From Methanobacteriota archaeon (GTDB lineage Archaea; Thermoplasmatota; Poseidoniia; Poseidoniales; Thalassarchaeaceae), in the NCBI GenBank assembly GCA_004195615.1, contig PSPW01000002.1, positions 58,045 through 122,044 of the forward strand: 64,000 nt of DNA, written 5' to 3'. This document shows, one piece after another, positions 1 through 64,000 of the stretch. How positions within the stretch are numbered: position 1 is the stretch's first letter; every line of letters starts with the position of its first letter. Under the pieces are notes generated by a model. That model had not been told where the DNA came from. It saw nothing but the letters and a program-made list of their open reading frames with translations, and searched no databases. A program made the translations under genes and the position numbers.

Positions 1-362
1 GGCTATCCTGTCTGACTCTAGCTATCGATGCGGATGCAACTACAATTACCACTGTTGAAGGATTGGCCGATGGCCATCATTTGCACCCCATTCAAAAGAC
101 CTTCTCGGAATTCGGAGGGAGTCAATGCGGATTCTGTACTCCGGGTTTCCTAGTCGTAATTTCAGCTCTACTATCTGAAAATCCCAGACCTGATGAAGAA
201 GAGATTAAGGGGGCAATAGAGGGAAATCTTTGTCGTTGTACTGGTTTCCAGCAGATTGTCGATTCGGTGAAGGCGGCCTCTGAAATCCTAGTCTCTGGAA
301 CTGGAATTGAAGACTCGACTGTCCCCAAGAGCGACCCGCATCCAGGATTTGGTGGTAACTAG
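1..362 (+). CDS. Xanthine dehydrogenase/aldehyde oxidoreductase family small [2Fe-2S] subunit, C-terminal part (5' end outside window)
   Basis: Frame runs from the window edge to TAG at 360-362. Translation carries the GFCTPG and CRCTGF cysteine motifs of the second (helical) 2Fe-2S domain of CoxS/XdhA-like subunits. Confidence 0.85.
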   Translation, partial: LSCLTLAIDADATTITTVEGLADGHHLHPIQKTFSEFGGSQCGFCTPGFLVVISALLSENPRPDEEEIKGAIEGNLCRCTGFQQIVDSVKAASEILVSGTGIEDSTVPKSDPHPGFGGN

Positions 363-363
363 A

Positions 364-3171
364 ATGACGGAAAAGGGAGGGAGCGAGGAACAAGCGAAAA
401 ATGATGAAGAGATTATCGGATACCGCCAACAGCCCGGAAAAATCCCCTTTTCTAGACCTGGCTCTGGAGGGAAGAATAGATTCTCTGAGGCGACTGACTC
501 CGAATTGATCCCTAGTTCACAAGGTGGTTCTTTGAAACAACCATGGGGGCCTCATAAGCATGACGAAATAGTGAGTGGGCGAGTAATCGGAAAACCGACT
601 GCACTGGTCGATAGTTCTTGGAAAGTAACTGGTCAAGCCCATTATGGTGATGATGTACGGCTCCCAGGAGAGTTGATTGGGAGAATTGTCCGTTCTCCCC
701 ACCATTACGCGAAGATTCTCTCGGTAGACTGTTCCAAGGCCCTTGAGTTACAAGGGGTAGTTGCGGTTGCAACGGGTGCGGACGCGAAAAACCGATTCGG
801 AGTCCTTCCTGTGACAAAGGATGAGCATGCGATGGCGGTCGAGAAAGTTCGACATGCTGGTGATCTTGTGGCATGCGTGGCTGCAGTTGACGAGTCTACT
901 GCTAGAGAGGCAGAAAGGCTGATTGAGGTTGAGTACGAGATTCTAGACTCGATTCATGACATGCGTAAGGGACTTGAGAATAGTGAGGAGCCGATTCATG
1001 ACCGAGGTAACTATCACATTGGGGAGTCGAACATCCAAAAGAGGGTTTTCCAAGAATTCGGTGACATTTCTGGGATGGCTCAATCTTCAATCGCCAGTCA
1101 CAAGAAAAGTTGGTTATTCGCGGGAGTGAATCATGGATTCACAGAGCCCCATGCAGTGGTTGCTAACTGGGATCCATCGGGCAGACTCACCCTATACACC
1201 CCCCAACAAGTTCCTCACTATCTCCACAGAGCGCTGGCTGACGTATTGGAGATACCAATGCATCAGATCAATGTGCATAGGACATTTGTTGGAGGAGGTT
1301 TTGGTGGAAAATCCGATCCTTTTCCTCATGAAATGTGTGCAGCAATTCTCGCAAGGAAATCCGGAAGGCCCGTGCGAATAACATTCGACAGAGAGGAGGT
1401 TTACTGGGTAAATAGAGGCCGTCACCCATCTAGAATTGAAATGAATCTTCATGCTGACGAACAGGGGAGAATCTGTGGGATTGAGACGGACGCACTAATT
1501 GATGGTGGGGCCTTCGCCTCTTTCGGACATGTTACGACTTACTACAATGGGGTGCTCCACACAGCACCATACGAGATTGGTGCTTTCCACTACACTGGAG
1601 CCAGGGTTTGGACGAATAAACCGGCCAGTGGGGCCATGAGAGGGCATGGTGCGGTAAACTCGAGATGTGCGGTAGAAGTAGGATTGGATGACTTGGCTGA
1701 AGATCTCCATGTAGACCCGATTACGCTTCGCTTAGCAAATCTTCTACCCCCTCACTCAGCGACAATTACGGGATTTAGAGTAACCAGCATTGGAATGAGA
1801 GAGTGTCTAGAGAGAGTGAAGATAGAGAGCGGCTGGGAGAAGAAATTCAGAAATCTACCTTTGGGCAAGGGGATTGGCATTGGTTGTGGATTCTTCATTT
1901 CAGGTAGTGGTTTGCCCATCCACTGGGACCCGAATAAATTCCCCCATGCGACTGTTCACCTGAAGGTGGACATGGATGGAGGAGTAACGGTTCACACCGG
2001 TGCTGCCGACATAGGGCAGGGGTCCGATACCGTTGTTGCCCAATCTGTTGCGGAGGTACTAGGTTTGCCTCTTGACATGATTCGAGTCAAATCCAGAGAT
2101 TCAGATACTTCTCCGGTCGACCTGGGATCATACTCGTCTAGAGTCACGTTCATGAATGCTAATGCTACTATCTCTGCAGCAATTCAGATCAGAGATAAAC
2201 TGCTTGATGCAACGGTGGAAATCACAGGCGCCGACAGAAGTGGTTTGGTGATTGGTGATCGCCGAATTTTCCTGAAAGACGATCCAGCAGTAGGCGTGTC
2301 ATATCTGGAGGCTCTGCACAAGGCGCAAGAAGACAGAGGGGCATTGGTATCATCGGGAGCATACAGAACGCCGCCGATGGGTAAAACTCACAAAGGGGCT
2401 GCAGCGGGCCTAGCGCCTGCATACTCTTTCTCTGCCTATGTTGCAGAAGTAACTGTTGACGTGGAGACTGGTCAGACCAAAGTGGACAAAGTCTGGGCAG
2501 CACATGACTGTGGAAAGGCCCTAAACCCATTAGCAGTAAAGGGGCAAATTATCGGTTCCTGCCATATGGGCATGGGCCAAGTCCTTTCAGAAGAGATGCG
2601 TTATGGCCGAAATGGGAATCTGATGAACCCAGACCTCCTTGATTACAAAATACCGAGCGTCCATGAAATGCCTGAAGTAGTTCCGATTATCGTGGAGTCT
2701 AACGATCCAGAGGGCCCCTTTGGGGCAAAAGAAGCTGGGGAGGGTCCTCTGCTCCCAATTCTTCCGGCTGTTTGCAATGCTGTGTACGATGCAGTTGGAG
2801 TAAGGACCTCGGAGCTTCCCATGACACCTGAGAAGGTTTTCAAGATGATAGAGAAGCGATGCAGGACAGAAGGAGTATCTGATCCAACGGATCTTGAATG
2901 CCCGTCTCTTGAGTACTCAGATCTACAATCAATTCTCGAGAAGAGAGGCGATGAACACAGGCTAAGGGACAAAGAAAGAAGGCTTGACGAAGAAAGGAAG
3001 GACTACTACAATGGAGCTCTGTTCGGACTCGATCCTTCAGTTCCTCCAGATGAAGTTGATCCGAGATGGGAAGTTAGAGTTGCTCCTGATGAAGAATACC
3101 TCACATCCCCTCGCCTTGCAGGAAGTGCTTGGAAACACATTGAGAGAAGACACTTGGAGGGGACAAAATGA
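364..3171 (+). CDS. Molybdopterin-binding large subunit of a xanthine dehydrogenase family hydroxylase/reductase
   Basis: ATG at 364 lies 1 nt after the small-subunit stop (track start 307 is TTG and overlaps). GGGFGGK motif and Ald_Xan_dh_C-like region starting IGKPTALVDSSWKVTG. Long protein with about 65-aa N-terminal and about 130-aa charged C-terminal extensions relative to typical large subunits. Confidence 0.9.
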   Translation: MTEKGGSEEQAKNDEEIIGYRQQPGKIPFSRPGSGGKNRFSEATDSELIPSSQGGSLKQPWGPHKHDEIVSGRVIGKPTALVDSSWKVTGQAHYGDDVRLPGELIGRIVRSPHHYAKILSVDCSKALELQGVVAVATGADAKNRFGVLPVTKDEHAMAVEKVRHAGDLVACVAAVDESTAREAERLIEVEYEILDSIHDMRKGLENSEEPIHDRGNYHIGESNIQKRVFQEFGDISGMAQSSIASHKKSWLFAGVNHGFTEPHAVVANWDPSGRLTLYTPQQVPHYLHRALADVLEIPMHQINVHRTFVGGGFGGKSDPFPHEMCAAILARKSGRPVRITFDREEVYWVNRGRHPSRIEMNLHADEQGRICGIETDALIDGGAFASFGHVTTYYNGVLHTAPYEIGAFHYTGARVWTNKPASGAMRGHGAVNSRCAVEVGLDDLAEDLHVDPITLRLANLLPPHSATITGFRVTSIGMRECLERVKIESGWEKKFRNLPLGKGIGIGCGFFISGSGLPIHWDPNKFPHATVHLKVDMDGGVTVHTGAADIGQGSDTVVAQSVAEVLGLPLDMIRVKSRDSDTSPVDLGSYSSRVTFMNANATISAAIQIRDKLLDATVEITGADRSGLVIGDRRIFLKDDPAVGVSYLEALHKAQEDRGALVSSGAYRTPPMGKTHKGAAAGLAPAYSFSAYVAEVTVDVETGQTKVDKVWAAHDCGKALNPLAVKGQIIGSCHMGMGQVLSEEMRYGRNGNLMNPDLLDYKIPSVHEMPEVVPIIVESNDPEGPFGAKEAGEGPLLPILPAVCNAVYDAVGVRTSELPMTPEKVFKMIEKRCRTEGVSDPTDLECPSLEYSDLQSILEKRGDEHRLRDKERRLDEERKDYYNGALFGLDPSVPPDEVDPRWEVRVAPDEEYLTSPRLAGSAWKHIERRHLEGTK

Positions 3172-4151
3172 AGATGCCACCATTCCGAGTGCTCTCGCCC
3201 AAGAGCCTCGATGAAGCACTTCATATGTCACGAGATCTTTCTGATTCGGGGGAAGCTTTCGACTGGATTGCTGGCGGAACAGACCTCTTGCCGAACTACA
3301 AGTGGCACATCAATGTGAAGAGCCATGTAATTTCGCTCTCATCGATTCCTGAATTACGAAAATTAAGTGGGAACCACATTGGTGCGATGGTTAGCATCAA
3401 TGACTTAGCGGAAGATGCAGTCACGCATCCAGTTCTAGCCAAGGCTGCAAATTCCGTTGCCAGTGTTCTGATTAGGAAATCTGGAACCGTAGGAGGAAAC
3501 ATTTGCCTAGACACCAGATGCTACTGGGTGAACCAATCTGAGACATGGAGGGAGTCCATTGACTGGTGCTACAAGTGTGATTGTGGGACGGGAGCCGATT
3601 GCAGAGTCATACCGAATCAGAACACATTGTGTGTTGCGACGTATCAGGCAGATTTAGCTCCCGTACTGATGTGTCTTGATGCCACGATACATCTTGCTTC
3701 GCCCGCTGGAACTAGATCGTTGCCACTTTGCGAGTTCTTTGAGTTGGATGGAATGACAAGAAATGTACTAGAAAGTGGGGAGTTAGTGACTCACATCACC
3801 ATACCAGAAGATTCTGCAGAATGGAGTGGGGACTACCAGAAGCTGAGGCAGAGAGACTCCTGGGACTTCCCGGAAGCAGGTGTTGCCGTCCTTTGGAAGG
3901 GCATTTCTAGTAGCGGCCCTGAAAGCCTTCGAGTAGCGACAACGGGTCTCGAGTCGATTCCAAGCCTGCATCTGGAGGAGACGAAAGAGGCTCTCTCAAG
4001 ATGGAGGGGCGCAGAGACCATCGAAGATCTTGCCGAATCGATTAGGAAGGCGGTAAAACCAGTGCAGAACACATGGTTCTCCCCATCATATAGAAGAAAG
4101 ATGGTGAAGGTCTTAACGAAGAGGGCGTGCAGGGATTTACTGGTGAGTTGA
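3168..4151 (+). CDS. FAD-binding medium subunit (CoxM/XdhB-like) with cysteine-rich insertion
   Basis: ATGA overlap with the large-subunit stop. N-terminus MKMPPFRVLSPKSLDEAL and GTVGGN motif typical of FAD_binding_5. Seven-cysteine insertion (CLDTRCYW...DWCYKCDCGTGADC...LC) follows GGN. Confidence 0.85.
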   Translation: MKMPPFRVLSPKSLDEALHMSRDLSDSGEAFDWIAGGTDLLPNYKWHINVKSHVISLSSIPELRKLSGNHIGAMVSINDLAEDAVTHPVLAKAANSVASVLIRKSGTVGGNICLDTRCYWVNQSETWRESIDWCYKCDCGTGADCRVIPNQNTLCVATYQADLAPVLMCLDATIHLASPAGTRSLPLCEFFELDGMTRNVLESGELVTHITIPEDSAEWSGDYQKLRQRDSWDFPEAGVAVLWKGISSSGPESLRVATTGLESIPSLHLEETKEALSRWRGAETIEDLAESIRKAVKPVQNTWFSPSYRRKMVKVLTKRACRDLLVS

Positions 4152-5098
4152 TGAGTTCAAGAGTAAGCTCGATGCTGCTCGGAGTGATCCTGGCATTGAC
4201 CCTATTCTCGGCAACTCCCACAACCGCACAAGAGTTGGAATCTTGGGAGTTGGGAATCAACTACCCTGAGGAAGACTCAACTAACCCGTTTTTGCTTTCC
4301 AGTGAAGGCTCGGCCGAGGTAGAGTTCTTTGTTGAAAATTCAGGATTGACCGATATTACTGTCGAGTTTGAATTCAGCATCCCTTTCAGTGGAAATCACG
4401 AAGCGCCTGAAAGTGAGACCATATCGGCAGGCTCCAATGAGTCATTCGATCTCAAGATTAGCGGGATTGACGCACTAACACATGATGCAGAAAAGAAGGA
4501 AAAATTTTCCATTACTGCGACGATAACGGCTAGACAGGGGGTGCCTGACCCGCTATCATCATCTCAGAACAGGGAAGGGGACTTGGAGATACCCTCAATC
4601 TTCGATCTCGCAGTCGACATTACTGAGCCGTTCGGACCCATGAATGCGGGTTCGGACACCATTCTTACTGTCACTGTCACAAACAACGGAAATGCACAGG
4701 ACGGGGTTGGCGAAGTGGATGTCAAGGATGACTGCCCTCTGTTGTCGACCAATGATGGACTAGACTTATTACTCAGCGGAAACATAGAAGCTGGCAAGGA
4801 AAAGGATGCGGATCTAAGAGTTACAGCTTCGGAGAGCCACCCAAAGAGACATTGTGACATCACGGTAACTGTGACCTCAAAGAGGGAAATGGGCGAGGGT
4901 GGAAATGCCATAGCAGAAGATGAGGTGCGAGTATCTGTTGAGCCGCCCCCAACGGAGGACTCAGGATCCGACAGTCAGGAAGGTGAAGGTAGCAGTACTG
5001 GAGATTCGGTGAAGTCCAATCTACCTGCTCCGGGGATTATTGTTGCTTTGTCTGGATTGCTTGGGGCGCTAATCTTCCCCCGGGAAGAAGTCGAGTAG
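4151..5098 (+). CDS. Secreted/surface protein with two CARDB-like (TVTVTNNGNA) domains and a C-terminal TM anchor
   Basis: ATG at 4151 overlaps the TGA of the upstream gene (track start 4127 is GTG). Signal peptide MSSRVSSMLLGVILALTLFSATPTTAQE, acidic Ig-like repeats, C-terminal LPAPGIIVALSGLLGALIFPREEVE. Confidence 0.6.
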   Translation: MSSRVSSMLLGVILALTLFSATPTTAQELESWELGINYPEEDSTNPFLLSSEGSAEVEFFVENSGLTDITVEFEFSIPFSGNHEAPESETISAGSNESFDLKISGIDALTHDAEKKEKFSITATITARQGVPDPLSSSQNREGDLEIPSIFDLAVDITEPFGPMNAGSDTILTVTVTNNGNAQDGVGEVDVKDDCPLLSTNDGLDLLLSGNIEAGKEKDADLRVTASESHPKRHCDITVTVTSKREMGEGGNAIAEDEVRVSVEPPPTEDSGSDSQEGEGSSTGDSVKSNLPAPGIIVALSGLLGALIFPREEVE

Positions 5099-5227
5099 CA
5101 AAATCTGGAAGAACATGCTATAGAAACTAGCAACGCGAACTTCGCTCAGTAAAATATAACCGTGATTCGATTATCCGACAGATGTTGCTTGAGCCAACGA
5201 CTCAACTAGGAAAGGGATTTGGAGACC

Positions 5228-6838
5228 ATGGCAGAAGACATGGATGCTGAAGAGCGTTTCAATAGGAACGTGATGTACGCCCTAGTTATTACGTCAATAA
5301 TGCTCCTTGTCCTTCCCATGTTTTTCGTAGTCGGCAAGTCAACCAATTACTCGGCTTACGATGATAGCGGTTTGGGGCAACTATCCGATATGAGAGAGAG
5401 TTTCGAAGGCGAGTATATCGAGAATAGGGACGACGGTTACTATATTGCGAACACTATGTCGACTCCAATGCTGGTCAATGATTGGAAGGACCCTCATCGG
5501 ACGCTCCTGACGATTATCGCACCTGAGAAACCAATCGATAAGACTGAGGCGGATGAGATATTCCGCTTCGTCACAGAAAAGGGCGGCAAAGTAATAGTTG
5601 CAGCGGACAATACGCAAGCGCACAATTTGGCAATACTATTCGGCGTCAGATACATGGACGCGCCATTGAAGGACGATAAGCAGCATTGGGTTTACACACA
5701 GCAGGGTGTACAAGAAATTGACTGGGGTAACGTTTGGAGCGCTTCCCCGGTAAATCAAGACATAGACGAGATGTCGCCCGGTGCACTAATGCAGGGTTGC
5801 ACCACATTCCAAATCCAGAACCCGGATGGTCTGAATGATTGCAGACTACCAGTAATGTACAGGGGACCTACTGGGATGATGTTTGAGGCTACAGACAAAG
5901 ATCTGGAGGATCCGAATCACAGGAGAGTCATGACTCTTGGTAGAGCCTCACCGTCCGCCTTTATTGACAGGGCTGGCGATGGAGATGCAACAAACCCCGA
6001 GAATCCGGCCACGGGCGATCTGAGGTTGATGATGAGATTCGACTACCCCGGAATCAAAGTCCTAGACAGAATAGCAGATGAGGGCAGGGGCGCATTCTCG
6101 GCTGGGGTGGGGGAATTGGAAGTAACTGGGAGCATTGTTTTCGTTTCTGATGATGAGTCGTTCTCGAATTTGCTTTGGGATTTGGGAATGGCACAGGACC
6201 AAGGCCTGAACCAAGACTGCTCAGCTATCGGCGAATACACTCGAAACAACTGCTGGACGCAGGAAATCCTGAATAACAACGATTGGGGAGGAAATGAGAG
6301 ATTCTTCAAACTCCTAGTTTACGACATGATGGAGTTTGACAATGTTGATCTTAACGCGCCAATCAGGTCTGATCCTGGCAACTTCCAAATTGTTTTTGAC
6401 GAGAGCAGGCATGTGACGGGAATTCTCTCAGAGCCTTTCGTTCAGACGATGGGGACGATTGTCCTCCTAACTTCCAACCAGTTCCTGAAGTGGTTGGTAG
6501 TCCTAAACGTAGCACTACTACTACTTGTGGCGATGATGGTGGTTCCCGAGAAAGAAAACTGGAGGCACGTTTTCGATTTAACCAAATTCAACCAACGTCC
6601 GGAAAAACTGGATCCTGCAACATATAGGGATAGAGTCAGGAGAGCGCTACTAACCAAAGTGAGAATTCACCATGATCTGACTCGGGATGAGATGGCAATG
6701 AGACCACCTCCTGAAGTTCAGGCGATGATTGGGGACCCTCGTCTCGTGGAATTGGCTTATAGCCAAAGCCGAACTTACACACCACAAGAGTTGCGCAAAT
6801 TGATGCAAAACATTCGCCGCTGGGGAAAAAATAACTAA
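5228..6838 (+). CDS. DUF4350-like membrane protein (TM helix at each end, large extracytoplasmic domain)
   Basis: First ATG at 5228 (track start 5219 is TTG). N-terminal TM VMYALVITSIMLLVLPMFFVV and C-terminal TM LVVLNVALLLLVAMMVV. Sits directly upstream of the MoxR/DUF58 genes, as is typical of DUF4350-MoxR-DUF58 modules. Family assignment is by architecture and context only. Confidence 0.5.
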   Translation: MAEDMDAEERFNRNVMYALVITSIMLLVLPMFFVVGKSTNYSAYDDSGLGQLSDMRESFEGEYIENRDDGYYIANTMSTPMLVNDWKDPHRTLLTIIAPEKPIDKTEADEIFRFVTEKGGKVIVAADNTQAHNLAILFGVRYMDAPLKDDKQHWVYTQQGVQEIDWGNVWSASPVNQDIDEMSPGALMQGCTTFQIQNPDGLNDCRLPVMYRGPTGMMFEATDKDLEDPNHRRVMTLGRASPSAFIDRAGDGDATNPENPATGDLRLMMRFDYPGIKVLDRIADEGRGAFSAGVGELEVTGSIVFVSDDESFSNLLWDLGMAQDQGLNQDCSAIGEYTRNNCWTQEILNNNDWGGNERFFKLLVYDMMEFDNVDLNAPIRSDPGNFQIVFDESRHVTGILSEPFVQTMGTIVLLTSNQFLKWLVVLNVALLLLVAMMVVPEKENWRHVFDLTKFNQRPEKLDPATYRDRVRRALLTKVRIHHDLTRDEMAMRPPPEVQAMIGDPRLVELAYSQSRTYTPQELRKLMQNIRRWGKNN

Positions 6839-6855
6839 TAAATGGAGAGAAAAAA

Positions 6856-7920
6856 ATGAGCGAGACAGAATCAGCAAAAGGGATGCAGACGCCTGGTTCG
6901 GGTGTACACGATACGACTTTGGCCAAGAAGGCTCAAGAGGCACGTGGATCAAGTAAGAAAGACGAGATATTGGCAGCCACCGGAGCGATGGGGCAGGCAA
7001 TTAGCACCGAAGTTCAGAAAGTGATCGTTGGAAAGGAGCATGTGATTGACAACGTGATGGTCGACATTCTGTCGAATGGAAACCTTCTGTTCGAGGATTT
7101 CCCCGGCCTAGCGAAGACGCTGATGACCAATACCTTTGCAGATGCACTGGGATGCGACTTCAAGAGAGTGCAATTCACCCCCGACTTACTTCCCGCAGAC
7201 ATTACTGGGACCAACATATATGATGCCAAGAAAGGAGAGTTCACATTCAAGCCGGGACCTATTTTCTGCAATCTACTACTTTCTGATGAGATCAACAGGG
7301 CACCACCAAAGACTCAGGCTGCCCTACTTGAGGCCATGCAGGAGAAGCAAGTTACAATCGGGGTTGTTACTCACAAACTGCCTGCCCCTTTCCTAACGAT
7401 GGCTACTCAGAACCCAGTGGAGCAAGAGGGAACATATCCTCTCCCTGAAGCTCAGCTTGACAGGTTCATGATGAAGATGATGGTTGGTTACCCTGATAGG
7501 GCTGACGAGAATGAAATCCTGCAGAGGAGGATCAACCGGAAGAAAGACGAAGTAGATGTCAACAGCATCACAGACCCAAGCATCGTAGTCAAGATGCAGA
7601 ATTCCTGCGAGGAAGTGTATGTAGACAGATCAGTTAGGGAGTACATGGTCGACATTGTGGCCAGGACTAGAGAAGACCCAAGAGTTCTCGTGGGTTCGTC
7701 CCCTAGAGGTTCTCAGGCCCTTCTGAAGACTGGCAGAGCGGTTGCAGCAATGCGCGGAAGGGACTTCGTTACCCCCGACGATGTGAAGTCGGTTGCAGAG
7801 CTAGCAGTTGCCCACAGACTCATTCTAAAGCCAGAGCACCAGATTAAGGGACTGGAACCCGGTGAGGTCGTCCGAAATATTCTACACGGAAAGAATGCAG
7901 CGAATGTTCCGACCGTCTGA
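6856..7920 (+). CDS. MoxR-family AAA+ ATPase
   Basis: Walker A-like PGLAKT and Walker B/sensor stretch LLSDEINRAPPKTQAALLEAMQE. Conserved MoxR C-terminal region (VSPRGSQALL...AAMRGRDFVTPDDV). Confidence 0.9.
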   Translation: MSETESAKGMQTPGSGVHDTTLAKKAQEARGSSKKDEILAATGAMGQAISTEVQKVIVGKEHVIDNVMVDILSNGNLLFEDFPGLAKTLMTNTFADALGCDFKRVQFTPDLLPADITGTNIYDAKKGEFTFKPGPIFCNLLLSDEINRAPPKTQAALLEAMQEKQVTIGVVTHKLPAPFLTMATQNPVEQEGTYPLPEAQLDRFMMKMMVGYPDRADENEILQRRINRKKDEVDVNSITDPSIVVKMQNSCEEVYVDRSVREYMVDIVARTREDPRVLVGSSPRGSQALLKTGRAVAAMRGRDFVTPDDVKSVAELAVAHRLILKPEHQIKGLEPGEVVRNILHGKNAANVPTV

Positions 7921-7939
7921 GTGATGATGAGGTGGAAAG

Positions 7940-9259
7940 ATGGCCTGGAGCCGAAAATCAGCGATGTTTGCGTCGCTGTCGGTAGCGATGTACCTCCTAG
8001 GCCTGGTTCTACGAAACCAACAACTCGTGACCGTTGCAGTGGTTCTTCTTTCGTTCCTCACGTGGGCGGCCCTGAGAACCGCACATGGTGACGTCGCTTC
8101 CTCCGGAAGAAGAGTAGAAGATGCAGCCATGGACGAGGGTGTGCAACTTCAGAGCATCGTCGCCATGAGGAAGACTTCGTCCGCCAGAGTTTTTGAGGAT
8201 GGAGAGATAGACGTAACCCTGCGAATTCAGAACAAATCCAGCATGGCCAAAATCCTGGAGCTACGTGACAGGGTTCCAGAGGTAATGAGAATCAAGAAGG
8301 GCGCGAACTACGTGTTGATGGAAATCGGGCCTAAGAGGGAGACTGAGATTTCTTACACCATCGAGACCCCTCTCAGAGGCTTCTACACGATAGGCCCGGT
8401 ATGTATCAGAGTCCAAGATGAGCTGGGTCTTTTCCACAATGAAAAAGAAGTTCAGCTCTACGACGACTTCTTGGTTTTCCCGAAGATGGAAGACATCAAG
8501 GATGCGATGATTAAGAGCAGAGTGCCCAAGATCTTCACAGGGGCTGTCAACATCAGGAACCCCGGCGAGGGATCGAACTTCTACAACCTGAGAGAATACA
8601 TGCAAGGGGATCCAATGAGGAAAATTAACTGGCAAGCCACGGCGAGACAGGATGGAAAGATGATGGTGAATGAGTTCGAAAGGGATGCGGTGAGTGACGT
8701 CATCATTCTTGTTGACAGCAGGTCAGTTAGTGAGACGGGACCGGTGAGCAGAAACTCTCTGGTATACAGCACAAGGGCTGCAGCTAGTCTGACTCAGCAC
8801 TTCCTCTCTAGAAGAGATTCAGTTGGCCTAGTTGTCTACGGTGACGAGGTTGTTTCAGTAGACAGGGACACTGGAAAGAAGCAGTTGTACGTCATACTGA
8901 CGAAGTTGGCCGGAGCTATGGCAAAAGGAAACACCCCACTTAAGATTGTGACTACCAGAATAATGCCTCACATCCACAGAGGAAGCCCGATCATCATACT
9001 ATCTCCTCTTGAGGACGACCCAACGATTGTCGATGCGGTTAGGGACCTCAGGGCTAGGAATTTCGAGGTTACTATACTGTCTCCAAGTAGCCTAGAGTTC
9101 GAATTCGACGCTAGGAGAATAGACAGGACCGGTTATGAGGTCCTAAAAACCGAGAGAGATATTTTGATGACCGAACTCAGGGGATTGGGTGCTTACGTGA
9201 TGGATTGGGAGCCGGACATGTTGCTATTCACGGCCTTGACCGGGGCAAGGGGATTCTGA
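7940..9259 (+). CDS. DUF58 domain protein (MoxR partner, vWA-like)
   Basis: N-terminal TM helices and DUF58 signature region (REYMQGDPMRKINWQATARQD). Confidence 0.85.
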   Translation: MAWSRKSAMFASLSVAMYLLGLVLRNQQLVTVAVVLLSFLTWAALRTAHGDVASSGRRVEDAAMDEGVQLQSIVAMRKTSSARVFEDGEIDVTLRIQNKSSMAKILELRDRVPEVMRIKKGANYVLMEIGPKRETEISYTIETPLRGFYTIGPVCIRVQDELGLFHNEKEVQLYDDFLVFPKMEDIKDAMIKSRVPKIFTGAVNIRNPGEGSNFYNLREYMQGDPMRKINWQATARQDGKMMVNEFERDAVSDVIILVDSRSVSETGPVSRNSLVYSTRAAASLTQHFLSRRDSVGLVVYGDEVVSVDRDTGKKQLYVILTKLAGAMAKGNTPLKIVTTRIMPHIHRGSPIIILSPLEDDPTIVDAVRDLRARNFEVTILSPSSLEFEFDARRIDRTGYEVLKTERDILMTELRGLGAYVMDWEPDMLLFTALTGARGF

Positions 9260-9272
9260 GGTGGTGGATGAG

Positions 9273-10202
9273 ATGGCAGAACAAGGAAGTAAGAGGCCAG
9301 TTGACACCTCTAACTTGTATGATGGCAAGGTTGTGAGGTCATCTGCACCCAGCAGGAAGAAGGCTGCGGGAACTCTGAAGGCAGACACTGGTATTCCTGA
9401 TGATGCAGTCCCAGAAGTCGCCATTCCAAATTGGATAGAAGCGATTTTTGGCGGACCTGTGCTGGTGAATCGGGAGTTTGTTTCTCCGAATAGGATGGTT
9501 CTGACCCTGCAAATGTGGGCTATTGGATCTCTTTTCGTGCTTTGTTTCCTGACATTCATGCTCACTCCAGTTTCAGGCACAGCATGGTTTACACTAACTA
9601 ACATGATTGGGATTGGTTTCCTGGGACTGTGGCTGCACCTGCTGCTGATTCTTGTCGGAGCGATATCTGGTTTCTGGGGAGTGTGGCAGCGAGATCAACG
9701 GGCTATGCTGCTTTCCTATGTGACCCTAATCCTAGTGACAATCAGGTTTGCAGGCAGCAAAGTGGAGTTTGGTTTGAGCTTCCTCCCTGATAATGAAGTG
9801 ATTCAGAAACTGCTTCTCATTCTCTATGCCGTTTTCCTTGTTGTTTACATAGAGATCTCCAGCGCGGTGATTCGTTTCTCGATGCTGGATACCTCAATCA
9901 GGACAGGTGAGGTTTATGTGATGAACGTGAAGAGTATCACTGACAAATACAACAAGGCATTGGGATACACTCCAGCGGTTGCAGCCGTGGTGGCAACACT
10001 GACCCTATTCATCAATTTCTTCGTCCCTCTTTTTGTACGAATTCTGGACCCGGTGGCTGCGAATAGGCTCGAGGAAAGTGTGGAGCTAACGAGCGTTTAC
10101 GGAGTTGCACTGGGAACCATCATAGTCTTCATAGTAATTGCATTGATGTTCGCAATCAACCTCCCACTGAGGATTCAACAGTACCTAGAAAGTCAATCCT
10201 AG
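9273..10202 (+). CDS. Polytopic membrane protein (about 6-7 TM), unknown function; last gene of the MoxR module
   Basis: ORF begins at GTG 9261, 1 nt after the DUF58 stop; first ATG is at 9273. Multiple hydrophobic helices and no recognisable catalytic motif. Confidence 0.55.
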   Translation: MAEQGSKRPVDTSNLYDGKVVRSSAPSRKKAAGTLKADTGIPDDAVPEVAIPNWIEAIFGGPVLVNREFVSPNRMVLTLQMWAIGSLFVLCFLTFMLTPVSGTAWFTLTNMIGIGFLGLWLHLLLILVGAISGFWGVWQRDQRAMLLSYVTLILVTIRFAGSKVEFGLSFLPDNEVIQKLLLILYAVFLVVYIEISSAVIRFSMLDTSIRTGEVYVMNVKSITDKYNKALGYTPAVAAVVATLTLFINFFVPLFVRILDPVAANRLEESVELTSVYGVALGTIIVFIVIALMFAINLPLRIQQYLESQS

Positions 10203-11300
10203 TTACAGGAAACCACCCATCAAACCTAGATCACTGATCACAAGCATGGCCACGGCCTCGACGACTGGAGCTGCCCGTGGCCCTATGACCGGATCATGCC
10301 GCCCTCCAACCTTGAGAGGCTGGGTCTCGTTACTTGGGAGGTGGAGTGTGAATTGCTCCCTAGGTAGACTGCTAGGTGGTTTGAAGTGAACCAAGACTCG
10401 AATTGGGGCACCGGTAGATCTCCCTCCCAGAGCGCCGTCTGCTTCGCCGGTCTCTGAACCCTCCAATAGTGGAGAGTCTGGTCCTGGAATCCACATGTCA
10501 TTGTTCTCAGAGCCCCTCATCTGAGAAGCCTCAATGCCATTGGAGAACTCAATGGCTCGAGCTCCGGGAATTGCCATCAGCCCTCTGGCCAGAGAGGGCT
10601 CTATACCGTCGAACCAAGGTTCTCCAACTCCAATTGGGAGGCCCCGTATCAGCAACTCAACGACTGAGCCGATGGAGTCCTTCTCTCTTCGGATCTGTTT
10701 GATCACATCGGCCATTCTTGTGGCGGCTTTGGGATCGCGGCAGTTGAGTCTGGACATTTCCGACCCCTCTTCTAGTGGTCCTGATGTATCGAGTTCAATC
10801 AGTGGCCTTGCTGATATCTCTCCGACTCTGCTTAGATGGGCATCACAAGACCACCCGGACTTTTCTAAAATTGTCCTAACCTGACTTCCTGCAGAGACCA
10901 GTCCCAGAGTGAGCCTAGCTGACTGGGAACCTCCGCCACGAGGATCGTTGGAACCCTTGGATCTAATTTCCTCCACCATATCTGCGTGTCCAGGACGAGG
11001 GTGGTCTGGGAGGAATCCGTAGTCTGATGGTCTGGCATCGGAGTTCCTAACTAGCATCAGAAGTGGCCATCCGGTCGCCTTGCCCTCATGGACTCCGGAG
11101 AGAATCTCGCATTCATCGAGTTCCAATCGTGATGACATGCCCTTCCTGCCTGGTCTTCTCTGGGACAAATCATCAGAAAGGGCCTGCAAATCAATTTCTG
11201 TTCCAGGAGGAATTCCCTCGACCAATGCACCAACGCACTTGCCGTGGCTCTCACCGAATAGTGTCACCTTCAACTGGTCACCTAGGTCCATACCCATCAT
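10203..11300 (-). CDS. aroC: Chorismate synthase
   Basis: N-terminus FGESHGKCVGALVEGIPPG and conserved chorismate synthase blocks throughout. Tail-to-tail with the upstream membrane protein with zero spacer. Confidence 0.9.
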   Translation of the reverse strand: MMGMDLGDQLKVTLFGESHGKCVGALVEGIPPGTEIDLQALSDDLSQRRPGRKGMSSRLELDECEILSGVHEGKATGWPLLMLVRNSDARPSDYGFLPDHPRPGHADMVEEIRSKGSNDPRGGGSQSARLTLGLVSAGSQVRTILEKSGWSCDAHLSRVGEISARPLIELDTSGPLEEGSEMSRLNCRDPKAATRMADVIKQIRREKDSIGSVVELLIRGLPIGVGEPWFDGIEPSLARGLMAIPGARAIEFSNGIEASQMRGSENNDMWIPGPDSPLLEGSETGEADGALGGRSTGAPIRVLVHFKPPSSLPREQFTLHLPSNETQPLKVGGRHDPVIGPRAAPVVEAVAMLVISDLGLMGGFL

Positions 11301-12166
11301 GCCACCTCCTCTAGCAGCTCCTCTAGCAGCTCCTCACTGCTTGCAAATCTGGTTGAAATCACGGAAAGCCCCATCCCAGAGATTTTTCGGGATATGGATT
11401 CTGTGTCATCCTCGAAGCAAACTATGGCAATTGCGGGACCGGACCCGCTGACTCCAGAAGCTATGGCCCCTGATGCTATGCAGAGATTGCTGATTCTCAA
11501 AGCCTCGTGATCACCAGTAGCGGCGGATACTGCAATTCCATTTGATGACAAGGCATCTAGGGCCGAACCGCTCATTATCGAAGCCAATGATCTCTCAAAG
11601 ATTGGCCTCTGCTCTGAGAAGCTAGTCGGTGAAATTTCCGCTGAACGTTTGCCTCTGAGGCAAATTAGTACTGACAGACTATCATCCATTGAGCCTTGAA
11701 TAATTACTGAATCGGCTGCCCCCATACTTGGGTCGACCAGTTTCCAACCGGATTCTAGAGAAGCCCAATTATCATCCGTGCTTCCTGTGATGGCGCAATT
11801 TGACATCAACTGAGACTTAGCTGCAAGGTCTGCTATTTCTGAATTAGATAGTCCTGTCCATGCGCAAGAATTCAGTGCCCTAATAGCCGCACATGACAGA
11901 GCCGAGCTGGACTTTAACCCTTGTCCGACTGGGACCGTACTCTCAATCTTCCACCCGAATTCCACAGGTATTGGTAGTCCCTCTTCCCTCCAGCATGACT
12001 CTATAGCATCTAGAAGTCCATGTTCGTCATTATTCACTTCGAGCGTCGTGTCCACAATCTGGACCTCTGTTGCTAGTTGAATTCCTACTGAGCAACCCCT
12101 GTCGGACCCCAATGCATGGAGAATTGAGATTGCCCCATTGGCCCTCCCAGATCCTATGACATTCAC
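11297..12166 (-). CDS. aroK: Archaeal GHMP-kinase-type shikimate kinase
   Basis: GHMP kinase motif region (GLKSSSALSCAAIRA), size about 290 aa, located in the shikimate cluster. GTG start at 12166. Confidence 0.8.
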   Translation of the reverse strand: MNVIGSGRANGAISILHALGSDRGCSVGIQLATEVQIVDTTLEVNNDEHGLLDAIESCWREEGLPIPVEFGWKIESTVPVGQGLKSSSALSCAAIRALNSCAWTGLSNSEIADLAAKSQLMSNCAITGSTDDNWASLESGWKLVDPSMGAADSVIIQGSMDDSLSVLICLRGKRSAEISPTSFSEQRPIFERSLASIMSGSALDALSSNGIAVSAATGDHEALRISNLCIASGAIASGVSGSGPAIAIVCFEDDTESISRKISGMGLSVISTRFASSEELLEELLEEVA

Positions 12167-13095
12167 TTCTCGGCCACCCCCGCATTGAGGGGAAAACCAA
12201 CGTGTCTAGCTCTATTGTCAGTGATGACAGAAATCTTGTCTCCTTCTTTTACTTGGGTTACTGAAATTACCCCTCCATTAGAGGTGATCAATCTTACAGT
12301 CTCTGCTTGCTGAACTACTATTTGTCCCTCTGAACCTGAAACTTCGAATCTAATCATTAGCAGTGGGCGAGTCTCCACTTTCAGTCGTCCGATTGTAGCC
12401 TTCTCTTGTTCACCGGAAGAGGACAGAACTGCTACTTCGTCACCAGAGATTAGTTCACTTAGGTACTTGGTTTTTCCATCTGCCATTAGGACGTAAGAAT
12501 GGACCGCCCCCGCATTTACTCTAAATGGACGAGTGGGGACGTATTCTGATTGAATTGTCTCTCCGTGGAGAAGGCAAAGATTGCCTGAAAGGGATCCAAT
12601 GGCCATCCCTTGCCCATCATTTATTCTCCTTGTTAGGTCAACGCACACCCTTTCTCCCACTCCTGCCCCATCGATTGACAGGACCCGGGCCTCGGCGATA
12701 GTGACTCCAATCTCTGGCGGTTCCTCCTTCTCCCAGATCCCTCCGAGTACTCTAATCGCGTCATCGACCATCTGGATAGGGACTAGAATAGCGTCGACGC
12801 CCCCTCCCATGGCAAAGGCTGCACCGTTGAGTTCTACTTCCTCGTCGATTGCTGCAGCGATCCTGGTACTTGTCCCCCTTGATGCTGCGACTAGATTCTC
12901 CAGTGGGACCATGGTCCAATCGGAGCATCTGACTAGAATCCATGGCACTAGGCCAATGAGGGACAATGCTTCTTCCTGATCTGATGAATCGTCTATTTGT
13001 ACTTCCGAAACATCGTCTGAAAATCCTGTCCAGAATCGACTAACTACATCCATATTGGAATATTCTTCGCCTTCGGAAAGAGACCAGATCTGCAT
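12163..13095 (-). CDS. 3-dehydroquinate synthase II (archaeal aroB')
   Basis: ATG start. Sequence matches the archaeal DHQ synthase II family in composition and length, between aroA' and aroK in the cluster. Confidence 0.8.
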   Translation of the reverse strand: MQIWSLSEGEEYSNMDVVSRFWTGFSDDVSEVQIDDSSDQEEALSLIGLVPWILVRCSDWTMVPLENLVAASRGTSTRIAAAIDEEVELNGAAFAMGGGVDAILVPIQMVDDAIRVLGGIWEKEEPPEIGVTIAEARVLSIDGAGVGERVCVDLTRRINDGQGMAIGSLSGNLCLLHGETIQSEYVPTRPFRVNAGAVHSYVLMADGKTKYLSELISGDEVAVLSSSGEQEKATIGRLKVETRPLLMIRFEVSGSEGQIVVQQAETVRLITSNGGVISVTQVKEGDKISVITDNRARHVGFPLNAGVAEK

Positions 13096-13099
13096 CGAT

Positions 13100-13894
13100 T
13101 CACCTCAGATGCCTTGCTGCCTCTTCTGCATTGGCCCCATCATGGACTATCGCTCTTAGGGACCTAATGTGGGATGCTGGGTCTTCTGCAGCGAATACAT
13201 GCCTGCCAATACACACTCCAGAACCCCCAGCGTTGATTGATTTCTCAACCAGTTCTAGAACCTGTGAGAATTTCTCATCTCTTGGCCCTCCAGAAACCAG
13301 AACTGGGATTGGAACAGATGAAGTTACGATTCTGAAAGACTCTTCGGAACCAGTCCATGGAACCTTGACAGCGTTGCAACCCAACTCCCATGCTAGTCTC
13401 GCAGCATGTGCAACCCCCCCAGTGAGGTCTGATGGATCGACAGACAGATTGACTCCTCTTGGATAGAACATCCCCAACACCGGAAGATCTGCTTCGAAGG
13501 CCTCGGTAGTGATTCTAGACATTCGACCAATCATTTCTGGTTCTGCTGGATCTCCGAGGTTTACCTGGGCTGACATCCCTATTGCCCCTCTGGAATGGCT
13601 CTCCGAGGCGTTAGAGACCAGGACCTTGTCCTGGGATCGAGGGCCACCGTGGATGGTGGATAGGGATGCATGGCAGACAAATCTGCCCCAAGAAGTTCTG
13701 GTAAAATGGTGACTCACCGCCCCCTTATGCATCACTATTGCATCTGCCCCGCCCTCTATCGCCGCATCAACTGCTGAATCGCTGTCCATGATTCCGTGTT
13801 CGGGGAATGAGGACGCACTGTGGTCCATGGGCACCCAAACCCCCCTACCCCTAGGAAGGATTGTTTCCAAGCGTCTTGCTAGGGCATCTGCCAC
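13100..13894 (-). CDS. 2-amino-3,7-dideoxy-D-threo-hept-6-ulosonate (ADH) synthase, DhnA-type class I aldolase (archaeal aroA')
   Basis: VPMDHSASSFPEHG and GADAIVMHKG blocks typical of the fructose-bisphosphate aldolase/ADH synthase family. GTG start. Confidence 0.85.
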   Translation of the reverse strand: MADALARRLETILPRGRGVWVPMDHSASSFPEHGIMDSDSAVDAAIEGGADAIVMHKGAVSHHFTRTSWGRFVCHASLSTIHGGPRSQDKVLVSNASESHSRGAIGMSAQVNLGDPAEPEMIGRMSRITTEAFEADLPVLGMFYPRGVNLSVDPSDLTGGVAHAARLAWELGCNAVKVPWTGSEESFRIVTSSVPIPVLVSGGPRDEKFSQVLELVEKSINAGGSGVCIGRHVFAAEDPASHIRSLRAIVHDGANAEEAARHLR

Positions 13895-13967
13895 GTATTA
13901 TCGCCAATGTCCCCTCTCTTGAATAGTCCCGTTCCCTCTTGTCCTGGTTTCCTCTGTATTTTGCGGA

Positions 13968-14750
13968 TTAGATGTCCAGATCGACGATTACTGGAGCATG
14001 GTCGGAGACAACTAATCCGCCTTCTCTCATGATCTCAGTTGATTTCATCAGCGATCTTGCTGCTTTGTTAGCTAGGATGTAGTCGATTCTCCAGCCCCTG
14101 TCCCTCTCCCTTGCTCTGCGGAAGTTTGACCACCATGAATAGGGGCCCTTCATTGATCCAAGGTGAATTCGCAGAAGATCGTTCCAGCCTGATTCCAGCA
14201 TTCTATCAAACCACTCTCTCTCGTGCGCCAAGAATCCTGATGTGCGCTTATTCCCCTCTGGATTCCATATGTCATCCTCTGTATGCGCAATGTTCAGGTC
14301 CCCACAGAGAAGAGCTGGGTCGGATGATTCGTTGAATTGTTGACTCCACAGTAGCATGTCCTCGAGCCACTGATTCTTGTACTGTTGGCGCTCTTCTCTG
14401 GAGGAGCCGTTCGGCAGGTACATGTTGATGCAACTCAAGTTATCGTGCTTGGTCACCAAGACACGGCCTTCTGGATCACGAGTCTCATCGAGGTCAGTGT
14501 CTATCCCTCTCCCAATCTCAGATATCCCAACCCTGGAACATGACATCACACCAGAATATCCCTTCTTTTGTGCAGGGTGCCAAATTACCTCATACCCCTC
14601 GGGCTGAGGCCAATCCTTTGGCATCTGCTCTGGTAGGGCTCGGACTTCTTGGAAGAGCATGACGTCGGCATCAATCCGTTCTATGAACTCATTAAGCCCC
14701 TTTCGATGAGCAGCCCGAATCCCATTCAGGTTCCAAGTGACGACTCGCAC
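13968..14750 (-). CDS. xth: Exodeoxyribonuclease III (AP endonuclease, Xth family)
   Basis: RVVTWNLNGIRA...MLFQEVRA N-terminus and SDHAPVIVDLD C-terminus. GTG start. Confidence 0.9.
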   Translation of the reverse strand: MRVVTWNLNGIRAAHRKGLNEFIERIDADVMLFQEVRALPEQMPKDWPQPEGYEVIWHPAQKKGYSGVMSCSRVGISEIGRGIDTDLDETRDPEGRVLVTKHDNLSCINMYLPNGSSREERQQYKNQWLEDMLLWSQQFNESSDPALLCGDLNIAHTEDDIWNPEGNKRTSGFLAHEREWFDRMLESGWNDLLRIHLGSMKGPYSWWSNFRRARERDRGWRIDYILANKAARSLMKSTEIMREGGLVVSDHAPVIVDLDI

Positions 14751-14760
14751 GAGGGGGGGC

Positions 14761-17235
14761 TCACTGAGAGAGGTCTTTGACTTTCTCGACTAAATCCATC
14801 CTGCTAATTCTCCACATCCCGTATGGAGTGAGAATTACAGAGATGAAAACAACAATGCCAACAAGTTGTGCTGCAATCATGAAATCAAACTTTACAGTCA
14901 AATAAAATGCCCATTGGACAAATGTAGAAATTAATGCTTGAGTGCCAAATATAGTAAAAATGGTGGCGAGAATGCCGCCTATCAAACCAATAGCGATATG
15001 TTCACCCAACATCATTCCACCTATCCTGTTGATTGGAGCACCAAGCACTCTTAGTGTCGCAATCTCTACGTCTCGTTCTGCAAGATTCATGATTAGTGTA
15101 TTGAATAAAACAACAATTGCAATGATTATTCCAAGCGCAAGAATTGAATTGTATATTGCTTGTTGTTGTTTCAAAAGAGACTCAAAGGTTTTGATTAAGT
15201 CCTCTTTTTGAGTAACTCCAAGTGAAATTTCGCCCAATTCACTGTCGACTACGACCCCCTCTGGCAAATCAATCAAAACAGAGGTCACTTCAATTCCTAC
15301 TACAGGAACGAGATCTTGGCGATGGAAATACACGGTTCGTGACACTTCTCCTTGAGTAATGCCGGTTATCTCAATATCCAACGAAGTTGAACCAAACATA
15401 ATCGTCTGAGTTTGTCCAATTTGCCAATCGAGGAAGTGCTGTAATCCCTCATCAACCAGTACCTGTGTAACTTCAGAATTAGCAACAGGGAGTGTGCCTT
15501 CTTTGAGATCTAAAACTATCATAGAATTATCATTAGTAGAAACCGTATCCAACCCATAGGTCAAGAGATACCTCGTATCTCCCTCTGGGTTAGCCGGAAA
15601 AACTAGCATCGACTCATGAGATGCACCTCTCTCATCAGCCCATTCATTCACTGCCACCTCTCCTCCAAAGGGAACAACAACTTGGGCATCCCAATTCTGG
15701 TTATTCTCAATATTGCCAACTACAGCATCTTCCATTGTGGCCATCATCAGTGTCATACTGCCAAAGATTAGCATTGACAGGCCGACAGCAACGAATGTGA
15801 AGGCTAGTCTAGTTGGTTTTCTAATGCTAGACCTGATAGTTAGACCAACTGTAGAAGGTAATCTCGAAGTTAACTTCTGTAGTCCTCGAGACGAGAGTCT
15901 AATCTGGTGTTGGCCGCGCATGATTTCCAGAGGTTGTAGTCTAGAGGCTTGGATAGCTGGAAAAATTCCAGAAAACAAAACAATTAACATCGCGATTCCA
16001 GAAATTTGCAGAAGGATAGGGGTTACATCTGCAGGTTCAATAATTGGAATTCCCAGTAATTTTTCATACATATTCAGCATGGCTGGAGCACCCAAAAATA
16101 CTCCAAGAATTATACCAAATAAACAACCGATTAAACCTATTAAAATGGGCATCAAGATGTATCCCGGAATAATCGTATTTCGTGGGATTCCAAGTGTTCG
16201 CAATATTGCAATCTCTCTAGCCTGAGATTGTACCAACCTCTGAAGACTCAAGAAGATGGTTATTCCAGCAACTATTGCGATCATTGCAGTAACTGGTTTA
16301 TACATCGACATCGCACCTTCGGCATCGGTACGAAGAAATTCTACAGATTCGATTCCTGAACGACTGTAAACCAATGAAGGAGAATCATCAATATCTTGTA
16401 AGATAGAAGCTAGTTCTACAATAATTAAACTGAGTTCTTCACCTTCGACATCGGTAGAAGTCTGCAAGTCATATTCCGGAGTCTCAACTATGTCGATGAG
16501 TAGAAGATTTGCAGAACCAGAACTAAGATTTGCCAATTTTTCAAGGCCTCCTGAAGTCAAATATCCAGTAGCAAATGTTCCGGGTTCTGAAGGAAATAAT
16601 GAGCCACTCTGGGTAAAGTACAGGTGATTTGAATGATGACCAATACCCACAATGGTGTAATCCATGCTTCCTGCTCCGGAACCTATCGAAATGCTATCAC
16701 CAATCTCAACATTCATTCCTTCAGCCACCCTTGCATCGACTACTATCTCATCATCTGCACTGGCCATAACACCTGAGCAGCAATCGTGGTCCGGAAACCA
16801 CACTCGGTCGACATATCCTTCGTCAATACCATGCCAAACAGCAGGTATGATTGATTCTTCACCATCCTCATTTGTGTGAAACATGACTCCATCGAGTTTC
16901 AAACGAGGTTCGCATTCATTTAGCACTAAATCTGAATCGGGCCATTGATTTGCGATTTCCTCACAAATTGAATCAGCAGTACTGCCATCCCATGCCCAAC
17001 TAGGATTTTCAACCCAAATATCTGCAAGGTTTACTCCCTCATCAGTATCCGCATAGATGTCATCGTACATGCTTGAGGCTGTATGAGCATATGCTGCAAA
17101 AGAAATACCTGCGAAAACACCAACCATCACCATGAGTACCACTGCGATGAGGCGAATCTTTGTTCGCCATAGGCTTCTTGCCAAACGCTTTGTAAGTAGT
17201 CCAAACAAGAATATCACCTCATTCAACAATTTCAT
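14761..17235 (-). CDS. ABC transporter permease, FtsX/MacB-like, with two FtsX 4-TM modules and large extracytoplasmic domains
   Basis: 824 aa. N-terminal TM after LTKRLARSLWRTKIRL, two 4-TM blocks separated by extracellular domains, as in MacB/LolCE-type permeases. Confidence 0.85.
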   Translation of the reverse strand: MKLLNEVIFLFGLLTKRLARSLWRTKIRLIAVVLMVMVGVFAGISFAAYAHTASSMYDDIYADTDEGVNLADIWVENPSWAWDGSTADSICEEIANQWPDSDLVLNECEPRLKLDGVMFHTNEDGEESIIPAVWHGIDEGYVDRVWFPDHDCCSGVMASADDEIVVDARVAEGMNVEIGDSISIGSGAGSMDYTIVGIGHHSNHLYFTQSGSLFPSEPGTFATGYLTSGGLEKLANLSSGSANLLLIDIVETPEYDLQTSTDVEGEELSLIIVELASILQDIDDSPSLVYSRSGIESVEFLRTDAEGAMSMYKPVTAMIAIVAGITIFLSLQRLVQSQAREIAILRTLGIPRNTIIPGYILMPILIGLIGCLFGIILGVFLGAPAMLNMYEKLLGIPIIEPADVTPILLQISGIAMLIVLFSGIFPAIQASRLQPLEIMRGQHQIRLSSRGLQKLTSRLPSTVGLTIRSSIRKPTRLAFTFVAVGLSMLIFGSMTLMMATMEDAVVGNIENNQNWDAQVVVPFGGEVAVNEWADERGASHESMLVFPANPEGDTRYLLTYGLDTVSTNDNSMIVLDLKEGTLPVANSEVTQVLVDEGLQHFLDWQIGQTQTIMFGSTSLDIEITGITQGEVSRTVYFHRQDLVPVVGIEVTSVLIDLPEGVVVDSELGEISLGVTQKEDLIKTFESLLKQQQAIYNSILALGIIIAIVVLFNTLIMNLAERDVEIATLRVLGAPINRIGGMMLGEHIAIGLIGGILATIFTIFGTQALISTFVQWAFYLTVKFDFMIAAQLVGIVVFISVILTPYGMWRISRMDLVEKVKDLSQ

Positions 17236-18031
17236 CAGACTTTACTTTTCCACTGTCAATTCTTACAACTCGTGTAGCATATTCAATCAATGATTCGTCA
17301 TGAGTCACGAAAACGCAGGTTATCCCTTCCGCCTCACATGCCTTGACTAGTACTTCCATGACCATAGATGAGGTCTTTGAGTCTAGGTTTCCCGTCAACT
17401 CATCACCGAGTAGAAGTCTCGGACTCTTGGCAAGGCTTCGGGCGATTGCAACCCTTTGTTGCTGCCCTCCACTTATCTCGGCAGGAAATCTATCCTTCTC
17501 GTTCTCTAAGCCAACAAGCTGGAGAAGTTGGTTTGCCCTTTCCTCATCGCGGCCACCTGATAATTCTTGAATCAGCAATATATTCTCAAGTACAGTTAGA
17601 TCTTGAAGGAGATTGAAAAATTGAAACACATATCCAATATTATCTCTCCTAAACGATGTGGCTTTCTCACTAGCCATTGCTATGGGCCTTGAGTGAGTGA
17701 AGTATTCCAAGGGGAAGAATATGATTTTGGCGAGGGGCCGTAGTAAGAACGCCGTATGCCATGGGAGGGATTCAAGTCGATTCCACCACCTAGGTGCTAA
17801 GGCAGGGACTCTAGGCACTTCCTTTCCAGCAAACTCGTAAGAACCACCGGTGGGGGTGTCCAAAGCAGAGAGGCAGTTCAGAAGGGTGGTCTTACCGGAT
17901 CCTGAAGGACCAAGGAGAATTATTCTCTCTCCCTCATTAATTTCTAGATCAATTCCATCAAGTGCCTTCACAGTTCCTGACGGCATGACATAATGCCGTT
18001 GGACGTTTTCCATTTGCAATAATTTCTTCAT
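17219..18031 (-). CDS. ABC transporter ATP-binding protein (MacB/LolD-like) with about 50-aa insertion after Walker A
   Basis: Walker A GPSGSGKTT, signature LSGGQQQRVAIARSL, Walker B and H-loop. Track start 18097 is TTG; ATG at 18031 (MKKLLQMENV) is preceded by GGTGA. Confidence 0.9.
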   Translation of the reverse strand: MKKLLQMENVQRHYVMPSGTVKALDGIDLEINEGERIILLGPSGSGKTTLLNCLSALDTPTGGSYEFAGKEVPRVPALAPRWWNRLESLPWHTAFLLRPLAKIIFFPLEYFTHSRPIAMASEKATSFRRDNIGYVFQFFNLLQDLTVLENILLIQELSGGRDEERANQLLQLVGLENEKDRFPAEISGGQQQRVAIARSLAKSPRLLLGDELTGNLDSKTSSMVMEVLVKACEAEGITCVFVTHDESLIEYATRVVRIDSGKVKSDEIVE

Positions 18032-18074
18032 TTTTTCACCTTTTCTTTCAATGAGCAGGACAACTGTTTCGACA

Positions 18075-20195
18075 CTATGAGTCAGGTGCTCCTGCAAAGA
18101 ATGACATTGACTCCTTGAACAACTCTTCTCTTCTGTGCCTCTTGTTGTCTCTGATCTTGAGCCATGTGAATCCTACCGCTAGGAGGATGATGAATGGGAT
18201 GAACGCCTCGGCGTGATACCTCTCCATCACCTCAATTATCCCTCGTGCCGTATATGCCCAAGTGACTGATGCAGCCGTGCCGCCAATGAAGCAAGCAGCA
18301 AGCACCCTCTGGAACTTCATTCGGGCTACCAGCCCTAGCATGGCCCCAACTAGTACACCACTTGCCATGAAGGGGATCCAGACGAAGACTATCAGTCCCC
18401 AGAAGCCATACTTGTCGATTCTTTTCCTGTTCTTGTGGGCCACGTACTCTACTGAGGACAGGATATCGCCCATGAACGGGTTCTGCAATAGGGCCCCTGG
18501 GATTCCATCGCGCTTCGCTACCATTGCCTCTCCGGAGTGTTCATCGGAACCTTGCTCGACCCTGCCTGCGACAGCTCTGTCGCCCAGAGTTGATTTCTCG
18601 TTTCTAGCACTGACAACTAGTTCCCTACCCTCTAGAAGATGTTCCAAGTCAGAGCTGAGTTGGACTCGTAGGTCTCCTTGGAGATGCTGATATGTCGGCT
18701 TGAATAGGAAGTAAGCGAACTTCGTGACTGGTTTGTAAATAACCCTGACGAAAATCGCATCCTCATCGGCCAGAATCGCAGATCCGTAGTCTGCAACATC
18801 GTGTTTCCTAAACCATCTTGACATGCTTTCTCTGAATGACTCCTCTAGTTTCCCGAACTGTCCCATTGAGGAAAAGAAACCGCTGTAGTCGTCAGAGAGT
18901 TTGACTTCGTCTAATTCGTCGAAATCTGGCGTTTCTCCGGGACTAGAAATAGAGTCGGTGCAAACCGTCTTTATCTGAAGCGGCCTCATCTCTCCGAAGA
19001 TTCGGAACTCGTTGAGAATGTCTTTGATTATGGTGCCTTTCACCTCGATTGGGGACATGATGGTCTTCCTTGTCGTATTGTAAGGCAGGAAAACATCGAC
19101 TGAGATTGCCCGGTTCTGAATCCTAATCGATTCCAGATTAGGCTTTATTTGGAGTCTCTTGCAAGCGTTTTCGATCGTCCTAGAGATTAGCCTGTCCATT
19201 TGCTCACTGGAAAGAAGATCGTCCGTCTCCCTGTGGTACAACCTGTGCATCAGGGGATACTGGACACAAAGGAAGAATATCGACATTCCCAATGAAACCA
19301 TGGCCATGTACCACGGAGGGATTTCTGCGTTTCCTCCGGTTAGCATAGCAGTCTCCCTACCGCCTACCCACTCTGCACCCATCAGAATCCAGCCCCAAAC
19401 ACCCATGCGCTGAATCGTTAAGCAAGCCCGGTTATCATCATCGATCTCCTCCATCTTCCTGTGAGTTTCTCCAAAGCCGAAGAAAGATGATGCCTCATTA
19501 GTATGCAACTCTATTTCTAGATCCTTGATTGTAATTTGAAGGAGCGGCTCATTTTCTTTCTCGGAGATTTCCTCTGAGGAGAGTTCTGACCAGCCAGTTG
19601 AGTTGTTCTCTGAATAGAATACTGTGATGCGAATTCTGTAGTCCCCATCAACCAATTCTTCCTTATCCAATTCCAGGTTCAGGTCTCCAACCCCTCCAAC
19701 TACGAGAGTACGTTCGGCATCACCTTCAATTTCTCCCTCGGACCCAATTGCTGAATCATTCCAAACTGCAACCAGCATTGCTGAAGATGAGGATGGAGGG
19801 ACGTTATGACTTACGATTCTAAGATCGTCTTCCTGGACCCAAGTATCAATCCAGATCTCTCCTCTCTTGTCAATGCAGTCATGTGGATCAAGCGGAGTTC
19901 CCGAGAGCGTCTCATCTATCATTATCGAGTCACCGAGAATTATGCCCGACGAGGCGATTGCGACCATCCCGAAGAACATCAAGCCGGCCATTACTCCGAA
20001 GACCAGTGTGTAGTCAACGAATGTCTGAGGTACGATGGTGTTGATCAGGAAGCTCTGACCTGAGTTCTCTCTTCTCTCCCTAATCCTATCCAATTCTACG
20101 TCAATCCCGTCCTCATTTTCAGATTCAGAAATTGGTTCAATGGAGTGATTTTTATCAAATTCTAGAGGTGTCGACGGAAGGATGTCTTCGACCAT
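18075..20195 (-). CDS. 706-aa polytopic membrane protein of unknown function, first gene of the ABC exporter operon
   Basis: ATG at 20195. One N-terminal TM, an approximately 190-aa extracytoplasmic domain, two more TM, an approximately 250-aa cytoplasmic domain and three C-terminal TM. No confident family match by eye. Confidence 0.6.
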   Translation of the reverse strand: MVEDILPSTPLEFDKNHSIEPISESENEDGIDVELDRIRERRENSGQSFLINTIVPQTFVDYTLVFGVMAGLMFFGMVAIASSGIILGDSIMIDETLSGTPLDPHDCIDKRGEIWIDTWVQEDDLRIVSHNVPPSSSSAMLVAVWNDSAIGSEGEIEGDAERTLVVGGVGDLNLELDKEELVDGDYRIRITVFYSENNSTGWSELSSEEISEKENEPLLQITIKDLEIELHTNEASSFFGFGETHRKMEEIDDDNRACLTIQRMGVWGWILMGAEWVGGRETAMLTGGNAEIPPWYMAMVSLGMSIFFLCVQYPLMHRLYHRETDDLLSSEQMDRLISRTIENACKRLQIKPNLESIRIQNRAISVDVFLPYNTTRKTIMSPIEVKGTIIKDILNEFRIFGEMRPLQIKTVCTDSISSPGETPDFDELDEVKLSDDYSGFFSSMGQFGKLEESFRESMSRWFRKHDVADYGSAILADEDAIFVRVIYKPVTKFAYFLFKPTYQHLQGDLRVQLSSDLEHLLEGRELVVSARNEKSTLGDRAVAGRVEQGSDEHSGEAMVAKRDGIPGALLQNPFMGDILSSVEYVAHKNRKRIDKYGFWGLIVFVWIPFMASGVLVGAMLGLVARMKFQRVLAACFIGGTAASVTWAYTARGIIEVMERYHAEAFIPFIILLAVGFTWLKIRDNKRHRREELFKESMSFFAGAPDS

Positions 20196-20223
20196 TGGAA
20201 GCAGACGAGCAGGTCGGGCGTAT

Positions 20224-20238
20224 GTGAATATTATTCAC
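20224..20238. promoter_or_regulatory. Perfect 7-1-7 palindrome GTGAATA-T-TATTCAC in the divergent intergenic region (candidate TATA/BRE or regulator site)
   Basis: Seen directly in the sequence. Centre lies about 36 nt upstream of the ATG of the minus-strand 706-aa gene. AT-rich core aatattatt. Confidence 0.3.
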
Positions 20239-20353
20239 GGAATGGGTGAGTCAGTTGGGCAAAATTGGAGTTGCTGGAAAGAAAGCGATTTTGTCAACTT
20301 CTGGAACTGGGAATTTAGGCAATTTTAATGTCCTCCTACTCTGTAGGAGGGGT

Positions 20354-23300
20354 ATGCCCAGTGTCAACGCGGTGAGGTCGAGACTGTCTCTTCTTCTCGT
20401 TGGCCTGATGCTTTTCCCGAGTGTCATGACGATTTTATCCTACCAAATTGGGAACGACGAACTGTTGGATGACACAAGGATGGACTCGATTGATCTCGCT
20501 CTAGAGACCCATTCTATCCTTGGAGTCCCCGAATCTGGCGACCCTTCTCATGGATGGAAGAGCGACTCTGGAAATGTCGGAGAAGCGTCGCTATTCTATC
20601 GGATTGCGACATATGTCCCGATAGAAGAGTGGGTAACTACGACTGGGGAGGGTTACATGTCTGGTTGGTTCGCTCTGGCGCACGATTACCCAGTACCATC
20701 CGATTGGAGAACTGAATTGGGCGATCTGGGGATGGAGTGCAGAACATTCTACTCGCCACAGGGATTCCACTGCAACGTACCGAAGATGACACCATTGGAA
20801 CTATCCGATATTGGCGTAATCGGTGCTTTCCGACTTGATTCAACGGACAAACTGGCTCCAGATGTCATACCCCTGGTTGAAGGAGAATCGAGTGGGGCAG
20901 TGATGCAAGGGGAACGATACGTGATGAACGTCGTATTGAGTGGTTCTGACGAATTAGCAAACCTGATTTCTACTGGAATCGAGGTTGTTGACTACCGAAC
21001 AGATAGGATAGTGGAAGTCGTAGTAGATCAGAAGGATGTGGTTGAACTCGTTAGTCTGGATTTCGTCGAGTGGGTGGAGCCGAAATATCCAGTGCAGCTA
21101 GATAACGAGGCAGCAGCAGGCATCATCGATGTTGATTGGGTCGGCGAGGCTTCCAACATGGTTTCCTTCGGAGGAGGGTCACTGACAGGGGCTGGGGTAA
21201 TCGTTGGAGTAATGGACTCGGGTCTAGACACTGTAGTGGAATGCACCAGCATCTCCAATTGCAACTCCCTTAATAGCGGCATTCATGCAGACTTTGCCGG
21301 TAGGATAGCAGGGGTCGTATCATACACTTGCGGCAGCTGTACAGATGGTCCAGAGGATCAGCATGGTCATGGGACCCATGTGAGCGGATCTGTTCTGGGA
21401 GATGGTACAAACTCGCCCGACGGTTCTGACAATAGCGGAATGGCACCGGGTGCGCATCTGTTCATGCAGTCCATTCTGTGTGGCGCTAGCCTCTGCAATC
21501 CCTCCTACGATATCTTCTTCACCGAGGCACACAATGCTGGTGCGCGGGTCCACACAAATTCATGGGGCTCTGGCCCTAGCGCCGATGGCACTAGTTGTGG
21601 TGGGAGTTGTTTGGCGTACTACAGCTCCAGCGCGTTTGAGATTGATACCGAAGCCAATTCCCTCACTGACCTTACGATTCTATTCGCCATGGGGAATGAT
21701 GCAATGGACTGCACATACAACTCGTACGGACAGTCATCCTGCTATGGGGGAAAAGATGGCGAGATCAACCTAGGTGCGATGAATCAACAGGCTACTGCTA
21801 AGAACATCCTGTCAGTAGGTGCCTCGGAAAACCTCCGTGACACTTTGCCGCTATATGCTACGCCATGGAGGAATTTCTGTAACAGTGATCCTCCATGTGA
21901 TCTACCCTTCACAAATGAGAAGTGGGGCACAAGCCCAATCAGAGATGATACGGCCAGTGATAATCCAGAGGGGATGGCTGCATTCTCCAATAGAGGCCCT
22001 ACAAATGATGGGAGGATCAAACCGGATATAGTGGCGCCGGGAACATGGATACTATCAACCAAATCCGAATTGCGAACTGACTCTCCAAGTTCTGATGTCG
22101 GGGACTATTACACTCACTTGTTTGGAACCTCGATGGCTACCCCAATCACAGCAGGTTCGGTCGCATTGGTAATCGAATACCTGAATAACATAGGGGCTTA
22201 CAATTGCAACCTTGCTAACAATCCTTCAAGTGACCAATGCCCGGAGTCCGCCTTAATCAAGGCAATACTTGCTTCGGGTGCACACGACATGGATGGACAG
22301 TACACGACCGGAGGAAATTTCAATGGGAACGGGGCAGAGGAAAAGGCACCGAACAACCACGAAGGATGGGGTCGGATTGACCTCCAACAGCTAGTGTATT
22401 CTGGTTTCACAGAGGGAGTCGAGATTTCCACATTGGAGAGTCATTCTTTCAGACTTTCAGTTCCAGATACCGGGATTGAGGATTTCCGAGTCGTGCTTTC
22501 ATGGAATGACCCAGCAAACTCCCCCAGTGCAGGAAAGCAGTTGATTAACGATCTTGACATCCTCTTGAAGAGTCCCAGTGGGACAGTACAGACGTACACA
22601 AATGACGATTTGAACAATCTAGTGGGGATTTCACTGGGCGAGAATCCGGAAGTGGGCGATTGGGAAATCATAGTCACCGGTGCAAACGTCCCATCTGGGC
22701 CTCAGAAGTACTACCTAGCTTCCAGCATAGGGGTCATCGAAGATATGAGGCATCCAGTATCGGATGGATTTATTGAGCCTGGTTTCCAAACCGGGTCTAT
22801 CTTCACCGAAACCACGATGTCAAGCGGTGGCGACCATCTCTGCGCGATTCTGGACGATTCCTCACTTCAGTGCTGGGGGGACAACTCATTCGGACAATTA
22901 GGAGATGGGACCACGACCGACAGGCTGACGATGACCGAAGTGGGGCTCGATGCAGCAAGGACCGCAGTTTCAATCAGCTCGGGGAAGGACCATACGTGCT
23001 CCATCCTGGATAATGGTGGTCTGCAATGCTGGGGCAGGAACAACCATGGCCAACTAGGGGATGGCACTGCCGTTCATTCGAGTTCACCCGTCGATGTGAG
23101 CCTGTCGGGAGTGCCCGTTCAACTCTCCTCGGGAGATTGGCACAGTTGCGCCATCCTGGATGATGCTAGCCTGCAATGCTGGGGGGCTAACGAAGCCGGC
23201 CAGCTCGGGGATGGGACCAATGCCGATAGCAGCACCCCTGTATCCGTCTCCATCGGGGAAAACGTCCTAGCAGTCTCAACCGGGTCCAACCATACATGCG

Positions 23301-26300
23301 TGATTACCAATTCATGGGCTCTGAAATGCTGGGGGGGCAACAGCAACGGGCAGTTGGGAATAGGTTCTACTTCTTCCTCCAACAGCCCATCGACGGTCAC
23401 CGTCGGTGGGAATGCCGTGGCAGTGTCCGCCGGGGGCTCTCACACCTGCGCCCTACTCGATGGTAACAATGTGAAATGCTGGGGTGACAACAGCAACGGG
23501 CAGCTCGGGGACGGTGGGACGAACCAGCAGAACGACGCTGCCACAGTGGGAGTCTCTCTGACTGGAGTGATAGCAATCGACTCTGGAGATAGCCATACCT
23601 GCGCGGTTGACTCCAGTGATTCCCTCTACTGCTGGGGAGACAGTGCAAATGGGCAAGTCGGCGATGGCAGCACTTCCGATCAAATCACATCCCCCATTGA
23701 AATCACACTAGGACAGAATCTAGGTGCTCTGTCAGTCTCATCTGGGTCATCTTACACCTGTGTTGTTGGTAGTAACGACTTGGCCATGTGCTGGGGTGGC
23801 CATGGTTCGGGGGCCCTTTCCCTCGGGATCTCCCCTTCTGAGTTCACAATCCCCATGTGGAGTTATATCAGCTCGTCGGAGAGGGATTGGAACGATAATG
23901 GAGACCTGAACATATTCGAAGTCGGCGTAAGCAATGACGATGATGGCGATGGCTTCCCGAACACTGTCGACAGCGAACCCAGCAATCCAACCGTTGCTGT
24001 GGACTGCTCATCTGGGTCATACGGCAGGTTCACGTGCAGGCAGGCCACTCCTGGATACTACGTCAGTGGAACCGGGAACACCGTGATGACTCCAGCTAGT
24101 CCCGGGCACTACGTGATCGATCCCGGTGCAACCTCAGAAGAGCCATGCATCATGGGAGAGTTCCAGAGGCTCTCTGGTCAGACCTCATGCGATGACGCAG
24201 AGCCCGGATACTACGTTCCTGACCCGGGAGCGTCTGAGGGGACTCCGTGCCCACCAGGCAAGTACAACGACCTATCTGGGCAGAGCTCGATAACTGCTTG
24301 CAAATGGGCCGAATCTGGTCACAGCGTCCCGGTACTCACCCAAATGACATCGGGGGCTTCGCACTCCTGTGCCATCCTGGATGACGGTTCGGTCAGCTGC
24401 TGGGGTGATAACAACAACGGGCAGCTCGGGGATGGTTCGAGGTCACCAAGCCTCGAGCCGGAGAAGTCTTCCATGCCCCTGGGTAGGAAGGCAGTGGAGA
24501 TTTCCGCTGGTTCGTACCACACATGCACGATGTTCGACGACGGTTCAGTCCGCTGCTGGGGGTCGAATGAATTCGGACAGCTAGGGGATGGCACTACTGT
24601 CGAAAGAACGACTCCCATCACAGTAGACCTTGGGGAAGGGAAGAGCGCCCTGGGCATCTCATCCGGGGCATCTCACACATGTGCGATCCTCAATGATCGT
24701 AGCGTGAAGTGCTGGGGTGACAACAGCAACGGGCAGCTCGGGGACGGAACGACTACCGATAGATCGAGCCCGGTACATGCAGGCATGGGTGGCGAAGATG
24801 CCCTAATGGTCTCAACTGGCTCATACCACACCTGTGCGATAATGGAGGACAGGTCGGTGATGTGCTGGGGGGACAACTGGAACGGTCAGGTTGGTGATGG
24901 GACCTACATCGATAGGACATCGCCGGTAGAAATTGGAATTCCAAGCAACAGCAGCGCAGTATCCCTGGATGCGGGAGCGATGCACACATGCCTAGGGATG
25001 AATGATGGCTCCATGTTCTGCTGGGGGTACAATGCATACGGACAGTTGGGGAACGGCGGGTATAGCAACTCCAACTCGCCCATGACAGTCCCGCTAAGCT
25101 CCAACCAGTTACTAACATCCGTCCAAATAGGACTGTTTCACAGTTGTGCGCTATTCGACTCGGGACAGGTGGCCTGCTGGGGAGATAACAGCAACGGGCA
25201 GCTCGGAGATGGTTCACAGAGTGGAAGTGGGGTACCTGTAATTGTTAACCTAGACACAAATGCAACATCAATCGCCGTCGGTCAGAGGCACACCTGCGTC
25301 ATCCTGGATGATGCTAGCCTGCAATGCTGGGGGGCTAACGAAGCCGGCCAGCTCGGGGATGGATCAAACTCGAATCGGGACAACCCGACGGTAATTGACC
25401 TCGGTCACGGCTCAAAGGAGCAATTGCCCTGCGCACCGGGATCATACCAACCAAACCCCGCCCAAACCACGTGCATCCTCGCTGACAGGGGATTCATGGT
25501 CCCACAATCGGGGCAAACTAACCAGACGGGATGCGTGTCGGGATACTACTCGAGCCTGAAGGGGCAATCGGTATGCACCCCTGCCTCGAGGGGTTACTAC
25601 GTATCAGAGGTCAATTCTGCTTCACAAACTCCCTGCCCCAGTGGTCAATCGACTTTGGAGGAGGCCTCTACCTTCTTCGACATGTGCTTCGCCGACTTCG
25701 ACGGGGATGGTACACCTGACCAGTTCGACACCGACGCCGACAACGACGGAGTACTGAACGGCGATGACTACGACTGGTTGGATCCGGAAGTCTCCGCTGA
25801 CTCGGATGGCGACAGGATTCCTGACATCTATGACGAAGATGACGACAACGACGGTGTCAATGACACGGACGACCCATTCCCAATGGATCAAGGGGAGTGG
25901 GAAGACAAGGACGGTGACGGAATCGGGGACAACTCAGATCCGGACGATGACGGGGATGGCAGGAGGGACATTTTCGACGTGTTCCCGAATGACGCGAACG
26001 AGTGGTCGGATGCCGATGGGGATGGCATTGGAGATAATTCCGACGCAGACGACGACAACGACGGTCGGTGCGATGACACCACCTATTGGACACCTAATGA
26101 GATCCCACCAAACAGTGGCCCGAGTCAGGACGGGGACAACATCCCCGATTGCTACGCCTCCGCAAAGGGAGATGCATTTCCATTCGATGCGAATGAGACT
26201 GATGACACAGATGGGGACAGCATCGGGAACAACGTGGATACGGACTGCGATGGCGATGGGTGGATCAACCCGGTCCCTTGCACAATGAACAGTGCTGGTG

Positions 26301-26872
26301 AGAACGGCACAGATGCATTTCCCCTAGAGGACTGGAGATGGTCCGACTCGGACGGAGACGGCCACGCCGATCAGGGGAAGAACGCCGATGTCTTTCCCGA
26401 TGACCCGACAGAGTGGATGGACAGCGATCGCGATAGTGTGGGCAACAACGCCGACGAGTGCCCATTCGAACCCGGGATTAATCCGAGCACTGATGACTTC
26501 ATTGTACTGCTAAGCCTACCTGGTAACGACCTTGGGTGTCCTATTCAAGCGATCCTCGGGGATGAGATCATAGTAGATGAGTCGGAATCCGACGATGCTG
26601 GCTTTGATAGTGCAGAAGCCCCCGACTTTGACAATGATGACATTCCTGACTTGCTGGATATGGATGACGACAACGACGGGATTCCGGATATAGAGGACGG
26701 GATCCTCGGGGACGAGAAGTGGTCCAGAGATCCATTCAGGCCCTTCACCTACGAGAATTGGGCCATTATCGCCATTTCGATATCCTTCATCGGGATAATG
26801 GGAAACAGGGTGATCGGTACGAAGAACAGGAGCATCTCCAACATCCGCTCTAAGAAGATCAGGATTCAATGA
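20354..26872 (+). CDS. Giant membrane-anchored surface protein: S8 subtilisin-like protease, RCC1-repeat beta-propellers, Cys-rich GYY modules, acidic Ca-binding DxDxDG repeats and C-terminal TM
   Basis: Track start 20246 is GTG. ATG at 20354 follows GGAGGGG and begins a signal peptide (MPSVNAVRSRLSLLLVGLMLFPSV). Catalytic triad motifs VMDSGLD, HGHGTHVSG and GTSMATP. More than 15 CWGxNxxGQLGDG RCC1 repeats. C-terminal TM WAIIAISISFIGIMG followed by a basic tail. Confidence 0.85.
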   Translation: MPSVNAVRSRLSLLLVGLMLFPSVMTILSYQIGNDELLDDTRMDSIDLALETHSILGVPESGDPSHGWKSDSGNVGEASLFYRIATYVPIEEWVTTTGEGYMSGWFALAHDYPVPSDWRTELGDLGMECRTFYSPQGFHCNVPKMTPLELSDIGVIGAFRLDSTDKLAPDVIPLVEGESSGAVMQGERYVMNVVLSGSDELANLISTGIEVVDYRTDRIVEVVVDQKDVVELVSLDFVEWVEPKYPVQLDNEAAAGIIDVDWVGEASNMVSFGGGSLTGAGVIVGVMDSGLDTVVECTSISNCNSLNSGIHADFAGRIAGVVSYTCGSCTDGPEDQHGHGTHVSGSVLGDGTNSPDGSDNSGMAPGAHLFMQSILCGASLCNPSYDIFFTEAHNAGARVHTNSWGSGPSADGTSCGGSCLAYYSSSAFEIDTEANSLTDLTILFAMGNDAMDCTYNSYGQSSCYGGKDGEINLGAMNQQATAKNILSVGASENLRDTLPLYATPWRNFCNSDPPCDLPFTNEKWGTSPIRDDTASDNPEGMAAFSNRGPTNDGRIKPDIVAPGTWILSTKSELRTDSPSSDVGDYYTHLFGTSMATPITAGSVALVIEYLNNIGAYNCNLANNPSSDQCPESALIKAILASGAHDMDGQYTTGGNFNGNGAEEKAPNNHEGWGRIDLQQLVYSGFTEGVEISTLESHSFRLSVPDTGIEDFRVVLSWNDPANSPSAGKQLINDLDILLKSPSGTVQTYTNDDLNNLVGISLGENPEVGDWEIIVTGANVPSGPQKYYLASSIGVIEDMRHPVSDGFIEPGFQTGSIFTETTMSSGGDHLCAILDDSSLQCWGDNSFGQLGDGTTTDRLTMTEVGLDAARTAVSISSGKDHTCSILDNGGLQCWGRNNHGQLGDGTAVHSSSPVDVSLSGVPVQLSSGDWHSCAILDDASLQCWGANEAGQLGDGTNADSSTPVSVSIGENVLAVSTGSNHTCVITNSWALKCWGGNSNGQLGIGSTSSSNSPSTVTVGGNAVAVSAGGSHTCALLDGNNVKCWGDNSNGQLGDGGTNQQNDAATVGVSLTGVIAIDSGDSHTCAVDSSDSLYCWGDSANGQVGDGSTSDQITSPIEITLGQNLGALSVSSGSSYTCVVGSNDLAMCWGGHGSGALSLGISPSEFTIPMWSYISSSERDWNDNGDLNIFEVGVSNDDDGDGFPNTVDSEPSNPTVAVDCSSGSYGRFTCRQATPGYYVSGTGNTVMTPASPGHYVIDPGATSEEPCIMGEFQRLSGQTSCDDAEPGYYVPDPGASEGTPCPPGKYNDLSGQSSITACKWAESGHSVPVLTQMTSGASHSCAILDDGSVSCWGDNNNGQLGDGSRSPSLEPEKSSMPLGRKAVEISAGSYHTCTMFDDGSVRCWGSNEFGQLGDGTTVERTTPITVDLGEGKSALGISSGASHTCAILNDRSVKCWGDNSNGQLGDGTTTDRSSPVHAGMGGEDALMVSTGSYHTCAIMEDRSVMCWGDNWNGQVGDGTYIDRTSPVEIGIPSNSSAVSLDAGAMHTCLGMNDGSMFCWGYNAYGQLGNGGYSNSNSPMTVPLSSNQLLTSVQIGLFHSCALFDSGQVACWGDNSNGQLGDGSQSGSGVPVIVNLDTNATSIAVGQRHTCVILDDASLQCWGANEAGQLGDGSNSNRDNPTVIDLGHGSKEQLPCAPGSYQPNPAQTTCILADRGFMVPQSGQTNQTGCVSGYYSSLKGQSVCTPASRGYYVSEVNSASQTPCPSGQSTLEEASTFFDMCFADFDGDGTPDQFDTDADNDGVLNGDDYDWLDPEVSADSDGDRIPDIYDEDDDNDGVNDTDDPFPMDQGEWEDKDGDGIGDNSDPDDDGDGRRDIFDVFPNDANEWSDADGDGIGDNSDADDDNDGRCDDTTYWTPNEIPPNSGPSQDGDNIPDCYASAKGDAFPFDANETDDTDGDSIGNNVDTDCDGDGWINPVPCTMNSAGENGTDAFPLEDWRWSDSDGDGHADQGKNADVFPDDPTEWMDSDRDSVGNNADECPFEPGINPSTDDFIVLLSLPGNDLGCPIQAILGDEIIVDESESDDAGFDSAEAPDFDNDDIPDLLDMDDDNDGIPDIEDGILGDEKWSRDPFRPFTYENWAIIAISISFIGIMGNRVIGTKNRSISNIRSKKIRIQ
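23152..23214 (+). repeat. 63-nt perfect intragenic repeat, copy 1 (RCC1 blade), identical to 25300..25362
   Basis: Exact match catcctggatgatgctagcctgcaatgctggggggctaacgaagccggccagctcggggatgg at both sites, 2148 nt apart and in frame. Confidence 0.9.
25300..25362 (+). repeat. 63-nt perfect intragenic repeat, copy 2
   Basis: Identical to 23152..23214. Further 38-nt identical blocks (tgctggggtgacaacagcaacgggcagctcggggacgg) occur at 23477 and 24710. Confidence 0.9.
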
Positions 26873-26957
26873 TGGTGCAGGGGGCAGGATTTGAACCTGC
26901 GAAGCACTACGCACTGGGACCTAAACCCAGCCCCTTTGACCACTCGGGTACCCCTGC
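26873..26957 (-). tRNA. tRNA-Leu (anticodon TAG), class II, CCA encoded
   Basis: Reverse complement folds as GCAGGGG acceptor, 3-bp D stem, anticodon stem-loop CTGGG-TTTAGGT-CCCAG, long variable arm, T arm GCAGG-TTCAAAT-CCTGC, discriminator A and CCA. 3' end abuts the stop codon of the giant gene. Confidence 0.85.
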
Positions 26958-27012
26958 CGGAGAGTTTCGTTTGAACAGTCAGACTTCAATGCAGCGCAAT
27001 TCGTGACTTTGT

Positions 27013-27097
27013 TGGTGCAGGGGGCAGGATTTGAACCTGCGAAGCACTACGCACTGGGACCTAAACCCAGCCCCTTTGACCACTCGGGTACCCCTGC
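27013..27097 (-). tRNA. tRNA-Leu (anticodon TAG), second identical copy
   Basis: 85 nt identical to 26873..26957, separated by a 55-nt spacer. Confidence 0.85.
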
Positions 27098-27189
27098 TAT
27101 GTCCCGTCCGAATAATTACCCACCAAGAAGTCAACGCATCCGTGTCAATGACCCCCATAGGGTCATAACTGGGTCTATACGCCCCGCAG

Positions 27190-28212
27190 ATGGCAAAAAT
27201 GGCTCGAATAGGTGTTCTCGGACTCGGCAACTGGGGAACCGCCCTCGCGCTAGTGTGGTGCAAGGACGGGCACAACGTCCTAGGTTGGACCGTCGAGCAG
27301 GAGGTTTACGAGTCAATGATGACCGATCACGAGAACGAGAAGTACCTGCCGGGCTACAAGATTCCAGAACTGGATTGCACCATGGAGATCTCAGATGTCA
27401 CGGAGAGCTGCGAGATTCTGGTCCTAGCACTTCCCAGCTCAGTCATTCTAGAGGTTGTCGACATGCTGATTCCTAGCCTCAGGCCATCGCACCTACTCGT
27501 CGATCTGGCCAAGGGCCTTGCTCCATCGGACGAGGGTGGTTCTGGGATGATATCCGATGCCATAGAGAGGAGGCTCGCCGAAGCTGGAATGACCAATCAG
27601 GTCGTGGTGATGACCGGTCCCACTATAGCTCCCGAGGTCGCTCGAGGGGTGATTACCAACGCACTGGTAGCATGCCGTGACATCGGAGTGGCAAAGAGAG
27701 TCACCGAACGTCTCTCGACTGACTCCCTAATCCTCACCCCTGCTGAGGACCCGGTTGGGGCTGAGCTATGGGGGGCGTACAAGAACTGCGTTGCACTAGC
27801 ATGTGGTCTCGTTGACGGACTGAAGGACACCATAGGGGGTGACAACCTCAAGGCGGCTCTGGTACTATCGGGATACAGCGAGGGAATCGAGCTACTGGCG
27901 AAGATGGGGGCCGATTCCAAGACAGCCTTCGGGCCCGCGGGCATAGGAGATCTGTATGTGACGGCAACCAGCCCACGGAGCAGGAACAGGACACTAGGCG
28001 AGAAGTTAGGATCAGGGAAGAGCCTAGATGAGTCGCTAGAAGAGATGCACATGGTGGCAGAGGGAGTACGAGCGACTAGGATGTTCCTGAATAGGTCAGA
28101 GAGGATGAGTCACCCGACCCCGTTCCTGAGCACCTTAGGGAGCCTGTTGGATGGGGACATCGAGGTTGAGGACGCGGTTAGGAGAATGGCAGGGGCATAC
28201 GAGGTGAAGTGA
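27190..28212 (+). CDS. gpsA: NAD(P)H-dependent glycerol-3-phosphate dehydrogenase (bacterial-type GpsA)
   Basis: N-terminal Rossmann motif RIGVLGLGNWGTALA and GpsA family blocks throughout, 340 aa. Confidence 0.9.
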   Translation: MAKMARIGVLGLGNWGTALALVWCKDGHNVLGWTVEQEVYESMMTDHENEKYLPGYKIPELDCTMEISDVTESCEILVLALPSSVILEVVDMLIPSLRPSHLLVDLAKGLAPSDEGGSGMISDAIERRLAEAGMTNQVVVMTGPTIAPEVARGVITNALVACRDIGVAKRVTERLSTDSLILTPAEDPVGAELWGAYKNCVALACGLVDGLKDTIGGDNLKAALVLSGYSEGIELLAKMGADSKTAFGPAGIGDLYVTATSPRSRNRTLGEKLGSGKSLDESLEEMHMVAEGVRATRMFLNRSERMSHPTPFLSTLGSLLDGDIEVEDAVRRMAGAYEVK

Positions 28213-28232
28213 AACCATATCCGGTTCAATTA

Positions 28233-28685
28233 CTAGATTTGCTTCATTATTTCCAAGGTAGCACGGATCCAGTCAGCGGCATAGTCATCATAGTCCAAGT
28301 CACAATCTATCCTATTATTCACCCTAGAGCCGCCCTTTTCCTCAAGGATGGTGTCCCATTCCTTGCCTGACTCACAGAAGAACTCGAATGCAGTATCGCC
28401 CAAGGCGAGAACTGCATAGCTAACACCCTCCATGCTGCCCCCCTCAGATTCCTGCACAGAGTCGTACAGATCCTGTGCGTTTACAGGCTGCTCTCCCTCG
28501 CCCCATGTACTGCAGATAATGATTAGTCTCTTCGCAGAGGACAATGTTTTCAAAGAAATGTCTTCCATATCCATTACTGTTGGGTTGAGGTCGGATATTC
28601 CGGCCAAATGTCCTGCATCTTCCGCCAGCTCCTCAGCATTCCCAGTCTCTGTACCGAAGATTAGAAGTAAGTCTCTGTCATTCAT
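28233..28685 (-). CDS. Flavodoxin
   Basis: LLIFGTETGNAEELAE FMN-binding N-terminus. Track start 28694 is GTG; ATG at 28685 (MNDRDLLLIFGT). Confidence 0.85.
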   Translation of the reverse strand: MNDRDLLLIFGTETGNAEELAEDAGHLAGISDLNPTVMDMEDISLKTLSSAKRLIIICSTWGEGEQPVNAQDLYDSVQESEGGSMEGVSYAVLALGDTAFEFFCESGKEWDTILEEKGGSRVNNRIDCDLDYDDYAADWIRATLEIMKQI

Positions 28686-28752
28686 TGTAACCACTCAGCT
28701 ATGTCGTCCACTACAGAATTAGAATAAGCCATACTTTTCTTGTTTACAAACT

Positions 28753-29052
28753 TTGGAGGTTGTTGACGTAGACCGGTACGGATCTGAAAATGATGCTAGG
28801 GTTGATTTCCTTTACCTGCATCCGGGGTACATGGCTGTGACGGATCTAACAGATTTCGAATCACGGCTTCTGAAATGGATTTCAGCGTCGGACTTCATTG
28901 AGGTGGCATGGTCCACCAAAAGGGCTGCGGAGGCATTCAAGGTCGATGAGAAGGATGTGTACGAGGCATTGGCAGCATTAACACAGAAGGCCCGGGATCA
29001 CATACAGATTTTCTACGATGACGGGGCGATTAGAATAGTTGCTAACTACTAG
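28753..29052 (+). CDS. Hypothetical 99-aa protein (possibly small wHTH-like)
   Basis: ORF with TTG start between flavodoxin and phnE. Composition is protein-like, with no recognisable motif. Confidence 0.35.
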   Translation: MEVVDVDRYGSENDARVDFLYLHPGYMAVTDLTDFESRLLKWISASDFIEVAWSTKRAAEAFKVDEKDVYEALAALTQKARDHIQIFYDDGAIRIVANY

Positions 29053-29074
29053 CATCTCAACTTCCCTAGTTCTG

Positions 29075-29947
29075 TTATAATGCCCATGATGGAATAAGGA
29101 CTGACAGCCATTTTGGTCTAGAGACATCTCCTTCCTCGTTGAACTGGGACCTGGCTTTTATTGAAAGAAAATCGATGATTATTACAACTACGAAAATCAC
29201 AATCAGGTAAGCTATCACCTTGTCGTACTGGAGAAACTTGAGGTAGAGGTTGATGTAGTAACCAATCCCACCTGCTCCTACGATTCCTATTACTGTGCCA
29301 TGCCTAACATTATATTCGAACATAAAAATTGCCTGAGAAATCAAGTTATTCGCTTGCTCTGGAATTACTACGCCCAAAGCCTTCTCGATCTTCGTTAGAC
29401 CCATTGAATCTGCAGCTTCTAGGGAAACAATGGACATTCCTTCAATTGACTCATACTGGAGTTTACCGAGATATCCTACTGTATAAATTGTCATTGCAAG
29501 TATTCCCGAGAGCGGCCCAAGACCAACCAATATCACAAAGAAAATTGCCCAAATTATACTTGGGAGACTTCTGGAAGCGGCGAGGATAATTCGCGCTGTG
29601 TATGCCACAGGAGCAGAATTGAGGTTCCTAGACGCAAGAATCGAAATTGGAAGTGAAATCAGTACCCCGAAAACTGTGGAAACGAATGCAATCTTAATCG
29701 TCTCCACCATTCCAATCCAAGCAGTTGAACAAGTGAAGTCAACTAGGGGATAAGCAGTGCACACCGGATAGGCCCGAGGTTCGAGGATAGACCAATCAGG
29801 AGGCCAGAGTGACTCATTGAAGAATACTACTAGATTTCCCGGACCCCTAGATAGTCTCCCCCAGTCATCTACCATGCTATCCATCAACCAGAAGCAACAA
29901 AACAGAATCATTGGAGGTGCGATTACCCATCTCCCTCTACTCATCAT
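29075..29947 (-). CDS. phnE: Phosphonate ABC transporter permease
   Basis: PhnE-like 6-TM permease with EAA-type loop. Overlaps phnC by 4 nt. Confidence 0.85.
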   Translation of the reverse strand: MMSRGRWVIAPPMILFCCFWLMDSMVDDWGRLSRGPGNLVVFFNESLWPPDWSILEPRAYPVCTAYPLVDFTCSTAWIGMVETIKIAFVSTVFGVLISLPISILASRNLNSAPVAYTARIILAASRSLPSIIWAIFFVILVGLGPLSGILAMTIYTVGYLGKLQYESIEGMSIVSLEAADSMGLTKIEKALGVVIPEQANNLISQAIFMFEYNVRHGTVIGIVGAGGIGYYINLYLKFLQYDKVIAYLIVIFVVVIIIDFLSIKARSQFNEEGDVSRPKWLSVLIPSWAL

Positions 29948-30687
29948 ACTACCTCCAATGCAGTAGTCTGAGAGATGAAAGGGTTAACCCTACCATCATC
30001 GATCACGAGCATCCTGTCTGCGATTGATTTAGCCCTAGAAACATCATGATCCACTATGATGAGTGTTGCCGACTTTCTCCTTACATAATCAATGACCTCT
30101 GTCTGGACCTTTTTCCTCGTCTTATCGTCTAGCTCGCTAAGGAACTCATCGGCCAAGATAATTTGTGGAGATTGGGAGATGGCCCTAGCAGTAGCAACCC
30201 TCCTCTGCTGGCCACCTGAGAGTCTTCGAACGGGCTCGTACATTTTTTCCGAAAGCCCCATCCTCTCAATTGCATCCAAAGCGGAGTTTTTCGATTGTTG
30301 AGTTGGGAAAATACGAGAGGGCCCGGAATGGCCAGCTCTAGCTCCTAGCATGACATTGTGAAGAACGCTGGCGTGACGAACCAAACCTAGCCTCTGCGGG
30401 ATGTATCCAACGGATCCCCTAGTTGGTTTGAAAGGCAATTCTGAGCCAAAGACTCTCACGATTCCAGATATGGGTTTTATTAGACCTGCAATTGTCCTTA
30501 CTAGAGTTGTCTTCCCCACTCCAGAAGGACCCGTAATGACCACAATCTCCCCAGGGAAGATTTCGAGACTAGGGATGTCCACAAGAGGATTATTTTTGGA
30601 GTATCCAATTCTGACACCCTCGAGATAGACACTCGGATTCACTTTAGGATCTTTAGAATGCACGACAAGCCTCCAACTATTATTCAA
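29944..30687 (-). CDS. phnC: Phosphonate ABC transporter ATP-binding protein
   Basis: Walker A GPSGVGKTT and signature LSGGQQRRVATARAI. Start is TTG at 30687 or GTG at 30663, preceded by GGAGG. Confidence 0.9.
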   Translation of the reverse strand: MNNSWRLVVHSKDPKVNPSVYLEGVRIGYSKNNPLVDIPSLEIFPGEIVVITGPSGVGKTTLVRTIAGLIKPISGIVRVFGSELPFKPTRGSVGYIPQRLGLVRHASVLHNVMLGARAGHSGPSRIFPTQQSKNSALDAIERMGLSEKMYEPVRRLSGGQQRRVATARAISQSPQIILADEFLSELDDKTRKKVQTEVIDYVRRKSATLIIVDHDVSRAKSIADRMLVIDDGRVNPFISQTTALEVV

Positions 30688-30690
30688 TAA

Positions 30691-31830
30691 TTATGATGAA
30701 ATCTCAAACTTCTGATAGTAGTAAGCAGAGATACCTGGGACGTTGGAAATCAAACTAGAATAACTTCCAAGATGTTCTTGGGTGTTAACTCTCGTCAGAC
30801 CAGGGGTGTTCAGAACATTGAACAATATCTCATCTCCACAGGAGTTCTTGTCGGAAGTCGAGTCAATCTGGTCGATTGAAAGATCGTAACACCCGGTGAA
30901 GGTGCCCCCTATTACCGAGTAATTCACAACGTACATCTGGTTGTTCAGAGTCATCAGTGCATTGAGAACAGCGGTTCTAGACTGCATGTCCAGCATTTCT
31001 GGATTGTACATTAATGGATGGCTTGGGGCCTGACCGAAAGCAGGAAGGGAGACGTATTGGCTCATATCTAGGCACCAGACCTCGTCATCAACCGGATCTT
31101 CGTTGTCACAATACGACGCTATTGTGCTGTCTTTGGCAAAGGCGACGTCTCCGACTCCCTCTGAAAGGCATTTGACCGCCCCCCCGTATCCGTAATATGG
31201 AGTTCCTGAATCTGGAATCGAGGCGTTCTCATTGAAGAATCCGTAGATTGTATCTCTAAGGGATGCTACATCGTTGGGGTCTCCCACTACATTGGCATAT
31301 CCATGACCAATCAGATATCCCATGGGGAGTAACATACCCGCGGATTTCAACCACCCTGTGTGGCACGAGGTCTTGCCCTGTAGGAGTGCAAATGGGTCTG
31401 TATTTGGATCTCCATCAAGATGCGCAGCTGCGATATCGCTGTCAGCGAGTATCCAAGCACTGGCATCATAGTGTGTCCTACCGTCGCCCTTCAAATCAGC
31501 AGCCATAGCCGCTAATCCGTATTCCTTCCAGCCTACCCAAGCAGCACCACCATCCATGAATCCTATATCGGCATTTCCAAACCTGAGAGCTTCAATCATT
31601 GCACCATCTGAGTCGACGTTGTACAGAGAAACGTCGTAATTTAGCTCATCTGCTAGATAATCCGCTAATGATTGGGGATTCTCATTTGGATCTTCATAAT
31701 CATCCATAACCTGGTATGCGATTACCAGTGTTTCCAATTGTTCTTTGTCGACGTTCCCTGCGCATCCGACCAGAGTAGCACAAAATATCAGACCAACAAT
31801 CAAGCTTGTCAATGCCTTGTTTACATTCAT
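30691..31830 (-). CDS. phnD: Phosphonate ABC transporter substrate-binding protein, lipoprotein-type signal
   Basis: Signal peptide with LVGC lipobox-like cysteine. PhnD/SsuA-like periplasmic binding fold features. Gene order phnD-phnC-phnE. Confidence 0.8.
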   Translation of the reverse strand: MNVNKALTSLIVGLIFCATLVGCAGNVDKEQLETLVIAYQVMDDYEDPNENPQSLADYLADELNYDVSLYNVDSDGAMIEALRFGNADIGFMDGGAAWVGWKEYGLAAMAADLKGDGRTHYDASAWILADSDIAAAHLDGDPNTDPFALLQGKTSCHTGWLKSAGMLLPMGYLIGHGYANVVGDPNDVASLRDTIYGFFNENASIPDSGTPYYGYGGAVKCLSEGVGDVAFAKDSTIASYCDNEDPVDDEVWCLDMSQYVSLPAFGQAPSHPLMYNPEMLDMQSRTAVLNALMTLNNQMYVVNYSVIGGTFTGCYDLSIDQIDSTSDKNSCGDEILFNVLNTPGLTRVNTQEHLGSYSSLISNVPGISAYYYQKFEISS

Positions 31831-31913
31831 TTTAGGTCACCCTAAAAAATCGAAAATAGTGTACTTTATTAAATTTAGGTTAGCCTAAACTCACAATATT
31901 TTCCGATAGAGTC

Positions 31914-33926
31914 ATGTTCATGGGTGCTTTCATGAAACCTATGGGGAGAGTATCACGTGCCTCTGCGATTGCTCTTGTAGTAGTTTTCTTGTCTCCGATA
32001 GGACAATTCTATGATAATCAAGAAGTCATGATTGGGGCGCATGACCGGATGGAGCAATTTGGAGGTGGTGGATCTCTGGAAGAGCAATGCAGTTCGATTA
32101 CTTTCGAGGATATATTTCTCTACAACCAGGCAATTTTCGAGGTTCGTGTCAATGATGACTGGAATAGTGCCCAAGTAGATGCCAAGGCATGGATCAACTG
32201 GTCCCTTGCAGATGACATTAGAGAAGATCTGGATTCTTTCTTGGAAGGGATTGTACCATCGGGTGGTGATGGCTGGCTATCTTCGGATGAAATCGATGCA
32301 ATGGTTTCGATTGCTGCTGACTGCCTTGAGTACAGTATCACAAGGATAGGGATTCGAGATGGCTCCCCTCACAGAGGAGGTACAGGAGTGAGTTGGATGA
32401 ATACAACATGGGAGGATGATCAGACCAACATTGGCCATTTCAACGGAGTACCTCCTCGGCATTCACAAGCGAGGGACTGCCAGGGGTTTAGCCAGGATGG
32501 TTGCTCCGAGGTTCCAGTAGTCCCAACTTCGGAGAGAGATTGCGACACTGAAATTAATGAATCAATGGGAGTTGATGAGTGCAGAATCGAACTATGGCTA
32601 AATGCCACCATGATAATTGATGGGGTTTCTGATCCTAATGACTTCACGATTGCGTTCAATTCATCGAACATGAGCAATGCGAGACTGGACTTCACTTTCC
32701 CGGTGATGCCAGACCTGAGAATGGACATGTGGGAGGAGTGTGAAGGAAGGTTCGTAGGTGCTGAGGGAGATAATCCTCTCACAGACTCTGCTCCAATCAG
32801 AGGAAGTTGCTTAGGTGACGGTTCCGCAAATTATGAATTAAGAACCAACGACGATGGCAGTTTGACTTACTCACTCAACTCAAACTTCTCAAGAGAAGAG
32901 TGGCCATTGGGCGAAGATGTCTTTGCAGACTTCACGACATCTCCAATTCCTACAGATGAGGCCCCTACTTGGACCCAACAAGCACCTTCTGATGGCATCT
33001 GGATCCCAGTACTCGAGGAAGGGGCAACCAAGTTGTCAACCTGGGAAGATATTGCATCTTGGTTCGATGACGAATCGGGAGTTTCCAATCTAGATGTCGT
33101 CTGCAATTCCGGAGGTAGTGAGATTTCGCAGAGCATCGATGGTTCATTGTGGATCAACGTCGACGGAGTCTCAGAAGTCTCATGTGAGGCGATTGATGCT
33201 ACTGGAAAGTCCAGTGGGAACAGAACTTGGCACGTTGGAGTACCAGTTACAATTTCAACGACTGCATTAATCCTTCAAGAACAGCATCCCCTGAGAATTT
33301 TCCATTCGGAAGCATGGACTGAAGACGTAACAGTGCGCCTAACACTGACCCAGAACGGCCAGCATAGTGGGATTCAGGAATTCCACAAAGGAAATTCATC
33401 ATATCAGGACGTGGTAATTCAATCACAAGGAGTTGTTCCCGGTCCTGTCAATATTTGGATTGAAGTAGTGGTTGGAGAGTTTTCATCCCAGCAGACCTTA
33501 GATCTAGGTATTGTGAAGGAAAGTGCACCTCCTTCACTGACCATTGGCTCTGGCATATTTGATGGTAAAATGTGGAGGGTGGGCGGACAATTCAGTGACC
33601 CAGATGGCGAGATTGTAACTTTCACAATAGCAACCAGTGGGAAGGATTTGGGTCAGATTATGGTATCTGGAAATACCTGGGAGAGCGAATGGATTGATCT
33701 TAGTATGTTTACCTCAGAATTCGTCGAGGTGAAGGTCACAGGTTGTGACCAGTCAGGCAAGTGCACAACCACTAGCATTACCGTAGATATCTCATTAATT
33801 GCCGAAGAAATCCCAGACCTGCCGGATGAGAGTGAGGATTCAGTGGGCAGCATTCCCGCTTCGGGTATCCCCTCACTGGCCATAGCAATCTCAGTGGCAG
33901 TACTTTTCAGAAGACGGAGCGCATGA
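31914..33926 (+). CDS. 670-aa secreted surface protein with C-terminal TM anchor, unknown function
   Basis: Signal peptide (RVSRASAIALVVVFLSPIG), acidic Cys-containing extracellular region, C-terminal IPASGIPSLAIAISVAVLFRRRSA. Confidence 0.6.
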   Translation: MFMGAFMKPMGRVSRASAIALVVVFLSPIGQFYDNQEVMIGAHDRMEQFGGGGSLEEQCSSITFEDIFLYNQAIFEVRVNDDWNSAQVDAKAWINWSLADDIREDLDSFLEGIVPSGGDGWLSSDEIDAMVSIAADCLEYSITRIGIRDGSPHRGGTGVSWMNTTWEDDQTNIGHFNGVPPRHSQARDCQGFSQDGCSEVPVVPTSERDCDTEINESMGVDECRIELWLNATMIIDGVSDPNDFTIAFNSSNMSNARLDFTFPVMPDLRMDMWEECEGRFVGAEGDNPLTDSAPIRGSCLGDGSANYELRTNDDGSLTYSLNSNFSREEWPLGEDVFADFTTSPIPTDEAPTWTQQAPSDGIWIPVLEEGATKLSTWEDIASWFDDESGVSNLDVVCNSGGSEISQSIDGSLWINVDGVSEVSCEAIDATGKSSGNRTWHVGVPVTISTTALILQEQHPLRIFHSEAWTEDVTVRLTLTQNGQHSGIQEFHKGNSSYQDVVIQSQGVVPGPVNIWIEVVVGEFSSQQTLDLGIVKESAPPSLTIGSGIFDGKMWRVGGQFSDPDGEIVTFTIATSGKDLGQIMVSGNTWESEWIDLSMFTSEFVEVKVTGCDQSGKCTTTSITVDISLIAEEIPDLPDESEDSVGSIPASGIPSLAIAISVAVLFRRRSA

Positions 33927-34534
33927 AAATGAGTTTTTCTGGAAGAGTGAGCCGTGAGTCCCATTTAGGGGGATTGCTAATAGATTTCGAAGGCAAGCCA
34001 CCTCGACTAGGAGCCAGAATAAGAATCTCAGGGGGGAAGATCATCGGAAGGGTGGATACAGTTCTTGGGCCGGTTGGATCCGCACTAATACACATCCACC
34101 CCCTGTACAATGGAATAGATGCCAGGGCATCTGTCGGCTCTCCCGTCGAGATTGCCCCTAGAGATAATTCACATCAGGGACGCCCCAGAGGTAGACATTC
34201 TAGTGGAAATTTCCGTGAAAGGGGAGGTCCAAGGAAAGGTTCCTCTAGGGACAATGGTGGTCGAACCTTCCGTGACAACAAGGGAGTCGGGCGCGGGAAC
34301 AGGGGTTCTGGCGGCAAGGGTGGTCGAACCTTCCGTGACAACAAGGGAGTCGGGCGCGGGGACAGAGGTTCTGGCGGCAAGGGTGGTCGAACCTTCCGTG
34401 ACAACAAGGGAGTCGGGCGCGGGGACAGAGGTCCGAATCAACCAAGAAGAGGACCAAAAGGAGAAAATAGGAGCTCGAACAATTCTAGACGAAGAAGGGA
34501 TTCGGGTAAGAGTGGAAGGGGCAGGAGACGTTAG
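33923..34534 (+). CDS. gar1: H/ACA ribonucleoprotein subunit Gar1 with long C-terminal RGG/GAR-like tail
   Basis: ATGA overlap with the upstream stop. N-terminal approximately 80 aa match the archaeal Gar1 beta-barrel pattern (LGGLLIDFEG...IGRVDTVLGPVGSALIHIHP...SVGSPVEI). About 120-aa Gly/Arg-rich tail with three 21-aa repeats. Confidence 0.75.
   Translation: MKMSFSGRVSRESHLGGLLIDFEGKPPRLGARIRISGGKIIGRVDTVLGPVGSALIHIHPLYNGIDARASVGSPVEIAPRDNSHQGRPRGRHSSGNFRERGGPRKGSSRDNGGRTFRDNKGVGRGNRGSGGKGGRTFRDNKGVGRGDRGSGGKGGRTFRDNKGVGRGDRGPNQPRRGPKGENRSSNNSRRRRDSGKSGRGRRR
34256..34432 (+). repeat. Tandem 63-bp coding repeat (2.8 copies) encoding GGKGGRTFRDNKGVGRGDRGS units of the Gar1 tail
   Basis: Units start at 34256, 34319 and 34382. 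Copies 2 and 3 are identical and copy 1 differs at about 3 positions. Confidence 0.9.
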
Positions 34535-34596
34535 ACTCACACCCCAGCATTCTTCATCCGCCCTATTCTGCGTGTTTTGTGGAGAAGAGTGCCGAG

Positions 34597-35562
34597 ATGA
34601 TTTGGCTGGATGCCATAGAAGCTAACGAAGAGGGAGACAGGTCGACAGCACTGACCCTAGCCGAAGAAGTGGTTTCACTCGAAGAAGATCACGCTGATGC
34701 TTGGTTTGCTGTTGCTCAATGGACTCTGCCAATTGACTCACGTGGAAAGCAGGCGATGCCCAACATAATTCAGGCGTCCAAGTCTATGGCTTCAATCAGG
34801 AAGGTGGTCGAACTGGACCCTCAAAACGAGCATGCATGGAGGATCGGTGGAGAAATCATGGTCGGTCACTTGGGAATGCTCGAACATGGACTTGAATGGT
34901 GGGAAGGGAGAAAAGAAGCTGCACCAAGTGATGTACTTCCCTACTTCGAACAGGTTTCCATACTAATCAGACTTGGTTATTTCGAAGAGGCTGGCGAGTA
35001 CCTAGACGTCATGGACAGGCTAATCGAATCTCAACCCAGCAAGTCCCTGGAATCGAGGGCAAGGAGACTGAGAGGTATTTTCGAGGAGCAGGGTTCAATG
35101 GAGAAGGAACTGGGTTTTGAGCCACAGAACGGCAAAGACGATTCATGGGAGCTAATCAGCAGGATGAGGAAGAAGAAACCGATTACCGAGACTTACTTCC
35201 TCCTCATGTTCGTAATGCCCATCGTTTTCTTACTAGGTTCTGCGGCTATGATGCTGTTTGCAGAGGTGCCTTACAGCACTGCGATAGTGATGCTGCTAAT
35301 CATCGCAATGTACTTCGGGATTGCTCGCTTCTCCAGGAGGCTTTTGCTCAAACTGAACAGACCTGAGTCTTTCCTGAACAGGGCTATTGATATTGAGAGT
35401 TCTAGTGGTATGGTATGCGTCCCGAATGAGATAAGGGAGTCGAAACTCTACTCTCACGTAGTCAGAAGCAGAACACCGGCATACCAAGAAAGGCTGGGGA
35501 TAATCGAGGAGTCGAGTGAGCCACTCCCTAGGAAGTGGACCCTCAACGTCCCTGAGCTCTGA
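34597..35562 (+). CDS. Hypothetical protein with TPR-like N-terminal domain and two TM helices
   Basis: Track start 34579 is GTG. ATG at 34597 is preceded by GGAGA. Helical repeat region followed by hydrophobic segments (FLLMFVMPIVFLLGSAAMMLF, IVMLLIIAMYFGI). Confidence 0.5.
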   Translation: MIWLDAIEANEEGDRSTALTLAEEVVSLEEDHADAWFAVAQWTLPIDSRGKQAMPNIIQASKSMASIRKVVELDPQNEHAWRIGGEIMVGHLGMLEHGLEWWEGRKEAAPSDVLPYFEQVSILIRLGYFEEAGEYLDVMDRLIESQPSKSLESRARRLRGIFEEQGSMEKELGFEPQNGKDDSWELISRMRKKKPITETYFLLMFVMPIVFLLGSAAMMLFAEVPYSTAIVMLLIIAMYFGIARFSRRLLLKLNRPESFLNRAIDIESSSGMVCVPNEIRESKLYSHVVRSRTPAYQERLGIIEESSEPLPRKWTLNVPEL

Positions 35563-38500
35563 TCAGCCACCGCCGCCCTTCTGCTGCTGCGAGTACTGGG
35601 CATAGTACTGCGTAGCGTACTGCCGTGCCATCTGCTCCTCGTACCCTTGTGCCACTAGTTGCTGGACATAGGCCTCGACTGGGTCCATCTGCTCGACGCC
35701 GCCGAAAGACTCCACAGAGTCCTGCTGTTCTGCAGTACCTCCTCCCCTTCTCATGAACATCATCGTCACTGCTAGAACTGCGATCAGAAGTAAGGCACCA
35801 ATGCCAGCGAACATCAGAGTCGTAGAGTCCCCGCTTTCCCCTTCACTTCCGTCCGTCTCTTCGATTGGTCTTGGAACGGTGTACAATTGGATTTGGTCAT
35901 CGATCACATACGACCCCTCTGTGACCCTTATGTGGATGATCCCAGCATTCCCATCAAGCTCGAGATAGAGGTGAGAGATGTTCAGAGACAGAGAGTACTG
36001 GTCTCCGTCACATAGCCCATCCTGCCAGTCGAAGCGTCCGAGCGCCTTCTGGGCCGTCTTGATTCCATCGCTCTTGTCGAAAATCGAAGTGTCATCGAGC
36101 GATGCTTCTACCTTCACGTCGCAATCGGCACTTGCATCGTTGTCGACAACGGTACCGGTGATGTTCACGATGTCGGACTCCAAAGCCGAGAATGAGTCTC
36201 CATCGGCAGTAGAGATGCTATCGAATTCCACATCCGGAGCAGAGTCTCCGAACATCTCTCCTACGACCTCGAAGAATACCCTGGTGGGAGCCTCGTTACG
36301 CTGGTCCCTCTTGTCGTAGACAGTCAACTCGACCATAATGGTGTTCTGTCCCGCTGTCAGGTTCCTGAAGGTGTAAGTCCACTCGACCTCGCTGCCGGGT
36401 AACTCGTAGACGTGCACATTGTCCCCATCTCCATTAACAGACCAACTGAACTTCCCGATTCCAGTTCCAACGTCACTGCTGTTTGCTGAAGAAAAGCTGA
36501 TGCTAGTGTCGCCCGTATCAGAGAGTCGGACCCGATACTTGGGTGAATCAACCATAATCCAGTTTCCGTCGGCATCCTGCTTTCCGGTCGGTGTCTGCTG
36601 GTAACCTACGAATTCGACGAATTCGGTGAACATGGAGTCCTCCATTATTTCGATATGAGCCTCAGGTGGGGTGCTGTCCGCATTGATGTCATTCGTGTAT
36701 ACCGAGATGTTGGTAATTCTGGTGTTTCCATGAGAGTCGTGCAGGAACAGCCAAATCCTCCACTCGGCGTCAATCTTGCAGCCAAGTTCGGCATTCTCAT
36801 CTGGAACGCAGAAAGTAGCAGTCGCGGGGTAGACTGAGTCTTCTCGATGAATGTGGTTGTTGTCATCTCCTAGTGTTTCTCCGTCCCATCCAGTCACAGC
36901 CTCTCCATTAGCTGACTCGATCAACCAGTCTGCGTGGATGCCAGTCACATCGGTCTGGAATCCAAAGTCTAGCTCGGCTGAGCTCTTGATTGCCGTTCTT
37001 GCATAGGCGCCCGACAATACGTCAATCGATTGGACAACCTCGTCTATCGTGAGCTCGAAGCCCACACCAGCAATCTCGAATCCATCGGGATATGGGGACA
37101 TGTGGAAGTCCAGAAGATTGGCTAGCATCGGGAAGTTTGGGTCGCCGAACGGTTGTGACACTGCTGGGTTCTCGACATCTATGGTAGTAACAATCATCCC
37201 ACCCTGGTGGTAGTTGCAAGTAGACAGCAGGGACAGGCTGGGATTTTCGGAGTCCCTGATTATGGTGTGGAATGTCCCGCCATCGTTTATCTTCCCGCCC
37301 TCGGTCCCTCCTGCTGCCCCATCACTGCAGACCTGAGGTATGTTCTCAGATTTGACCTGGTTGAGGTCTAATGCAGAGAGTGCGACGTGCGACCCTCCGT
37401 TGATTCCTGCTAAAGAGGAGGGGTTGATGCCCGATATTAGCGGGTGGAACGGGTCGATTAGACTGACGTTCTCGTAAAGTATACGGTGGTCCACTGTGCT
37501 ATTGAAATGGTCTCTCATGACGACGTTCATCCCGAATGGCAGCCTATCCAGTGCGTTCGGGTTCTGTATGTCATCGAAATCGGAGTAATACGGGCCGAGA
37601 TGAACCTGCAGAGTACCTCCCTCCCTCATGAACTCGATAAGTGACTCTGTGAGGGTGATGTCTGCATTGTCGGGGTTCGGAGTTCCCAGTAGTTCGTAGT
37701 ATTCCCCGTATTCGACGCTGTAGTCAGTCTGCCAAGGGAGGAGTATCTTGGAGTAGTGCTCAAACCAGTCCTCCATGCCGTACGTGTTCCAGTCCTCTAC
37801 CTCAAACTGGGTGTATGTCTTGTTCATGGCGGAAAGATCCTGCTTGACCCTTTGCAGTCTGTTCTGGTCGGTCGGGTTCGATAGGATGACCACGTCGATG
37901 TTGTCTAGGAATTCGATATCGAAGTAGCGTTCGTTGCCTGAAGCCTCGCTCGTCTCAGACAGAATAGACTGGAAGCTGATGTTGTACGTGTGAGAGTCGA
38001 ACCACAGGTCGTATGGAGCGGTCCAGTTGGCTTGTGACCTCTGATGAGGGTCAAGCACGAATGGCCCGTTGTCGGAGGTCTGCTCGTAGACGGTCTGGCC
38101 AGTTTCCTCATCGACTATCTTCATGGTGACCTCGTACATCCCCTCGATTACCCCATTGAGCATCGGAACAGCGAAGTCGTGTGACTTCTGACCCTGTGGG
38201 TTCGTAGCGTAAACGCATGAGTACACGGCATCTGCTACACAGTCCAGCACATCGGCCTGGAGGAGTGTGATGTCCGCATTGGCTATTTCGAAAAGAATCG
38301 TTGAGACGTTGTTAGCCTGGCTTATCTCAGGCTTGTCGAACCACTTCGATGCATTGTCGGTGTTATTGTACAGCGTCATCAGGTCGATCCTGTATAGACC
38401 GCTCTCAAAGTCATGAACACCCATCTCGACAACTCGCCTCTGGCCAGCGTCCATCCCAGTCACGGCCTCGGTGTACGAGCCATCGTCGGTGAAGGTGTAG

Positions 38501-41500
38501 TCGTCCACCCTGATGTTGTCGATCGCGAAGCCGGCGTATCCGGCATTGCCATTGACTCCATCGTCATTGGAGTAGAACCTCCACGTGAAGGTGACGTCAG
38601 TCCCTGCTAGTGAGGTGCACTCGTCCGTCCATGCGAAAGAGTCCTCAGCAGTCTGGTTGAGCAGGTGCACGTGCGTCAGGTCGATCCTCGCCGTGTTGAC
38701 TAGGTTGTCGGAGTCGAACCAAGATACGAAGCCGTCCTCCCCTATTCCGCCCGAGTGGTCTCCTACGTACTCTACTTCCTCGTAGAGGCCGTTCTGATCG
38801 AAGTCCTCGCAGTAGTTGTAAATCGTCTCCGTGTATGGGTTGAATGCTAACCTCAGGCCGTTCTCGTTGAGGTCCGTCCAGCTTCCATAGATTATTCCCT
38901 GATACACCTCTCCATCCCTGACCCAAGACACCTCAAGATAGGAGAAGTCCCTGACGGATTGGATGTTTCCGTTCCTGTCGGAGATGTGATCTCCCTCAGC
39001 GAAGTAGTCGAAGGTGAGGAATGTGAAGTCTGCACCGCTGTCTGTGAGTTCGATAGGCTCCAACGTCAGTGTCTCGTTCCAGCTGTCCCCGTAACCATCA
39101 TCGGGGTTACCCAGCCAGTAAGCCTGGTTCTTGAACACGCCTTGGTTCTGAGGGAGCATCGCGGCCGATCCCAATGAATCGTCCAATCTGCTTCCGTTTT
39201 CGTTTCCATCGTCATCCCAAATCGGTTGGAATCCTGAGAAGTCCTCTGCTGCGATTAGCTCAGGGAGCGCGTTGCTGACCTTCGCTTCGATGTCGAAGTC
39301 GACGAATGTGTTGCCCCAGTTCTGCACGCCGACCGTGATTGGCATCTCCCCTGACGCATAGCGTTCTCCGTTCAGGAGAAGATCCAACCATGGCTCTTCA
39401 AACAGTCCTGGGTCGTACAGGTTCCTTACAGTCAACTGGAACCTTGTCTGGTCGTTAGTGCTATCCTGGTCCACTTGACCTCCACCCAGGTTGAAGTTGG
39501 ACAGTACGGTTGAGATGTAGTAGGTTGTGTTGTCTACGAAGTCTGCCGTGAGTTGGACCTGCAATGACTCGCCTGCAATTAGGTCGAGGTTTGTCAGCTG
39601 CTGGCTCTCGACCGTAGAATCGCCGAAGTTCACGTCGCTAGTCCTGACGGTGATGTTGTCGATTGCGAATCCATCCAATCCAGAGTAGTCCAGAGAGCCC
39701 TCTGGGCCCGTGGTTCCCTCTAGTCCACTGCGGAAACGGAATCTGATGTCAATGGTCTGCCCGGCATAAGGAGTGAGGTCGATCGAGTCTGCCTTCTGGT
39801 CTAAGCCCCCGTCTTCCCAGCAAATATCGTAACTGAGGGAGCAGGAATCTCTGATTCCCCCTGAGTCTGTGTAGTTGTTCCACATTGTTGTGTGCCAGTC
39901 TCCGAAGAAGTTGGCGTTGTAGTCGTTGTACTCTGGGTCGGGTACACTTGAGACCCTCTCCTCGATTCGGTACTTTCTCTCGTTGTCCCAACCTCCATAT
40001 CTCCAAACGGTCTCCCAACCAGTTCCATCGCTCCATACCTCTACGCTACAGGAATCCTCGTACAACCACCTCTCAATGACATCATACGGCTCGTTCAAGA
40101 AAAGCTCAAAGAAACCGGCGCTGCATATAGCATCCATGTCCAAGAATGCGGCATCCGCTCCGGAGAGATCTATTCCCTCGAGAATCAATGCCTCGTCCAT
40201 GTGGTTGTAGTATCCAGTGTCCTCGGTTGAGTTGCCGTCGTCGAACACGTAGGTGTGCTCGACTCCGGACCAGAAGTAGTTCGTCGGGTTTGTCTCAGCT
40301 TCCCAATATGGGTATGCGACTGGGCCATCCCAAGACTCGTTGTTCTCTTCTGGGTTTCCATCTGAGGCGAAGCACTTGTCGGTCCCGTTCGGCATGCACT
40401 GGTAGTCGCTGTTGTTGAAATGAGCGACATCGTACTCGTCGTAGTCTGTGGTACTGACCCAGTACCTGTCCTCATCGATATGCCATGACGAGTTGCCGGA
40501 TTCGTACTCGCCAGTGTACGAGTACTTGTTGAAGGAGGCTCCACCGGTGTTGATGTCCGGTGAGGATGACTCGAAATCGTTGAAGTAGACCACCGTGTCA
40601 GATCTCCCGAGAACCTCCCTGACTTCGAGATCGACGTCTAGGCTACCGCCAGAGATGGGCATCAGGCCAGTGTTCTTGACCGTAACGTTAACCCAGCGGT
40701 TTCCCTCACCGACGATGCTCTGGAAGGTAGCGGGATCGGTTACGGACGGTTCAATCTCTACTCTAGTAATCCCCAAATCGAAGTTGTCCAGAACCAGGAC
40801 TGAGAGGTAATCGCCCTGTCCTGCGTATCCCTGAGTGTCTAGCCACATGGCGTTATTCGAGAATCTGTAGGTGTAGTCCTCTTGCCCGATTACGACCTCT
40901 AGGGCGCTGCCCTCTGAGCCTTGGAGTTGCCCTGGCATTGCCATGGTTGGCCTCCTTCCGACATCGAAAGACAGGGGTGCTAGGTACCCGTTGCTATCTG
41001 GGTCAGCGAGTAGTATCTGCACCGTGTTTAGGGCACGGAGGTTTGGCCTCAGAAGGAATGTCTGATTCTGGACTGTGGACTGCTGGGTGTCTAGCAAGGT
41101 CAGAGAAGTGGGTACGAAGAAATCGAGTTCACCGTCTTGGTTGACATCGGCTATGGTGACCGAGGCCCCCAGGAAGTCTCCGAAATCAACGTAGTTCTGT
41201 GTGTCCCATCCCGAGGTGGTCTTGGTTGCGTAGGAAATGTTGCCGGTGATGCCGTCAACTGCTGCGATGATGTCTATCTCATTGACATCGTCGTTTGGGG
41301 TTGAGTCGGCGATGTCTAGCCCGTACAAAGGATAGTCGTGCTCGGCATCGAGCGTGAATTCGTGAATGGTCCCGGAACCCGTTGGATCCATTGGATTGGG
41401 GTACTGACCTGTTACACAGTCGTACTCCAGTACTGTCATGTTGTCGTAGGTCCCCGAAGAGTATCCCACTCCCGCATTGTAAGGTGGGGTCCTGAGTAGC

Positions 41501-42327
41501 CATATGTCGAGATCCTCGCACTCCCCAGGGACGGGATCTCCTGTCAGTGGGTTCTCCAAAAGGTCCTCATTCCAATTTCCGAGCTTGAGAAACTGGTAGT
41601 ACCCGTTGGTAAGTGGGACGGAAATCGGAGCATGCTGGTTCGAAGGGATGCTGTAGTCGGGACCCTTGTAAATCTGGATGAACTGGTTGGCGAACGTAGC
41701 GTCGGTCGAGGAGAAAACCACGTCGATGTATCCGTCGTCGTTGATGTCCCCGACATCGAAGTCAGCAAGGTATGGATTGATGACCGTGATTGTCTCGAAC
41801 ATCTCCTCCCATTCGTTTACCCTCTCGTCGCAGTCCCCCTTGAGGACGGTTAGATTCGCAGGCCTGATGAATGACTCGCCGACGAACCTGACATTCTGCT
41901 GATAGTAGATGACGTCGTTCACTTCATCCCCATCGACATCGGCAATCTCGACCCGATTGCCATCGGCCACGTCTCGGAAACCGGCTCTGAACGAGTCGTT
42001 GTTTGAAATCTGGACGTCCTGCCTGTCTGCGAATCCTCCGTTTCCATCATTGTACAGGAAGCTGATGAAGTGCCCGAAGCCGCTACCTGATGCGATGTCA
42101 TTGTCACCATCGCAATCAAGATCTCCGATTGAGATGTATAGTGGATCCCTCTGAACAGCATACTGAGTGGTGTGAGAAGCAGAAGCATATGGGACTGCCG
42201 AAACGAAGAGCGATGTTAGCATCAGGAACACTAGCCCTAATGCCCTCCTGCTCTTTCCGTGCTCATGGTTTCCAGACATGTTCTCGTTCATCATGGTTGT
42301 TCGGACTTTCGGACCACTCTTATGCAT
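35563..42327 (-). CDS. Giant (2254-aa) surface protein with FG-GAP/VCBS-like Ca-binding repeats, C-terminal TM and Q-rich cytoplasmic tail
   Basis: Signal peptide (RRALGLVFLMLTSLFVSAVPYASA). Repeated DxDxDG motifs (DLDCDGDNDIA, DVDGDEVNDVIY, DVGDINDDGYIDVVF). C-terminal TM LMFAGIGALLLIAVLAVTMMFM then RRGGG...QQQKGGGG. Confidence 0.8.
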   Translation of the reverse strand: MHKSGPKVRTTMMNENMSGNHEHGKSRRALGLVFLMLTSLFVSAVPYASASHTTQYAVQRDPLYISIGDLDCDGDNDIASGSGFGHFISFLYNDGNGGFADRQDVQISNNDSFRAGFRDVADGNRVEIADVDGDEVNDVIYYQQNVRFVGESFIRPANLTVLKGDCDERVNEWEEMFETITVINPYLADFDVGDINDDGYIDVVFSSTDATFANQFIQIYKGPDYSIPSNQHAPISVPLTNGYYQFLKLGNWNEDLLENPLTGDPVPGECEDLDIWLLRTPPYNAGVGYSSGTYDNMTVLEYDCVTGQYPNPMDPTGSGTIHEFTLDAEHDYPLYGLDIADSTPNDDVNEIDIIAAVDGITGNISYATKTTSGWDTQNYVDFGDFLGASVTIADVNQDGELDFFVPTSLTLLDTQQSTVQNQTFLLRPNLRALNTVQILLADPDSNGYLAPLSFDVGRRPTMAMPGQLQGSEGSALEVVIGQEDYTYRFSNNAMWLDTQGYAGQGDYLSVLVLDNFDLGITRVEIEPSVTDPATFQSIVGEGNRWVNVTVKNTGLMPISGGSLDVDLEVREVLGRSDTVVYFNDFESSSPDINTGGASFNKYSYTGEYESGNSSWHIDEDRYWVSTTDYDEYDVAHFNNSDYQCMPNGTDKCFASDGNPEENNESWDGPVAYPYWEAETNPTNYFWSGVEHTYVFDDGNSTEDTGYYNHMDEALILEGIDLSGADAAFLDMDAICSAGFFELFLNEPYDVIERWLYEDSCSVEVWSDGTGWETVWRYGGWDNERKYRIEERVSSVPDPEYNDYNANFFGDWHTTMWNNYTDSGGIRDSCSLSYDICWEDGGLDQKADSIDLTPYAGQTIDIRFRFRSGLEGTTGPEGSLDYSGLDGFAIDNITVRTSDVNFGDSTVESQQLTNLDLIAGESLQVQLTADFVDNTTYYISTVLSNFNLGGGQVDQDSTNDQTRFQLTVRNLYDPGLFEEPWLDLLLNGERYASGEMPITVGVQNWGNTFVDFDIEAKVSNALPELIAAEDFSGFQPIWDDDGNENGSRLDDSLGSAAMLPQNQGVFKNQAYWLGNPDDGYGDSWNETLTLEPIELTDSGADFTFLTFDYFAEGDHISDRNGNIQSVRDFSYLEVSWVRDGEVYQGIIYGSWTDLNENGLRLAFNPYTETIYNYCEDFDQNGLYEEVEYVGDHSGGIGEDGFVSWFDSDNLVNTARIDLTHVHLLNQTAEDSFAWTDECTSLAGTDVTFTWRFYSNDDGVNGNAGYAGFAIDNIRVDDYTFTDDGSYTEAVTGMDAGQRRVVEMGVHDFESGLYRIDLMTLYNNTDNASKWFDKPEISQANNVSTILFEIANADITLLQADVLDCVADAVYSCVYATNPQGQKSHDFAVPMLNGVIEGMYEVTMKIVDEETGQTVYEQTSDNGPFVLDPHQRSQANWTAPYDLWFDSHTYNISFQSILSETSEASGNERYFDIEFLDNIDVVILSNPTDQNRLQRVKQDLSAMNKTYTQFEVEDWNTYGMEDWFEHYSKILLPWQTDYSVEYGEYYELLGTPNPDNADITLTESLIEFMREGGTLQVHLGPYYSDFDDIQNPNALDRLPFGMNVVMRDHFNSTVDHRILYENVSLIDPFHPLISGINPSSLAGINGGSHVALSALDLNQVKSENIPQVCSDGAAGGTEGGKINDGGTFHTIIRDSENPSLSLLSTCNYHQGGMIVTTIDVENPAVSQPFGDPNFPMLANLLDFHMSPYPDGFEIAGVGFELTIDEVVQSIDVLSGAYARTAIKSSAELDFGFQTDVTGIHADWLIESANGEAVTGWDGETLGDDNNHIHREDSVYPATATFCVPDENAELGCKIDAEWRIWLFLHDSHGNTRITNISVYTNDINADSTPPEAHIEIMEDSMFTEFVEFVGYQQTPTGKQDADGNWIMVDSPKYRVRLSDTGDTSISFSSANSSDVGTGIGKFSWSVNGDGDNVHVYELPGSEVEWTYTFRNLTAGQNTIMVELTVYDKRDQRNEAPTRVFFEVVGEMFGDSAPDVEFDSISTADGDSFSALESDIVNITGTVVDNDASADCDVKVEASLDDTSIFDKSDGIKTAQKALGRFDWQDGLCDGDQYSLSLNISHLYLELDGNAGIIHIRVTEGSYVIDDQIQLYTVPRPIEETDGSEGESGDSTTLMFAGIGALLLIAVLAVTMMFMRRGGGTAEQQDSVESFGGVEQMDPVEAYVQQLVAQGYEEQMARQYATQYYAQYSQQQKGGGG

Positions 42328-42372
42328 TACCGAAACGTGATTTTTTGTTGCATTGCGAGATTATTACTTTGA

Positions 42373-42846
42373 TTACTTCATCTCAAGCCAACTGGGGTTG
42401 GGTGAATAGCTTACTTCCGCTCCGCCGTAGACCTTCTCTAGCCGTCCCATAATCCAAAGTCTATCTAAGAAAATCTCGAGGTCGATTCGCTCTCTGTTCA
42501 TGCGCTCCCCCACTAGTACTTCGATGGTTCCGACGTCTAGCGAAGAGTGTCCGTGCTCCCTTACTATTAGAGTTAGTAGAATCTGCAACCATGCCTCTGC
42601 CATTGGGTCTCCAGATAGGTTATTGTTCAGAGGCTGGAGGTCCTCAATTTCGTCCAAGAAAGCCATAATTGCACGTATGTCCGGATCGGTCTTCTTCGAG
42701 ATGCCATGTTCATCGGCCGCGGATTGCAGGTCCAAGTCTCCTACCTTCCTCACTACTGAGGGGATTCGAGATGGGTCGGGCGGTGGTCCGGGAAGGCCTT
42801 CTTCTTGCTCATCTTCTTGCTCATCTTCTTGCTCATCTTCTTCCAT
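42373..42846 (-). CDS. Hypothetical 157-aa acidic protein with N-terminal (EDEQ)3 repeat
   Basis: ATG start 12 nt downstream of the aconitase stop. Tandem 12-nt DNA repeat catcttcttgct x3 at 42803-42840 encodes EDEQEDEQEDEQ. Confidence 0.45.
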   Translation of the reverse strand: MEEDEQEDEQEDEQEEGLPGPPPDPSRIPSVVRKVGDLDLQSAADEHGISKKTDPDIRAIMAFLDEIEDLQPLNNNLSGDPMAEAWLQILLTLIVREHGHSSLDVGTIEVLVGERMNRERIDLEIFLDRLWIMGRLEKVYGGAEVSYSPNPSWLEMK

Positions 42847-42857
42847 TCTAATACCTC

Positions 42858-45563
42858 TTATTTCTCTAGTCTGAATTCATTTTTTACCAGATTTCGGAGG
42901 ACCGTCTGCAGAATCCCGCCATTTCTGTAGTATTCGGTCTCGACTGGAGTCTCTAATCTGACTATGGCGGGAAAATTTATCTCGGTTCCGTCAATATTCC
43001 TCGCTGAAACTTGAATCTCAGAGAAAGGCTCCAAGTCTCCGGATGCGGGGATGCTATAGAACTCTGAACCGTCCAGTCCCAATGAGTCGGCGTCAACCCC
43101 CTGTGTGAATGTTAGAGGTAGGATCCCCATGCCAACCAAGTTGGATCTGTGTATCCTCTCGTAGGACTTTGCGATAACTGCCCTCACGCCCAGAAGGAGG
43201 GTTCCTTTGGCTGCCCAATCCCTGCTGCTCCCACTGCCATACTGAGAACCTGCAAGGACCACGAGCTGAGTTGAGTCTTCGATGTACCTCTCGCTAGCCT
43301 CGTGAATGGAAATTACCTCATCCGTTGGGAAATGGGTTGTGAGACCACCTTCCGTTCCTGGAGCAGTCTGGTTCCTCATTCTGATGTTTGCGAATGTCCC
43401 CCTCACCATCACCTCATGGTTGCCTCTTCGGCTCCCGAATGAGTTGAAGTCTCTTGGTTGGACCCCATTGCTGATCAGATACATCCCTGCCGGTCCGGAG
43501 CTTGGGAATGCCCCTGCGGGGCTGATATGATCAGTAGTTACCGAGTCTCCTACCTTGACAAGCACCCTAGCGTCTACTATTGGCTCAATTGGAGAAGGTT
43601 CTGGCTGGATTCCCTGGAAGAAGGATGGGAGTCGAACGTAAGTGGAGTTCGAATCCCATGGGAATAGTTCGCTCGCTTCACTGGGGATGGCATCCCATCT
43701 TGGTTCGCTCAAGACGTCGGAATATCTGCTAACGAACATCTCAGGCCCAATTGCTGCCTCCACTGTACTGCGAATCTCCTCGTCGCTGGGCCAGATATCG
43801 GCTAGCATTACGGGTTTTCCAGAGAAGTCATGTCCTAGTGGGTCTTCAGAGAAATCTATGTCCAATGAACCCGCAAGTGCGTAAGCTACAACCAGAGGAG
43901 GGCTAGCAAGATAGTTGGCCTTTATTTTCTGATGTATCCTTCCCTCGAAATTACGATTCCCAGAAAGGACGCTGCCAACAACTAGTTCCGAATTGTCAAT
44001 TGCCTCCTCTATCTTTGAGTCGAGAGGCCCGGAGTTCCCAATGCAGGTTGTGCATCCGTATCCAACGATGCTGAAGCCTAGTGAGTCGAGGTCTTCTGAA
44101 AGTCCTGAAGCATCGTAGTACTCCTTGACGACTCTGCTACCTGGTGCCAGGCTCGGTTTGACCCATGGTTTGATCGATAGCCCCAGTGACCGGGCATTCC
44201 TAGCCACCAAACCGGCAGCAATCATCACACTTGGATTACTTGTGTTCGTGCAACTGGTAATTGCTGCGATAACAACATCACCGTGTTTCAACTCGTAGTC
44301 GCGACCCACGATAGTGGATTTGGCATCATTTCTGCTGGCGTCTATGCCATGTCCTTGATGTCCTGTTGGAGCATTGAGGCTAGATCTCCAGTGAGACTTC
44401 ATCTCGGAAAGTGAGACACGGTCCTGTGGCCTCTTTGGACCAGATAAGGAGGGTTCTACAGTTGTTAGATCTAGTTTGAGGTTGGAAGTGAATTTCGGAG
44501 TTGGGGTGGAATCTTGGTATAGGAGACCTTGAGAATCCATGTATCTCTTAACGTCCTCCACATGGCTAGGTTCTCTGCCAGAAAGTAGCATGTAATCGAG
44601 AGTTGTCTGATCAACGGGGAAGAATCCGCAAGTGGCGCCATACTCTGGGGCCATGTTTGCAATTGTCGCCCTGTCTGGGAGGCTGAGATTTGACAGACCT
44701 TGCCCGTGGAACTCCACGAACTTACTCACGCATCCGTGCTCCCTCAGCATCTCGACTATCCGGAGAGTCATATCGGTAGCCGTAACCCCTGGCTGTAGAG
44801 CACCAATTAGTTCGAAACCCACGACCTCAGGGAGCAGCATATAGATGGGTTGGCCGAGCATAACAGCCTCAGCCTCGATTCCCCCCACTCCCCAACCAAG
44901 GACCCCTAGTCCGTTGATCATAGTGGTGTGTGAGTCTGTTCCAACGAGGGAGTCGGGAATCCACAATCCATCCTCTTCTCTTGCTACACTGGCAATCCAC
45001 TCGAGATTTACCTGATGAACAATCCCCCTCCCAGGTGGTACTGCACGAAAATTATCCAGGCTAAGCTGACCCCACTTCAGGAACTTGTACCTCTCGGAGT
45101 TCCGTTCGTACTCGATTTCCAGATTGCGCTCGCGAGCGTCGGGGAATAAACCCGAGACGTCGACCTGCACAGAGTGGTCGATCACTAAATCCACAGGGAC
45201 TTGGGGATTCACCTTGCCTGGATCTCCTCCAAGCTCCTTCATCGCATCCCTTAGTGCAGCGATATCCACAATTGCTGGAACTCCAGTGAAATCTTGCATA
45301 ATAACCCTACTTGGGCTGAATGGGATTTCCTCCGGAGACATTTCCGGTGACCATGCGGCGATTCGTTTCACATCATCCTCATTCACCAAGAATCCATCGC
45401 AGTTCCTCAATGCTGACTCAAGGAGAATTCTGATTGAGAATGGTATTTCCGACAAGTTGCACAGCCCGGACTTCTCCAAGGAATGCAAGTCCATGAAGCG
45501 GGCAATTGATCCATCTGATCTCTGGAACTCTGACTGAGCATTGAATGGATTTTGATTTCTCAT
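42858..45563 (-). CDS. acnA: Aconitate hydratase A
   Basis: 901 aa. Conserved aconitase domain blocks including Fe-S cluster cysteine regions and the C-terminal swivel domain. Confidence 0.95.
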   Translation of the reverse strand: MRNQNPFNAQSEFQRSDGSIARFMDLHSLEKSGLCNLSEIPFSIRILLESALRNCDGFLVNEDDVKRIAAWSPEMSPEEIPFSPSRVIMQDFTGVPAIVDIAALRDAMKELGGDPGKVNPQVPVDLVIDHSVQVDVSGLFPDARERNLEIEYERNSERYKFLKWGQLSLDNFRAVPPGRGIVHQVNLEWIASVAREEDGLWIPDSLVGTDSHTTMINGLGVLGWGVGGIEAEAVMLGQPIYMLLPEVVGFELIGALQPGVTATDMTLRIVEMLREHGCVSKFVEFHGQGLSNLSLPDRATIANMAPEYGATCGFFPVDQTTLDYMLLSGREPSHVEDVKRYMDSQGLLYQDSTPTPKFTSNLKLDLTTVEPSLSGPKRPQDRVSLSEMKSHWRSSLNAPTGHQGHGIDASRNDAKSTIVGRDYELKHGDVVIAAITSCTNTSNPSVMIAAGLVARNARSLGLSIKPWVKPSLAPGSRVVKEYYDASGLSEDLDSLGFSIVGYGCTTCIGNSGPLDSKIEEAIDNSELVVGSVLSGNRNFEGRIHQKIKANYLASPPLVVAYALAGSLDIDFSEDPLGHDFSGKPVMLADIWPSDEEIRSTVEAAIGPEMFVSRYSDVLSEPRWDAIPSEASELFPWDSNSTYVRLPSFFQGIQPEPSPIEPIVDARVLVKVGDSVTTDHISPAGAFPSSGPAGMYLISNGVQPRDFNSFGSRRGNHEVMVRGTFANIRMRNQTAPGTEGGLTTHFPTDEVISIHEASERYIEDSTQLVVLAGSQYGSGSSRDWAAKGTLLLGVRAVIAKSYERIHRSNLVGMGILPLTFTQGVDADSLGLDGSEFYSIPASGDLEPFSEIQVSARNIDGTEINFPAIVRLETPVETEYYRNGGILQTVLRNLVKNEFRLEK

Positions 45564-45629
45564 AATCTCACCGGATTAATACTCCTCGGAAGGGGTACAT
45601 GAAGTTCACCTAGGACAAAACGATGCCCA

Positions 45630-46661
45630 TCAAATGGTTCGAACAGCGACAATTCGGACGGGGTCGACAGGGGACTCATTCTGGGTGTCTAGTTTGCTAA
45701 TTGCATCAACGTGCTCCAATCCCGAAATTACGTATCCGAAGACGGTGTGGCAACTCTTGGCTGAGCAGTCCTTATCGACCTCCCAATCTAGATGGCTTGC
45801 TGAACCATCGGACGGGACAATGTAGAATTGGCTTCCATCGGTGTTCAGACCGCCATGGGCTGCAGCAACGGCGCCAACTGTGTGCTTTAGGCCGTTCTCA
45901 TGCTCGTATGGGATGGTGTAATCCTCCTTCTGCTGGCATTGGCTTTCAGGAACCTGCTCACCATTGCAGAATCCGTAGTAGTGTGCGGCGTATCCTCCAG
46001 AACCACGCTTATTTTCGATGTCGCCGCCTTGAATCATGAATTTGTTAATTACCCTGTGGAACTCTACCCCGTCATACTGGAAGTTCTCTGTATGAGTCAG
46101 GAAGCTCTCCACATGCATAGGCGCATCATCCTTGTACAACTCAATCTGAATCTCACCAGTGATTGTCTGGCCATTGAGAACATACTGGACTTCGAGTGCA
46201 ACCACCGGGTTACTACCATTATCTAGGAACTCAGAAACAAACTTAATCGAAACAAGGAAAGCTGCTAAGGAGAGGACCATCACAAGTAGGCCAATGGGAG
46301 TTGGATTTCCTTGGTCAAACATCTGAATTCCCAGTCCCAGAGAAATTGACTTCTCGTCCATCATCGAGGCAAGCTTGTTCATATTCCTGCGAGTTTTCTT
46401 ATTCTTTGGATCAATCGACAGAGACTTGGTGTAATTCCTGTATGCCTTCTGCCAGTGAGACTTCTGATTCCTCTGGTCAACGATTCCCAACTCAGTTCCG
46501 GCATCTGCAGCCAGAGCGAGTGTCTTGGCCCTCTGAGCCTCATTTTCTATGCTGCTCCAAGCTGATCTTAACGCCAATAGGGCTGCTTCTGGATCGTTCT
46601 TTTCATCAACGAACTCAGTAGCATCGTCCCAAGCTTTCTGTAGTTCCACTGGAATTGGCAC
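45630..46661 (-). CDS. Cyclophilin-type peptidyl-prolyl cis-trans isomerase with N-terminal extension and TM anchor
   Basis: C-terminal cyclophilin domain (FHRVINKFMIQGGD...GSQFYI). N-terminal approximately 130-aa helical region plus TM IGLLVMVLSLAAFLVSIKFV. GTG start at 46661, N-terminus uncertain. Confidence 0.8.
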   Translation of the reverse strand: MPIPVELQKAWDDATEFVDEKNDPEAALLALRSAWSSIENEAQRAKTLALAADAGTELGIVDQRNQKSHWQKAYRNYTKSLSIDPKNKKTRRNMNKLASMMDEKSISLGLGIQMFDQGNPTPIGLLVMVLSLAAFLVSIKFVSEFLDNGSNPVVALEVQYVLNGQTITGEIQIELYKDDAPMHVESFLTHTENFQYDGVEFHRVINKFMIQGGDIENKRGSGGYAAHYYGFCNGEQVPESQCQQKEDYTIPYEHENGLKHTVGAVAAAHGGLNTDGSQFYIVPSDGSASHLDWEVDKDCSAKSCHTVFGYVISGLEHVDAISKLDTQNESPVDPVRIVAVRTI

Positions 46662-46812
46662 GAGCGGGCGAGACCCCCCTCATTGAAAACAGCAACGGAA
46701 GGGACCGAGGTGTGTTTTAGTTGATTTTCTGATGGTAACGCATAAAACCCCTAGTCATCGCCGGAATCTTGCGAGCGACCGTTTAGTGACAGCACTGGGG
46801 ACTAAGAGAACA

Positions 46813-48597
46813 ATGGAAAAAACCGTCAACGATTTCGTAATCAATGTCGCAACTGCTAACGGGACGGGTTCCCAGACATCCAATCTAATCATCCTTCACT
46901 CAATGTTCGAGATGGGATTTCCTGTGAGTGGAAAGAACCTCTTTCCGAGCAACATATCGGGGTTACCGACATGGTTTATCATCAGAGTAAGTGATTTGGG
47001 GTACCAAGCTCCAGGAGATGTAACCAATATTCAAGTTCTGATGAATAAGGACACATGGCTGAAGGATCTTGAGGGTCTTGAGCCGGGGGCAATAGTCGTC
47101 TACAACGAGGACATCAAACTACCAGTAGAAAGGGAGGATTGCGTCCTACTGGGGATGCCTATGACCAAGATGGCACGAAAAATCAACCCAAAACTTGGCA
47201 GACTGATAGCTAACATGTACTATGTCGGGGCTATCGCACACCTCCTTGGAATTGATGAAAGTGCGATTGAGAAGGCCGTACAAGTTCAATTCAAGGGCAA
47301 AGAGAAGGCAGTCGAGTTGAACATGCAAGCAATTTCGGAGGGAATTTCATTTGCAAGGGAGAACTGGGAATTCGAAAGCCATTTCTGCGTTGAGAGTAGA
47401 GAAAAGAATCCAGACTCTTTCCTGATTGAGGGGAATGAGGCGGTTGCGCTTGGCGCCATCTATGGAGGGATCAGCATGCTCTCATGGTATCCGATAACAC
47501 CGTCTTCCTCTCTTGCAGAGTCAGTTATCGGATGGCTTCCGGAACTTCGTAAAGATGGTGCCGGAGGGAGTACTTGCGCCGTGATTCAGGCTGAAGACGA
47601 ACTCGCTGCTGTGGGTATGGTACTTGGTGCTGGATGGGCCGGAGGAAGAGGAATGACATGCACCAGTGGCCCGGGAATCTCCCTAATGTCTGAGATCATC
47701 GGTTTGTTCTACTTCTCTGAGGTCCCCGGCGTAATTTGGGACGTGAACAGAGTAGGGCCTTCTACTGGATTGCCGACCAGGACCCAACAGGGCGATCTCT
47801 CGATGCTGTACGAAGCGAGCCATGGAGATACCCAACATATCGTACTAATTCCTGGAACAGTTGACGAGTGTTTCGAGTTCGGTTGGAGGGCCTTCGACTA
47901 CGCTGAGAGGTTCCAGACAATGGTATTCGGATTCAGCGACCTAGACTTGGGAATGAACCGTTGGGAGACGACTGGTTTCCAATACCCCGATGGACCCATG
48001 GACAGAGGAAAGGTAATCAGAAGCCAAGAAGAGATGGATACCATAGTAAATTATGGTAGATACCGGGATGTCGATGGTGACGGAATACCATTCAGGACAT
48101 TGCCTGGAAGTGGCCTTGATCCCATCCTAAACAGAGGAACGGGCCATGACGAAGACGGAGTATACTCTGAAGACCCACAAGTGTATTACGATACGATGGA
48201 GAGGCTGAAGAGGAAAATTGATGGTTCAAGACCCAATCTACCTGAACCCGTGATTAGAGAGGAAGAGGACAAAGAACTGGGGGTAATCTTCTATGGATCC
48301 ATGGAGAACACCATCGTCGAAATCGACGACATGCTCGGAGAAGCGGGTATTTCGGTGAGCACATGCAGGGTTAGGGCCCTACCCATGCACCCGGAGGTGG
48401 AGGATTTCGTTAGAAGACACGATATGACGATTGTCCTCGAGATTAATCGTGATGGGCAGCTATTCGGCATTATCCGGAAGGAGTTCCCCACTGAGTTGAT
48501 ACCAAAGATTCACAGAGTCGCCTACAGCGATGGAATGCCACCAAGGGCCAGAGTGTATTCCGATAAGATTCTCGAAGTTCTGAACGAGGTGGCTTAA
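46813..48597 (+). CDS. korA: 2-oxoacid:ferredoxin oxidoreductase alpha subunit (fused gamma-alpha type)
   Basis: ATG at 46813 (MEKTVNDFVINVATANGTGSQTSN). Pyruvate/2-oxoacid Fd oxidoreductase gamma-like N-domain followed by the alpha domain. TAATG overlap with the beta subunit. Confidence 0.9.
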   Translation: MEKTVNDFVINVATANGTGSQTSNLIILHSMFEMGFPVSGKNLFPSNISGLPTWFIIRVSDLGYQAPGDVTNIQVLMNKDTWLKDLEGLEPGAIVVYNEDIKLPVEREDCVLLGMPMTKMARKINPKLGRLIANMYYVGAIAHLLGIDESAIEKAVQVQFKGKEKAVELNMQAISEGISFARENWEFESHFCVESREKNPDSFLIEGNEAVALGAIYGGISMLSWYPITPSSSLAESVIGWLPELRKDGAGGSTCAVIQAEDELAAVGMVLGAGWAGGRGMTCTSGPGISLMSEIIGLFYFSEVPGVIWDVNRVGPSTGLPTRTQQGDLSMLYEASHGDTQHIVLIPGTVDECFEFGWRAFDYAERFQTMVFGFSDLDLGMNRWETTGFQYPDGPMDRGKVIRSQEEMDTIVNYGRYRDVDGDGIPFRTLPGSGLDPILNRGTGHDEDGVYSEDPQVYYDTMERLKRKIDGSRPNLPEPVIREEEDKELGVIFYGSMENTIVEIDDMLGEAGISVSTCRVRALPMHPEVEDFVRRHDMTIVLEINRDGQLFGIIRKEFPTELIPKIHRVAYSDGMPPRARVYSDKILEVLNEVA

Positions 48598-49622
48598 TGG
48601 TGAGGTTGAACGTAATAGAACTGGAAAAATCCGAGTACACTGGTGGGAAGTCCTCGTTGTGCCCGGGATGCGGGCACGACCAGATTTCGAATAACATAAT
48701 CCAAGCCGCTTGGGAAAACGGCATTCAACCTGAGAAGATTGCAAAGATGAGTGGCATTGGTTGCTCTTCGAAGACTCCTGCCTACTTCCTCGGAAAGAGC
48801 CACGGATTCAACACCGTCCATGGAAGGATGCCCTCAGTAACTACGGGAGCGAACATGGTGAACAAGGACCTGAGCTTCTTGGCGGTATCGGGAGACGGGG
48901 ATACCGCAAGCATAGGAATAGGACAGTTTATTCACGTCATCAGGAGAAACCTGGACATGGTGTACATCGTCGAAAACAACGGCGTCTACGGCCTTACAAA
49001 GGGGCAGTACAGCGCAACTGTCGAGAAGGGTTCGAAGAAGAAGAAAGGAGTTCCTAATCAACAAGCACCAATAGATCTCTGTGCAATGGCAATAAACCTA
49101 GGATGCAGCTTCGTAGCACGCTCCTTCTCAGGGAGCAAGAAGCAGTTGAGTGCACTGATTAGGGCCGCTATGAGTCATAGAGGGATGGCATTCATTGACG
49201 TCATATCCCCGTGCGTTACCTTCGCCAACAACGACGAGTCATACAAATCCTACAACTATGTGAAGGCAAATGACGAGGTCCTCCATATCCTCGACTACAT
49301 CCCCCACTTCTCGCCACTAGAGGAGGTTGAGGTCCCAGATGGTGAATTCAGAGAGGTGAATCTGTTCGACGGTTCGACCTTGAGATTGGAGACCGTGGCA
49401 GCCGAACACGATTACACTGATGCCGTTTCCGCATTGAGGGCCATTCACGAATCCGAGAAGGCGGAAAGGCATGTCACTGGGTTGCTCTACTACGACGAGA
49501 ACGTCCCCACGGCCACGGATGCACTTGGACTGAGCGACACGCCACTTGTTGAACTGGCCGAAGACCTGCTGCGACCCAGTGAGGACAGCCTTGAGAGGGT
49601 GAATGCTAGTTTCAGGTCTTGA
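48597..49622 (+). CDS. korB: 2-oxoacid:ferredoxin oxidoreductase beta subunit (TPP-binding)
   Basis: CPGCGH cysteine motif and TPP-binding GDGD region (VSGDGDTASIG). Confidence 0.9.
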   Translation: MVRLNVIELEKSEYTGGKSSLCPGCGHDQISNNIIQAAWENGIQPEKIAKMSGIGCSSKTPAYFLGKSHGFNTVHGRMPSVTTGANMVNKDLSFLAVSGDGDTASIGIGQFIHVIRRNLDMVYIVENNGVYGLTKGQYSATVEKGSKKKKGVPNQQAPIDLCAMAINLGCSFVARSFSGSKKQLSALIRAAMSHRGMAFIDVISPCVTFANNDESYKSYNYVKANDEVLHILDYIPHFSPLEEVEVPDGEFREVNLFDGSTLRLETVAAEHDYTDAVSALRAIHESEKAERHVTGLLYYDENVPTATDALGLSDTPLVELAEDLLRPSEDSLERVNASFRS

Positions 49623-49681
49623 GTGAATAGTTCTGATTACTCGGTTTTCTTGAAATATCCGGGCCTTGTCCGTGTAACACC

Positions 49682-49757
49682 AGTCCCTTGGTGTAGTGGT
49701 CCATCATATGGCGTTCTGGGCGCCATGACCCTGGTTCGAATCCGGGAGGGACTACCA
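49682..49757 (+). tRNA. tRNA-Gln (anticodon CTG), CCA encoded
   Basis: Acceptor AGTCCCT/AGGGACT, anticodon stem TGGCG/CGCCA with loop TTCTGGG, T arm CCTGG-TTCGAAT-CCGGG, discriminator A and CCA. The D arm carries a 13-22 mismatch and a G-U pair. Confidence 0.78.
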
Positions 49758-49772
49758 AAGGAAAAGTCACGC

Positions 49773-49951
49773 TAAACATACTGGTAGAGAAGTTGGGAGA
49801 CCCAACTGACCATCATGACGATCATGAACCATCCCAAGGCTAGTTTTGCTAATTTCGTGGGTTTCTTCTTCGGTGGAAACGGGTCTATTCCAGCATCCAA
49901 GGCCTGGGCAATGATCTCTAACTCCTCCTCAATAGTCTCAGGGGTCCCCAT
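49773..49951 (-). CDS. Possible 59-aa small membrane protein (below the 60-aa ORF-track cutoff)
   Basis: Own translation: MGTPETIEEELEIIAQALDAGIDPFPPKKKPTKLAKLALGWFMIVMMVSWVSQLLYQYV. ATG lies 5 nt downstream of the aldo/keto reductase stop on the same strand. Single predicted TM. Confidence 0.25.
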
Positions 49952-49955
49952 CTCC

Positions 49956-50804
49956 TCACTTCTCCGAGGTCGGATCCCATCCTGATACGTAGGACTCCTC
50001 GAGTGATGCGAAGGCGTCTTCTGTTCCGGACAGATCTAACTCCAAAGAGCCTAGGTTTTCCTCAATACGACTGGGATTGCTAGACTTTGGAATTGTAATT
50101 GAACCGGAGTCGATGCACCACTTTATCGCAGCCTGTGCTGGTGTGCATCCTAGGAATTTGGCGATTTTTCCAAGCTCTGGGTCCTCGACCTTGTGCCCCC
50201 TGGCTAACGGAGAGTATGCCATAGGGACTGCCCCAATTCCGGAAATTGCTGCTCTGAGAGCTGACCTCTGAAGCCATGGGTTTATCTCGATCTGGTTCAC
50301 TGATGGCATCAGAGATGCATATGAAACCATAGCGTCTAGGTGATGAGCCCCATAGTTGCTGACTCCGATAGAACGAGTCCATCCTTTCGATAGACATTCC
50401 TCCATTCCGGTCCAGACCGGGGCTCTTGCAGCTAGTTCCTTCGGAGGCGCGTGGACTAGGTACAGGTCCATGTAATCGAGGCCTAAGTTCTCTAGACTCT
50501 GCTGGCACCTCTCAAGCGTCTCCTCGTGACTGTTCGCATGGGGCTGCCTGAGTTTCGTGACCACAAATATCTCCTTCCTCTCGATCCCAGACTCTCTTAT
50601 CGCCTGGCCCACCTCGTCCTCGTTGCCATAGGCCATTGCGGTGTCAATGAGGCGGTAGCCATTCTCCAGAGCATGCTTAACAGCTGCTTTACATTCGCCT
50701 GGTTCACCCATCAAGTACACTCCAAGGCCAAAATTGGGCATCTCGATCTCGTGCACTTTTCGACCTGTGGCTGTGTCCGTGTTGGATATGGTAACTGTCT
50801 CCAT
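49956..50804 (-). CDS. Aldo/keto reductase
   Basis: AKR family blocks (GYRLIDTAMAYGNE, catalytic Y/K region, IPKSSNPSRIEENL). Confidence 0.9.
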   Translation of the reverse strand: METVTISNTDTATGRKVHEIEMPNFGLGVYLMGEPGECKAAVKHALENGYRLIDTAMAYGNEDEVGQAIRESGIERKEIFVVTKLRQPHANSHEETLERCQQSLENLGLDYMDLYLVHAPPKELAARAPVWTGMEECLSKGWTRSIGVSNYGAHHLDAMVSYASLMPSVNQIEINPWLQRSALRAAISGIGAVPMAYSPLARGHKVEDPELGKIAKFLGCTPAQAAIKWCIDSGSITIPKSSNPSRIEENLGSLELDLSGTEDAFASLEESYVSGWDPTSEK

Positions 50805-50878
50805 GCACTGCGAAGGCTAGCAGGCATATTCAATCGTTATCGTAGCGAGGTTGAAGCCTCGAATCCCTTCGAGTACCC

Positions 50879-52420
50879 GTGGACGAATTGCCAGGAGGAT
50901 TAGATTTACCTCCCTTGGAGGTCCGTCCCTACGTTCCCTCTGCCTCCGTAATGCTAAGCAGAGAGGCAGTTGACGGATACGAGGTTTTGATGGGGCACAG
51001 GATTTCTGAGCTTCCGGCATTCCCTGATCTCTGGTCTTTCCCGGGAGGCGGTGTTAGCAGAGTAGACAGGAGGACTGCAGATAGCCATCCCGAGTGGCTC
51101 GCAGAAAGGGGTGCAGACAGACTCTCCGCATTCACCCTGCTGAGGGAGATGATCGAGGAAGTGGGAATCACCCCGGATGGTAAAGGGGGCTTCACCGAAG
51201 TGGACGACGAAGTCAGAGGGATTGTATGCAGGAACAAATCAGGATGGTTGGAAGTTGCCGAATCAGGTAGGATTTCCACTTCTGGTTTCGATTGCCATGT
51301 CATCACTGAGAGGATTACACCGCCTCAGTCTCCAACTAGATTCCACAACCTATTCTTTCACGTAGCACTGGGTGATTCCGGTGCAGAGCCATCATTCCCA
51401 CCCAGTCGGAGTGAGTTCGATGAATTCCGCTGGTGGAGGCCCAAGGACATCATCTCATCGTGGGAGAGGAACGAATTACATATCCCTCCTCCAATTGTAA
51501 CCATATTCAGGGACTTGATCGAGCTGATGAGGGATGAGGACCTGATGTCCGCCTGTCAGGTCATGTCCGAGGATCCGCCGTCTGGCCCTCATAGATTCGA
51601 GTATGGTCCTGGAGTGGAATGCATACTAATCCCAACAGATACTCTCCCCCCATCCACGCACACAAACTGCTTCATCCTAGGAGAAAGAGGGGGTGAGAGA
51701 CTGATTGTCGACCCTGCAATAAGGGATCAAAACGGCTTCGATCTGCTGCGTCTGAAGGTCGAAGAGATCCGTGCCGACGGAAGTAACGTAGTTGCTACAA
51801 TCTTCACCCACCGACATCAGGACCACCTAGGTGACCTCGAGATGATCGAGCAAATCTACCATGCCCCCGTCTGGGCGAGCAAGGAGACTCTGGAGACCCT
51901 TCCCCTGGGGGGTCAGCGCAAGACCCTGGGGGACGGTGAAGCCATCGAGATCCAGGGTCCCAGTGGAGGTTCCGTGTGGGAGGTCATGGAAACGCCTGGT
52001 CACTGCCCGGGACAGATTTGCCTAGTCGGTGAGCCAGGGATTCTGTCTGCTGACAACTGCACAATGGTGGGGACTATCCTAGTGCCTTCCAGTGACGGGA
52101 ACATGGGAGCGTACATCCAAGGTCTGGAGCGGCTCAAGGAAATGGGGGCTCACACGCTATTCCCGGGCCACGGCCCCCTGATACCGAATCCCGAACGAAT
52201 ACTGAGCCTGTACATCAAGCACAGGAAAGCACGTCACGAGAAGGTCTTCGAGGCTATCGAGTCCGGAGCGAGGAGCCTCTCTGAGATATCTGGACGGGCA
52301 TACTCGGACACACCCGATGCTCACCCCTTGCTAGCGAAGGACCAGACTCTCTCGCACCTGAAAGACCTCGTCAATTCCGGTAGGGTAAGTAATGCCGAGG
52401 ATCGATACGAAACTGCCTAG
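50879..52420 (+). CDS. Fusion protein: N-terminal Nudix hydrolase domain plus C-terminal MBL-fold metallo-hydrolase domain
   Basis: Nudix box-like REMIEEVGI after WSFPGGG. MBL motifs HRHQDH, TPGHCPG, SADNC and PGHGP. GTG start at 50879; alternative ATG at 50951. Confidence 0.8.
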   Translation: MDELPGGLDLPPLEVRPYVPSASVMLSREAVDGYEVLMGHRISELPAFPDLWSFPGGGVSRVDRRTADSHPEWLAERGADRLSAFTLLREMIEEVGITPDGKGGFTEVDDEVRGIVCRNKSGWLEVAESGRISTSGFDCHVITERITPPQSPTRFHNLFFHVALGDSGAEPSFPPSRSEFDEFRWWRPKDIISSWERNELHIPPPIVTIFRDLIELMRDEDLMSACQVMSEDPPSGPHRFEYGPGVECILIPTDTLPPSTHTNCFILGERGGERLIVDPAIRDQNGFDLLRLKVEEIRADGSNVVATIFTHRHQDHLGDLEMIEQIYHAPVWASKETLETLPLGGQRKTLGDGEAIEIQGPSGGSVWEVMETPGHCPGQICLVGEPGILSADNCTMVGTILVPSSDGNMGAYIQGLERLKEMGAHTLFPGHGPLIPNPERILSLYIKHRKARHEKVFEAIESGARSLSEISGRAYSDTPDAHPLLAKDQTLSHLKDLVNSGRVSNAEDRYETA

Positions 52421-52470
52421 ATTCGTGTGAATGTTCAAAACACGGTCCTCGATACTGGGGGCGAAGCAGC

Positions 52471-53871
52471 ATGGCTAACAAGGACCGTTGGTGGGACAAA
52501 GAAGAAGACCTCCCCTCTGAAAGCACGGGCTCGACAGACTCGAAGCAGGACGTGGAAGGACTCCTCAATGAGGCTGAGAAGAACCGGATCAAGCGTGAAG
52601 AGGAACTGGCAAAGGCTGAGCATGACTACAAGGTTGCCCAATTTGATAAGAAGAGAAAGGAACTCATGCCAGAAACTGGTACCCAGAGAGGGCCCGGGGA
52701 ACACAAGATCAGAGCCACGTCTAATGGCATGTACCGCACGAATGGAACGATAAACGGCAGAGATGTCACGTTCTTGGTAGACACGGGTGCTACTAATTGC
52801 GCAATGAGTACGAAGATTGCCGAGTACGTTGGAGGGAAACCGGGGAAGAGTTACTGGTCTAGCACAGCCAATGGCAGGGCTAGGTCATTCGAATTGCCAC
52901 TCGATGAAGTCAGAGTGGGGGAGATCGTAGTTCGAAACGTAATGGGGGCCTCGGGCGAAGGGATGCATGATGACTATGTCCTCCTTGGAATGTCTTTCCT
53001 GAATGAGGTCGAGATGGATATTGACGATGACGTGATGACCCTCCGTCAGAATGGATCCGAGAGGGACGTTCAAGAAGGCAAGAAGGGGGTCGAAGACGGG
53101 GTTTTGGGCCTTTGGTGGCTTTCACCTGGAGAGGCAGTTTCGATTGGGATTGCTGCAATGATTGCCATTTTCTTCTTCGGAATGGGAGCAGTCGTAATGG
53201 CCGGGGAGCCGGTGTACGAATATACTGCTGGAGTCGTGCTGGAAGGCACCGAGTGGTGGGAAAACGAGTACGAGTACGAGGATTGCGCATATGACGAATA
53301 CAATGATGTCTACTATGACTGCTATTACTGGTACGAGTATGAATGCGGGGCTGATGTAAAGTACTTCTTCGACGTTGACGGTGCCGAGTTTAGGTCACAA
53401 GGGTCGTTGTTCTTAGGGACGTGGTCGGATTACTGTCTAGAGTTCGCGGAGGACATCGAACTACCGATAGGGAGTTCGGTGACGGTTTGGTACAATGTCG
53501 ACAATCCAGAAGACAGTAGCTTAGATGAACCATTTGGAAGTGGAATTCTCTTCTTCTGCTGTGGGCCAATTTTCCTACTGATCTTGATTGTCACTTTGGT
53601 CAACGCCAGATTCAGCAACGGACCCAAATCCGGCTGGGGAACCGATTTCGGTATTCAATTTAATTCTGGAGGAGGATATCATGGAGGACCCCAGGGTCAC
53701 GGAGGGAGATACTGGGGTCCTAGCTGGGGCCCGAGGATCCGTTTCGGGAGACCATCAAGGAGGGTGCGTACTTCCAGGAGAAGAGGAGGGAGATCATCCG
53801 GCGGCAGAAGGTCATCCGGCGGCAGAAGGTCATCCGGCGGCAGAAGGTCATCCGGTGGCAGAAGAAGATGA
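52471..53871 (+). CDS. Retropepsin-like (clan AA, TIGR02281-type) aspartic protease fused to two TM segments, an aromatic/acidic Cys-containing loop and a (GGRRSS)n tail
   Basis: FLVDTGAT active-site motif at 52780-52800 with flanking TIGR02281-like blocks (INGRDVTFLVDTGATNCAMS...LLGMSFL). TM helices at about aa 215-245 and 350-372. C-terminal GGRRSSGGRRSSGGRRSSGGRRSSGGRRR. Confidence 0.7.
   Translation: MANKDRWWDKEEDLPSESTGSTDSKQDVEGLLNEAEKNRIKREEELAKAEHDYKVAQFDKKRKELMPETGTQRGPGEHKIRATSNGMYRTNGTINGRDVTFLVDTGATNCAMSTKIAEYVGGKPGKSYWSSTANGRARSFELPLDEVRVGEIVVRNVMGASGEGMHDDYVLLGMSFLNEVEMDIDDDVMTLRQNGSERDVQEGKKGVEDGVLGLWWLSPGEAVSIGIAAMIAIFFFGMGAVVMAGEPVYEYTAGVVLEGTEWWENEYEYEDCAYDEYNDVYYDCYYWYEYECGADVKYFFDVDGAEFRSQGSLFLGTWSDYCLEFAEDIELPIGSSVTVWYNVDNPEDSSLDEPFGSGILFFCCGPIFLLILIVTLVNARFSNGPKSGWGTDFGIQFNSGGGYHGGPQGHGGRYWGPSWGPRIRFGRPSRRVRTSRRRGGRSSGGRRSSGGRRSSGGRRSSGGRRR
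53795..53868 (+). repeat. Tandem 18-bp coding repeat (4 copies, catccggcggcagaaggt) encoding the GGRRSS units
   Basis: Units start at 53795, 53813, 53831 and 53849. Seen directly in the sequence. Confidence 0.9.
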
Positions 53872-53919
53872 ACCTAGCAGAAAGAGAACTCTGAAATCAG
53901 AGGGGTTGTTCTGATTCTC

Positions 53920-54774
53920 GTGGAAGGTCTATGGAGCGGTCCTCCAGATTTGGATGGACATGTCGCTGATGAGCATTGGATCGAAGTAGAATCGGGAGTC
54001 TCGATAAGAGTTCTGGTTTGGAAGACAGAGGGGATTAGTCAGGATTTCGGAACTGTGGTAATGGTCCCAGGATGGGGTTCGCTATTCGAGGGATGGCGTC
54101 CATTGGTCACGGAATGGGTCAAGAGCAGACATCTGATTTACATCGAGACCAGAGAGAAGGCCAGTTCGAGGTTCAACAGGAGTATTTCCAAGGATGATTT
54201 CTCCATCGATAGGCACTCGAAGGACATCACTGCAGTTCTCGAGACCCTGAATGTCGATCAAACGAAAATAGACTGGTACTCGTCATCTCTGGGTTCAACA
54301 CTTCTAATCGATGCATTCCAGAGAGGGGATTTGGATGGGAGGAGCTCGGTCCTCCTAGCACCCAACCCAGACTTCAAGTTCCCACTTTGGTCTAGAGTCA
54401 TCATCTACTCGCCACTCCCGATGGTGGTTTTTCGGAAGATGGTGGGTTTCGTAGCATGGGTTGTGGACAGGAGGACGAAGGAGGAGGGGCAGAAGACTCG
54501 TTATCGCAGGGCACTCCTTGCTCAAGACGTCCCACGGATGCTCCTCTCTGCTAGATGGAATCTCGGATACAGACTTCCTGAAGACCTATCTGCAATCAAA
54601 GTTCCATGCGCAGTAATGACTGCCGCATCGGATACCCTACATGACTTCGGCAAGGTCCAGAGAATCGCAGAATCAATTCCAAACTGCGAGACGATCAAGG
54701 TCCCTTCCAACCAGTACGCTCACGAGCCGGATGTCCTGAAGGAAGTCCATGAATTCCACTCTTCCCTCCCATGA
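53920..54774 (+). CDS. Alpha/beta-fold hydrolase
   Basis: HGWGS-type oxyanion region (VMVPGWGS), nucleophile elbow YSSSLGS and C-terminal His region. GTG start. Confidence 0.8.
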   Translation: MEGLWSGPPDLDGHVADEHWIEVESGVSIRVLVWKTEGISQDFGTVVMVPGWGSLFEGWRPLVTEWVKSRHLIYIETREKASSRFNRSISKDDFSIDRHSKDITAVLETLNVDQTKIDWYSSSLGSTLLIDAFQRGDLDGRSSVLLAPNPDFKFPLWSRVIIYSPLPMVVFRKMVGFVAWVVDRRTKEEGQKTRYRRALLAQDVPRMLLSARWNLGYRLPEDLSAIKVPCAVMTAASDTLHDFGKVQRIAESIPNCETIKVPSNQYAHEPDVLKEVHEFHSSLP

Positions 54775-54827
54775 GACTCAGATTTCTCCTATCGATTCCC
54801 TGATGAAGGGCGCCGTTCCGGGAGATA

Positions 54828-56978
54828 ATGAGAATCATGCGGAGTCAGTCATCCTCTTTCGAAATCGCACGAATAGTGCGAGAGATGTCAGACATGGTCG
54901 GTGCGAGAGTCAGGAAGGCATACCAACCGCACTACGAACAGATAGTTCTGAGGCTGAACAGGAAGGGGGAGCCATCGACTGATCTAGTGATCGTGAGGGG
55001 TCTGAGAGCATACGCATCGAACAGAGATAGACCGATGCCGACCCAGCCCTCACAGTTCGCAATGATACTGAGAAAGCACCTCAACAACTCCAGGTTGATC
55101 GGAGTCGAGCAATTCGGGTTCGATAGGGTGATTCGTTTGGAATTCGAGCATGGTAGGGGTCGGCTAAGCCTTGTGATCGAGTTGTTCCGAGATGGTAACG
55201 TCCTTCTTCTGGATCAGGATGGAGTTATCATCCGGCCGCTTACACATGCCAAGTACGCCAGTCGTTCACTGAAGAATGGGGAGATATACTCGCCTCCTCC
55301 AGAGGCAGTGGATCCTAGGAATCTGAATAGAGTCTCTCTGGACGAGATCCTAAATGGGAGTGACCACGCTCTAATCAGGACCCTGGCCTCAAGGGCGAAT
55401 CTTGGTAGAGTCTATGGCAGTACGGCATGCTCAATCTCCGGCATAGATGAGGAAACGCAAGCCAATTCACTTTCCGTTGAGCAGAGGAACTCCCTCGAGG
55501 GTGCTCTGACGGAGATGCTAGGTAGTCTCGATGGGGGAGAGGGGGGCAACATCTGGCTTTCTGATGCAGAATCCAAGGCCTCTTGGGTGGATTCCGACAA
55601 TGAATCGGAAAGAGACTTGGCGGCGGCTGGAATCGTCGAGTTCTCTCCAATTAGCCTGCCATCGATGAACGAAGAAATGAGAGTGAGCGTCGGTAGCCTC
55701 TCTCATGCCTACGATTTCATCTTCGGTTCTCACGATGCTGCAGCATTCATCCGAAGGGAAGAGGAGAAATTGATTGAGACCGGTGAACGCGCGGAGGACG
55801 AAAGTTCGAAGTTGTCAAGGAGAGCATCCCAGCAGGAGAAAGCGATAGAGAGATTCAATCAGAGAGCGGTAATCACCCAGGAGCTTGGCAAGTCTATTCA
55901 AGACAATTGGGAGCATGTTGATTCAATATTGTCCCAGCTTAGTGCGGCAGTAGAAAAGAGAGGATGGCAAGATATTGCTGACATTGTTCATGAGGTGATG
56001 TGGGTAGACAGTGTGAATCCGTCGAAGCATACCGTTGTTGCATTTCTTCCAGATGAGGATGGGGAGCCGGGAGCAAGTGTCACTCTGGAGGTCTCCAAGA
56101 CAGTGCATCAGAATGCCCAGAGGTACTTCGAAGAGGCTCGAACCCAGAAGAACAAGGCAAAGGGCGCGCAAGCGGCACTGGAGAAGACCGAGGGATCCAG
56201 GAAGACCTCTGAGAAGAAGGCTGCCAAGGAGGCAGCATTGGGAAGGCTCAAAGGAAGGAAGAGAGCGAGGAGATTCTGGTTCGAGAAGTATCGTTGGGCA
56301 ATATTATCGGGAGGTCATCTGCTAATTGGGGGAAAAGACGCCAAAGGGAACGACGTGTTGGTCAGGAAGCACCTTTCGACCAATGACCTGTACTTCCATG
56401 CTGACCTGCACGGTGCACCCTCATGCTCTCTGAAACTCAAAGACGGCCTAGTTCCCAGTAATTCGCAGCAGGGAGTAATCCCCGAAGGTGTGACATCCCT
56501 ACAGATTTCCCAGACCCTGGGAGAGGGGTTGGAAGATGCCCGTGAATTGGACGAATCGGTAATCTCTGAAGCAGCCCAGATGTCTGTATGCTGGTCGAGG
56601 GCTTGGGGCAGTGGTGGTGCTGCAGCAACCGCTTTCCATGCCAGATCAAGCCAAGTTTCCAAGACCACAGAGACAGGGGAGTCCCTAGCCAGAGGATCAT
56701 TCGTCGTTAGAGGAGAGAGGAGTTGGCATCGGGATACTCCTCTGGAGATTGCAATCGGATTGGCGGTGGTCAATGGTGTGCCATTGCCCGTCTCTGGAGT
56801 CCCCAAGGTAATCTCAGAGATGTGCCAGAGATGGGCGAAGATGGTCCCGGGCAGGGAGAAGAAGGACAGCGTCGCAAACAGGATCTCGAAGTCCACGGGA
56901 CTCGCACAGGAGGACGTGCTTTCCTGCCTCCCTCCAGGTGGGTGCTCAATAGATGATCACGGACTAATTCAGCCCTGA
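54828..56978 (+). CDS. NFACT-family protein (archaeal Rqc2/FbpA homologue; NFACT-N, coiled coil, NFACT-R)
   Basis: N-terminal block IVRLEFEHGRGRLSLVIELFRDGNVLLLD typical of NFACT-N. Central coiled-coil region. C-terminal NFACT-R-like block (ILSGGHLLIGGKDAKGNDVLVRKHLSTNDLYFHADLHGAPS). Confidence 0.85.
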   Translation: MRIMRSQSSSFEIARIVREMSDMVGARVRKAYQPHYEQIVLRLNRKGEPSTDLVIVRGLRAYASNRDRPMPTQPSQFAMILRKHLNNSRLIGVEQFGFDRVIRLEFEHGRGRLSLVIELFRDGNVLLLDQDGVIIRPLTHAKYASRSLKNGEIYSPPPEAVDPRNLNRVSLDEILNGSDHALIRTLASRANLGRVYGSTACSISGIDEETQANSLSVEQRNSLEGALTEMLGSLDGGEGGNIWLSDAESKASWVDSDNESERDLAAAGIVEFSPISLPSMNEEMRVSVGSLSHAYDFIFGSHDAAAFIRREEEKLIETGERAEDESSKLSRRASQQEKAIERFNQRAVITQELGKSIQDNWEHVDSILSQLSAAVEKRGWQDIADIVHEVMWVDSVNPSKHTVVAFLPDEDGEPGASVTLEVSKTVHQNAQRYFEEARTQKNKAKGAQAALEKTEGSRKTSEKKAAKEAALGRLKGRKRARRFWFEKYRWAILSGGHLLIGGKDAKGNDVLVRKHLSTNDLYFHADLHGAPSCSLKLKDGLVPSNSQQGVIPEGVTSLQISQTLGEGLEDARELDESVISEAAQMSVCWSRAWGSGGAAATAFHARSSQVSKTTETGESLARGSFVVRGERSWHRDTPLEIAIGLAVVNGVPLPVSGVPKVISEMCQRWAKMVPGREKKDSVANRISKSTGLAQEDVLSCLPPGGCSIDDHGLIQP

Positions 56979-57547
56979 TCTCGTGACTTCCACTCCGGGG
57001 CAGTGATTGCATAGAGAGTATGGTCGGTGAAGTGATCATACAACCACTCCCTGTCCCTTGAGATGCCCTCCATCCTCATCCCCAGCCTCTCTGCAACGGC
57101 GCGGCTTGGGTGGTTCTCGACTGCTGCCTCGATCACTGCCCTGTGGAGCTTCAGATCATCGAAGCAGTGATCAATTAGTCTGGAGCAAGCCTTGGTGATT
57201 ATCCCCTGACCGGTAGATGACTGTGAGACCCAGTACCCCAATCCAAAGCTCCTGTTGTGTTGATCCACCCAGTTCAAACCTACCACTCCCACCAGATTCC
57301 CGAATTGTCTAATTATGTAGAAGGCGAAGGCAGGACCATTCTTCTCCGAGAGGGATCTGATGAGAGCGAGTTCGTCATCCACTGATTTGACGTCATCCAA
57401 CCAAGGGAGCCACTCCCTCAGATATGCTCTATTCTCATCGACTATGATGAACAGCTCCTCCGCATCTCTCTCCACTGGTTCTACAATTTCCAATCCTTCC
57501 TCCACTAGCAGTGATTTTGCTGGTTCGGGATGAGTCGGGTCGAGCAT
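56969..57547 (-). CDS. GNAT-family N-acetyltransferase (RimJ/RimL-like)
   Basis: GNAT motif A region (GLGYWVSQSSTGQGIITKA). Track ORF extends to 57652, but ATG at 57547 gives a typical 192-aa size and avoids overlap with the divergent TDO gene. Convergent 10-nt overlap with the NFACT stop. Confidence 0.8.
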   Translation of the reverse strand: MLDPTHPEPAKSLLVEEGLEIVEPVERDAEELFIIVDENRAYLREWLPWLDDVKSVDDELALIRSLSEKNGPAFAFYIIRQFGNLVGVVGLNWVDQHNRSFGLGYWVSQSSTGQGIITKACSRLIDHCFDDLKLHRAVIEAAVENHPSRAVAERLGMRMEGISRDREWLYDHFTDHTLYAITAPEWKSRDQG

Positions 57548-57626
57548 CGAATTAGCCACTAATTGGCCAGCAATAGTAGTTATTGTTCGGCGACAACGCT
57601 TCAAGTGGGCTGCCTCATGCGAGGCT

Positions 57627-58709
57627 GTGGGCAGAAGCGGGGAGTCTGGCAACTGGACCTATGGAGATTATCTGAGTCTCCACGAATTATTGGATTTGCA
57701 AGGTGATGAAAGGGGCGTTTCTTCCGACGAGATGCACTTCATCATAGTCCATCAGACATTTGAGTTGTGGTTCAAGCAGATCATTCGGGAGCTATCCGAA
57801 ACAAGAGAGATTCTTGCACAGGTACCAGTTCCCGAAGATGATATTCCTCGAGCTGTAGATCATTTGGCAAGGACGACTGAGATATTCCGATTGATGGCAA
57901 ACCAGTGGACAGTCCTAGAGACGCTCACTCCACAAGGATTCCTTGCATTCAGGGATGGCTTGGGTACTGCCTCGGGCTTCGAATCTTTCCAAATGCGTGA
58001 GTTCGAGTTTCTACTCGGGTTAAAGACAGAAGATCGAATGTTTGGAATGGACCCGATCGAGACATTCAGGAAGCTGGCCGAGAGAGGAGAGAAAGACAGT
58101 GAGGTCTTAGCCAGGCTAGAGGCCCAGCAAGAGAATGTGTCTCTCTATGACTCATTTATGAGATGGATAGAGAGAACTCCAATAATGGGCTCAAGCTTCG
58201 AGAGTGAGGGCGACGAGTCAGTAGTTAGGGATTATGTGAACTCACACTTAGAGGCACATCTCCAAATGGGTAACGAAGCACTGGAGAGAATGTCTGAGGT
58301 GGCTGAAGAAGTCACAAGTCGGATGAAGGAAAGGTTGGATTCTGCACAAGACTCTGCGATCTCATTCCTTGTTCCCGATGGAGAGGTTAGTCGGGGTCGT
58401 GCCGGCCTCCTATTCATCGAATCATACCGTGACTTACCGCTTCTAACATGGCCGAGGAAACTGGTTGATGCATTCGTTGAGCTCGAGGAATCTATGGCGA
58501 AATGGAGGCATGATCATGCGCGGATGGTCGAGAGGATAATTGGAAAGAGAACTGGGACGGGGGGAACAAGTGGCGTGGACTATCTAGATGCCACTGCAAG
58601 ATATCGGATTTTCAAGGACCTGTGGGAAGTTAGGACAATCCTAGTAAAGCCGCAGAATAGGCCAGATTTGCTTAATGCGGATTTTTACGGGTACACCGTA
58701 GATTCGTGA
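57627..58709 (+). CDS. Tryptophan 2,3-dioxygenase (TDO/KynA family)
   Basis: N-terminal signature YGDYLSLHELLDLQ...SDEMHFIIVHQTFELWFKQ matches the TDO motif. GTG start. Confidence 0.8.
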   Translation: MGRSGESGNWTYGDYLSLHELLDLQGDERGVSSDEMHFIIVHQTFELWFKQIIRELSETREILAQVPVPEDDIPRAVDHLARTTEIFRLMANQWTVLETLTPQGFLAFRDGLGTASGFESFQMREFEFLLGLKTEDRMFGMDPIETFRKLAERGEKDSEVLARLEAQQENVSLYDSFMRWIERTPIMGSSFESEGDESVVRDYVNSHLEAHLQMGNEALERMSEVAEEVTSRMKERLDSAQDSAISFLVPDGEVSRGRAGLLFIESYRDLPLLTWPRKLVDAFVELEESMAKWRHDHARMVERIIGKRTGTGGTSGVDYLDATARYRIFKDLWEVRTILVKPQNRPDLLNADFYGYTVDS

Positions 58710-58766
58710 ATAGTGTACTTGCGATGGCATCGTGTCATTGAAGGCTAGGTCGCCAGTCGAGCGAGC

Positions 58767-59927
58767 ATGCCTGTTCCAGTCATCTGTGCTTATGCTCGAA
58801 CTCCAGTTGGCAAGTTCAGAGGTTCTCTTTCTGATTACAGCGCGGTTGATCTTGGTATCCTTACCGTGAAGGAACTCTTGGAACGGGTGGGTATCGACCC
58901 AGGAATGGGACTGATTGACCAAGTGTACATGGGACAAGTCCTCCAAACAGGTTGTGGTCAGGCTCCAGCTCGACAAGTTGCGATTGGAGCCGGCATGCCA
59001 GTAACCACTCCCTGCACCACCATCAACAAAGTATGCGGATCTAGTCTAAAGGCGGCAATGATTGCTGCGACAGAAATCAGGGCAGGAGTCGCCAGAGTTG
59101 TGGTAGCAGGGGGGATGGAATCGATGAGTAACGCTCCGCACATAGCAAGGAATGTCAAGAAAGGAGAAGAAGTTCTTTTCACGTCTCTTGAGTCAGTATT
59201 GATGGAAGACGGATTGAAGGATGCTTTCTCGGGAGAATCAATGGGTAATACTGGTGATACGGTTGCAGAGGAGCACGGAATTAGCAGAGAGGATTCAGAC
59301 AGGTTCTCTGTACGCTCGCATACACTGGCGAACAACGCTTGGGAAGAAGGCTGGATTGACAAAGAGGTTTTTCCAGTTGGCTCACTAATGAGAGACGAGG
59401 GAATTCGACCAGAGACAAACGAAGAAACTCTTTCTGGACTCAGGACCGTCTTCTCGGAGGAAGGCAAAGTCACTGCAGGAAATTCCAGCCAAGTTTCTGA
59501 TGGGGCCTCTGCTGTTCTGATCGCTTCAGAAGAGGCGGCTAAGGAGTTTGGATTGCCAGTATTAGCTAGGATTGTGGGATACACAACCTCTGGAGTTGAG
59601 GCAAGCAGGGTAATGTCTGCGCCAATTCCAACAGTGAAAAAGCTCCTAAGGATTACGGGAAGGACAATTGATGAGGTTGACATTGTGGAGCACAATGAGG
59701 CCTTCGCCGCTGCGTCTTGTGCCATCAAGGGATCATTAGGAATTTCGGAGGAATCTTTCAACCCCCATGGTGGCGCCATAGCAATCGGCCACCCCCTCGG
59801 AGCAACAGGAACTAGGTGTCTGATGACTCTGGTAAATGCAATGAATCGAACTGAGAGGAAAAGGGGTATTGTTACCGTTTGTCTGGGTGGAGGGAACGCT
59901 GTAGCCATGATGGTTGAGTCCCCATAG
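58767..59927 (+). CDS. Acetyl-CoA C-acetyltransferase (thiolase II, bacterial type)
   Basis: Active-site Cys block NKVCGSSLKA, C-terminal His/Cys blocks (GHPLGATG, CLGGGNAVAMMVE). Confidence 0.9.
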   Translation: MPVPVICAYARTPVGKFRGSLSDYSAVDLGILTVKELLERVGIDPGMGLIDQVYMGQVLQTGCGQAPARQVAIGAGMPVTTPCTTINKVCGSSLKAAMIAATEIRAGVARVVVAGGMESMSNAPHIARNVKKGEEVLFTSLESVLMEDGLKDAFSGESMGNTGDTVAEEHGISREDSDRFSVRSHTLANNAWEEGWIDKEVFPVGSLMRDEGIRPETNEETLSGLRTVFSEEGKVTAGNSSQVSDGASAVLIASEEAAKEFGLPVLARIVGYTTSGVEASRVMSAPIPTVKKLLRITGRTIDEVDIVEHNEAFAAASCAIKGSLGISEESFNPHGGAIAIGHPLGATGTRCLMTLVNAMNRTERKRGIVTVCLGGGNAVAMMVESP

Positions 59928-59991
59928 CCATCCAATCAATATCGGGACGGAGTCATAGACCTTATTTGGGGGTCTCCGGTCGACCGCCCCG

Positions 59992-60252
59992 ATGGTTAAG
60001 CCAGCACGTGCCCACACACGCTTCGAAAAGGCCAGAATAATCGGTGCCAGAGCGCTTCAGATTAGTATGGGAGCACCGCTCTTCGTTACTGAGGAAGAAC
60101 TGCGCGATAAGTACAGCAGCGAGTTAATTCAACTCTATGGCGTCGAAGACGCAAAAGAGAAGGTCGTACTTGATCCGATGAAGATAGCGTCTCTGGAGTA
60201 CGAGCAGAATAAGATTCCAATCGATATCGACCCGCACCTCAAGGAAGAGTGA
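59992..60252 (+). CDS. rpoK: DNA-directed RNA polymerase subunit K (Rpb6/omega homologue) with C-terminal extension
   Basis: [21 protein letters not shown] core motif. 86 aa versus about 55-60 typical. Confidence 0.85.
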
Positions 60253-60285
60253 AGCGTTACAGCCCCTTACAGGGAGCGATAGTAT

Positions 60286-61326
60286 TTGACTGAATGGAAG
60301 GTTTCGAAGAGTCTGACGGCGTGGCTGTTGGGACTGACAATTGTCGTGATTGTTTTAGGAGGGCTGATTCGCATCTATGACGCAGGGGAGTCGTGTCCAG
60401 ATTGGCCGTTGTGTTTCGGAACATTGGGTTTCGATGTCTCTGAGGAAGAGCAAGAGGCTTGGTGGGCTGAGAATCCCGATGAAGTTGACTCGCGTGGTTC
60501 TGGGCACAGATATTCAACATTCCAGATATTTACGGAATGGTTCCACCGATTCCTCGCTGGAGCATTTCTTGGTCCACTCGTTCTTGTGAACTGGTATTTG
60601 CTAAGAAAAAAAGAAGATCCTGGCAAGGAAGTCAGATTCGCATCTACTTTGACAGTAATTCTAATCATCTGGCAGGGTGCAATTGGGTGGTTGACAGTTG
60701 AGATGGATAACTTACACTGGAGTGTTGCACTCCATCTAAGCTCTGCATTAGCATTCACAATTAGCATGTTTTGGCTATGGTTAACTATCACTATGGTGGA
60801 AGGGAGGATCCCTAGTTGGATGAAGATTGAACACGGAATCTCGAGGAGATGGAGGGGACGAGTGACTTGGTTGTCCATTGGAGCATTCGTCTCAATCTTC
60901 TCTGGCACGTTTGTGTCCACTACTCCCGGTGCCAATCTTGGATGCGGCGTGGATGGCATACCCGATTCATGGCCTCTGTGTGGAGGGGATCTAATGGGTT
61001 CGGTGGAAGACCTAATGTTACAATCGCAATTTATCCACAGATGGTTAGTTGGCCTAATGCTGATCTCCATGGGTGCTGCCTCCTACTTCATCTGGAAAGA
61101 AGGAAAAGAGAATTCCAAACACACCCTGAGGAATTGGATATGGTTTGCAACTGGAATTTTTGCCATTAATGCTTCAATTGGAGCGATTTACGTCATCTCT
61201 TGGGACATGGAAGAAGGGTTCTTTGAATTCCTCTCATTGGTTCATCTTGTGCTCGCTTCCTTTACTTTCCTAACCATGGCGGCAGCCTGGATTGGATGTG
61301 TTATTTCTACGGAGGAAGTGGCATGA
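60286..61326 (+). CDS. ctaA: Heme A synthase (CtaA/Cox15 family)
   Basis: CPDWPLC and second Cys pair (CGVDGIPDSWPLCG), multi-TM. TTG start at 60286 preceded by AGGGAG; start uncertain. Confidence 0.8.
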   Translation: MTEWKVSKSLTAWLLGLTIVVIVLGGLIRIYDAGESCPDWPLCFGTLGFDVSEEEQEAWWAENPDEVDSRGSGHRYSTFQIFTEWFHRFLAGAFLGPLVLVNWYLLRKKEDPGKEVRFASTLTVILIIWQGAIGWLTVEMDNLHWSVALHLSSALAFTISMFWLWLTITMVEGRIPSWMKIEHGISRRWRGRVTWLSIGAFVSIFSGTFVSTTPGANLGCGVDGIPDSWPLCGGDLMGSVEDLMLQSQFIHRWLVGLMLISMGAASYFIWKEGKENSKHTLRNWIWFATGIFAINASIGAIYVISWDMEEGFFEFLSLVHLVLASFTFLTMAAAWIGCVISTEEVA

Positions 61327-62366
61327 TTCCATCTTTCATAGCAGACTACTTCTCATTGACAAAGCCAAGAGTGGTAATTCTTCTCCAAATTACTGCAATA
61401 TGTGCAGTGATTGTTCATGACTCCCTCGAGGGGACAACTTTCGAAGAGTCGATTGAAACCATACTATTGGTGCTGATTGGAGGTTATCTCACTGCGGGCG
61501 GGGCTAACGCGATCAATATGTGGTACGACAGGGACATCGATCCAAAGATGAGTCGTACAGCGGGTAGAGCAATTCCCTCAGGAAGAATTGATCCTGTACC
61601 AGCTTTAGTTTTCGGAATCTCAATTTCCATCTTGGGAGTAATATGGTTCTATGTTATGACCAATGAGGTTGCAGCCTTCTGGTCAGCATTCAGCATTCTA
61701 TTCTACGTCCTAATTTACAGCATGTGGCTGAAGAGAAGCACTCCTCAGAACATTGTTATTGGTGGGATTGCGGGTTCTACCCCTCCAGTAATCGGATGGG
61801 CGGCTAGCGTAGAAGGCCTCTCCATATCCAATCATTCCTTGAAAGCGTCATTAGAATCTGTAATCGATCTTGGAAGTCCGATGCCATGGTTCATGTTCAC
61901 TCTTATTTTCCTCTGGACTCCTCCACACTTCTGGGCTCTTGCCCTTTACAGGTCTGAAGAATACGCGAAAGTTGGTGTCCCCATGTTGCCCAACGTCAAA
62001 GGTCCAGAACGAACAATTATCGAGATGAAGGTGTACTCAATTCTGTTAATCATACTTTCATTCGTCGCACCGATATCATTTGGAGAAATTGAAGTAGACG
62101 AGTGGGTTTACCGTGTTCTCAGTTGGACAATACTGGGGCTAAGTGTTTGGTACGCTTCCACCGTATGGAGAATCGATATTTCGGAAGAGCCAGACGAAAC
62201 TGGAAGAATTTCCAGTGCAGCAAGTTCGTTCTTTGCTTCGATGCTATATCTTGCACTAATATTCGTTGTTCTGGTTACCGGTAGTTTTGGACAAATAGGG
62301 GTTACGATTGGGGCGATAATTGCTATCGCTTTCATTGGTAGGACTGAGTTCAGAGTGAGTTCATAG
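61323..62366 (+). CDS. ctaB: Protoheme IX farnesyltransferase (heme O synthase, UbiA family) with extra C-terminal TM helices
   Basis: UbiA motifs NMWYDRDIDPKMSRTAGRAIPSGRI. ATG at 61323 after GGAGGAAG, with ATGA overlap with the ctaA stop (track start 61296 rejected). Confidence 0.9.
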   Translation: MIPSFIADYFSLTKPRVVILLQITAICAVIVHDSLEGTTFEESIETILLVLIGGYLTAGGANAINMWYDRDIDPKMSRTAGRAIPSGRIDPVPALVFGISISILGVIWFYVMTNEVAAFWSAFSILFYVLIYSMWLKRSTPQNIVIGGIAGSTPPVIGWAASVEGLSISNHSLKASLESVIDLGSPMPWFMFTLIFLWTPPHFWALALYRSEEYAKVGVPMLPNVKGPERTIIEMKVYSILLIILSFVAPISFGEIEVDEWVYRVLSWTILGLSVWYASTVWRIDISEEPDETGRISSAASSFFASMLYLALIFVVLVTGSFGQIGVTIGAIIAIAFIGRTEFRVSS

Positions 62367-62418
62367 TTCCCGATGGCTTCAAACACCTAGCGGACCATGG
62401 GAGTACAAGGATGAGACA

Positions 62419-63675
62419 GTGAAAGAGCATGACCTAATTTATGACTGGAATGCTATCGACTACTCCATCGAAAGAGAGGAGTCGAATCATCCGCATGAGT
62501 TGTGGTTTGACGATGAAACTCTCAGAGACGGATTGCAGAGTCCAAGTGCAAGAAATCCCACTATTGAACAGAAGATAGAACTGATCGACTACATGGAGAG
62601 ACTTGGGGTTCAGAAGGTAGACCTAGGGCTTCCCGGGGCTGGCCCATTTCATGTTGATCACATAGATGCGATGCTTGAGCATATGGGAGATAGTGGATAC
62701 AGTCTGAGACCTGGATGCGCGGTCAGGACTGTGGTCTCCGACATTGAACCACTCGTTGACTTGCAAGCAAAACATGAGAGGCAGATTCAGGCCAGCGCCT
62801 TTCTCGGAACGAGTCCGATTAGGCAGTTTGCTGAGGGGTGGACTATGGACAGGATTATCTCTACTGCGGAAAAGGCAGTCACCTTCGCTGTTGACAACGA
62901 CATCCCGGTGATGTTTGTCACAGAAGATACGACAAGGAGTAAGCCAGAAGAAATTAAGGAGATCTACTCTAGAGCCATCGAATTAGGAGCAGACAGAATT
63001 TGCGTTTGTGACACCTGTGGCCATGTAACTCCAAATGGTGTCAGAAAGCTTCTGGGATTCATACAGGATGAAGTTATTCCTGACTCAGGAGTCAATAGGA
63101 GGGACATCGAGGTAAACTGGCACGGCCACCAAGACAGGGGTTTGGGTGTCGCAAACAACCTAGCCGCTTACGAGGCAGGGGCCGATGTCATCCATGGAAC
63201 GGCTCTGGGGGTGGGGGAAAGGGCCGGGAACGCCCCCCTAGACCAGACTCTGGTTAATCTGAGTCTAATGGGGGTAATCAAGAATGATCTAACGGCGCTC
63301 AACGAATACACGAGGAAAGTGCACGAGTACGTCGAAGTTGCGCTACCTCACAACTATCCAGTATTCGGAGAGGATGCCTTCGAAACCGGGACAGGAGTTC
63401 ACGCATCGGCAGTGATCAAGGCAATGAACAAGGGTGACAACTGGCTTGCCGATCGAGTTTACTCTGGGGTCCCTGCTGGTGACTTCGGCCTTCAACAGGT
63501 CATTAGAATAGGTCACATGAGTGGTCGCTCAAATATAATTCACTGGCTAGAGAATAATGGCTACGAAGCAGAGGATGATTTGGTTGCACATATGTTCGAA
63601 GTTGCGAAGAGTCAGAGAAAAATGATGTTAGATGAGGAAGTCCACTCTGTAATATCCGAGTTCAGAGGATCTTAG
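62419..63675 (+). CDS. LeuA/homocitrate synthase/citramalate synthase family (DRE-TIM metallolyase), short form without LeuA regulatory domain
   Basis: ETLRDGLQS substrate motif and HGHQDRGLGVANNLAAYEAGADVIHGTALGVGERAGNAPL metal-binding block. 418 aa. GTG start. Confidence 0.8.
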   Translation: MKEHDLIYDWNAIDYSIEREESNHPHELWFDDETLRDGLQSPSARNPTIEQKIELIDYMERLGVQKVDLGLPGAGPFHVDHIDAMLEHMGDSGYSLRPGCAVRTVVSDIEPLVDLQAKHERQIQASAFLGTSPIRQFAEGWTMDRIISTAEKAVTFAVDNDIPVMFVTEDTTRSKPEEIKEIYSRAIELGADRICVCDTCGHVTPNGVRKLLGFIQDEVIPDSGVNRRDIEVNWHGHQDRGLGVANNLAAYEAGADVIHGTALGVGERAGNAPLDQTLVNLSLMGVIKNDLTALNEYTRKVHEYVEVALPHNYPVFGEDAFETGTGVHASAVIKAMNKGDNWLADRVYSGVPAGDFGLQQVIRIGHMSGRSNIIHWLENNGYEAEDDLVAHMFEVAKSQRKMMLDEEVHSVISEFRGS

Positions 63676-63828
63676 AATGTTCATTCGGTCTTTCAATGGG
63701 TTTTGAATTGCAATTATTATCTATATCGTAAGTAAGGGAAAAATATCCTCTTGGTACGTAGTGGAATCTTGATAATCAATTAGCAACGAAACCGAACGGC
63801 TATATTCTTCAGTTTTACGAGACAAAAT

Positions 63829-64000
63829 ATGAGAGTAGCCGTATTGGTTCTTGGAATTCTATTTTTTGCTCCACTGGGCCAAGTTTTAGCAGAGGTTGAG
63901 ACTGTTGATTCTGAGCCTCTTGTGTCAAAAGATATGATGCAAACCTATTCCAGAACAGTTCAGATAGCCTTCGATAGAGTTTCTGACATCGAGTCATACG
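63829..64000 (+). CDS. 5' part of a secreted protein gene continuing beyond the window
   Basis: Own translation from ATG 63829: MRVAVLVLGILFFAPLGQVLAEVETVDSEPLVSK..., open to the window end. Signal-peptide-like, preceded by an AT-rich 150-nt intergenic region. Confidence 0.4.
   Translation, partial: MRVAVLVLGILFFAPLGQVLAEVETVDSEPLVSKDMMQTYSRTVQIAFDRVSDIESY

Follow-up and report, generated by a model that had tools for sequence, protein, structure and literature searches.

The molybdoenzyme encoded at the start of the window, a 64,000-nucleotide stretch of DNA from a Ca. Poseidoniales (Marine Group II, MGII) archaeon, is a genuine member of the 4-hydroxybenzoyl-CoA reductase (HBCR) clade. Its operon encodes all HBCR cofactor sites, namely two [2Fe-2S] clusters, Mo-pterin, FAD and a four-Cys [4Fe-4S] loop of the HcrB type. 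The best overall explanation, which we put forward tentatively from sequence comparisons, is that the enzyme would reductively dehydroxylate a para-hydroxylated aryl-carboxyl thioester. This places an HBCR-like enzyme in abundant oxygen-respiring plankton; its closest relatives dehydroxylate aromatic CoA esters in oxygen-free bacteria.

Operon structure and genomic context

The genes are arranged in the order gamma-alpha-beta (small, Mo and FAD subunit) in a translationally coupled operon of the xanthine oxidase family (Table 1). The initial annotation described overlapping stop and start codons, which is correct for the Mo/FAD junction, where ATGA at 3168-3171 forms the sole overlap, but not for the small/Mo junction, where the TAG stop (360-362) and the ATG at 364 lie 1 nt apart. 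Homologue conservation and the genes predicted on identical contigs favour this ATG as the Mo-subunit start, and the TTG at 307 from the open-reading-frame list was rejected. Nucleotides 3-362 encode the C-terminal 119 aa of the small subunit (Pfam Fer2_2, 1.3e-30); these residues include the second [2Fe-2S] domain and end in a tail of ~25 aa that distinguishes the subunit from HBCR. On identical contigs the complete small subunit measures 196 aa (L001:6605-7195), and this full-length copy contains all eight Cys residues for two [2Fe-2S] clusters (C60/65/68/80 and C119/122/154/156).

Table 1. Coordinates of the operon and its features in the window.
Feature	Position	Strand	Remarks
Small (gamma) subunit gene, 3' part	1..362	+	5' part cut off by window start
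Mo (alpha) subunit gene, 935 aa	364..3171	+	ATG 364, TGA 3169-3171
N-terminal extension of Mo subunit	364..582	+	residues 1-73; no HcrA counterpart
C-terminal extension of Mo subunit	2857..3168	+	residues 832-935, beyond end of HcrA alignment; position approximate
FAD (beta) subunit gene, 327 aa	3168..4151	+	start overlaps Mo-subunit stop
Cys-rich insertion, predicted [4Fe-4S] loop	3504..3632	+	FAD-subunit residues 113-155

The marine archaeal host proposed earlier was confirmed (Ca. Poseidoniales); the named matches are Thalassarchaeaceae. The gene is present in at least 465 species-level genomes with a conserved neighbourhood, including a MocA-like gene and XdhC in conserved synteny upstream of the operon. 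The presence of this MocA-like transferase and XdhC chaperone just upstream suggests that the Mo-pterin of the large subunit is probably the cytosine dinucleotide form. The same window also contains genes for flavodoxin, a two-subunit 2-oxoacid:ferredoxin oxidoreductase, and heme A and heme O synthase (CtaA, CtaB), the last two of which indicate an aerobic host.

Placement within the HBCR clade

The closest characterised systems are Thauera aromatica HcrCAB (PDB 1RM6/1SB3) and Rhodopseudomonas palustris HbaBCD, which share with the MGII enzyme three subunits, two [2Fe-2S] clusters, Mo-pterin and FAD, and HcrCAB is the best match in both sequence and fold for the alpha and beta subunits. The Mo subunit (Pfam Ald_Xan_dh_C, MoCoBD_1 and MoCoBD_2) has HcrA as its top PDB match (1rm6_A, 7e-190, 637 bits; query 74-831 against HcrA 10-764), with 43.6% identity over 750 aa. 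Xanthine, aldehyde, CO and quinoline enzymes reach at most 268 bits, which bears out the HBCR-like architecture of the initial annotation. The HBCR equivalog was also the top NCBIfam model for all three subunits, yet each score fell below its cut-off: 172 bits against 257.8 for the small subunit (TIGR03193), 814.5 against 994.55 for the Mo subunit (TIGR03194) and 250.5 against 404.55 for the FAD subunit (TIGR03195). This departure from HBCR counts against our best explanation. The HBCR cut-offs, including that of TIGR03194, were likewise missed by P0242, P0243 and P0244, three uncharacterised homologues from uncultured bacteria linked to a known pathway by their position within class-I benzoyl-CoA reductase clusters (loci L008, L095 and L093, respectively; L095 is from Ignavibacteriales).

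A neighbour-joining tree with 100 bootstraps was used to place the MGII sequences, which were monophyletic (bootstrap 100). They formed a clade (bootstrap 93) with P0242, P0244 and the two closest relatives of the MGII enzyme, P0241 from an uncultured bacterium and a Thermoplasmata archaeon homologue (L096), both 55% identical to it. The node uniting the HBCR superclade, HcrA included, received a bootstrap of only 56%, which again weighs against our best explanation. The MGII enzyme may have been acquired horizontally or may have originated within Thermoplasmatota. The MGII enzyme groups with homologues from benzoyl-CoA reductase clusters and shows no close match to an ordinary xanthine or aldehyde dehydrogenase clade.

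The three pathway-linked Mo subunits are 44-51% identical to that of MGII, and identity to HcrA is comparable for the MGII enzyme and P0242 (42.1% for the latter). Near the active site, MGII and P0242 share the motifs GGGFGGKSDPFPHE, VTTYYNGVL, GAMRGHG and GSYSSRVTFM in identical or almost identical form. The pathway-linked enzymes also have the four-Cys loop in their FAD subunits. Unlike the MGII enzyme, they lack the N- and C-terminal extensions, some are gamma-alpha fusions, and they adjoin genes for BcrB/C-like (HGD-D) and BcrA/D-like ATPase (BcrAD_BadFG) proteins, CoA ligase (L008), thiolase and IOR-type oxidoreductase (L095).

The active-site motifs of the family are retained in the Mo subunit (Q282 in QQVP, GGGFGGKS317, Y394, AMR426GH428G, GSYSSR593 and E793 in GAKEAGEG). 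HBCR and MGII have the catalytic Gln and Glu in common, and likewise a Tyr and a His at the presumed positions of Arg880 and Phe914 in xanthine oxidase. Ser317 and Tyr394 align with HcrA Thr249 and Tyr326, and stand at the presumed positions of Glu802 and Arg880, which bind the purine in bovine xanthine oxidase. These substitutions argue against a xanthine dehydrogenase for purine catabolism, a reading that we regard as very improbable. Generic xanthine dehydrogenase models do match the proteins, but the NCBIfam models for this enzyme score 278-510 bits against cut-offs of 780-916, lower than the 814 bits of the HBCR model, and xanthine dehydrogenase FAD subunits lack the Cys loop. The reading derives from Damashek et al. 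2021 (PMC9723583), who suggested xanthine catabolism in Thalassarchaeaceae (MGIIb) from 'xdhC and yagS' annotations and pbuG transcription.

CoxL was the second PDB match of the Mo subunit (268 bits), and the three-subunit architecture is common to aerobic carbon monoxide dehydrogenases of the CoxSML type. The probability of such an enzyme is nevertheless negligible, as the AYRCSFR/AYRGAGR active-site loop is absent from the Mo subunit, models for this enzyme score far below their cut-offs, neither CoxM nor CutM has the Cys insertion, and cox accessory genes were not found nearby.

An HcrB-type cysteine loop in the FAD subunit

For the FAD subunit (Pfam FAD_binding_5 and CO_deh_flav_C), HcrB is the top PDB match (1rm6_B, 1.5e-46, 162 bits, 38% identity), with a runner-up at 76 bits. 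An AlphaFold2 model (pLDDT 87, pTM 0.89) was likewise closest to 1rm6_B in Foldseek (E 4e-28, TM 0.84), in line with the relationship that had been proposed. The loop itself reached pLDDT 50-79; such values are normal for a cofactor loop whose cluster is not part of the model.

The FAD_binding_5 match covers 210 residues against 168 profile positions, and the alignments of CutM and CoxM are split in two, leaving query residues 114-167 unmatched. This means that a 42-aa insertion directly follows the GGN motif, close to the ~40 residues with seven Cys originally reported. The seven Cys residues (113, 118, 134, 137, 139, 145 and 155) are clustered far beyond chance, since the remaining 284 residues contain just three. 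C118, C134, C145 and C155 are the predicted cluster ligands: in an unbroken loop alignment they are in register with C122, C138, C146 and C155 in the ~40-aa insertion of HcrB (HbaBCD has the same insertion), and they are invariant in all 120 diverse homologues compared. As judged from these alignments, the spacing (C-x15-C-x10-C-x9-C) is of the HcrB type (C-x15-C-x7-C-x8-C) and not of the PaoB type (C-x9-C-x8-C-x18-C). The other three Cys residues are MGII-specific relative to the 120 homologues, which have L or M at C113, A at C137 and a gap at C139. Compared with HBCR, C113 shares its position with HcrB C117, while C137 and C139 are extra, the 'CDC' sitting in a 3-residue insert.

The loop had been taken as the hallmark of the reductive HBCR. 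It is indeed HcrB-like, but not exclusive to reductive enzymes: a homologous loop binds [4Fe-4S] in the oxidative E. coli PaoABC (PDB 5G5G, 5g5g_B) and the Methylobacillus aldehyde oxidase (5Y6Q, 5y6q_B), and the loop alone is therefore not enough to establish which way electrons run. The PaoABC-type loop has three of its four Cys positions in common with MGII, the remaining one being placed differently. Overall similarity to PaoABC is also far lower (PaoC 220 bits, PaoB 71 bits), and that enzyme is periplasmic, whereas the N-terminus of the MGII small subunit has no twin-arginine motif.

Conserved terminal extensions of the Mo subunit

The Mo subunit is longer than its HBCR counterpart at both ends. 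The N-terminal extension of about 65 aa described in the initial annotation was confirmed (~64-65 aa beyond the HcrA N-terminus), while the highly charged C-terminal extension, estimated there at ~130 aa, is shorter (~100-104 aa, 41% charged residues). In 14 MGII homologues, the most divergent at 76% identity, both are retained with many positions invariant, and they represent real protein instead of miscalled ORF ends. They are conserved across Poseidoniales and resemble no known sequence. Missing from the closest relatives outside MGII (P0241, 814 aa; Thermoplasmata L096, 774 aa), the N-terminal extension has the conserved motif GYRQQPGK(L/I)PFSRPGSGG ... QPWGPH.HD; it had no Pfam match even at E<=10, and no signal or Tat motif was seen by eye. 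In the C-terminal extension, 27 of 104 positions are invariant among 12 MGII sequences (49-73% identity), including the motifs RD..RR, Y.NG..FG and P.LAGSAW.H.ERR, with no match in PDB (profile, E<=10) or Pfam. A 141-aa ORF inserted in the closest bacterial operon was considered as a relative of this extension and rejected as unrelated.

Electron flow and substrate

We infer a reductive, low-potential function for the MGII enzyme. Reduced ferredoxin or flavodoxin, for which the 2-oxoacid:ferredoxin oxidoreductase of the window is one possible source, would dock at the [4Fe-4S] loop, and electrons would follow the 'inverted' path from [4Fe-4S] via FAD and the two [2Fe-2S] clusters to Mo. There, 4-hydroxybenzoyl-CoA or a close analogue would be dehydroxylated. 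The MGII-specific extensions and the three extra Cys residues beside the cluster would be adaptations, possibly for partner docking, assembly or cluster protection in an oxic cell; they are also compatible with a change of function, which counts against our best explanation. The aerobic host does so too, as Thauera HBCR is oxygen-sensitive according to work cited in PMC12771579.

The context differs likewise from that of HBCR: CoA ligase, benzoyl-CoA reductase and ring-pathway genes were absent from the 64-kb window plus 10 kb upstream (~74 kb), from the other MGII loci examined, and from the loci of P0241 and Thermoplasmata L096. This absence, the aerobic host, the lineage-specific extensions and Cys residues, the missed HBCR cut-offs and the homologous loop in PaoABC and 5y6q would all fit oxidative use of the same scaffold, by a hydroxylase or dehydrogenase for an aromatic, heteroaromatic or aldehyde substrate from dissolved organic matter. 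Electrons would then take the route suggested for PaoABC, from Mo via [2Fe-2S] and FAD to the [4Fe-4S] loop, where ferredoxin, flavodoxin or the respiratory chain would accept them. We consider this possible but rather unlikely: PaoC and the aldehyde and quinoline enzymes are far more distant (220-253 against 637 bits), the Cys spacing is not that of PaoB, the motifs near the active site agree with pathway-linked P0242, and the clade with two enzymes from benzoyl-CoA reductase clusters has 93% bootstrap support. The characterised enzymes of the HBCR clade do not, to our knowledge, include an oxidative one.

By analogy with Ucdh, the urolithin C dehydroxylase of the gut bacterium Enterocloster bolteae, the enzyme might instead reductively dehydroxylate a non-CoA phenolic, such as a free para-hydroxy aromatic acid or ester or a phytoplankton polyphenol. 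[quoted passage not shown] This precedent fits the lack of a nearby CoA ligase, but we judge such a substrate improbable. Ucdh is only 32.7% identical to HBCR, uses NADH and has FAD and two 2Fe-2S clusters as its sole described cofactors of this kind (PMC12771579), whereas identity to HcrA and the pathway-linked enzymes is 44-51% for the MGII enzyme, which retains the ferredoxin-type [4Fe-4S] entry point.

Operon structure and closest known proteins

The three co-directional genes of the operon (small, Mo, FAD) encode the HBCR-type (4-hydroxybenzoyl-CoA reductase-type) subunit make-up, with Pfam domains for a 2x[2Fe-2S] small, a Mo-pterin large and an FAD-binding medium subunit. The missing 5' end of the small-subunit gene was taken from contigs with an identical FAD subunit (L001-L006), where the full small subunit has 196 aa; on the identical contig it contains 8 Cys, the complete set for two [2Fe-2S] clusters. 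In the initial annotation the gene junctions had been described as overlapping, which is correct for the Mo stop and FAD start (shared ATGA) but not for the small/Mo junction, where the TAG at 360-362 ends 1 nt ahead of the Mo ATG. Both the Mo and FAD starts are preceded by GGTGG or GGAGG. TTG 307 was rejected as the Mo-subunit start in favour of ATG 364 on the basis of homologue conservation and gene calls on identical contigs.

Features of the window, with the operon on Thermoplasmata contig L096 as last entry
Feature	Position (nt)	Strand	Remarks
Small subunit, last 119 codons	3-362	+	Pfam Fer2_2
Large (Mo) subunit, 935 aa	ATG 364 to TGA 3171	+	Ald_Xan_dh_C, MoCoBD_1, MoCoBD_2
N-terminal extension of Mo subunit	Mo residues 1-73	+	no HcrA counterpart; about 64 residues beyond HcrA
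C-terminal extension of Mo subunit, last 104 residues	about 2857-3168	+	no HcrA counterpart; 41% Asp/Glu/Lys/Arg
Medium (FAD) subunit, 327 aa	3168-4151	+	FAD_binding_5, CO_deh_flav_C
Cys-rich insertion, 42 aa	3504-3632	+	right after GGN; Cys at 113, 118, 134, 137, 139, 145, 155
CARDB-like protein	4127/4172-5098	+	hydrophobic N- and C-terminal segments; within about 20 nt of FAD gene
DUF4350-like/MoxR/DUF58/unknown set	5219-10202	+	after CARDB-like gene
Archaeal-type shikimate block	10203-13894	-	chorismate synthase, GHMP-type shikimate kinase, type II dehydroquinate synthase, DeoC-like aldolase
2208-aa ORF	20246-26872	+	S8 subtilase domain, about 13 RCC1 repeats, ephrin-receptor-like module
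Two tRNA-Leu(TAG) genes	26873-26957, 27013-27097	-	identical length, 55 nt apart
Flavodoxin	28233-28694	-	
2254-aa ORF	35563-42327	-	no significant Pfam domain; FG-GAP repeat sub-threshold
Two-subunit 2-oxoacid:ferredoxin oxidoreductase	46732-49622	+	
Tryptophan 2,3-dioxygenase	57627-58709	+	
Heme A/heme O synthases	60286-62366	+	
Compact operon on L096	5768-11472		MocA-like, XdhC, small, Mo (774 aa), FAD (328 aa, four-Cys loop), 162-aa ORF

Searches against all PDB sequences returned the subunits of Thauera aromatica HBCR as best matches, namely HcrB for the FAD subunit (1rm6_B, 1.5e-46, 162 bits; next match 76 bits) and HcrA for the Mo subunit (7e-190, 637 bits; next CoxL, 268 bits), the latter with 43.6% identity over 750 residues. 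For the FAD subunit, AlphaFold2 with a 136-sequence alignment gave a confident model (pLDDT 87, pTM 0.89), whose best Foldseek match was again 1rm6_B (E 4e-28, TM 0.84). In NCBIfam, the HBCR equivalog models ranked first for all three subunits, and the scores stayed below the cut-offs (small, TIGR03193, 172.3 versus 257.8; Mo, TIGR03194, 814.5 versus 994.55; FAD, TIGR03195, 250.5 versus 404.55). When the Mo model was calibrated on homologous proteins, P0242 (772.8), P0244 (784.7) and P0243 (933.3) failed as well, and only the Thauera-like P0256 passed (1301.7). Since the three failing proteins are pathway-linked, the cut-off marks a narrow proteobacterial core and not the functional clade.

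The residues compared in bovine xanthine oxidase are Gln767, Glu802, Arg880, Phe914 and Glu1261. Judged by conserved spacing, the equivalents are Gln282, Ser317, Tyr394, His428 and Glu793 in the Mo subunit of Marine Group II (MGII, Ca. Poseidoniales) and Gln214, Thr249, Tyr326, His360 and Glu726 in HcrA. The catalytic Gln and Glu are retained and the purine-binding Glu/Arg pair is absent, a pattern shared with HcrA. Xanthine dehydrogenase is effectively excluded, with Ser317 and Tyr394 in place of Glu802 and Arg880 and model scores of 278-510 bits versus cut-offs of 780-916. The same holds for aerobic CO dehydrogenase, as neither AYRCSFR (form I) nor AYRGAGR (form II) occurs in the Mo subunit and the models score far under their cut-offs. 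The sole interpretation of the operon in the literature searched is that of a 'putative xanthine dehydrogenase' (PMC9723583), and the sequence does not bear it out; automated labels are '4-hydroxybenzoyl-CoA reductase' (JGI) and 'aldehyde oxidase / molybdopterin-dependent oxidoreductase' (NCBI). Our literature search returned nothing tying MGII/Poseidoniales to hydroxybenzoyl-CoA, benzoyl-CoA or aromatics, and no discussion of these HBCR-like proteins in MGII.

The Cys-rich loop of the FAD subunit

The seven-Cys insertion that had been noticed after the GGN motif of the FAD subunit is real. The Pfam FAD_binding_5 match covers 210 residues versus 168 profile positions, CO-dehydrogenase flavoproteins align in the PDB sequence search as two blocks that leave out residues 114-167, and the other 284 residues of the subunit contain only three Cys. 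Together, these alignments and Cys counts show that the earlier observation was correct and that the insertion is no chance feature. Skipped in the CO-dehydrogenase flavoproteins, the loop aligns unbroken with HcrB, such that C118, C134, C145 and C155 are in register with HcrB C122, C138, C146 and C155, as the suspected kinship with HcrB implied. These four HcrB residues are taken to be its [4Fe-4S] ligands, which the conservation pattern independently supports: the positions are Cys in 120/120 diverse FAD-subunit homologues from bacteria and Thermoplasmata (38-47% identical to the query). Because position 113 is Leu or Met, 137 is Ala and 139 is gapped in the same 120 homologues, C137 and C139, which form a 'CDC' inside a 3-residue insert and are nearly invariant within MGII, are MGII-specific. 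The same loop was found in the FAD subunits of all relatives' operons examined. Its lower pLDDT in the AlphaFold2 model (50-79) is attributable to the model having been built without a cluster.

The loop is accordingly best described as a predicted [4Fe-4S] site of HcrB type, since its spacing (C-x15-C-x10-C-x9-C) resembles that of HcrB (C-x15-C-x7-C-x8-C) and differs from that of PaoB, the FAD subunit of the E. coli aldehyde oxidoreductase PaoABC (C119-x9-C129-x8-C138-x18-C157). That such a loop is the hallmark of a reductive enzyme, as the initial annotation had it, is nevertheless overstated: PaoB and the 5y6q aldehyde oxidase also align through it in the PDB search, and the PaoABC FAD subunit has been described with a four-Cys [4Fe-4S] motif (bioRxiv 10.64898/2026.07.15.738685). 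The main rival to a reductive function draws on this analogy, in that the scaffold may now be oxidative in an aerobic lineage, with the cluster serving as electron exit. We consider this rather unlikely. As to an enzyme of PaoABC type, besides the different spacing, PaoC matched the Mo subunit with 220 bits in the PDB search, the PaoC model of NCBIfam scored 312 versus a cut-off of 1180, and no RR motif was visible on inspection of the small-subunit N-terminus.

Extensions of the Mo subunit

The alignment with HcrA covers Mo-subunit residues 74-831. The N-terminal extension has the length estimated initially (roughly 65 aa), while for the C-terminal extension the presence and high charge were confirmed and the estimated length of about 130 aa was too large. 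Both extensions are conserved, with many invariant positions, among 14 MGII homologues (76-92% identity overall). Recurrent motifs are GYRQQPGK.PF.RPGSGG ... QPWG.H.HD in the N-terminal extension and RD..RR, Y.NG..FG and P.LAGSAW.H.ERR in the C-terminal one. Neither extension is present in the nearest non-MGII relatives, P0241 (814 aa) and the Thermoplasmata protein of L096 (55% identity), and the extension profile and sequences had no match in PDB and Pfam even at E<=10. The C-terminal extension was also compared with a lipoprotein-like 141-aa ORF located between the Mo and FAD genes of the closest bacterial operon (L007); a fused copy of this ORF was rejected, as there is no similarity. Likewise, PGSGGK in the N-terminal extension was rejected as a Walker A motif on inspection (wrong spacing, no Ser/Thr after Lys). 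AlphaFold2 with a 14-sequence MGII-only alignment gave an unusable model of the 935-aa subunit (pLDDT 41).

The only hit outside the MGII clusters to carry the N-terminal extension was the fragment P0355 (453 aa). Its extension is MGII-like (51% identity), and after GGGFGGK it continues with sequence typical of another xanthine-oxidase-family clade. It was left unused because of this change after residue ~315, which probably reflects chimeric assembly, or else P0355 belongs to a more divergent lineage with the extension.

Relatives and phylogeny

Among 1.84 billion cluster representatives, 43,958 relatives were identified. Thauera HcrA is represented by P0256 (61% identity to HcrA, 40% to the query), and closer to the query are P0241 (55%), P0242 (52%) and P0243-P0248 (45-49%), several of the last being gamma-alpha fusions from Ignavibacteriales, Kiritimatiellia and Acidobacteriota. 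P0243, P0244, P0247 and P0248 (loci L093 and L095) are fusions of about 935-950 aa, with the small [2Fe-2S] subunit at the Mo N-terminus; other bacterial relatives have unrelated genes between the Mo and FAD genes, such as nitroreductase and SPOR in L094.

In a neighbour-joining tree (Kimura distance, 741 columns, 100 bootstraps), MGII was monophyletic (bootstrap 100) and grouped with P0241 and L096 (84). These were joined with P0242 and P0244, which are linked to benzoyl-CoA reductase (BCR), at a bootstrap of 93, and the wider clade taking in HcrA received 56. Specifically, P0242 is flanked by three genes each of the HGD-D (BcrB/C-like) and BcrAD_BadFG ATPase types and by genes for an AMP-binding ligase, a thiolase and a dehydrogenase; P0244 adjoins two HGD-D genes, MocA and XdhC; and P0243 adjoins a complete class-I BCR gene set together with genes for an acyl-CoA dehydrogenase and an oxidoreductase of indolepyruvate type. 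No BCR-type neighbours were found at the loci of P0241, P0246 and the Thermoplasmata operon. Motifs proximal to the active site (GGGFGGKSDPFPHE, VTTYYNGVL, GAMRGHG, GSYSSRVTFM and GAKEAGEG) are identical or nearly so in MGII, P0241 and P0242.

The operon encodes every cofactor-binding element of an HBCR-type electron chain, each strongly conserved, and we regard the enzyme as a genuine member of the HBCR clade and a distinct variant of it. What sets it apart are two conserved extensions lacking homologues, extra Cys near the predicted cluster, its occurrence in an aerobic archaeon and the lack of a visible partner pathway. The Thermoplasmata operon (L096, GCA_049585415.1), which adjoins ribosomal protein genes, suggests that Thermoplasmatota had the enzyme before MGII arose.

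Carriers and conserved neighbourhood

MGII are uncultured and globally abundant, and few archaea are more numerous in oxic surface seawater; their known genomic repertoire is mainly one of protein and lipid degradation. The proteins come from Ca. Poseidoniales and, where a family is named, from Thalassarchaeaceae. With two MGII-specific peptides and one genome per GTDB species, at least 465 stretches encoding a relative were found; the best 80 of the 465 were from Poseidoniales (80-97% identity), save one contig binned as Neomarinimicrobiota. This contig (L022, JBJKZL010000002.1), deposited as Candidatus Neomarinimicrobiota bacterium, encodes a full-length Mo subunit 92% identical to the query and is probably a mis-binned Poseidoniales contig.

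The conserved gene order upstream is 2-oxoglutarate-dehydrogenase-E1-like, Na/Ca exchanger, NTP_transf_3, XdhC-family chaperone, S8-like and HTH_10, followed by small-Mo-FAD; downstream come the CARDB-like surface protein, the DUF4350/MoxR/DUF58 set and, next in order but on the opposite strand, the archaeal shikimate genes. The syntenic NTP_transf_3 and XdhC-family genes are putative linked maturation genes for a Mo cofactor of the cytosine-dinucleotide type, although the best NCBIfam models for the transferase (DVU_1551 and MocA cytidylyltransferase) both match sub-threshold. Rinke et al. (PMC6461757) described molybdenum-cofactor synthesis as a core trait, with no client enzyme evident, and the operon is a strong candidate for this client. 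The CARDB-like gene remains beside the FAD gene in distant MGII loci, with a 1-nt gap in L011. In all MGII loci examined the shikimate block lies about 6 kb downstream of the operon; that genes for making aromatics lie so near an aromatic-type reductase may be coincidence.

Possible function

The reading that we tentatively favour, at not quite an even chance, is HBCR-type reductive dehydroxylation driven by ferredoxin or flavodoxin. Reduced ferredoxin or flavodoxin would hand electrons to the [4Fe-4S] loop, from where they would pass via FAD and the two [2Fe-2S] clusters to Mo, and at the Mo site a para-hydroxyaryl thioester (4-hydroxybenzoyl-CoA or similar) would be dehydroxylated. Candidate donors encoded in the window are the flavodoxin and the 2-oxoacid:ferredoxin oxidoreductase; these, the heme A/O synthases and other window genes indicate that the host is an aerobe with ferredoxin-level redox carriers. 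One genome segment therefore has genes for low-potential carriers as well as for aerobic respiration, and it also encodes aconitase and a thiolase.

Several points count against the reductive reading. CoA ligases or aromatic-degradation genes, for which the initial annotation had proposed a search of neighbouring contigs, did not turn up: genes for an AMP-forming CoA ligase, a benzoyl-CoA reductase or a ring pathway were found neither in the 64-kb window, nor in the 10 kb upstream, nor in other MGII loci, and this ligase/reductase context is absent from the two nearest relatives too. The lineage-specific add-ons are a further argument against it, as is the oxic lifestyle of MGII, given that the Thauera enzyme is reported to be oxygen-sensitive in work cited by PMC12771579. 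A phenolic, non-CoA substrate, by analogy with urolithin C dehydroxylase (Ucdh; PMC12771579), would dispense with a ligase, and we think it improbable.

If HBCR-type dehydroxylation does take place in an aerobe, a signature reaction of anaerobic aromatic catabolism would reach the oxic ocean, and phenolic compounds would be indicated as MGII substrates. To our knowledge, the only organisms in which HBCR chemistry has been found so far are aromatic-degrading anaerobes, strict or facultative. A wider proposal, which we judge unlikely, is that a ferredoxin-driven HBCR-type enzyme is part of the core functions of MGII and operates without BCR, either in a route for phenolic DOM that is new and aerobic or hybrid, or on a new substrate class. 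In that case, the extensions and the extra cluster-proximal Cys would let an oxygen-sensitive scaffold work in an oxic cell, and the Moco pathway, reported as core in Poseidoniales, would mainly serve this enzyme. Should the enzyme instead have been repurposed, it would be the first branch of the HBCR clade to have diverged in function. The use of molybdenum cofactor by MGII becomes a concrete, testable question.

Other features of the window

The ORFs at 31914-35562, beside the 2254-aa ORF, had no Pfam match. The 2208-aa ORF probably encodes a giant secreted or surface protease. Directly after it lies the tRNA-Leu pair, where G+C peaks locally (0.56-0.57 at 24-28 kb versus about 0.49 elsewhere).

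Follow-up and report, generated by a model that had tools for sequence, protein, structure and literature searches.

Does the gar1 gene of an uncultured marine archaeon encode only the small beta-barrel expected of an archaeal Gar1, or does it carry an extension comparable to those of eukaryotes? The window analyzed here, a 64-kb stretch of DNA, comes from an archaeon classified in the Thermoplasmatota, order Poseidoniales (Marine Group II), family Thalassarchaeaceae. The Poseidoniales are uncultured and rank among the most abundant archaeal orders of the surface ocean. In reviews, the glycine/arginine-rich (GAR) regions of eukaryotic Gar1 are described as missing from archaeal Gar1 (PMC7991803, PMC8096250), and an HMM-based search through 148 archaeal proteomes detected no region of GAR type (PMC7608942). 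The tail of the Gar1 protein encoded in the window contradicts the textbook view of archaeal Gar1 as a small barrel only, and our search of the literature found no description of Poseidoniales Gar1 tails, nor of RanBP2 fingers on an archaeal Gar1.

The gar1 locus and the Gar1 barrel

The gar1 coding sequence, with its stop codon, occupies positions 33929..34534 of the forward strand in the list of open reading frames and encodes 201 amino acids. The longer frame given in the first-pass annotation, 33923..34534 (203 aa), does exist and adds Met-Lys through an alternative ATG at 33923, but gene calls in public databases, like nearly all homologs, use the second ATG, at 33929, from which the protein begins with the conserved N-terminus MSFSGRV. 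A 201-aa protein identical to that of the window is present in both NCBI and JGI, on a contig of 224,693 bp (P0001). Two further listed frames overlap the repeat described below, one in another frame of the forward strand (34119..34625, +) and one antisense (34169..34540, -). Read in the Gar1 frame, most substitutions relative to orthologs fall on third codon positions, indicating that both frames behave as artefacts rather than genes, as had been supposed from the sequence; frameshifted database entries (P0057, L004, L013) resemble the forward shadow frame only at an assembly gap or error.

The first 78 residues (33929..34162, +) form the predicted barrel core, which terminates in an invariant SPVEIAPR motif. 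AlphaFold2 models it with six strands at pLDDT values of 77–90 (79 overall in one model), and all of the top 12 Foldseek matches in the PDB were Gar1 proteins, the archaeal ones scoring best. The closest was Pyrococcus furiosus Gar1 (2ey4/2hvy; target-normalised TM 0.84, rmsd 2.1–2.2 Å, 23–24% identity), and archaeal Gar1 outranked Naf1, aIF5B domain II and RimM as a fold match. Direct models scored lower: the N-terminal ~78 aa reached 16.5 bits against Pfam Gar1 (PF04410), below the cutoff of 29.3, and 17 and 14 bits against the NCBIfam Gar1 equivalogs, below cutoffs of 139 and 107. A PDB search with the single sequence returned no match, and with a narrow profile, built from close homologs, yeast Gar1 was matched at E = 1.7 only. 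Significant links to Gar1 came solely from the fold search and from a more inclusive profile of the family. The family-only profile matched P. furiosus Gar1 (2hvy_B) at E = 4.3e-5, with Gar1 making up eight of the nine listed matches, and extended to short, Pfam-positive Gar1 proteins (P0231, P0234). Reciprocally, a profile of canonical Gar1 found the window family at 1e-11 to 1e-6 in a search of 5.8 billion sequences; its matches included no Marine Group II protein of another type, a hint, but no more, that this is the only Gar1 candidate. The Gar1 signature, given as G-x-V-D-x-V-x-G-P-V or G-x-V-x-D-V-x-G-P-V, aligns with the P. furiosus and yeast proteins, whereas SHEGGLL and SPVEIAPR are invariant in the window family and absent from canonical Gar1. 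Judged by its modelled fold and by reciprocal profile homology, the window protein is a genuine Gar1 ortholog, as the first-pass annotation had proposed, although the Pfam search suggested there as a check falls short of its threshold. JGI names several family members 'rRNA processing protein Gar1'; NCBI labels most of them 'hypothetical'.

Upstream lies a gene for a predicted surface protein of 670 aa with a C-terminal hydrophobic anchor and a weak Ig-like Pfam match (31914..33926, +). Its stop codon is located 2 nt upstream of the gar1 ATG, and the two genes are probably co-transcribed. Downstream is a gene for a TPR-like protein with transmembrane segments and weak TPR Pfam hits (34579..35562, +; public start 34597). 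A homolog of the surface protein directly precedes gar1 at 20 of 20 genome loci, as well as in L024 and L026, and the TPR-like gene follows wherever the contig reaches, so that the same gar1 neighbors define one conserved locus in 20 Poseidoniales genomes and two more divergent orthologs. This tight coupling of gar1 to a surface-protein gene lacks a rationale in the explanation that we favor below, and counts against it. Neither Pfam searches of 33 open reading frames (gar1 and both neighbors among them) nor six-frame motif scans found cbf5, nop10 or L7Ae in the 64-kb window, and Rfam searches at gathering thresholds recovered three tRNAs only, with no H/ACA guide RNA in the same stretch. Because no partner lies within the window, the co-occurrence of H/ACA partners in the genome is an assumption.

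The C-terminal tail and its 63-bp array

Residues 79–201 (34163..34531, +) make up a polycationic tail whose assignment draws on composition, pLDDT and third-position bias. Its 123 residues include 27% glycine, 24% arginine and 7% lysine, giving a net charge of about +28 and a pI of 12. In the AlphaFold2 model residues 91–199 have pLDDT values below 50 and no secondary structure, so that this RNP protein is predicted to end in a disordered extension of over 50 aa. The dipeptides RG and GR each occur 10 times, and RGG just once. By the motif definitions and composition limits of PMC9957100, the tail contains no tri-RGG, di-RGG or tri-RG motif and three di-RG motifs, its longest GMF-pattern stretch is 13 aa, and it has neither a tri-RGG nor a long contiguous RG/RGG run of 10 or more repeats. 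Glycine and arginine stand in a ratio (G/R) of about 1.1, and residues other than these two make up 49% of the tail, compared with at least 10 RGG, 55–77% glycine, a G/R ratio above 2.1 and mostly less than ~24% of other residues in the GAR domains of eukaryotic FBL, NCL and GAR1 (PMC9957100). In both motif and composition, the tail thus lies outside the published GAR definition, and the earlier description of it as 'eukaryote-like' holds only loosely, the more so as the extension is confined to the C-terminus. What composition, repeat finding and disorder prediction do bear out is an RG-containing basic tail built in part from 63-bp repeats.

The array of in-frame tandem repeats was located by TRF at 34252..34432 (+), with a period of 63, 2.9 copies, 97% matches, no indels and a score of 341, making it the top tandem repeat of the window, ahead of a runner-up that scored 135. 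Comparison unit by unit places the copies, all on the forward strand, at 34252–34314, 34315–34377 and, for the partial third, 34378–34432, and each unit encodes 21 residues, GGRTFRDNKGVGRG(N/D)RGSGGK. The first two copies differ in register at three of 63 positions, the third is identical to the second across its 55 retained bases, and exact repeats reach 66 bp at most. The first-pass figures, 2.8 repeats at 34256..34432, differ slightly from these; the encoded unit was as described there and 'near-perfect' was apt, while the 'perfect' of its heading slightly overstated the match. In one relative (L006), TRF reported no array, yet the protein retains two diverged units, showing that this program under-reports older duplications. 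Another protein encoded in the window likewise has a C-terminal tail made of repeats, of RG/RS type.

Counted by codon position in the Gar1 frame, substitutions numbered 13/14/47 in comparison with L006 and 8/16/31 in comparison with L007. This third-position excess shows selection on the tail in the Gar1 frame. The FRDNKGGG core and a C-terminal RRRDSGKSGRG motif are conserved; the latter belongs to a basic motif, RRRRDSGKSGRGRRR, which family comparison places 3' of the variable repeats (34487..34531, +). Since the block SGRRRDSGKSGRGxRRR is common to the family whatever the number of repeats, the frame has been maintained across the array, and the charge and G/R bias of the tails persist through sequence turnover. 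A tail was found in all 120 listed close homologs and, in a scan based on a narrow alignment of close homologs, in 20 Poseidoniales genomes, three of them single-cell genomes; among the orthologs listed in the order, none was without a basic tail. The tail is therefore not an assembly artefact, and the possibility raised at the outset, that it might be confined to this one assembly, does not apply.

Copy number among strains and tails across the order

Strains whose flanking sequences are ~97% identical over 12 kb carry one, two or three units, and the indels that separate them measure exactly 63 and 126 bp. More than one copy state was present in 14 of 42 groups with near-identical cores, tail length changing in steps of 21 or 17 residues, and one relative (L004) has at least 4.1 copies. 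The L004 array is independent, as are others with a 51-bp unit in L012 and units of 15, 21 and 39 bp in L026. The array has the properties of a coding VNTR, namely head-to-tail units with a period divisible by three, a copy number that varies among near-identical strains, and collinear flanks, and the length polymorphism that had been considered possible from the window alone is borne out. Four contigs stop within the array (L009, L010, L011, L014) and two contain N-gaps there (L004, L013); because several short-read assemblies break in this way, the absolute copy numbers per assembly are somewhat uncertain. The repeat, in other words, disrupts short-read assemblies.

Elsewhere in the order, the tails of positional orthologs contain genuine RGG arrays or combine RGG stretches with one to three RanBP2-type zinc fingers (P0126, P0128, P0197, P0205, P0224 and P0146 are examples). 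They share the flanking genes of the window Gar1, have barrels 50–66% identical to its own and, like it, bear basic, disordered-looking tails made from in-frame repeats. The finger orthologs contain one to three PF00641 fingers (64–90 bits) amid RGG/DRRGG stretches, in contrast to the window Gar1, which has no Pfam match to PF00641; no finger pattern was present in any open reading frame of the window. P0146 has no finger and instead a stretch of nine RGG that falls within the GAR definition, unlike the window protein with its lack of an RGG array. These RGG tails and fingers were overlooked in the first-pass annotation. Tail sequence, length and domain content vary widely among the orthologs. 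Beyond the order, Pfam-positive archaeal Gar1 proteins often have basic tails of 10–60 aa, some of them RG-rich, in a thin survey that had one Pyrodictium among its canonical and intermediate clusters; to describe archaeal Gar1 as a bare barrel of 75–100 aa was thus an oversimplification. The window gene and its orthologs show that an entire uncultured and globally abundant archaeal order has long RG-rich Gar1 tails, some with true RGG arrays or RanBP2-type fingers. This indicates that extensions on H/ACA proteins are not restricted to eukaryotes, and can arise rapidly by in-frame tandem duplication.

Possible function, alternative readings and known systems

We consider it likely, with a probability of roughly three in four, that the protein serves this Marine Group II archaeon as the Gar1 subunit of its box H/ACA pseudouridylation complex, combining the barrel with a polymorphic and putatively RNA-binding tail. 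By homology with the P. furiosus complex, the barrel would dock on Cbf5, at the catalytic domain, and would control the thumb loop, and hence substrate loading and product release. The tail, to judge from its composition and from the RGG domains of yeast Gar1, may act as a non-specific, multivalent RNA-binding arm that would increase the affinity of the complex for rRNA substrates or guide RNA, every extra repeat adding valency. Deletion of the RGG domains of yeast Gar1 alters catalysis and substrate exchange (PMC8096250). The sequence pattern suggests that copy number shifts through replication slippage or unequal recombination among the near-identical 63-bp units, and that copies inside one strain have been recently duplicated or homogenised. 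The tail of the window would then represent one state of an order-wide, fast-evolving C-terminal region of Gar1.

It is conceivable, albeit unlikely, that the tail is instead neutral low-complexity sequence, slippage-prone repeats having piled up at a tolerant 3' end of gar1 with copy number having no phenotype. The wide differences in tail sequence, length and domain content across orthologs would fit such neutrality, as would the report that yeast Gar1 lacking the GAR regions is functional (PMC7991803), and the second repeat-built tail in the window hints at a genome-wide tendency. However, the third-position bias shows purifying selection within the tail, the FRDNKGGG core and C-terminal motif are conserved over lineages of differing repeat number, every listed ortholog in the order has a basic tail, and charge and G/R bias are kept despite turnover. 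We regard as improbable the proposal that a Gar1-fold barrel was reused in a lineage-specific RNA chaperone, or in a ribosome- or nucleoid-associated basic protein, rather than serving in H/ACA complexes. The fold ranking, the reciprocal profile matches, the alignment of the signature with P. furiosus and yeast, and the absence of any other type of Marine Group II protein from the matches of the canonical profile all argue against this reuse, even though the sub-threshold scores of the direct Gar1 models, the family's private SHEGGLL and SPVEIAPR motifs, the odd placement of the gene, with a surface-protein gene on one side and one for a TPR membrane protein on the other, and the lack of H/ACA partners in the 64-kb window speak for it.

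Assembly quality bears on a further concern, that short-read assembly expanded or collapsed the three-copy array and that the strain polymorphism reflects assembler behavior, in favor of which are the contigs that end in the array, the N-gaps and frameshifted entries such as P0057. We judge this highly improbable. With a longest exact repeat of 66 bp and three substitutions private to copy 1, reads of at least 100 bp can place every unit; the one-copy allele comes from an assembly with k = 119 (according to 'k119_' in its contig name), which exceeds the 63-bp period, and by de Bruijn graph reasoning a two-copy array would have been resolved. Moreover, many lineages contain two or three mutually diverged units, which is impossible for collapse artefacts, and the copy series recurs in 14 independent groups. 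To the remaining idea, that the 21-residue repeat is a RanBP2-type finger that degenerated by losing its cysteines, with FRDNKGGG derived from FAFRDKCNRC, we give very little credence. It takes its appeal from same-locus orthologs whose fingers have the half-motif F-x-F-R-D/E-x-C-N-R-C, and from the presence of fingers in each of the order's two families, a distribution suggesting that the finger is ancestral, but a profile–profile comparison of 103 repeat units with 69 fingers (hhalign) gave a probability of 0.7% over five aligned columns.

Known Gar1 proteins place the H/ACA subunit that we favor in context. Archaeal Gar1, as in P. furiosus (PDB 2EY4, 2HVY, 3MQK), has the same six-stranded barrel and signature, and in canonical archaeal proteins a basic stretch likewise follows directly after the barrel. 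The window protein differs in its tail of 123 aa, compared with 0–60 aa, a glycine-rich tail with a tandem repeat of 21 residues that is polymorphic, and in a barrel that misses the Pfam and NCBIfam thresholds. With eukaryotic Gar1 (yeast, 3U28; human, in 7TRC) it shares the core barrel and a disordered, Arg/Gly-containing extension on an H/ACA subunit, for which accessory RNA binding is, by analogy, a plausible common role (PMC8096250). The eukaryotic proteins have GAR domains at both termini, rather than an extension at the C-terminus only, and the window Gar1 is not known to undergo arginine methylation or to reside in a nucleolus-like compartment. Most likely, its tail arose independently of eukaryotic GAR domains, via in-frame tandem duplication.

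The role of Arg/Gly tails in H/ACA complexes has been called 'elusive' in the eukaryotic literature (PMC8096250), and the natural series of one, two and three or more repeats in otherwise near-identical proteins could serve as a titration of that role. A study on a yeast ribosome biogenesis factor describes repeated, positively charged unstructured motifs that cooperate in RNA binding (PMC11662656); the sequences are unrelated to the archaeal tail, and the likeness is a functional analogy for avidity that may depend on copy number. We also considered a bolder idea, in which the Poseidoniales independently gave Gar1 RNA-binding, condensate-forming modules of nucleolar or FET type (RG/RGG arrays and RanBP2-type fingers), the tails cluster the pseudouridylation machinery through multivalent, RNA-dependent contacts in a nucleolus-like manner, the window's tail is one tunable state, and the copy number of a strain sets the strength of clustering; we hold this to be doubtful and quite unlikely. 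FET proteins (FUS/EWS/TAF15) contain an RGG-ZnF(RanBP2)-RGG module (PMC9957100), and the logic of RGG stretches around RanBP2-type fingers is found in the finger orthologs, not in the window Gar1. These orthologs differ from FET proteins in having no RRM or prion-like domain, in carrying the module on a Gar1 barrel and in their archaeal host.

The N-terminal domain and its probable role

The first-pass annotation had proposed that the ORF at 33923..34534 (+), which is present in the ORF list, encodes a Gar1 with a eukaryote-like GAR tail built from 63-bp repeats. Its observation of ORF, tail and repeat array was confirmed; its interpretation held for Gar1 identity, length polymorphism and shadow ORFs, but not for a strictly eukaryote-like GAR domain or for the premise that archaeal Gar1 is a bare barrel. 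Public gene calls and nearly all homologs start at the second ATG (33929), which gives a protein of 201 aa with the N-terminus MSFSGRV, comprising a barrel (about residues 1-78) and a basic tail.

Scoring the N-terminus against Pfam, as the annotation had suggested, left PF04410 at 16.5 bits, under its cutoff of 29.3, but fold, family profile and reciprocity all identified the domain as Gar1. Scores for the NCBIfam Gar1 equivalogs were also far under their cutoffs, a PDB search with the single sequence gave no match, and a profile of close homologs reached yeast Gar1 at a best E of 1.7. Residues 1-92 were modelled with AlphaFold2 (pLDDT 79, six strands), and in a Foldseek comparison with the PDB the top 12 matches were all Gar1 chains, the best being Pyrococcus furiosus Gar1 in 2EY4 and 2HVY (target-normalised TM 0.84, rmsd 2.1-2.2 Å, 23-24% identity), with Naf1, aIF5B domain II and RimM ranking below. 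A profile built from 35 diverse barrels of the family, with canonical (Pfam-positive) Gar1 left out, matched P. furiosus Gar1 in the PDB at E = 4.3e-5, with Gar1 accounting for eight of the nine matches listed. A family profile also reached the Pfam-positive short Gar1 proteins P0231 (33.5 bits) and P0234 (33.8 bits). Reciprocally, a profile made from those canonical proteins and run against 5.8 billion sequences found the family at E = 1e-11 to 1e-6, including P0006 (E = 9.2e-9), a one-copy form 78% identical to the window protein. These three independent lines establish that the N-terminal domain is Gar1.

Our main explanation, to which we assign a probability of about three in four, is that the protein is an H/ACA Gar1 subunit with a basic repeat tail that acts as an RNA-binding arm and changes in copy number. 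The analyses demonstrate that the barrel is Gar1, that the disordered, polycationic tail is under selection and that copy number varies in whole units. By homology, the barrel would bind the catalytic domain of Cbf5 and control both the thumb loop and the turnover of substrate, the role that a review gives for archaeal Gar1 (PMC8096250). Composition and analogy suggest that the tail may be a multivalent, non-specific RNA-binding arm whose valency would grow with each repeat. Removal of the RGG domains from yeast Gar1 alters catalysis and substrate exchange (PMC8096250), and in a yeast ribosome biogenesis factor the repeated basic unstructured motifs act together in binding RNA (PMC11662656). 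Co-occurrence of cbf5, nop10, L7Ae and guide RNAs in the source genome is assumed, because the partner check within the 64-kb window found no cbf5, nop10, L7Ae or recognisable H/ACA guide RNA.

A repeat array that varies in whole units

Tandem Repeats Finder placed a single array in gar1 at 34252..34432 (period 63, 2.9 copies, 97% matches, no indels); its score of 341 was the highest in the 64-kb window, the runner-up scoring 135. The unit codes for GGRTFRDNKGVGRG(N/D)RGSGGK. Copies 1 and 2 differ at 3 of 63 positions, and copies 2 and 3 do not differ over the 55 bases present in copy 3. Exact repeats extend to 66 bp at most and copy 1 carries private SNPs, which makes the three-copy structure resolvable with ordinary reads. 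The window sequence belongs to scaffold GBIDBA_10000016 (224,693 bp) of IMG metagenome 3300001683.

The length polymorphism that had been anticipated was found between strains. Three independent assemblies, with 12-kb flanks about 97% identical and gene order unchanged, encode proteins of 201, 180 and 159 aa, and DNA alignment placed the indels between them at exactly 63 and 126 bp. Slippage or unequal recombination would account for such changes, to judge from the sequence pattern. Some substitutions are strain-specific and common to the copies within a strain (GTC..GCG..GAC in the window, ACC..GCA..GGC in locus L003), which points to recent duplication or homogenisation of the copies within each strain. 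By motif count, the 120 closest homologs carry three units in 12 cases, two in 51, one in 40 and none in 15, and 14 of 42 groups with near-identical cores contain more than one copy state, with tail lengths stepping by 21 or 17 residues. Independent arrays occur in other lineages: locus L012 has a 51-bp unit at 100% identity and, beyond an N-gap, L004 has a 63-bp unit in at least 4.1 copies. Individual copy numbers are somewhat uncertain because several short-read assemblies of relatives break in the array (contig ends in L009, L010, L011 and L014) or carry N-gaps there (L004, L013); frameshifts also occur inside the array of relatives, as in protein P0057. At locus L005 (JAAZXW010000013.1), from a genome bin, an otherwise intact ortholog has an in-frame TAA (6136-6138) at barrel codon 46, which marks a recent pseudogene or else stems from an error in sequencing or assembly.

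The tail (residues 79-201) is 27% G, 24% R, 10% S, 9% N, 7% K and 7% D, with a net charge of about +28 and a pI of 12. In the full-length AlphaFold2 model, residues 91-199 had pLDDT below 50 and zero secondary structure, compared with 77-90 for the barrel. Tail substitutions at codon positions 1, 2 and 3 numbered 13, 14 and 47 against L006 and 8, 16 and 31 against L007, falling mostly at third positions. The Gar1 frame of the tail is thus the one that is translated and under constraint. The FRDNKGGG core and a C-terminal RRRDSGKSGRG motif are kept across lineages of differing repeat number. This third-position bias and these motifs bear out the earlier view that the two overlapping ORFs are shadows.

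Tail remodelling across the Poseidoniales

Reviews describe archaeal Gar1 as being without both GAR regions (PMC7991803; PMC8096250), and a survey with GAR-region HMMs reported no matches in 148 archaeal proteomes (PMC7608942). GAR domains of eukaryotic FBL, NCL and GAR1 contain at least 10 RGG motifs and 55-77% G at a G/R ratio of 2.1-4.4, with other residues mostly making up less than about 24% (PMC9957100). A single RGG and three di-RG motifs occur in the window tail, from which tri-RGG, di-RGG and tri-RG are all absent; its G/R ratio is about 1.1, 49% of its residues are non-G/R and, unlike eukaryotic GAR1, the protein is extended at the C-terminus only. The term eukaryote-like GAR tail thus fits loosely at best, and the accurate label is a basic, RG-containing, disordered tail. 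The bare-barrel premise also needs softening: a basic tail of 10-60 aa is common among Pfam-positive archaeal Gar1 proteins, some such tails being RG-rich (one such cluster is from Pyrodictium), and the Poseidoniales tails are an exaggeration of this existing feature. The window protein is already in public databases, and JGI labels some members Gar1; it is not a new family, being a known Gar1 in a variant that qualifies a textbook generalisation.

The most interesting aspect lies outside the window, in orthologs with RGG arrays and RanBP2-type fingers. An exhaustive profile search gave 117 family representatives at 50% clustering, many of 200-461 aa. In the long-tailed relatives, RGG/DRRGG stretches alternate with one to three RanBP2-type zinc fingers (PF00641, 64-90 bits), a module logic shared with eukaryotic FET proteins in their C-terminal part. 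Fingers occur in 63 of the family proteins fetched (for example P0126, P0128, P0197, P0203, P0205 and P0224; loci L024 and L025), spanning Thalassarchaeaceae and Poseidoniaceae and mostly labelled 'hypothetical protein' by NCBI. Literature searches for Gar1 with Poseidoniales, and for RanBP2 fingers with archaeal Gar1, returned nothing relevant. Many finger-bearing relatives have the C-terminal motif FRKARGKxxGHAHNRxPK in common. Another relative, P0146 (L026, 2346-2936), has a tail of 15-, 21- and 39-bp in-frame DNA repeats, with a 57-aa stretch (nine RGG, 56% G, 18% other residues) that satisfies the published eukaryotic GAR criteria. Judged from gene order, P0126 with its fingers and P0146 with its GAR stretch are positional orthologs of the window gar1, because both are flanked on both sides by homologs of its neighbour genes. 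Finger, GAR and repeat tails therefore occupy one locus, and the Gar1 C-terminal region is a fast-evolving one across the order, reshaped in situ through tandem duplication and the gain or loss of domains. A reading of the window repeat as a degenerate zinc finger was unsupported (hhalign probability 0.7%), and P0158 (689 aa, low-complexity, with ten tandem stretches), which matched the barrel profile, looks spurious or repetitive and not a Gar1 relative.

The gar1 neighbourhood and other features of the window

All 20 genome matches were to Poseidoniales (Marine Group II), three of them single-cell genomes, and homologs with names were Candidatus Thalassarchaeaceae. At every locus a predicted surface protein of about 670 aa, gar1 and a TPR-like membrane protein occur in that order, faced by a gene for a giant protein of about 2250 aa. 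In the window the surface protein (31914..33926, +; 670 aa, hydrophobic C-terminal anchor) ends 2 nt before the gar1 ATG; this tight pairing is kept across the order, and is an odd operon partnership for an RNA-modification subunit. The adjoining giant ORF (35563..42327, -; 2254 aa) has a C-terminal membrane anchor, and the gene at its position in L024 has a faint FG-GAP match. A second giant ORF of 2208 aa lies at 20246..26872 (+). Two tandem tRNA-Leu(TAG) genes (26873..26957 and 27013..27097, -) are 100% identical and spaced 55 bp apart.

An ORF of 157 aa (42373..42846, -) that had no Pfam match carries, close to its 5' end, a 12-bp perfect tandem repeat (42800..42842, 3.6 copies). The shikimate pathway genes clustered at 10203..13894 (-) are of archaeal type (chorismate synthase, a GHMP-type kinase, 3-dehydroquinate synthase II and a DeoC-family aldolase), in keeping with a housekeeping region of an archaeon. 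The protein encoded at 52471..53871 (+), 466 aa long with DUF3592 and an aspartyl protease domain of retroviral type, ends in ...RRRGGRSSGGRRSSGGRRSSGGRRSSGGRR, encoded by an 18-bp tandem repeat (53794..53864, 3.9 copies, 98% match), and is the second protein of the window, besides Gar1, with a repeat-built basic RG/RS tail.
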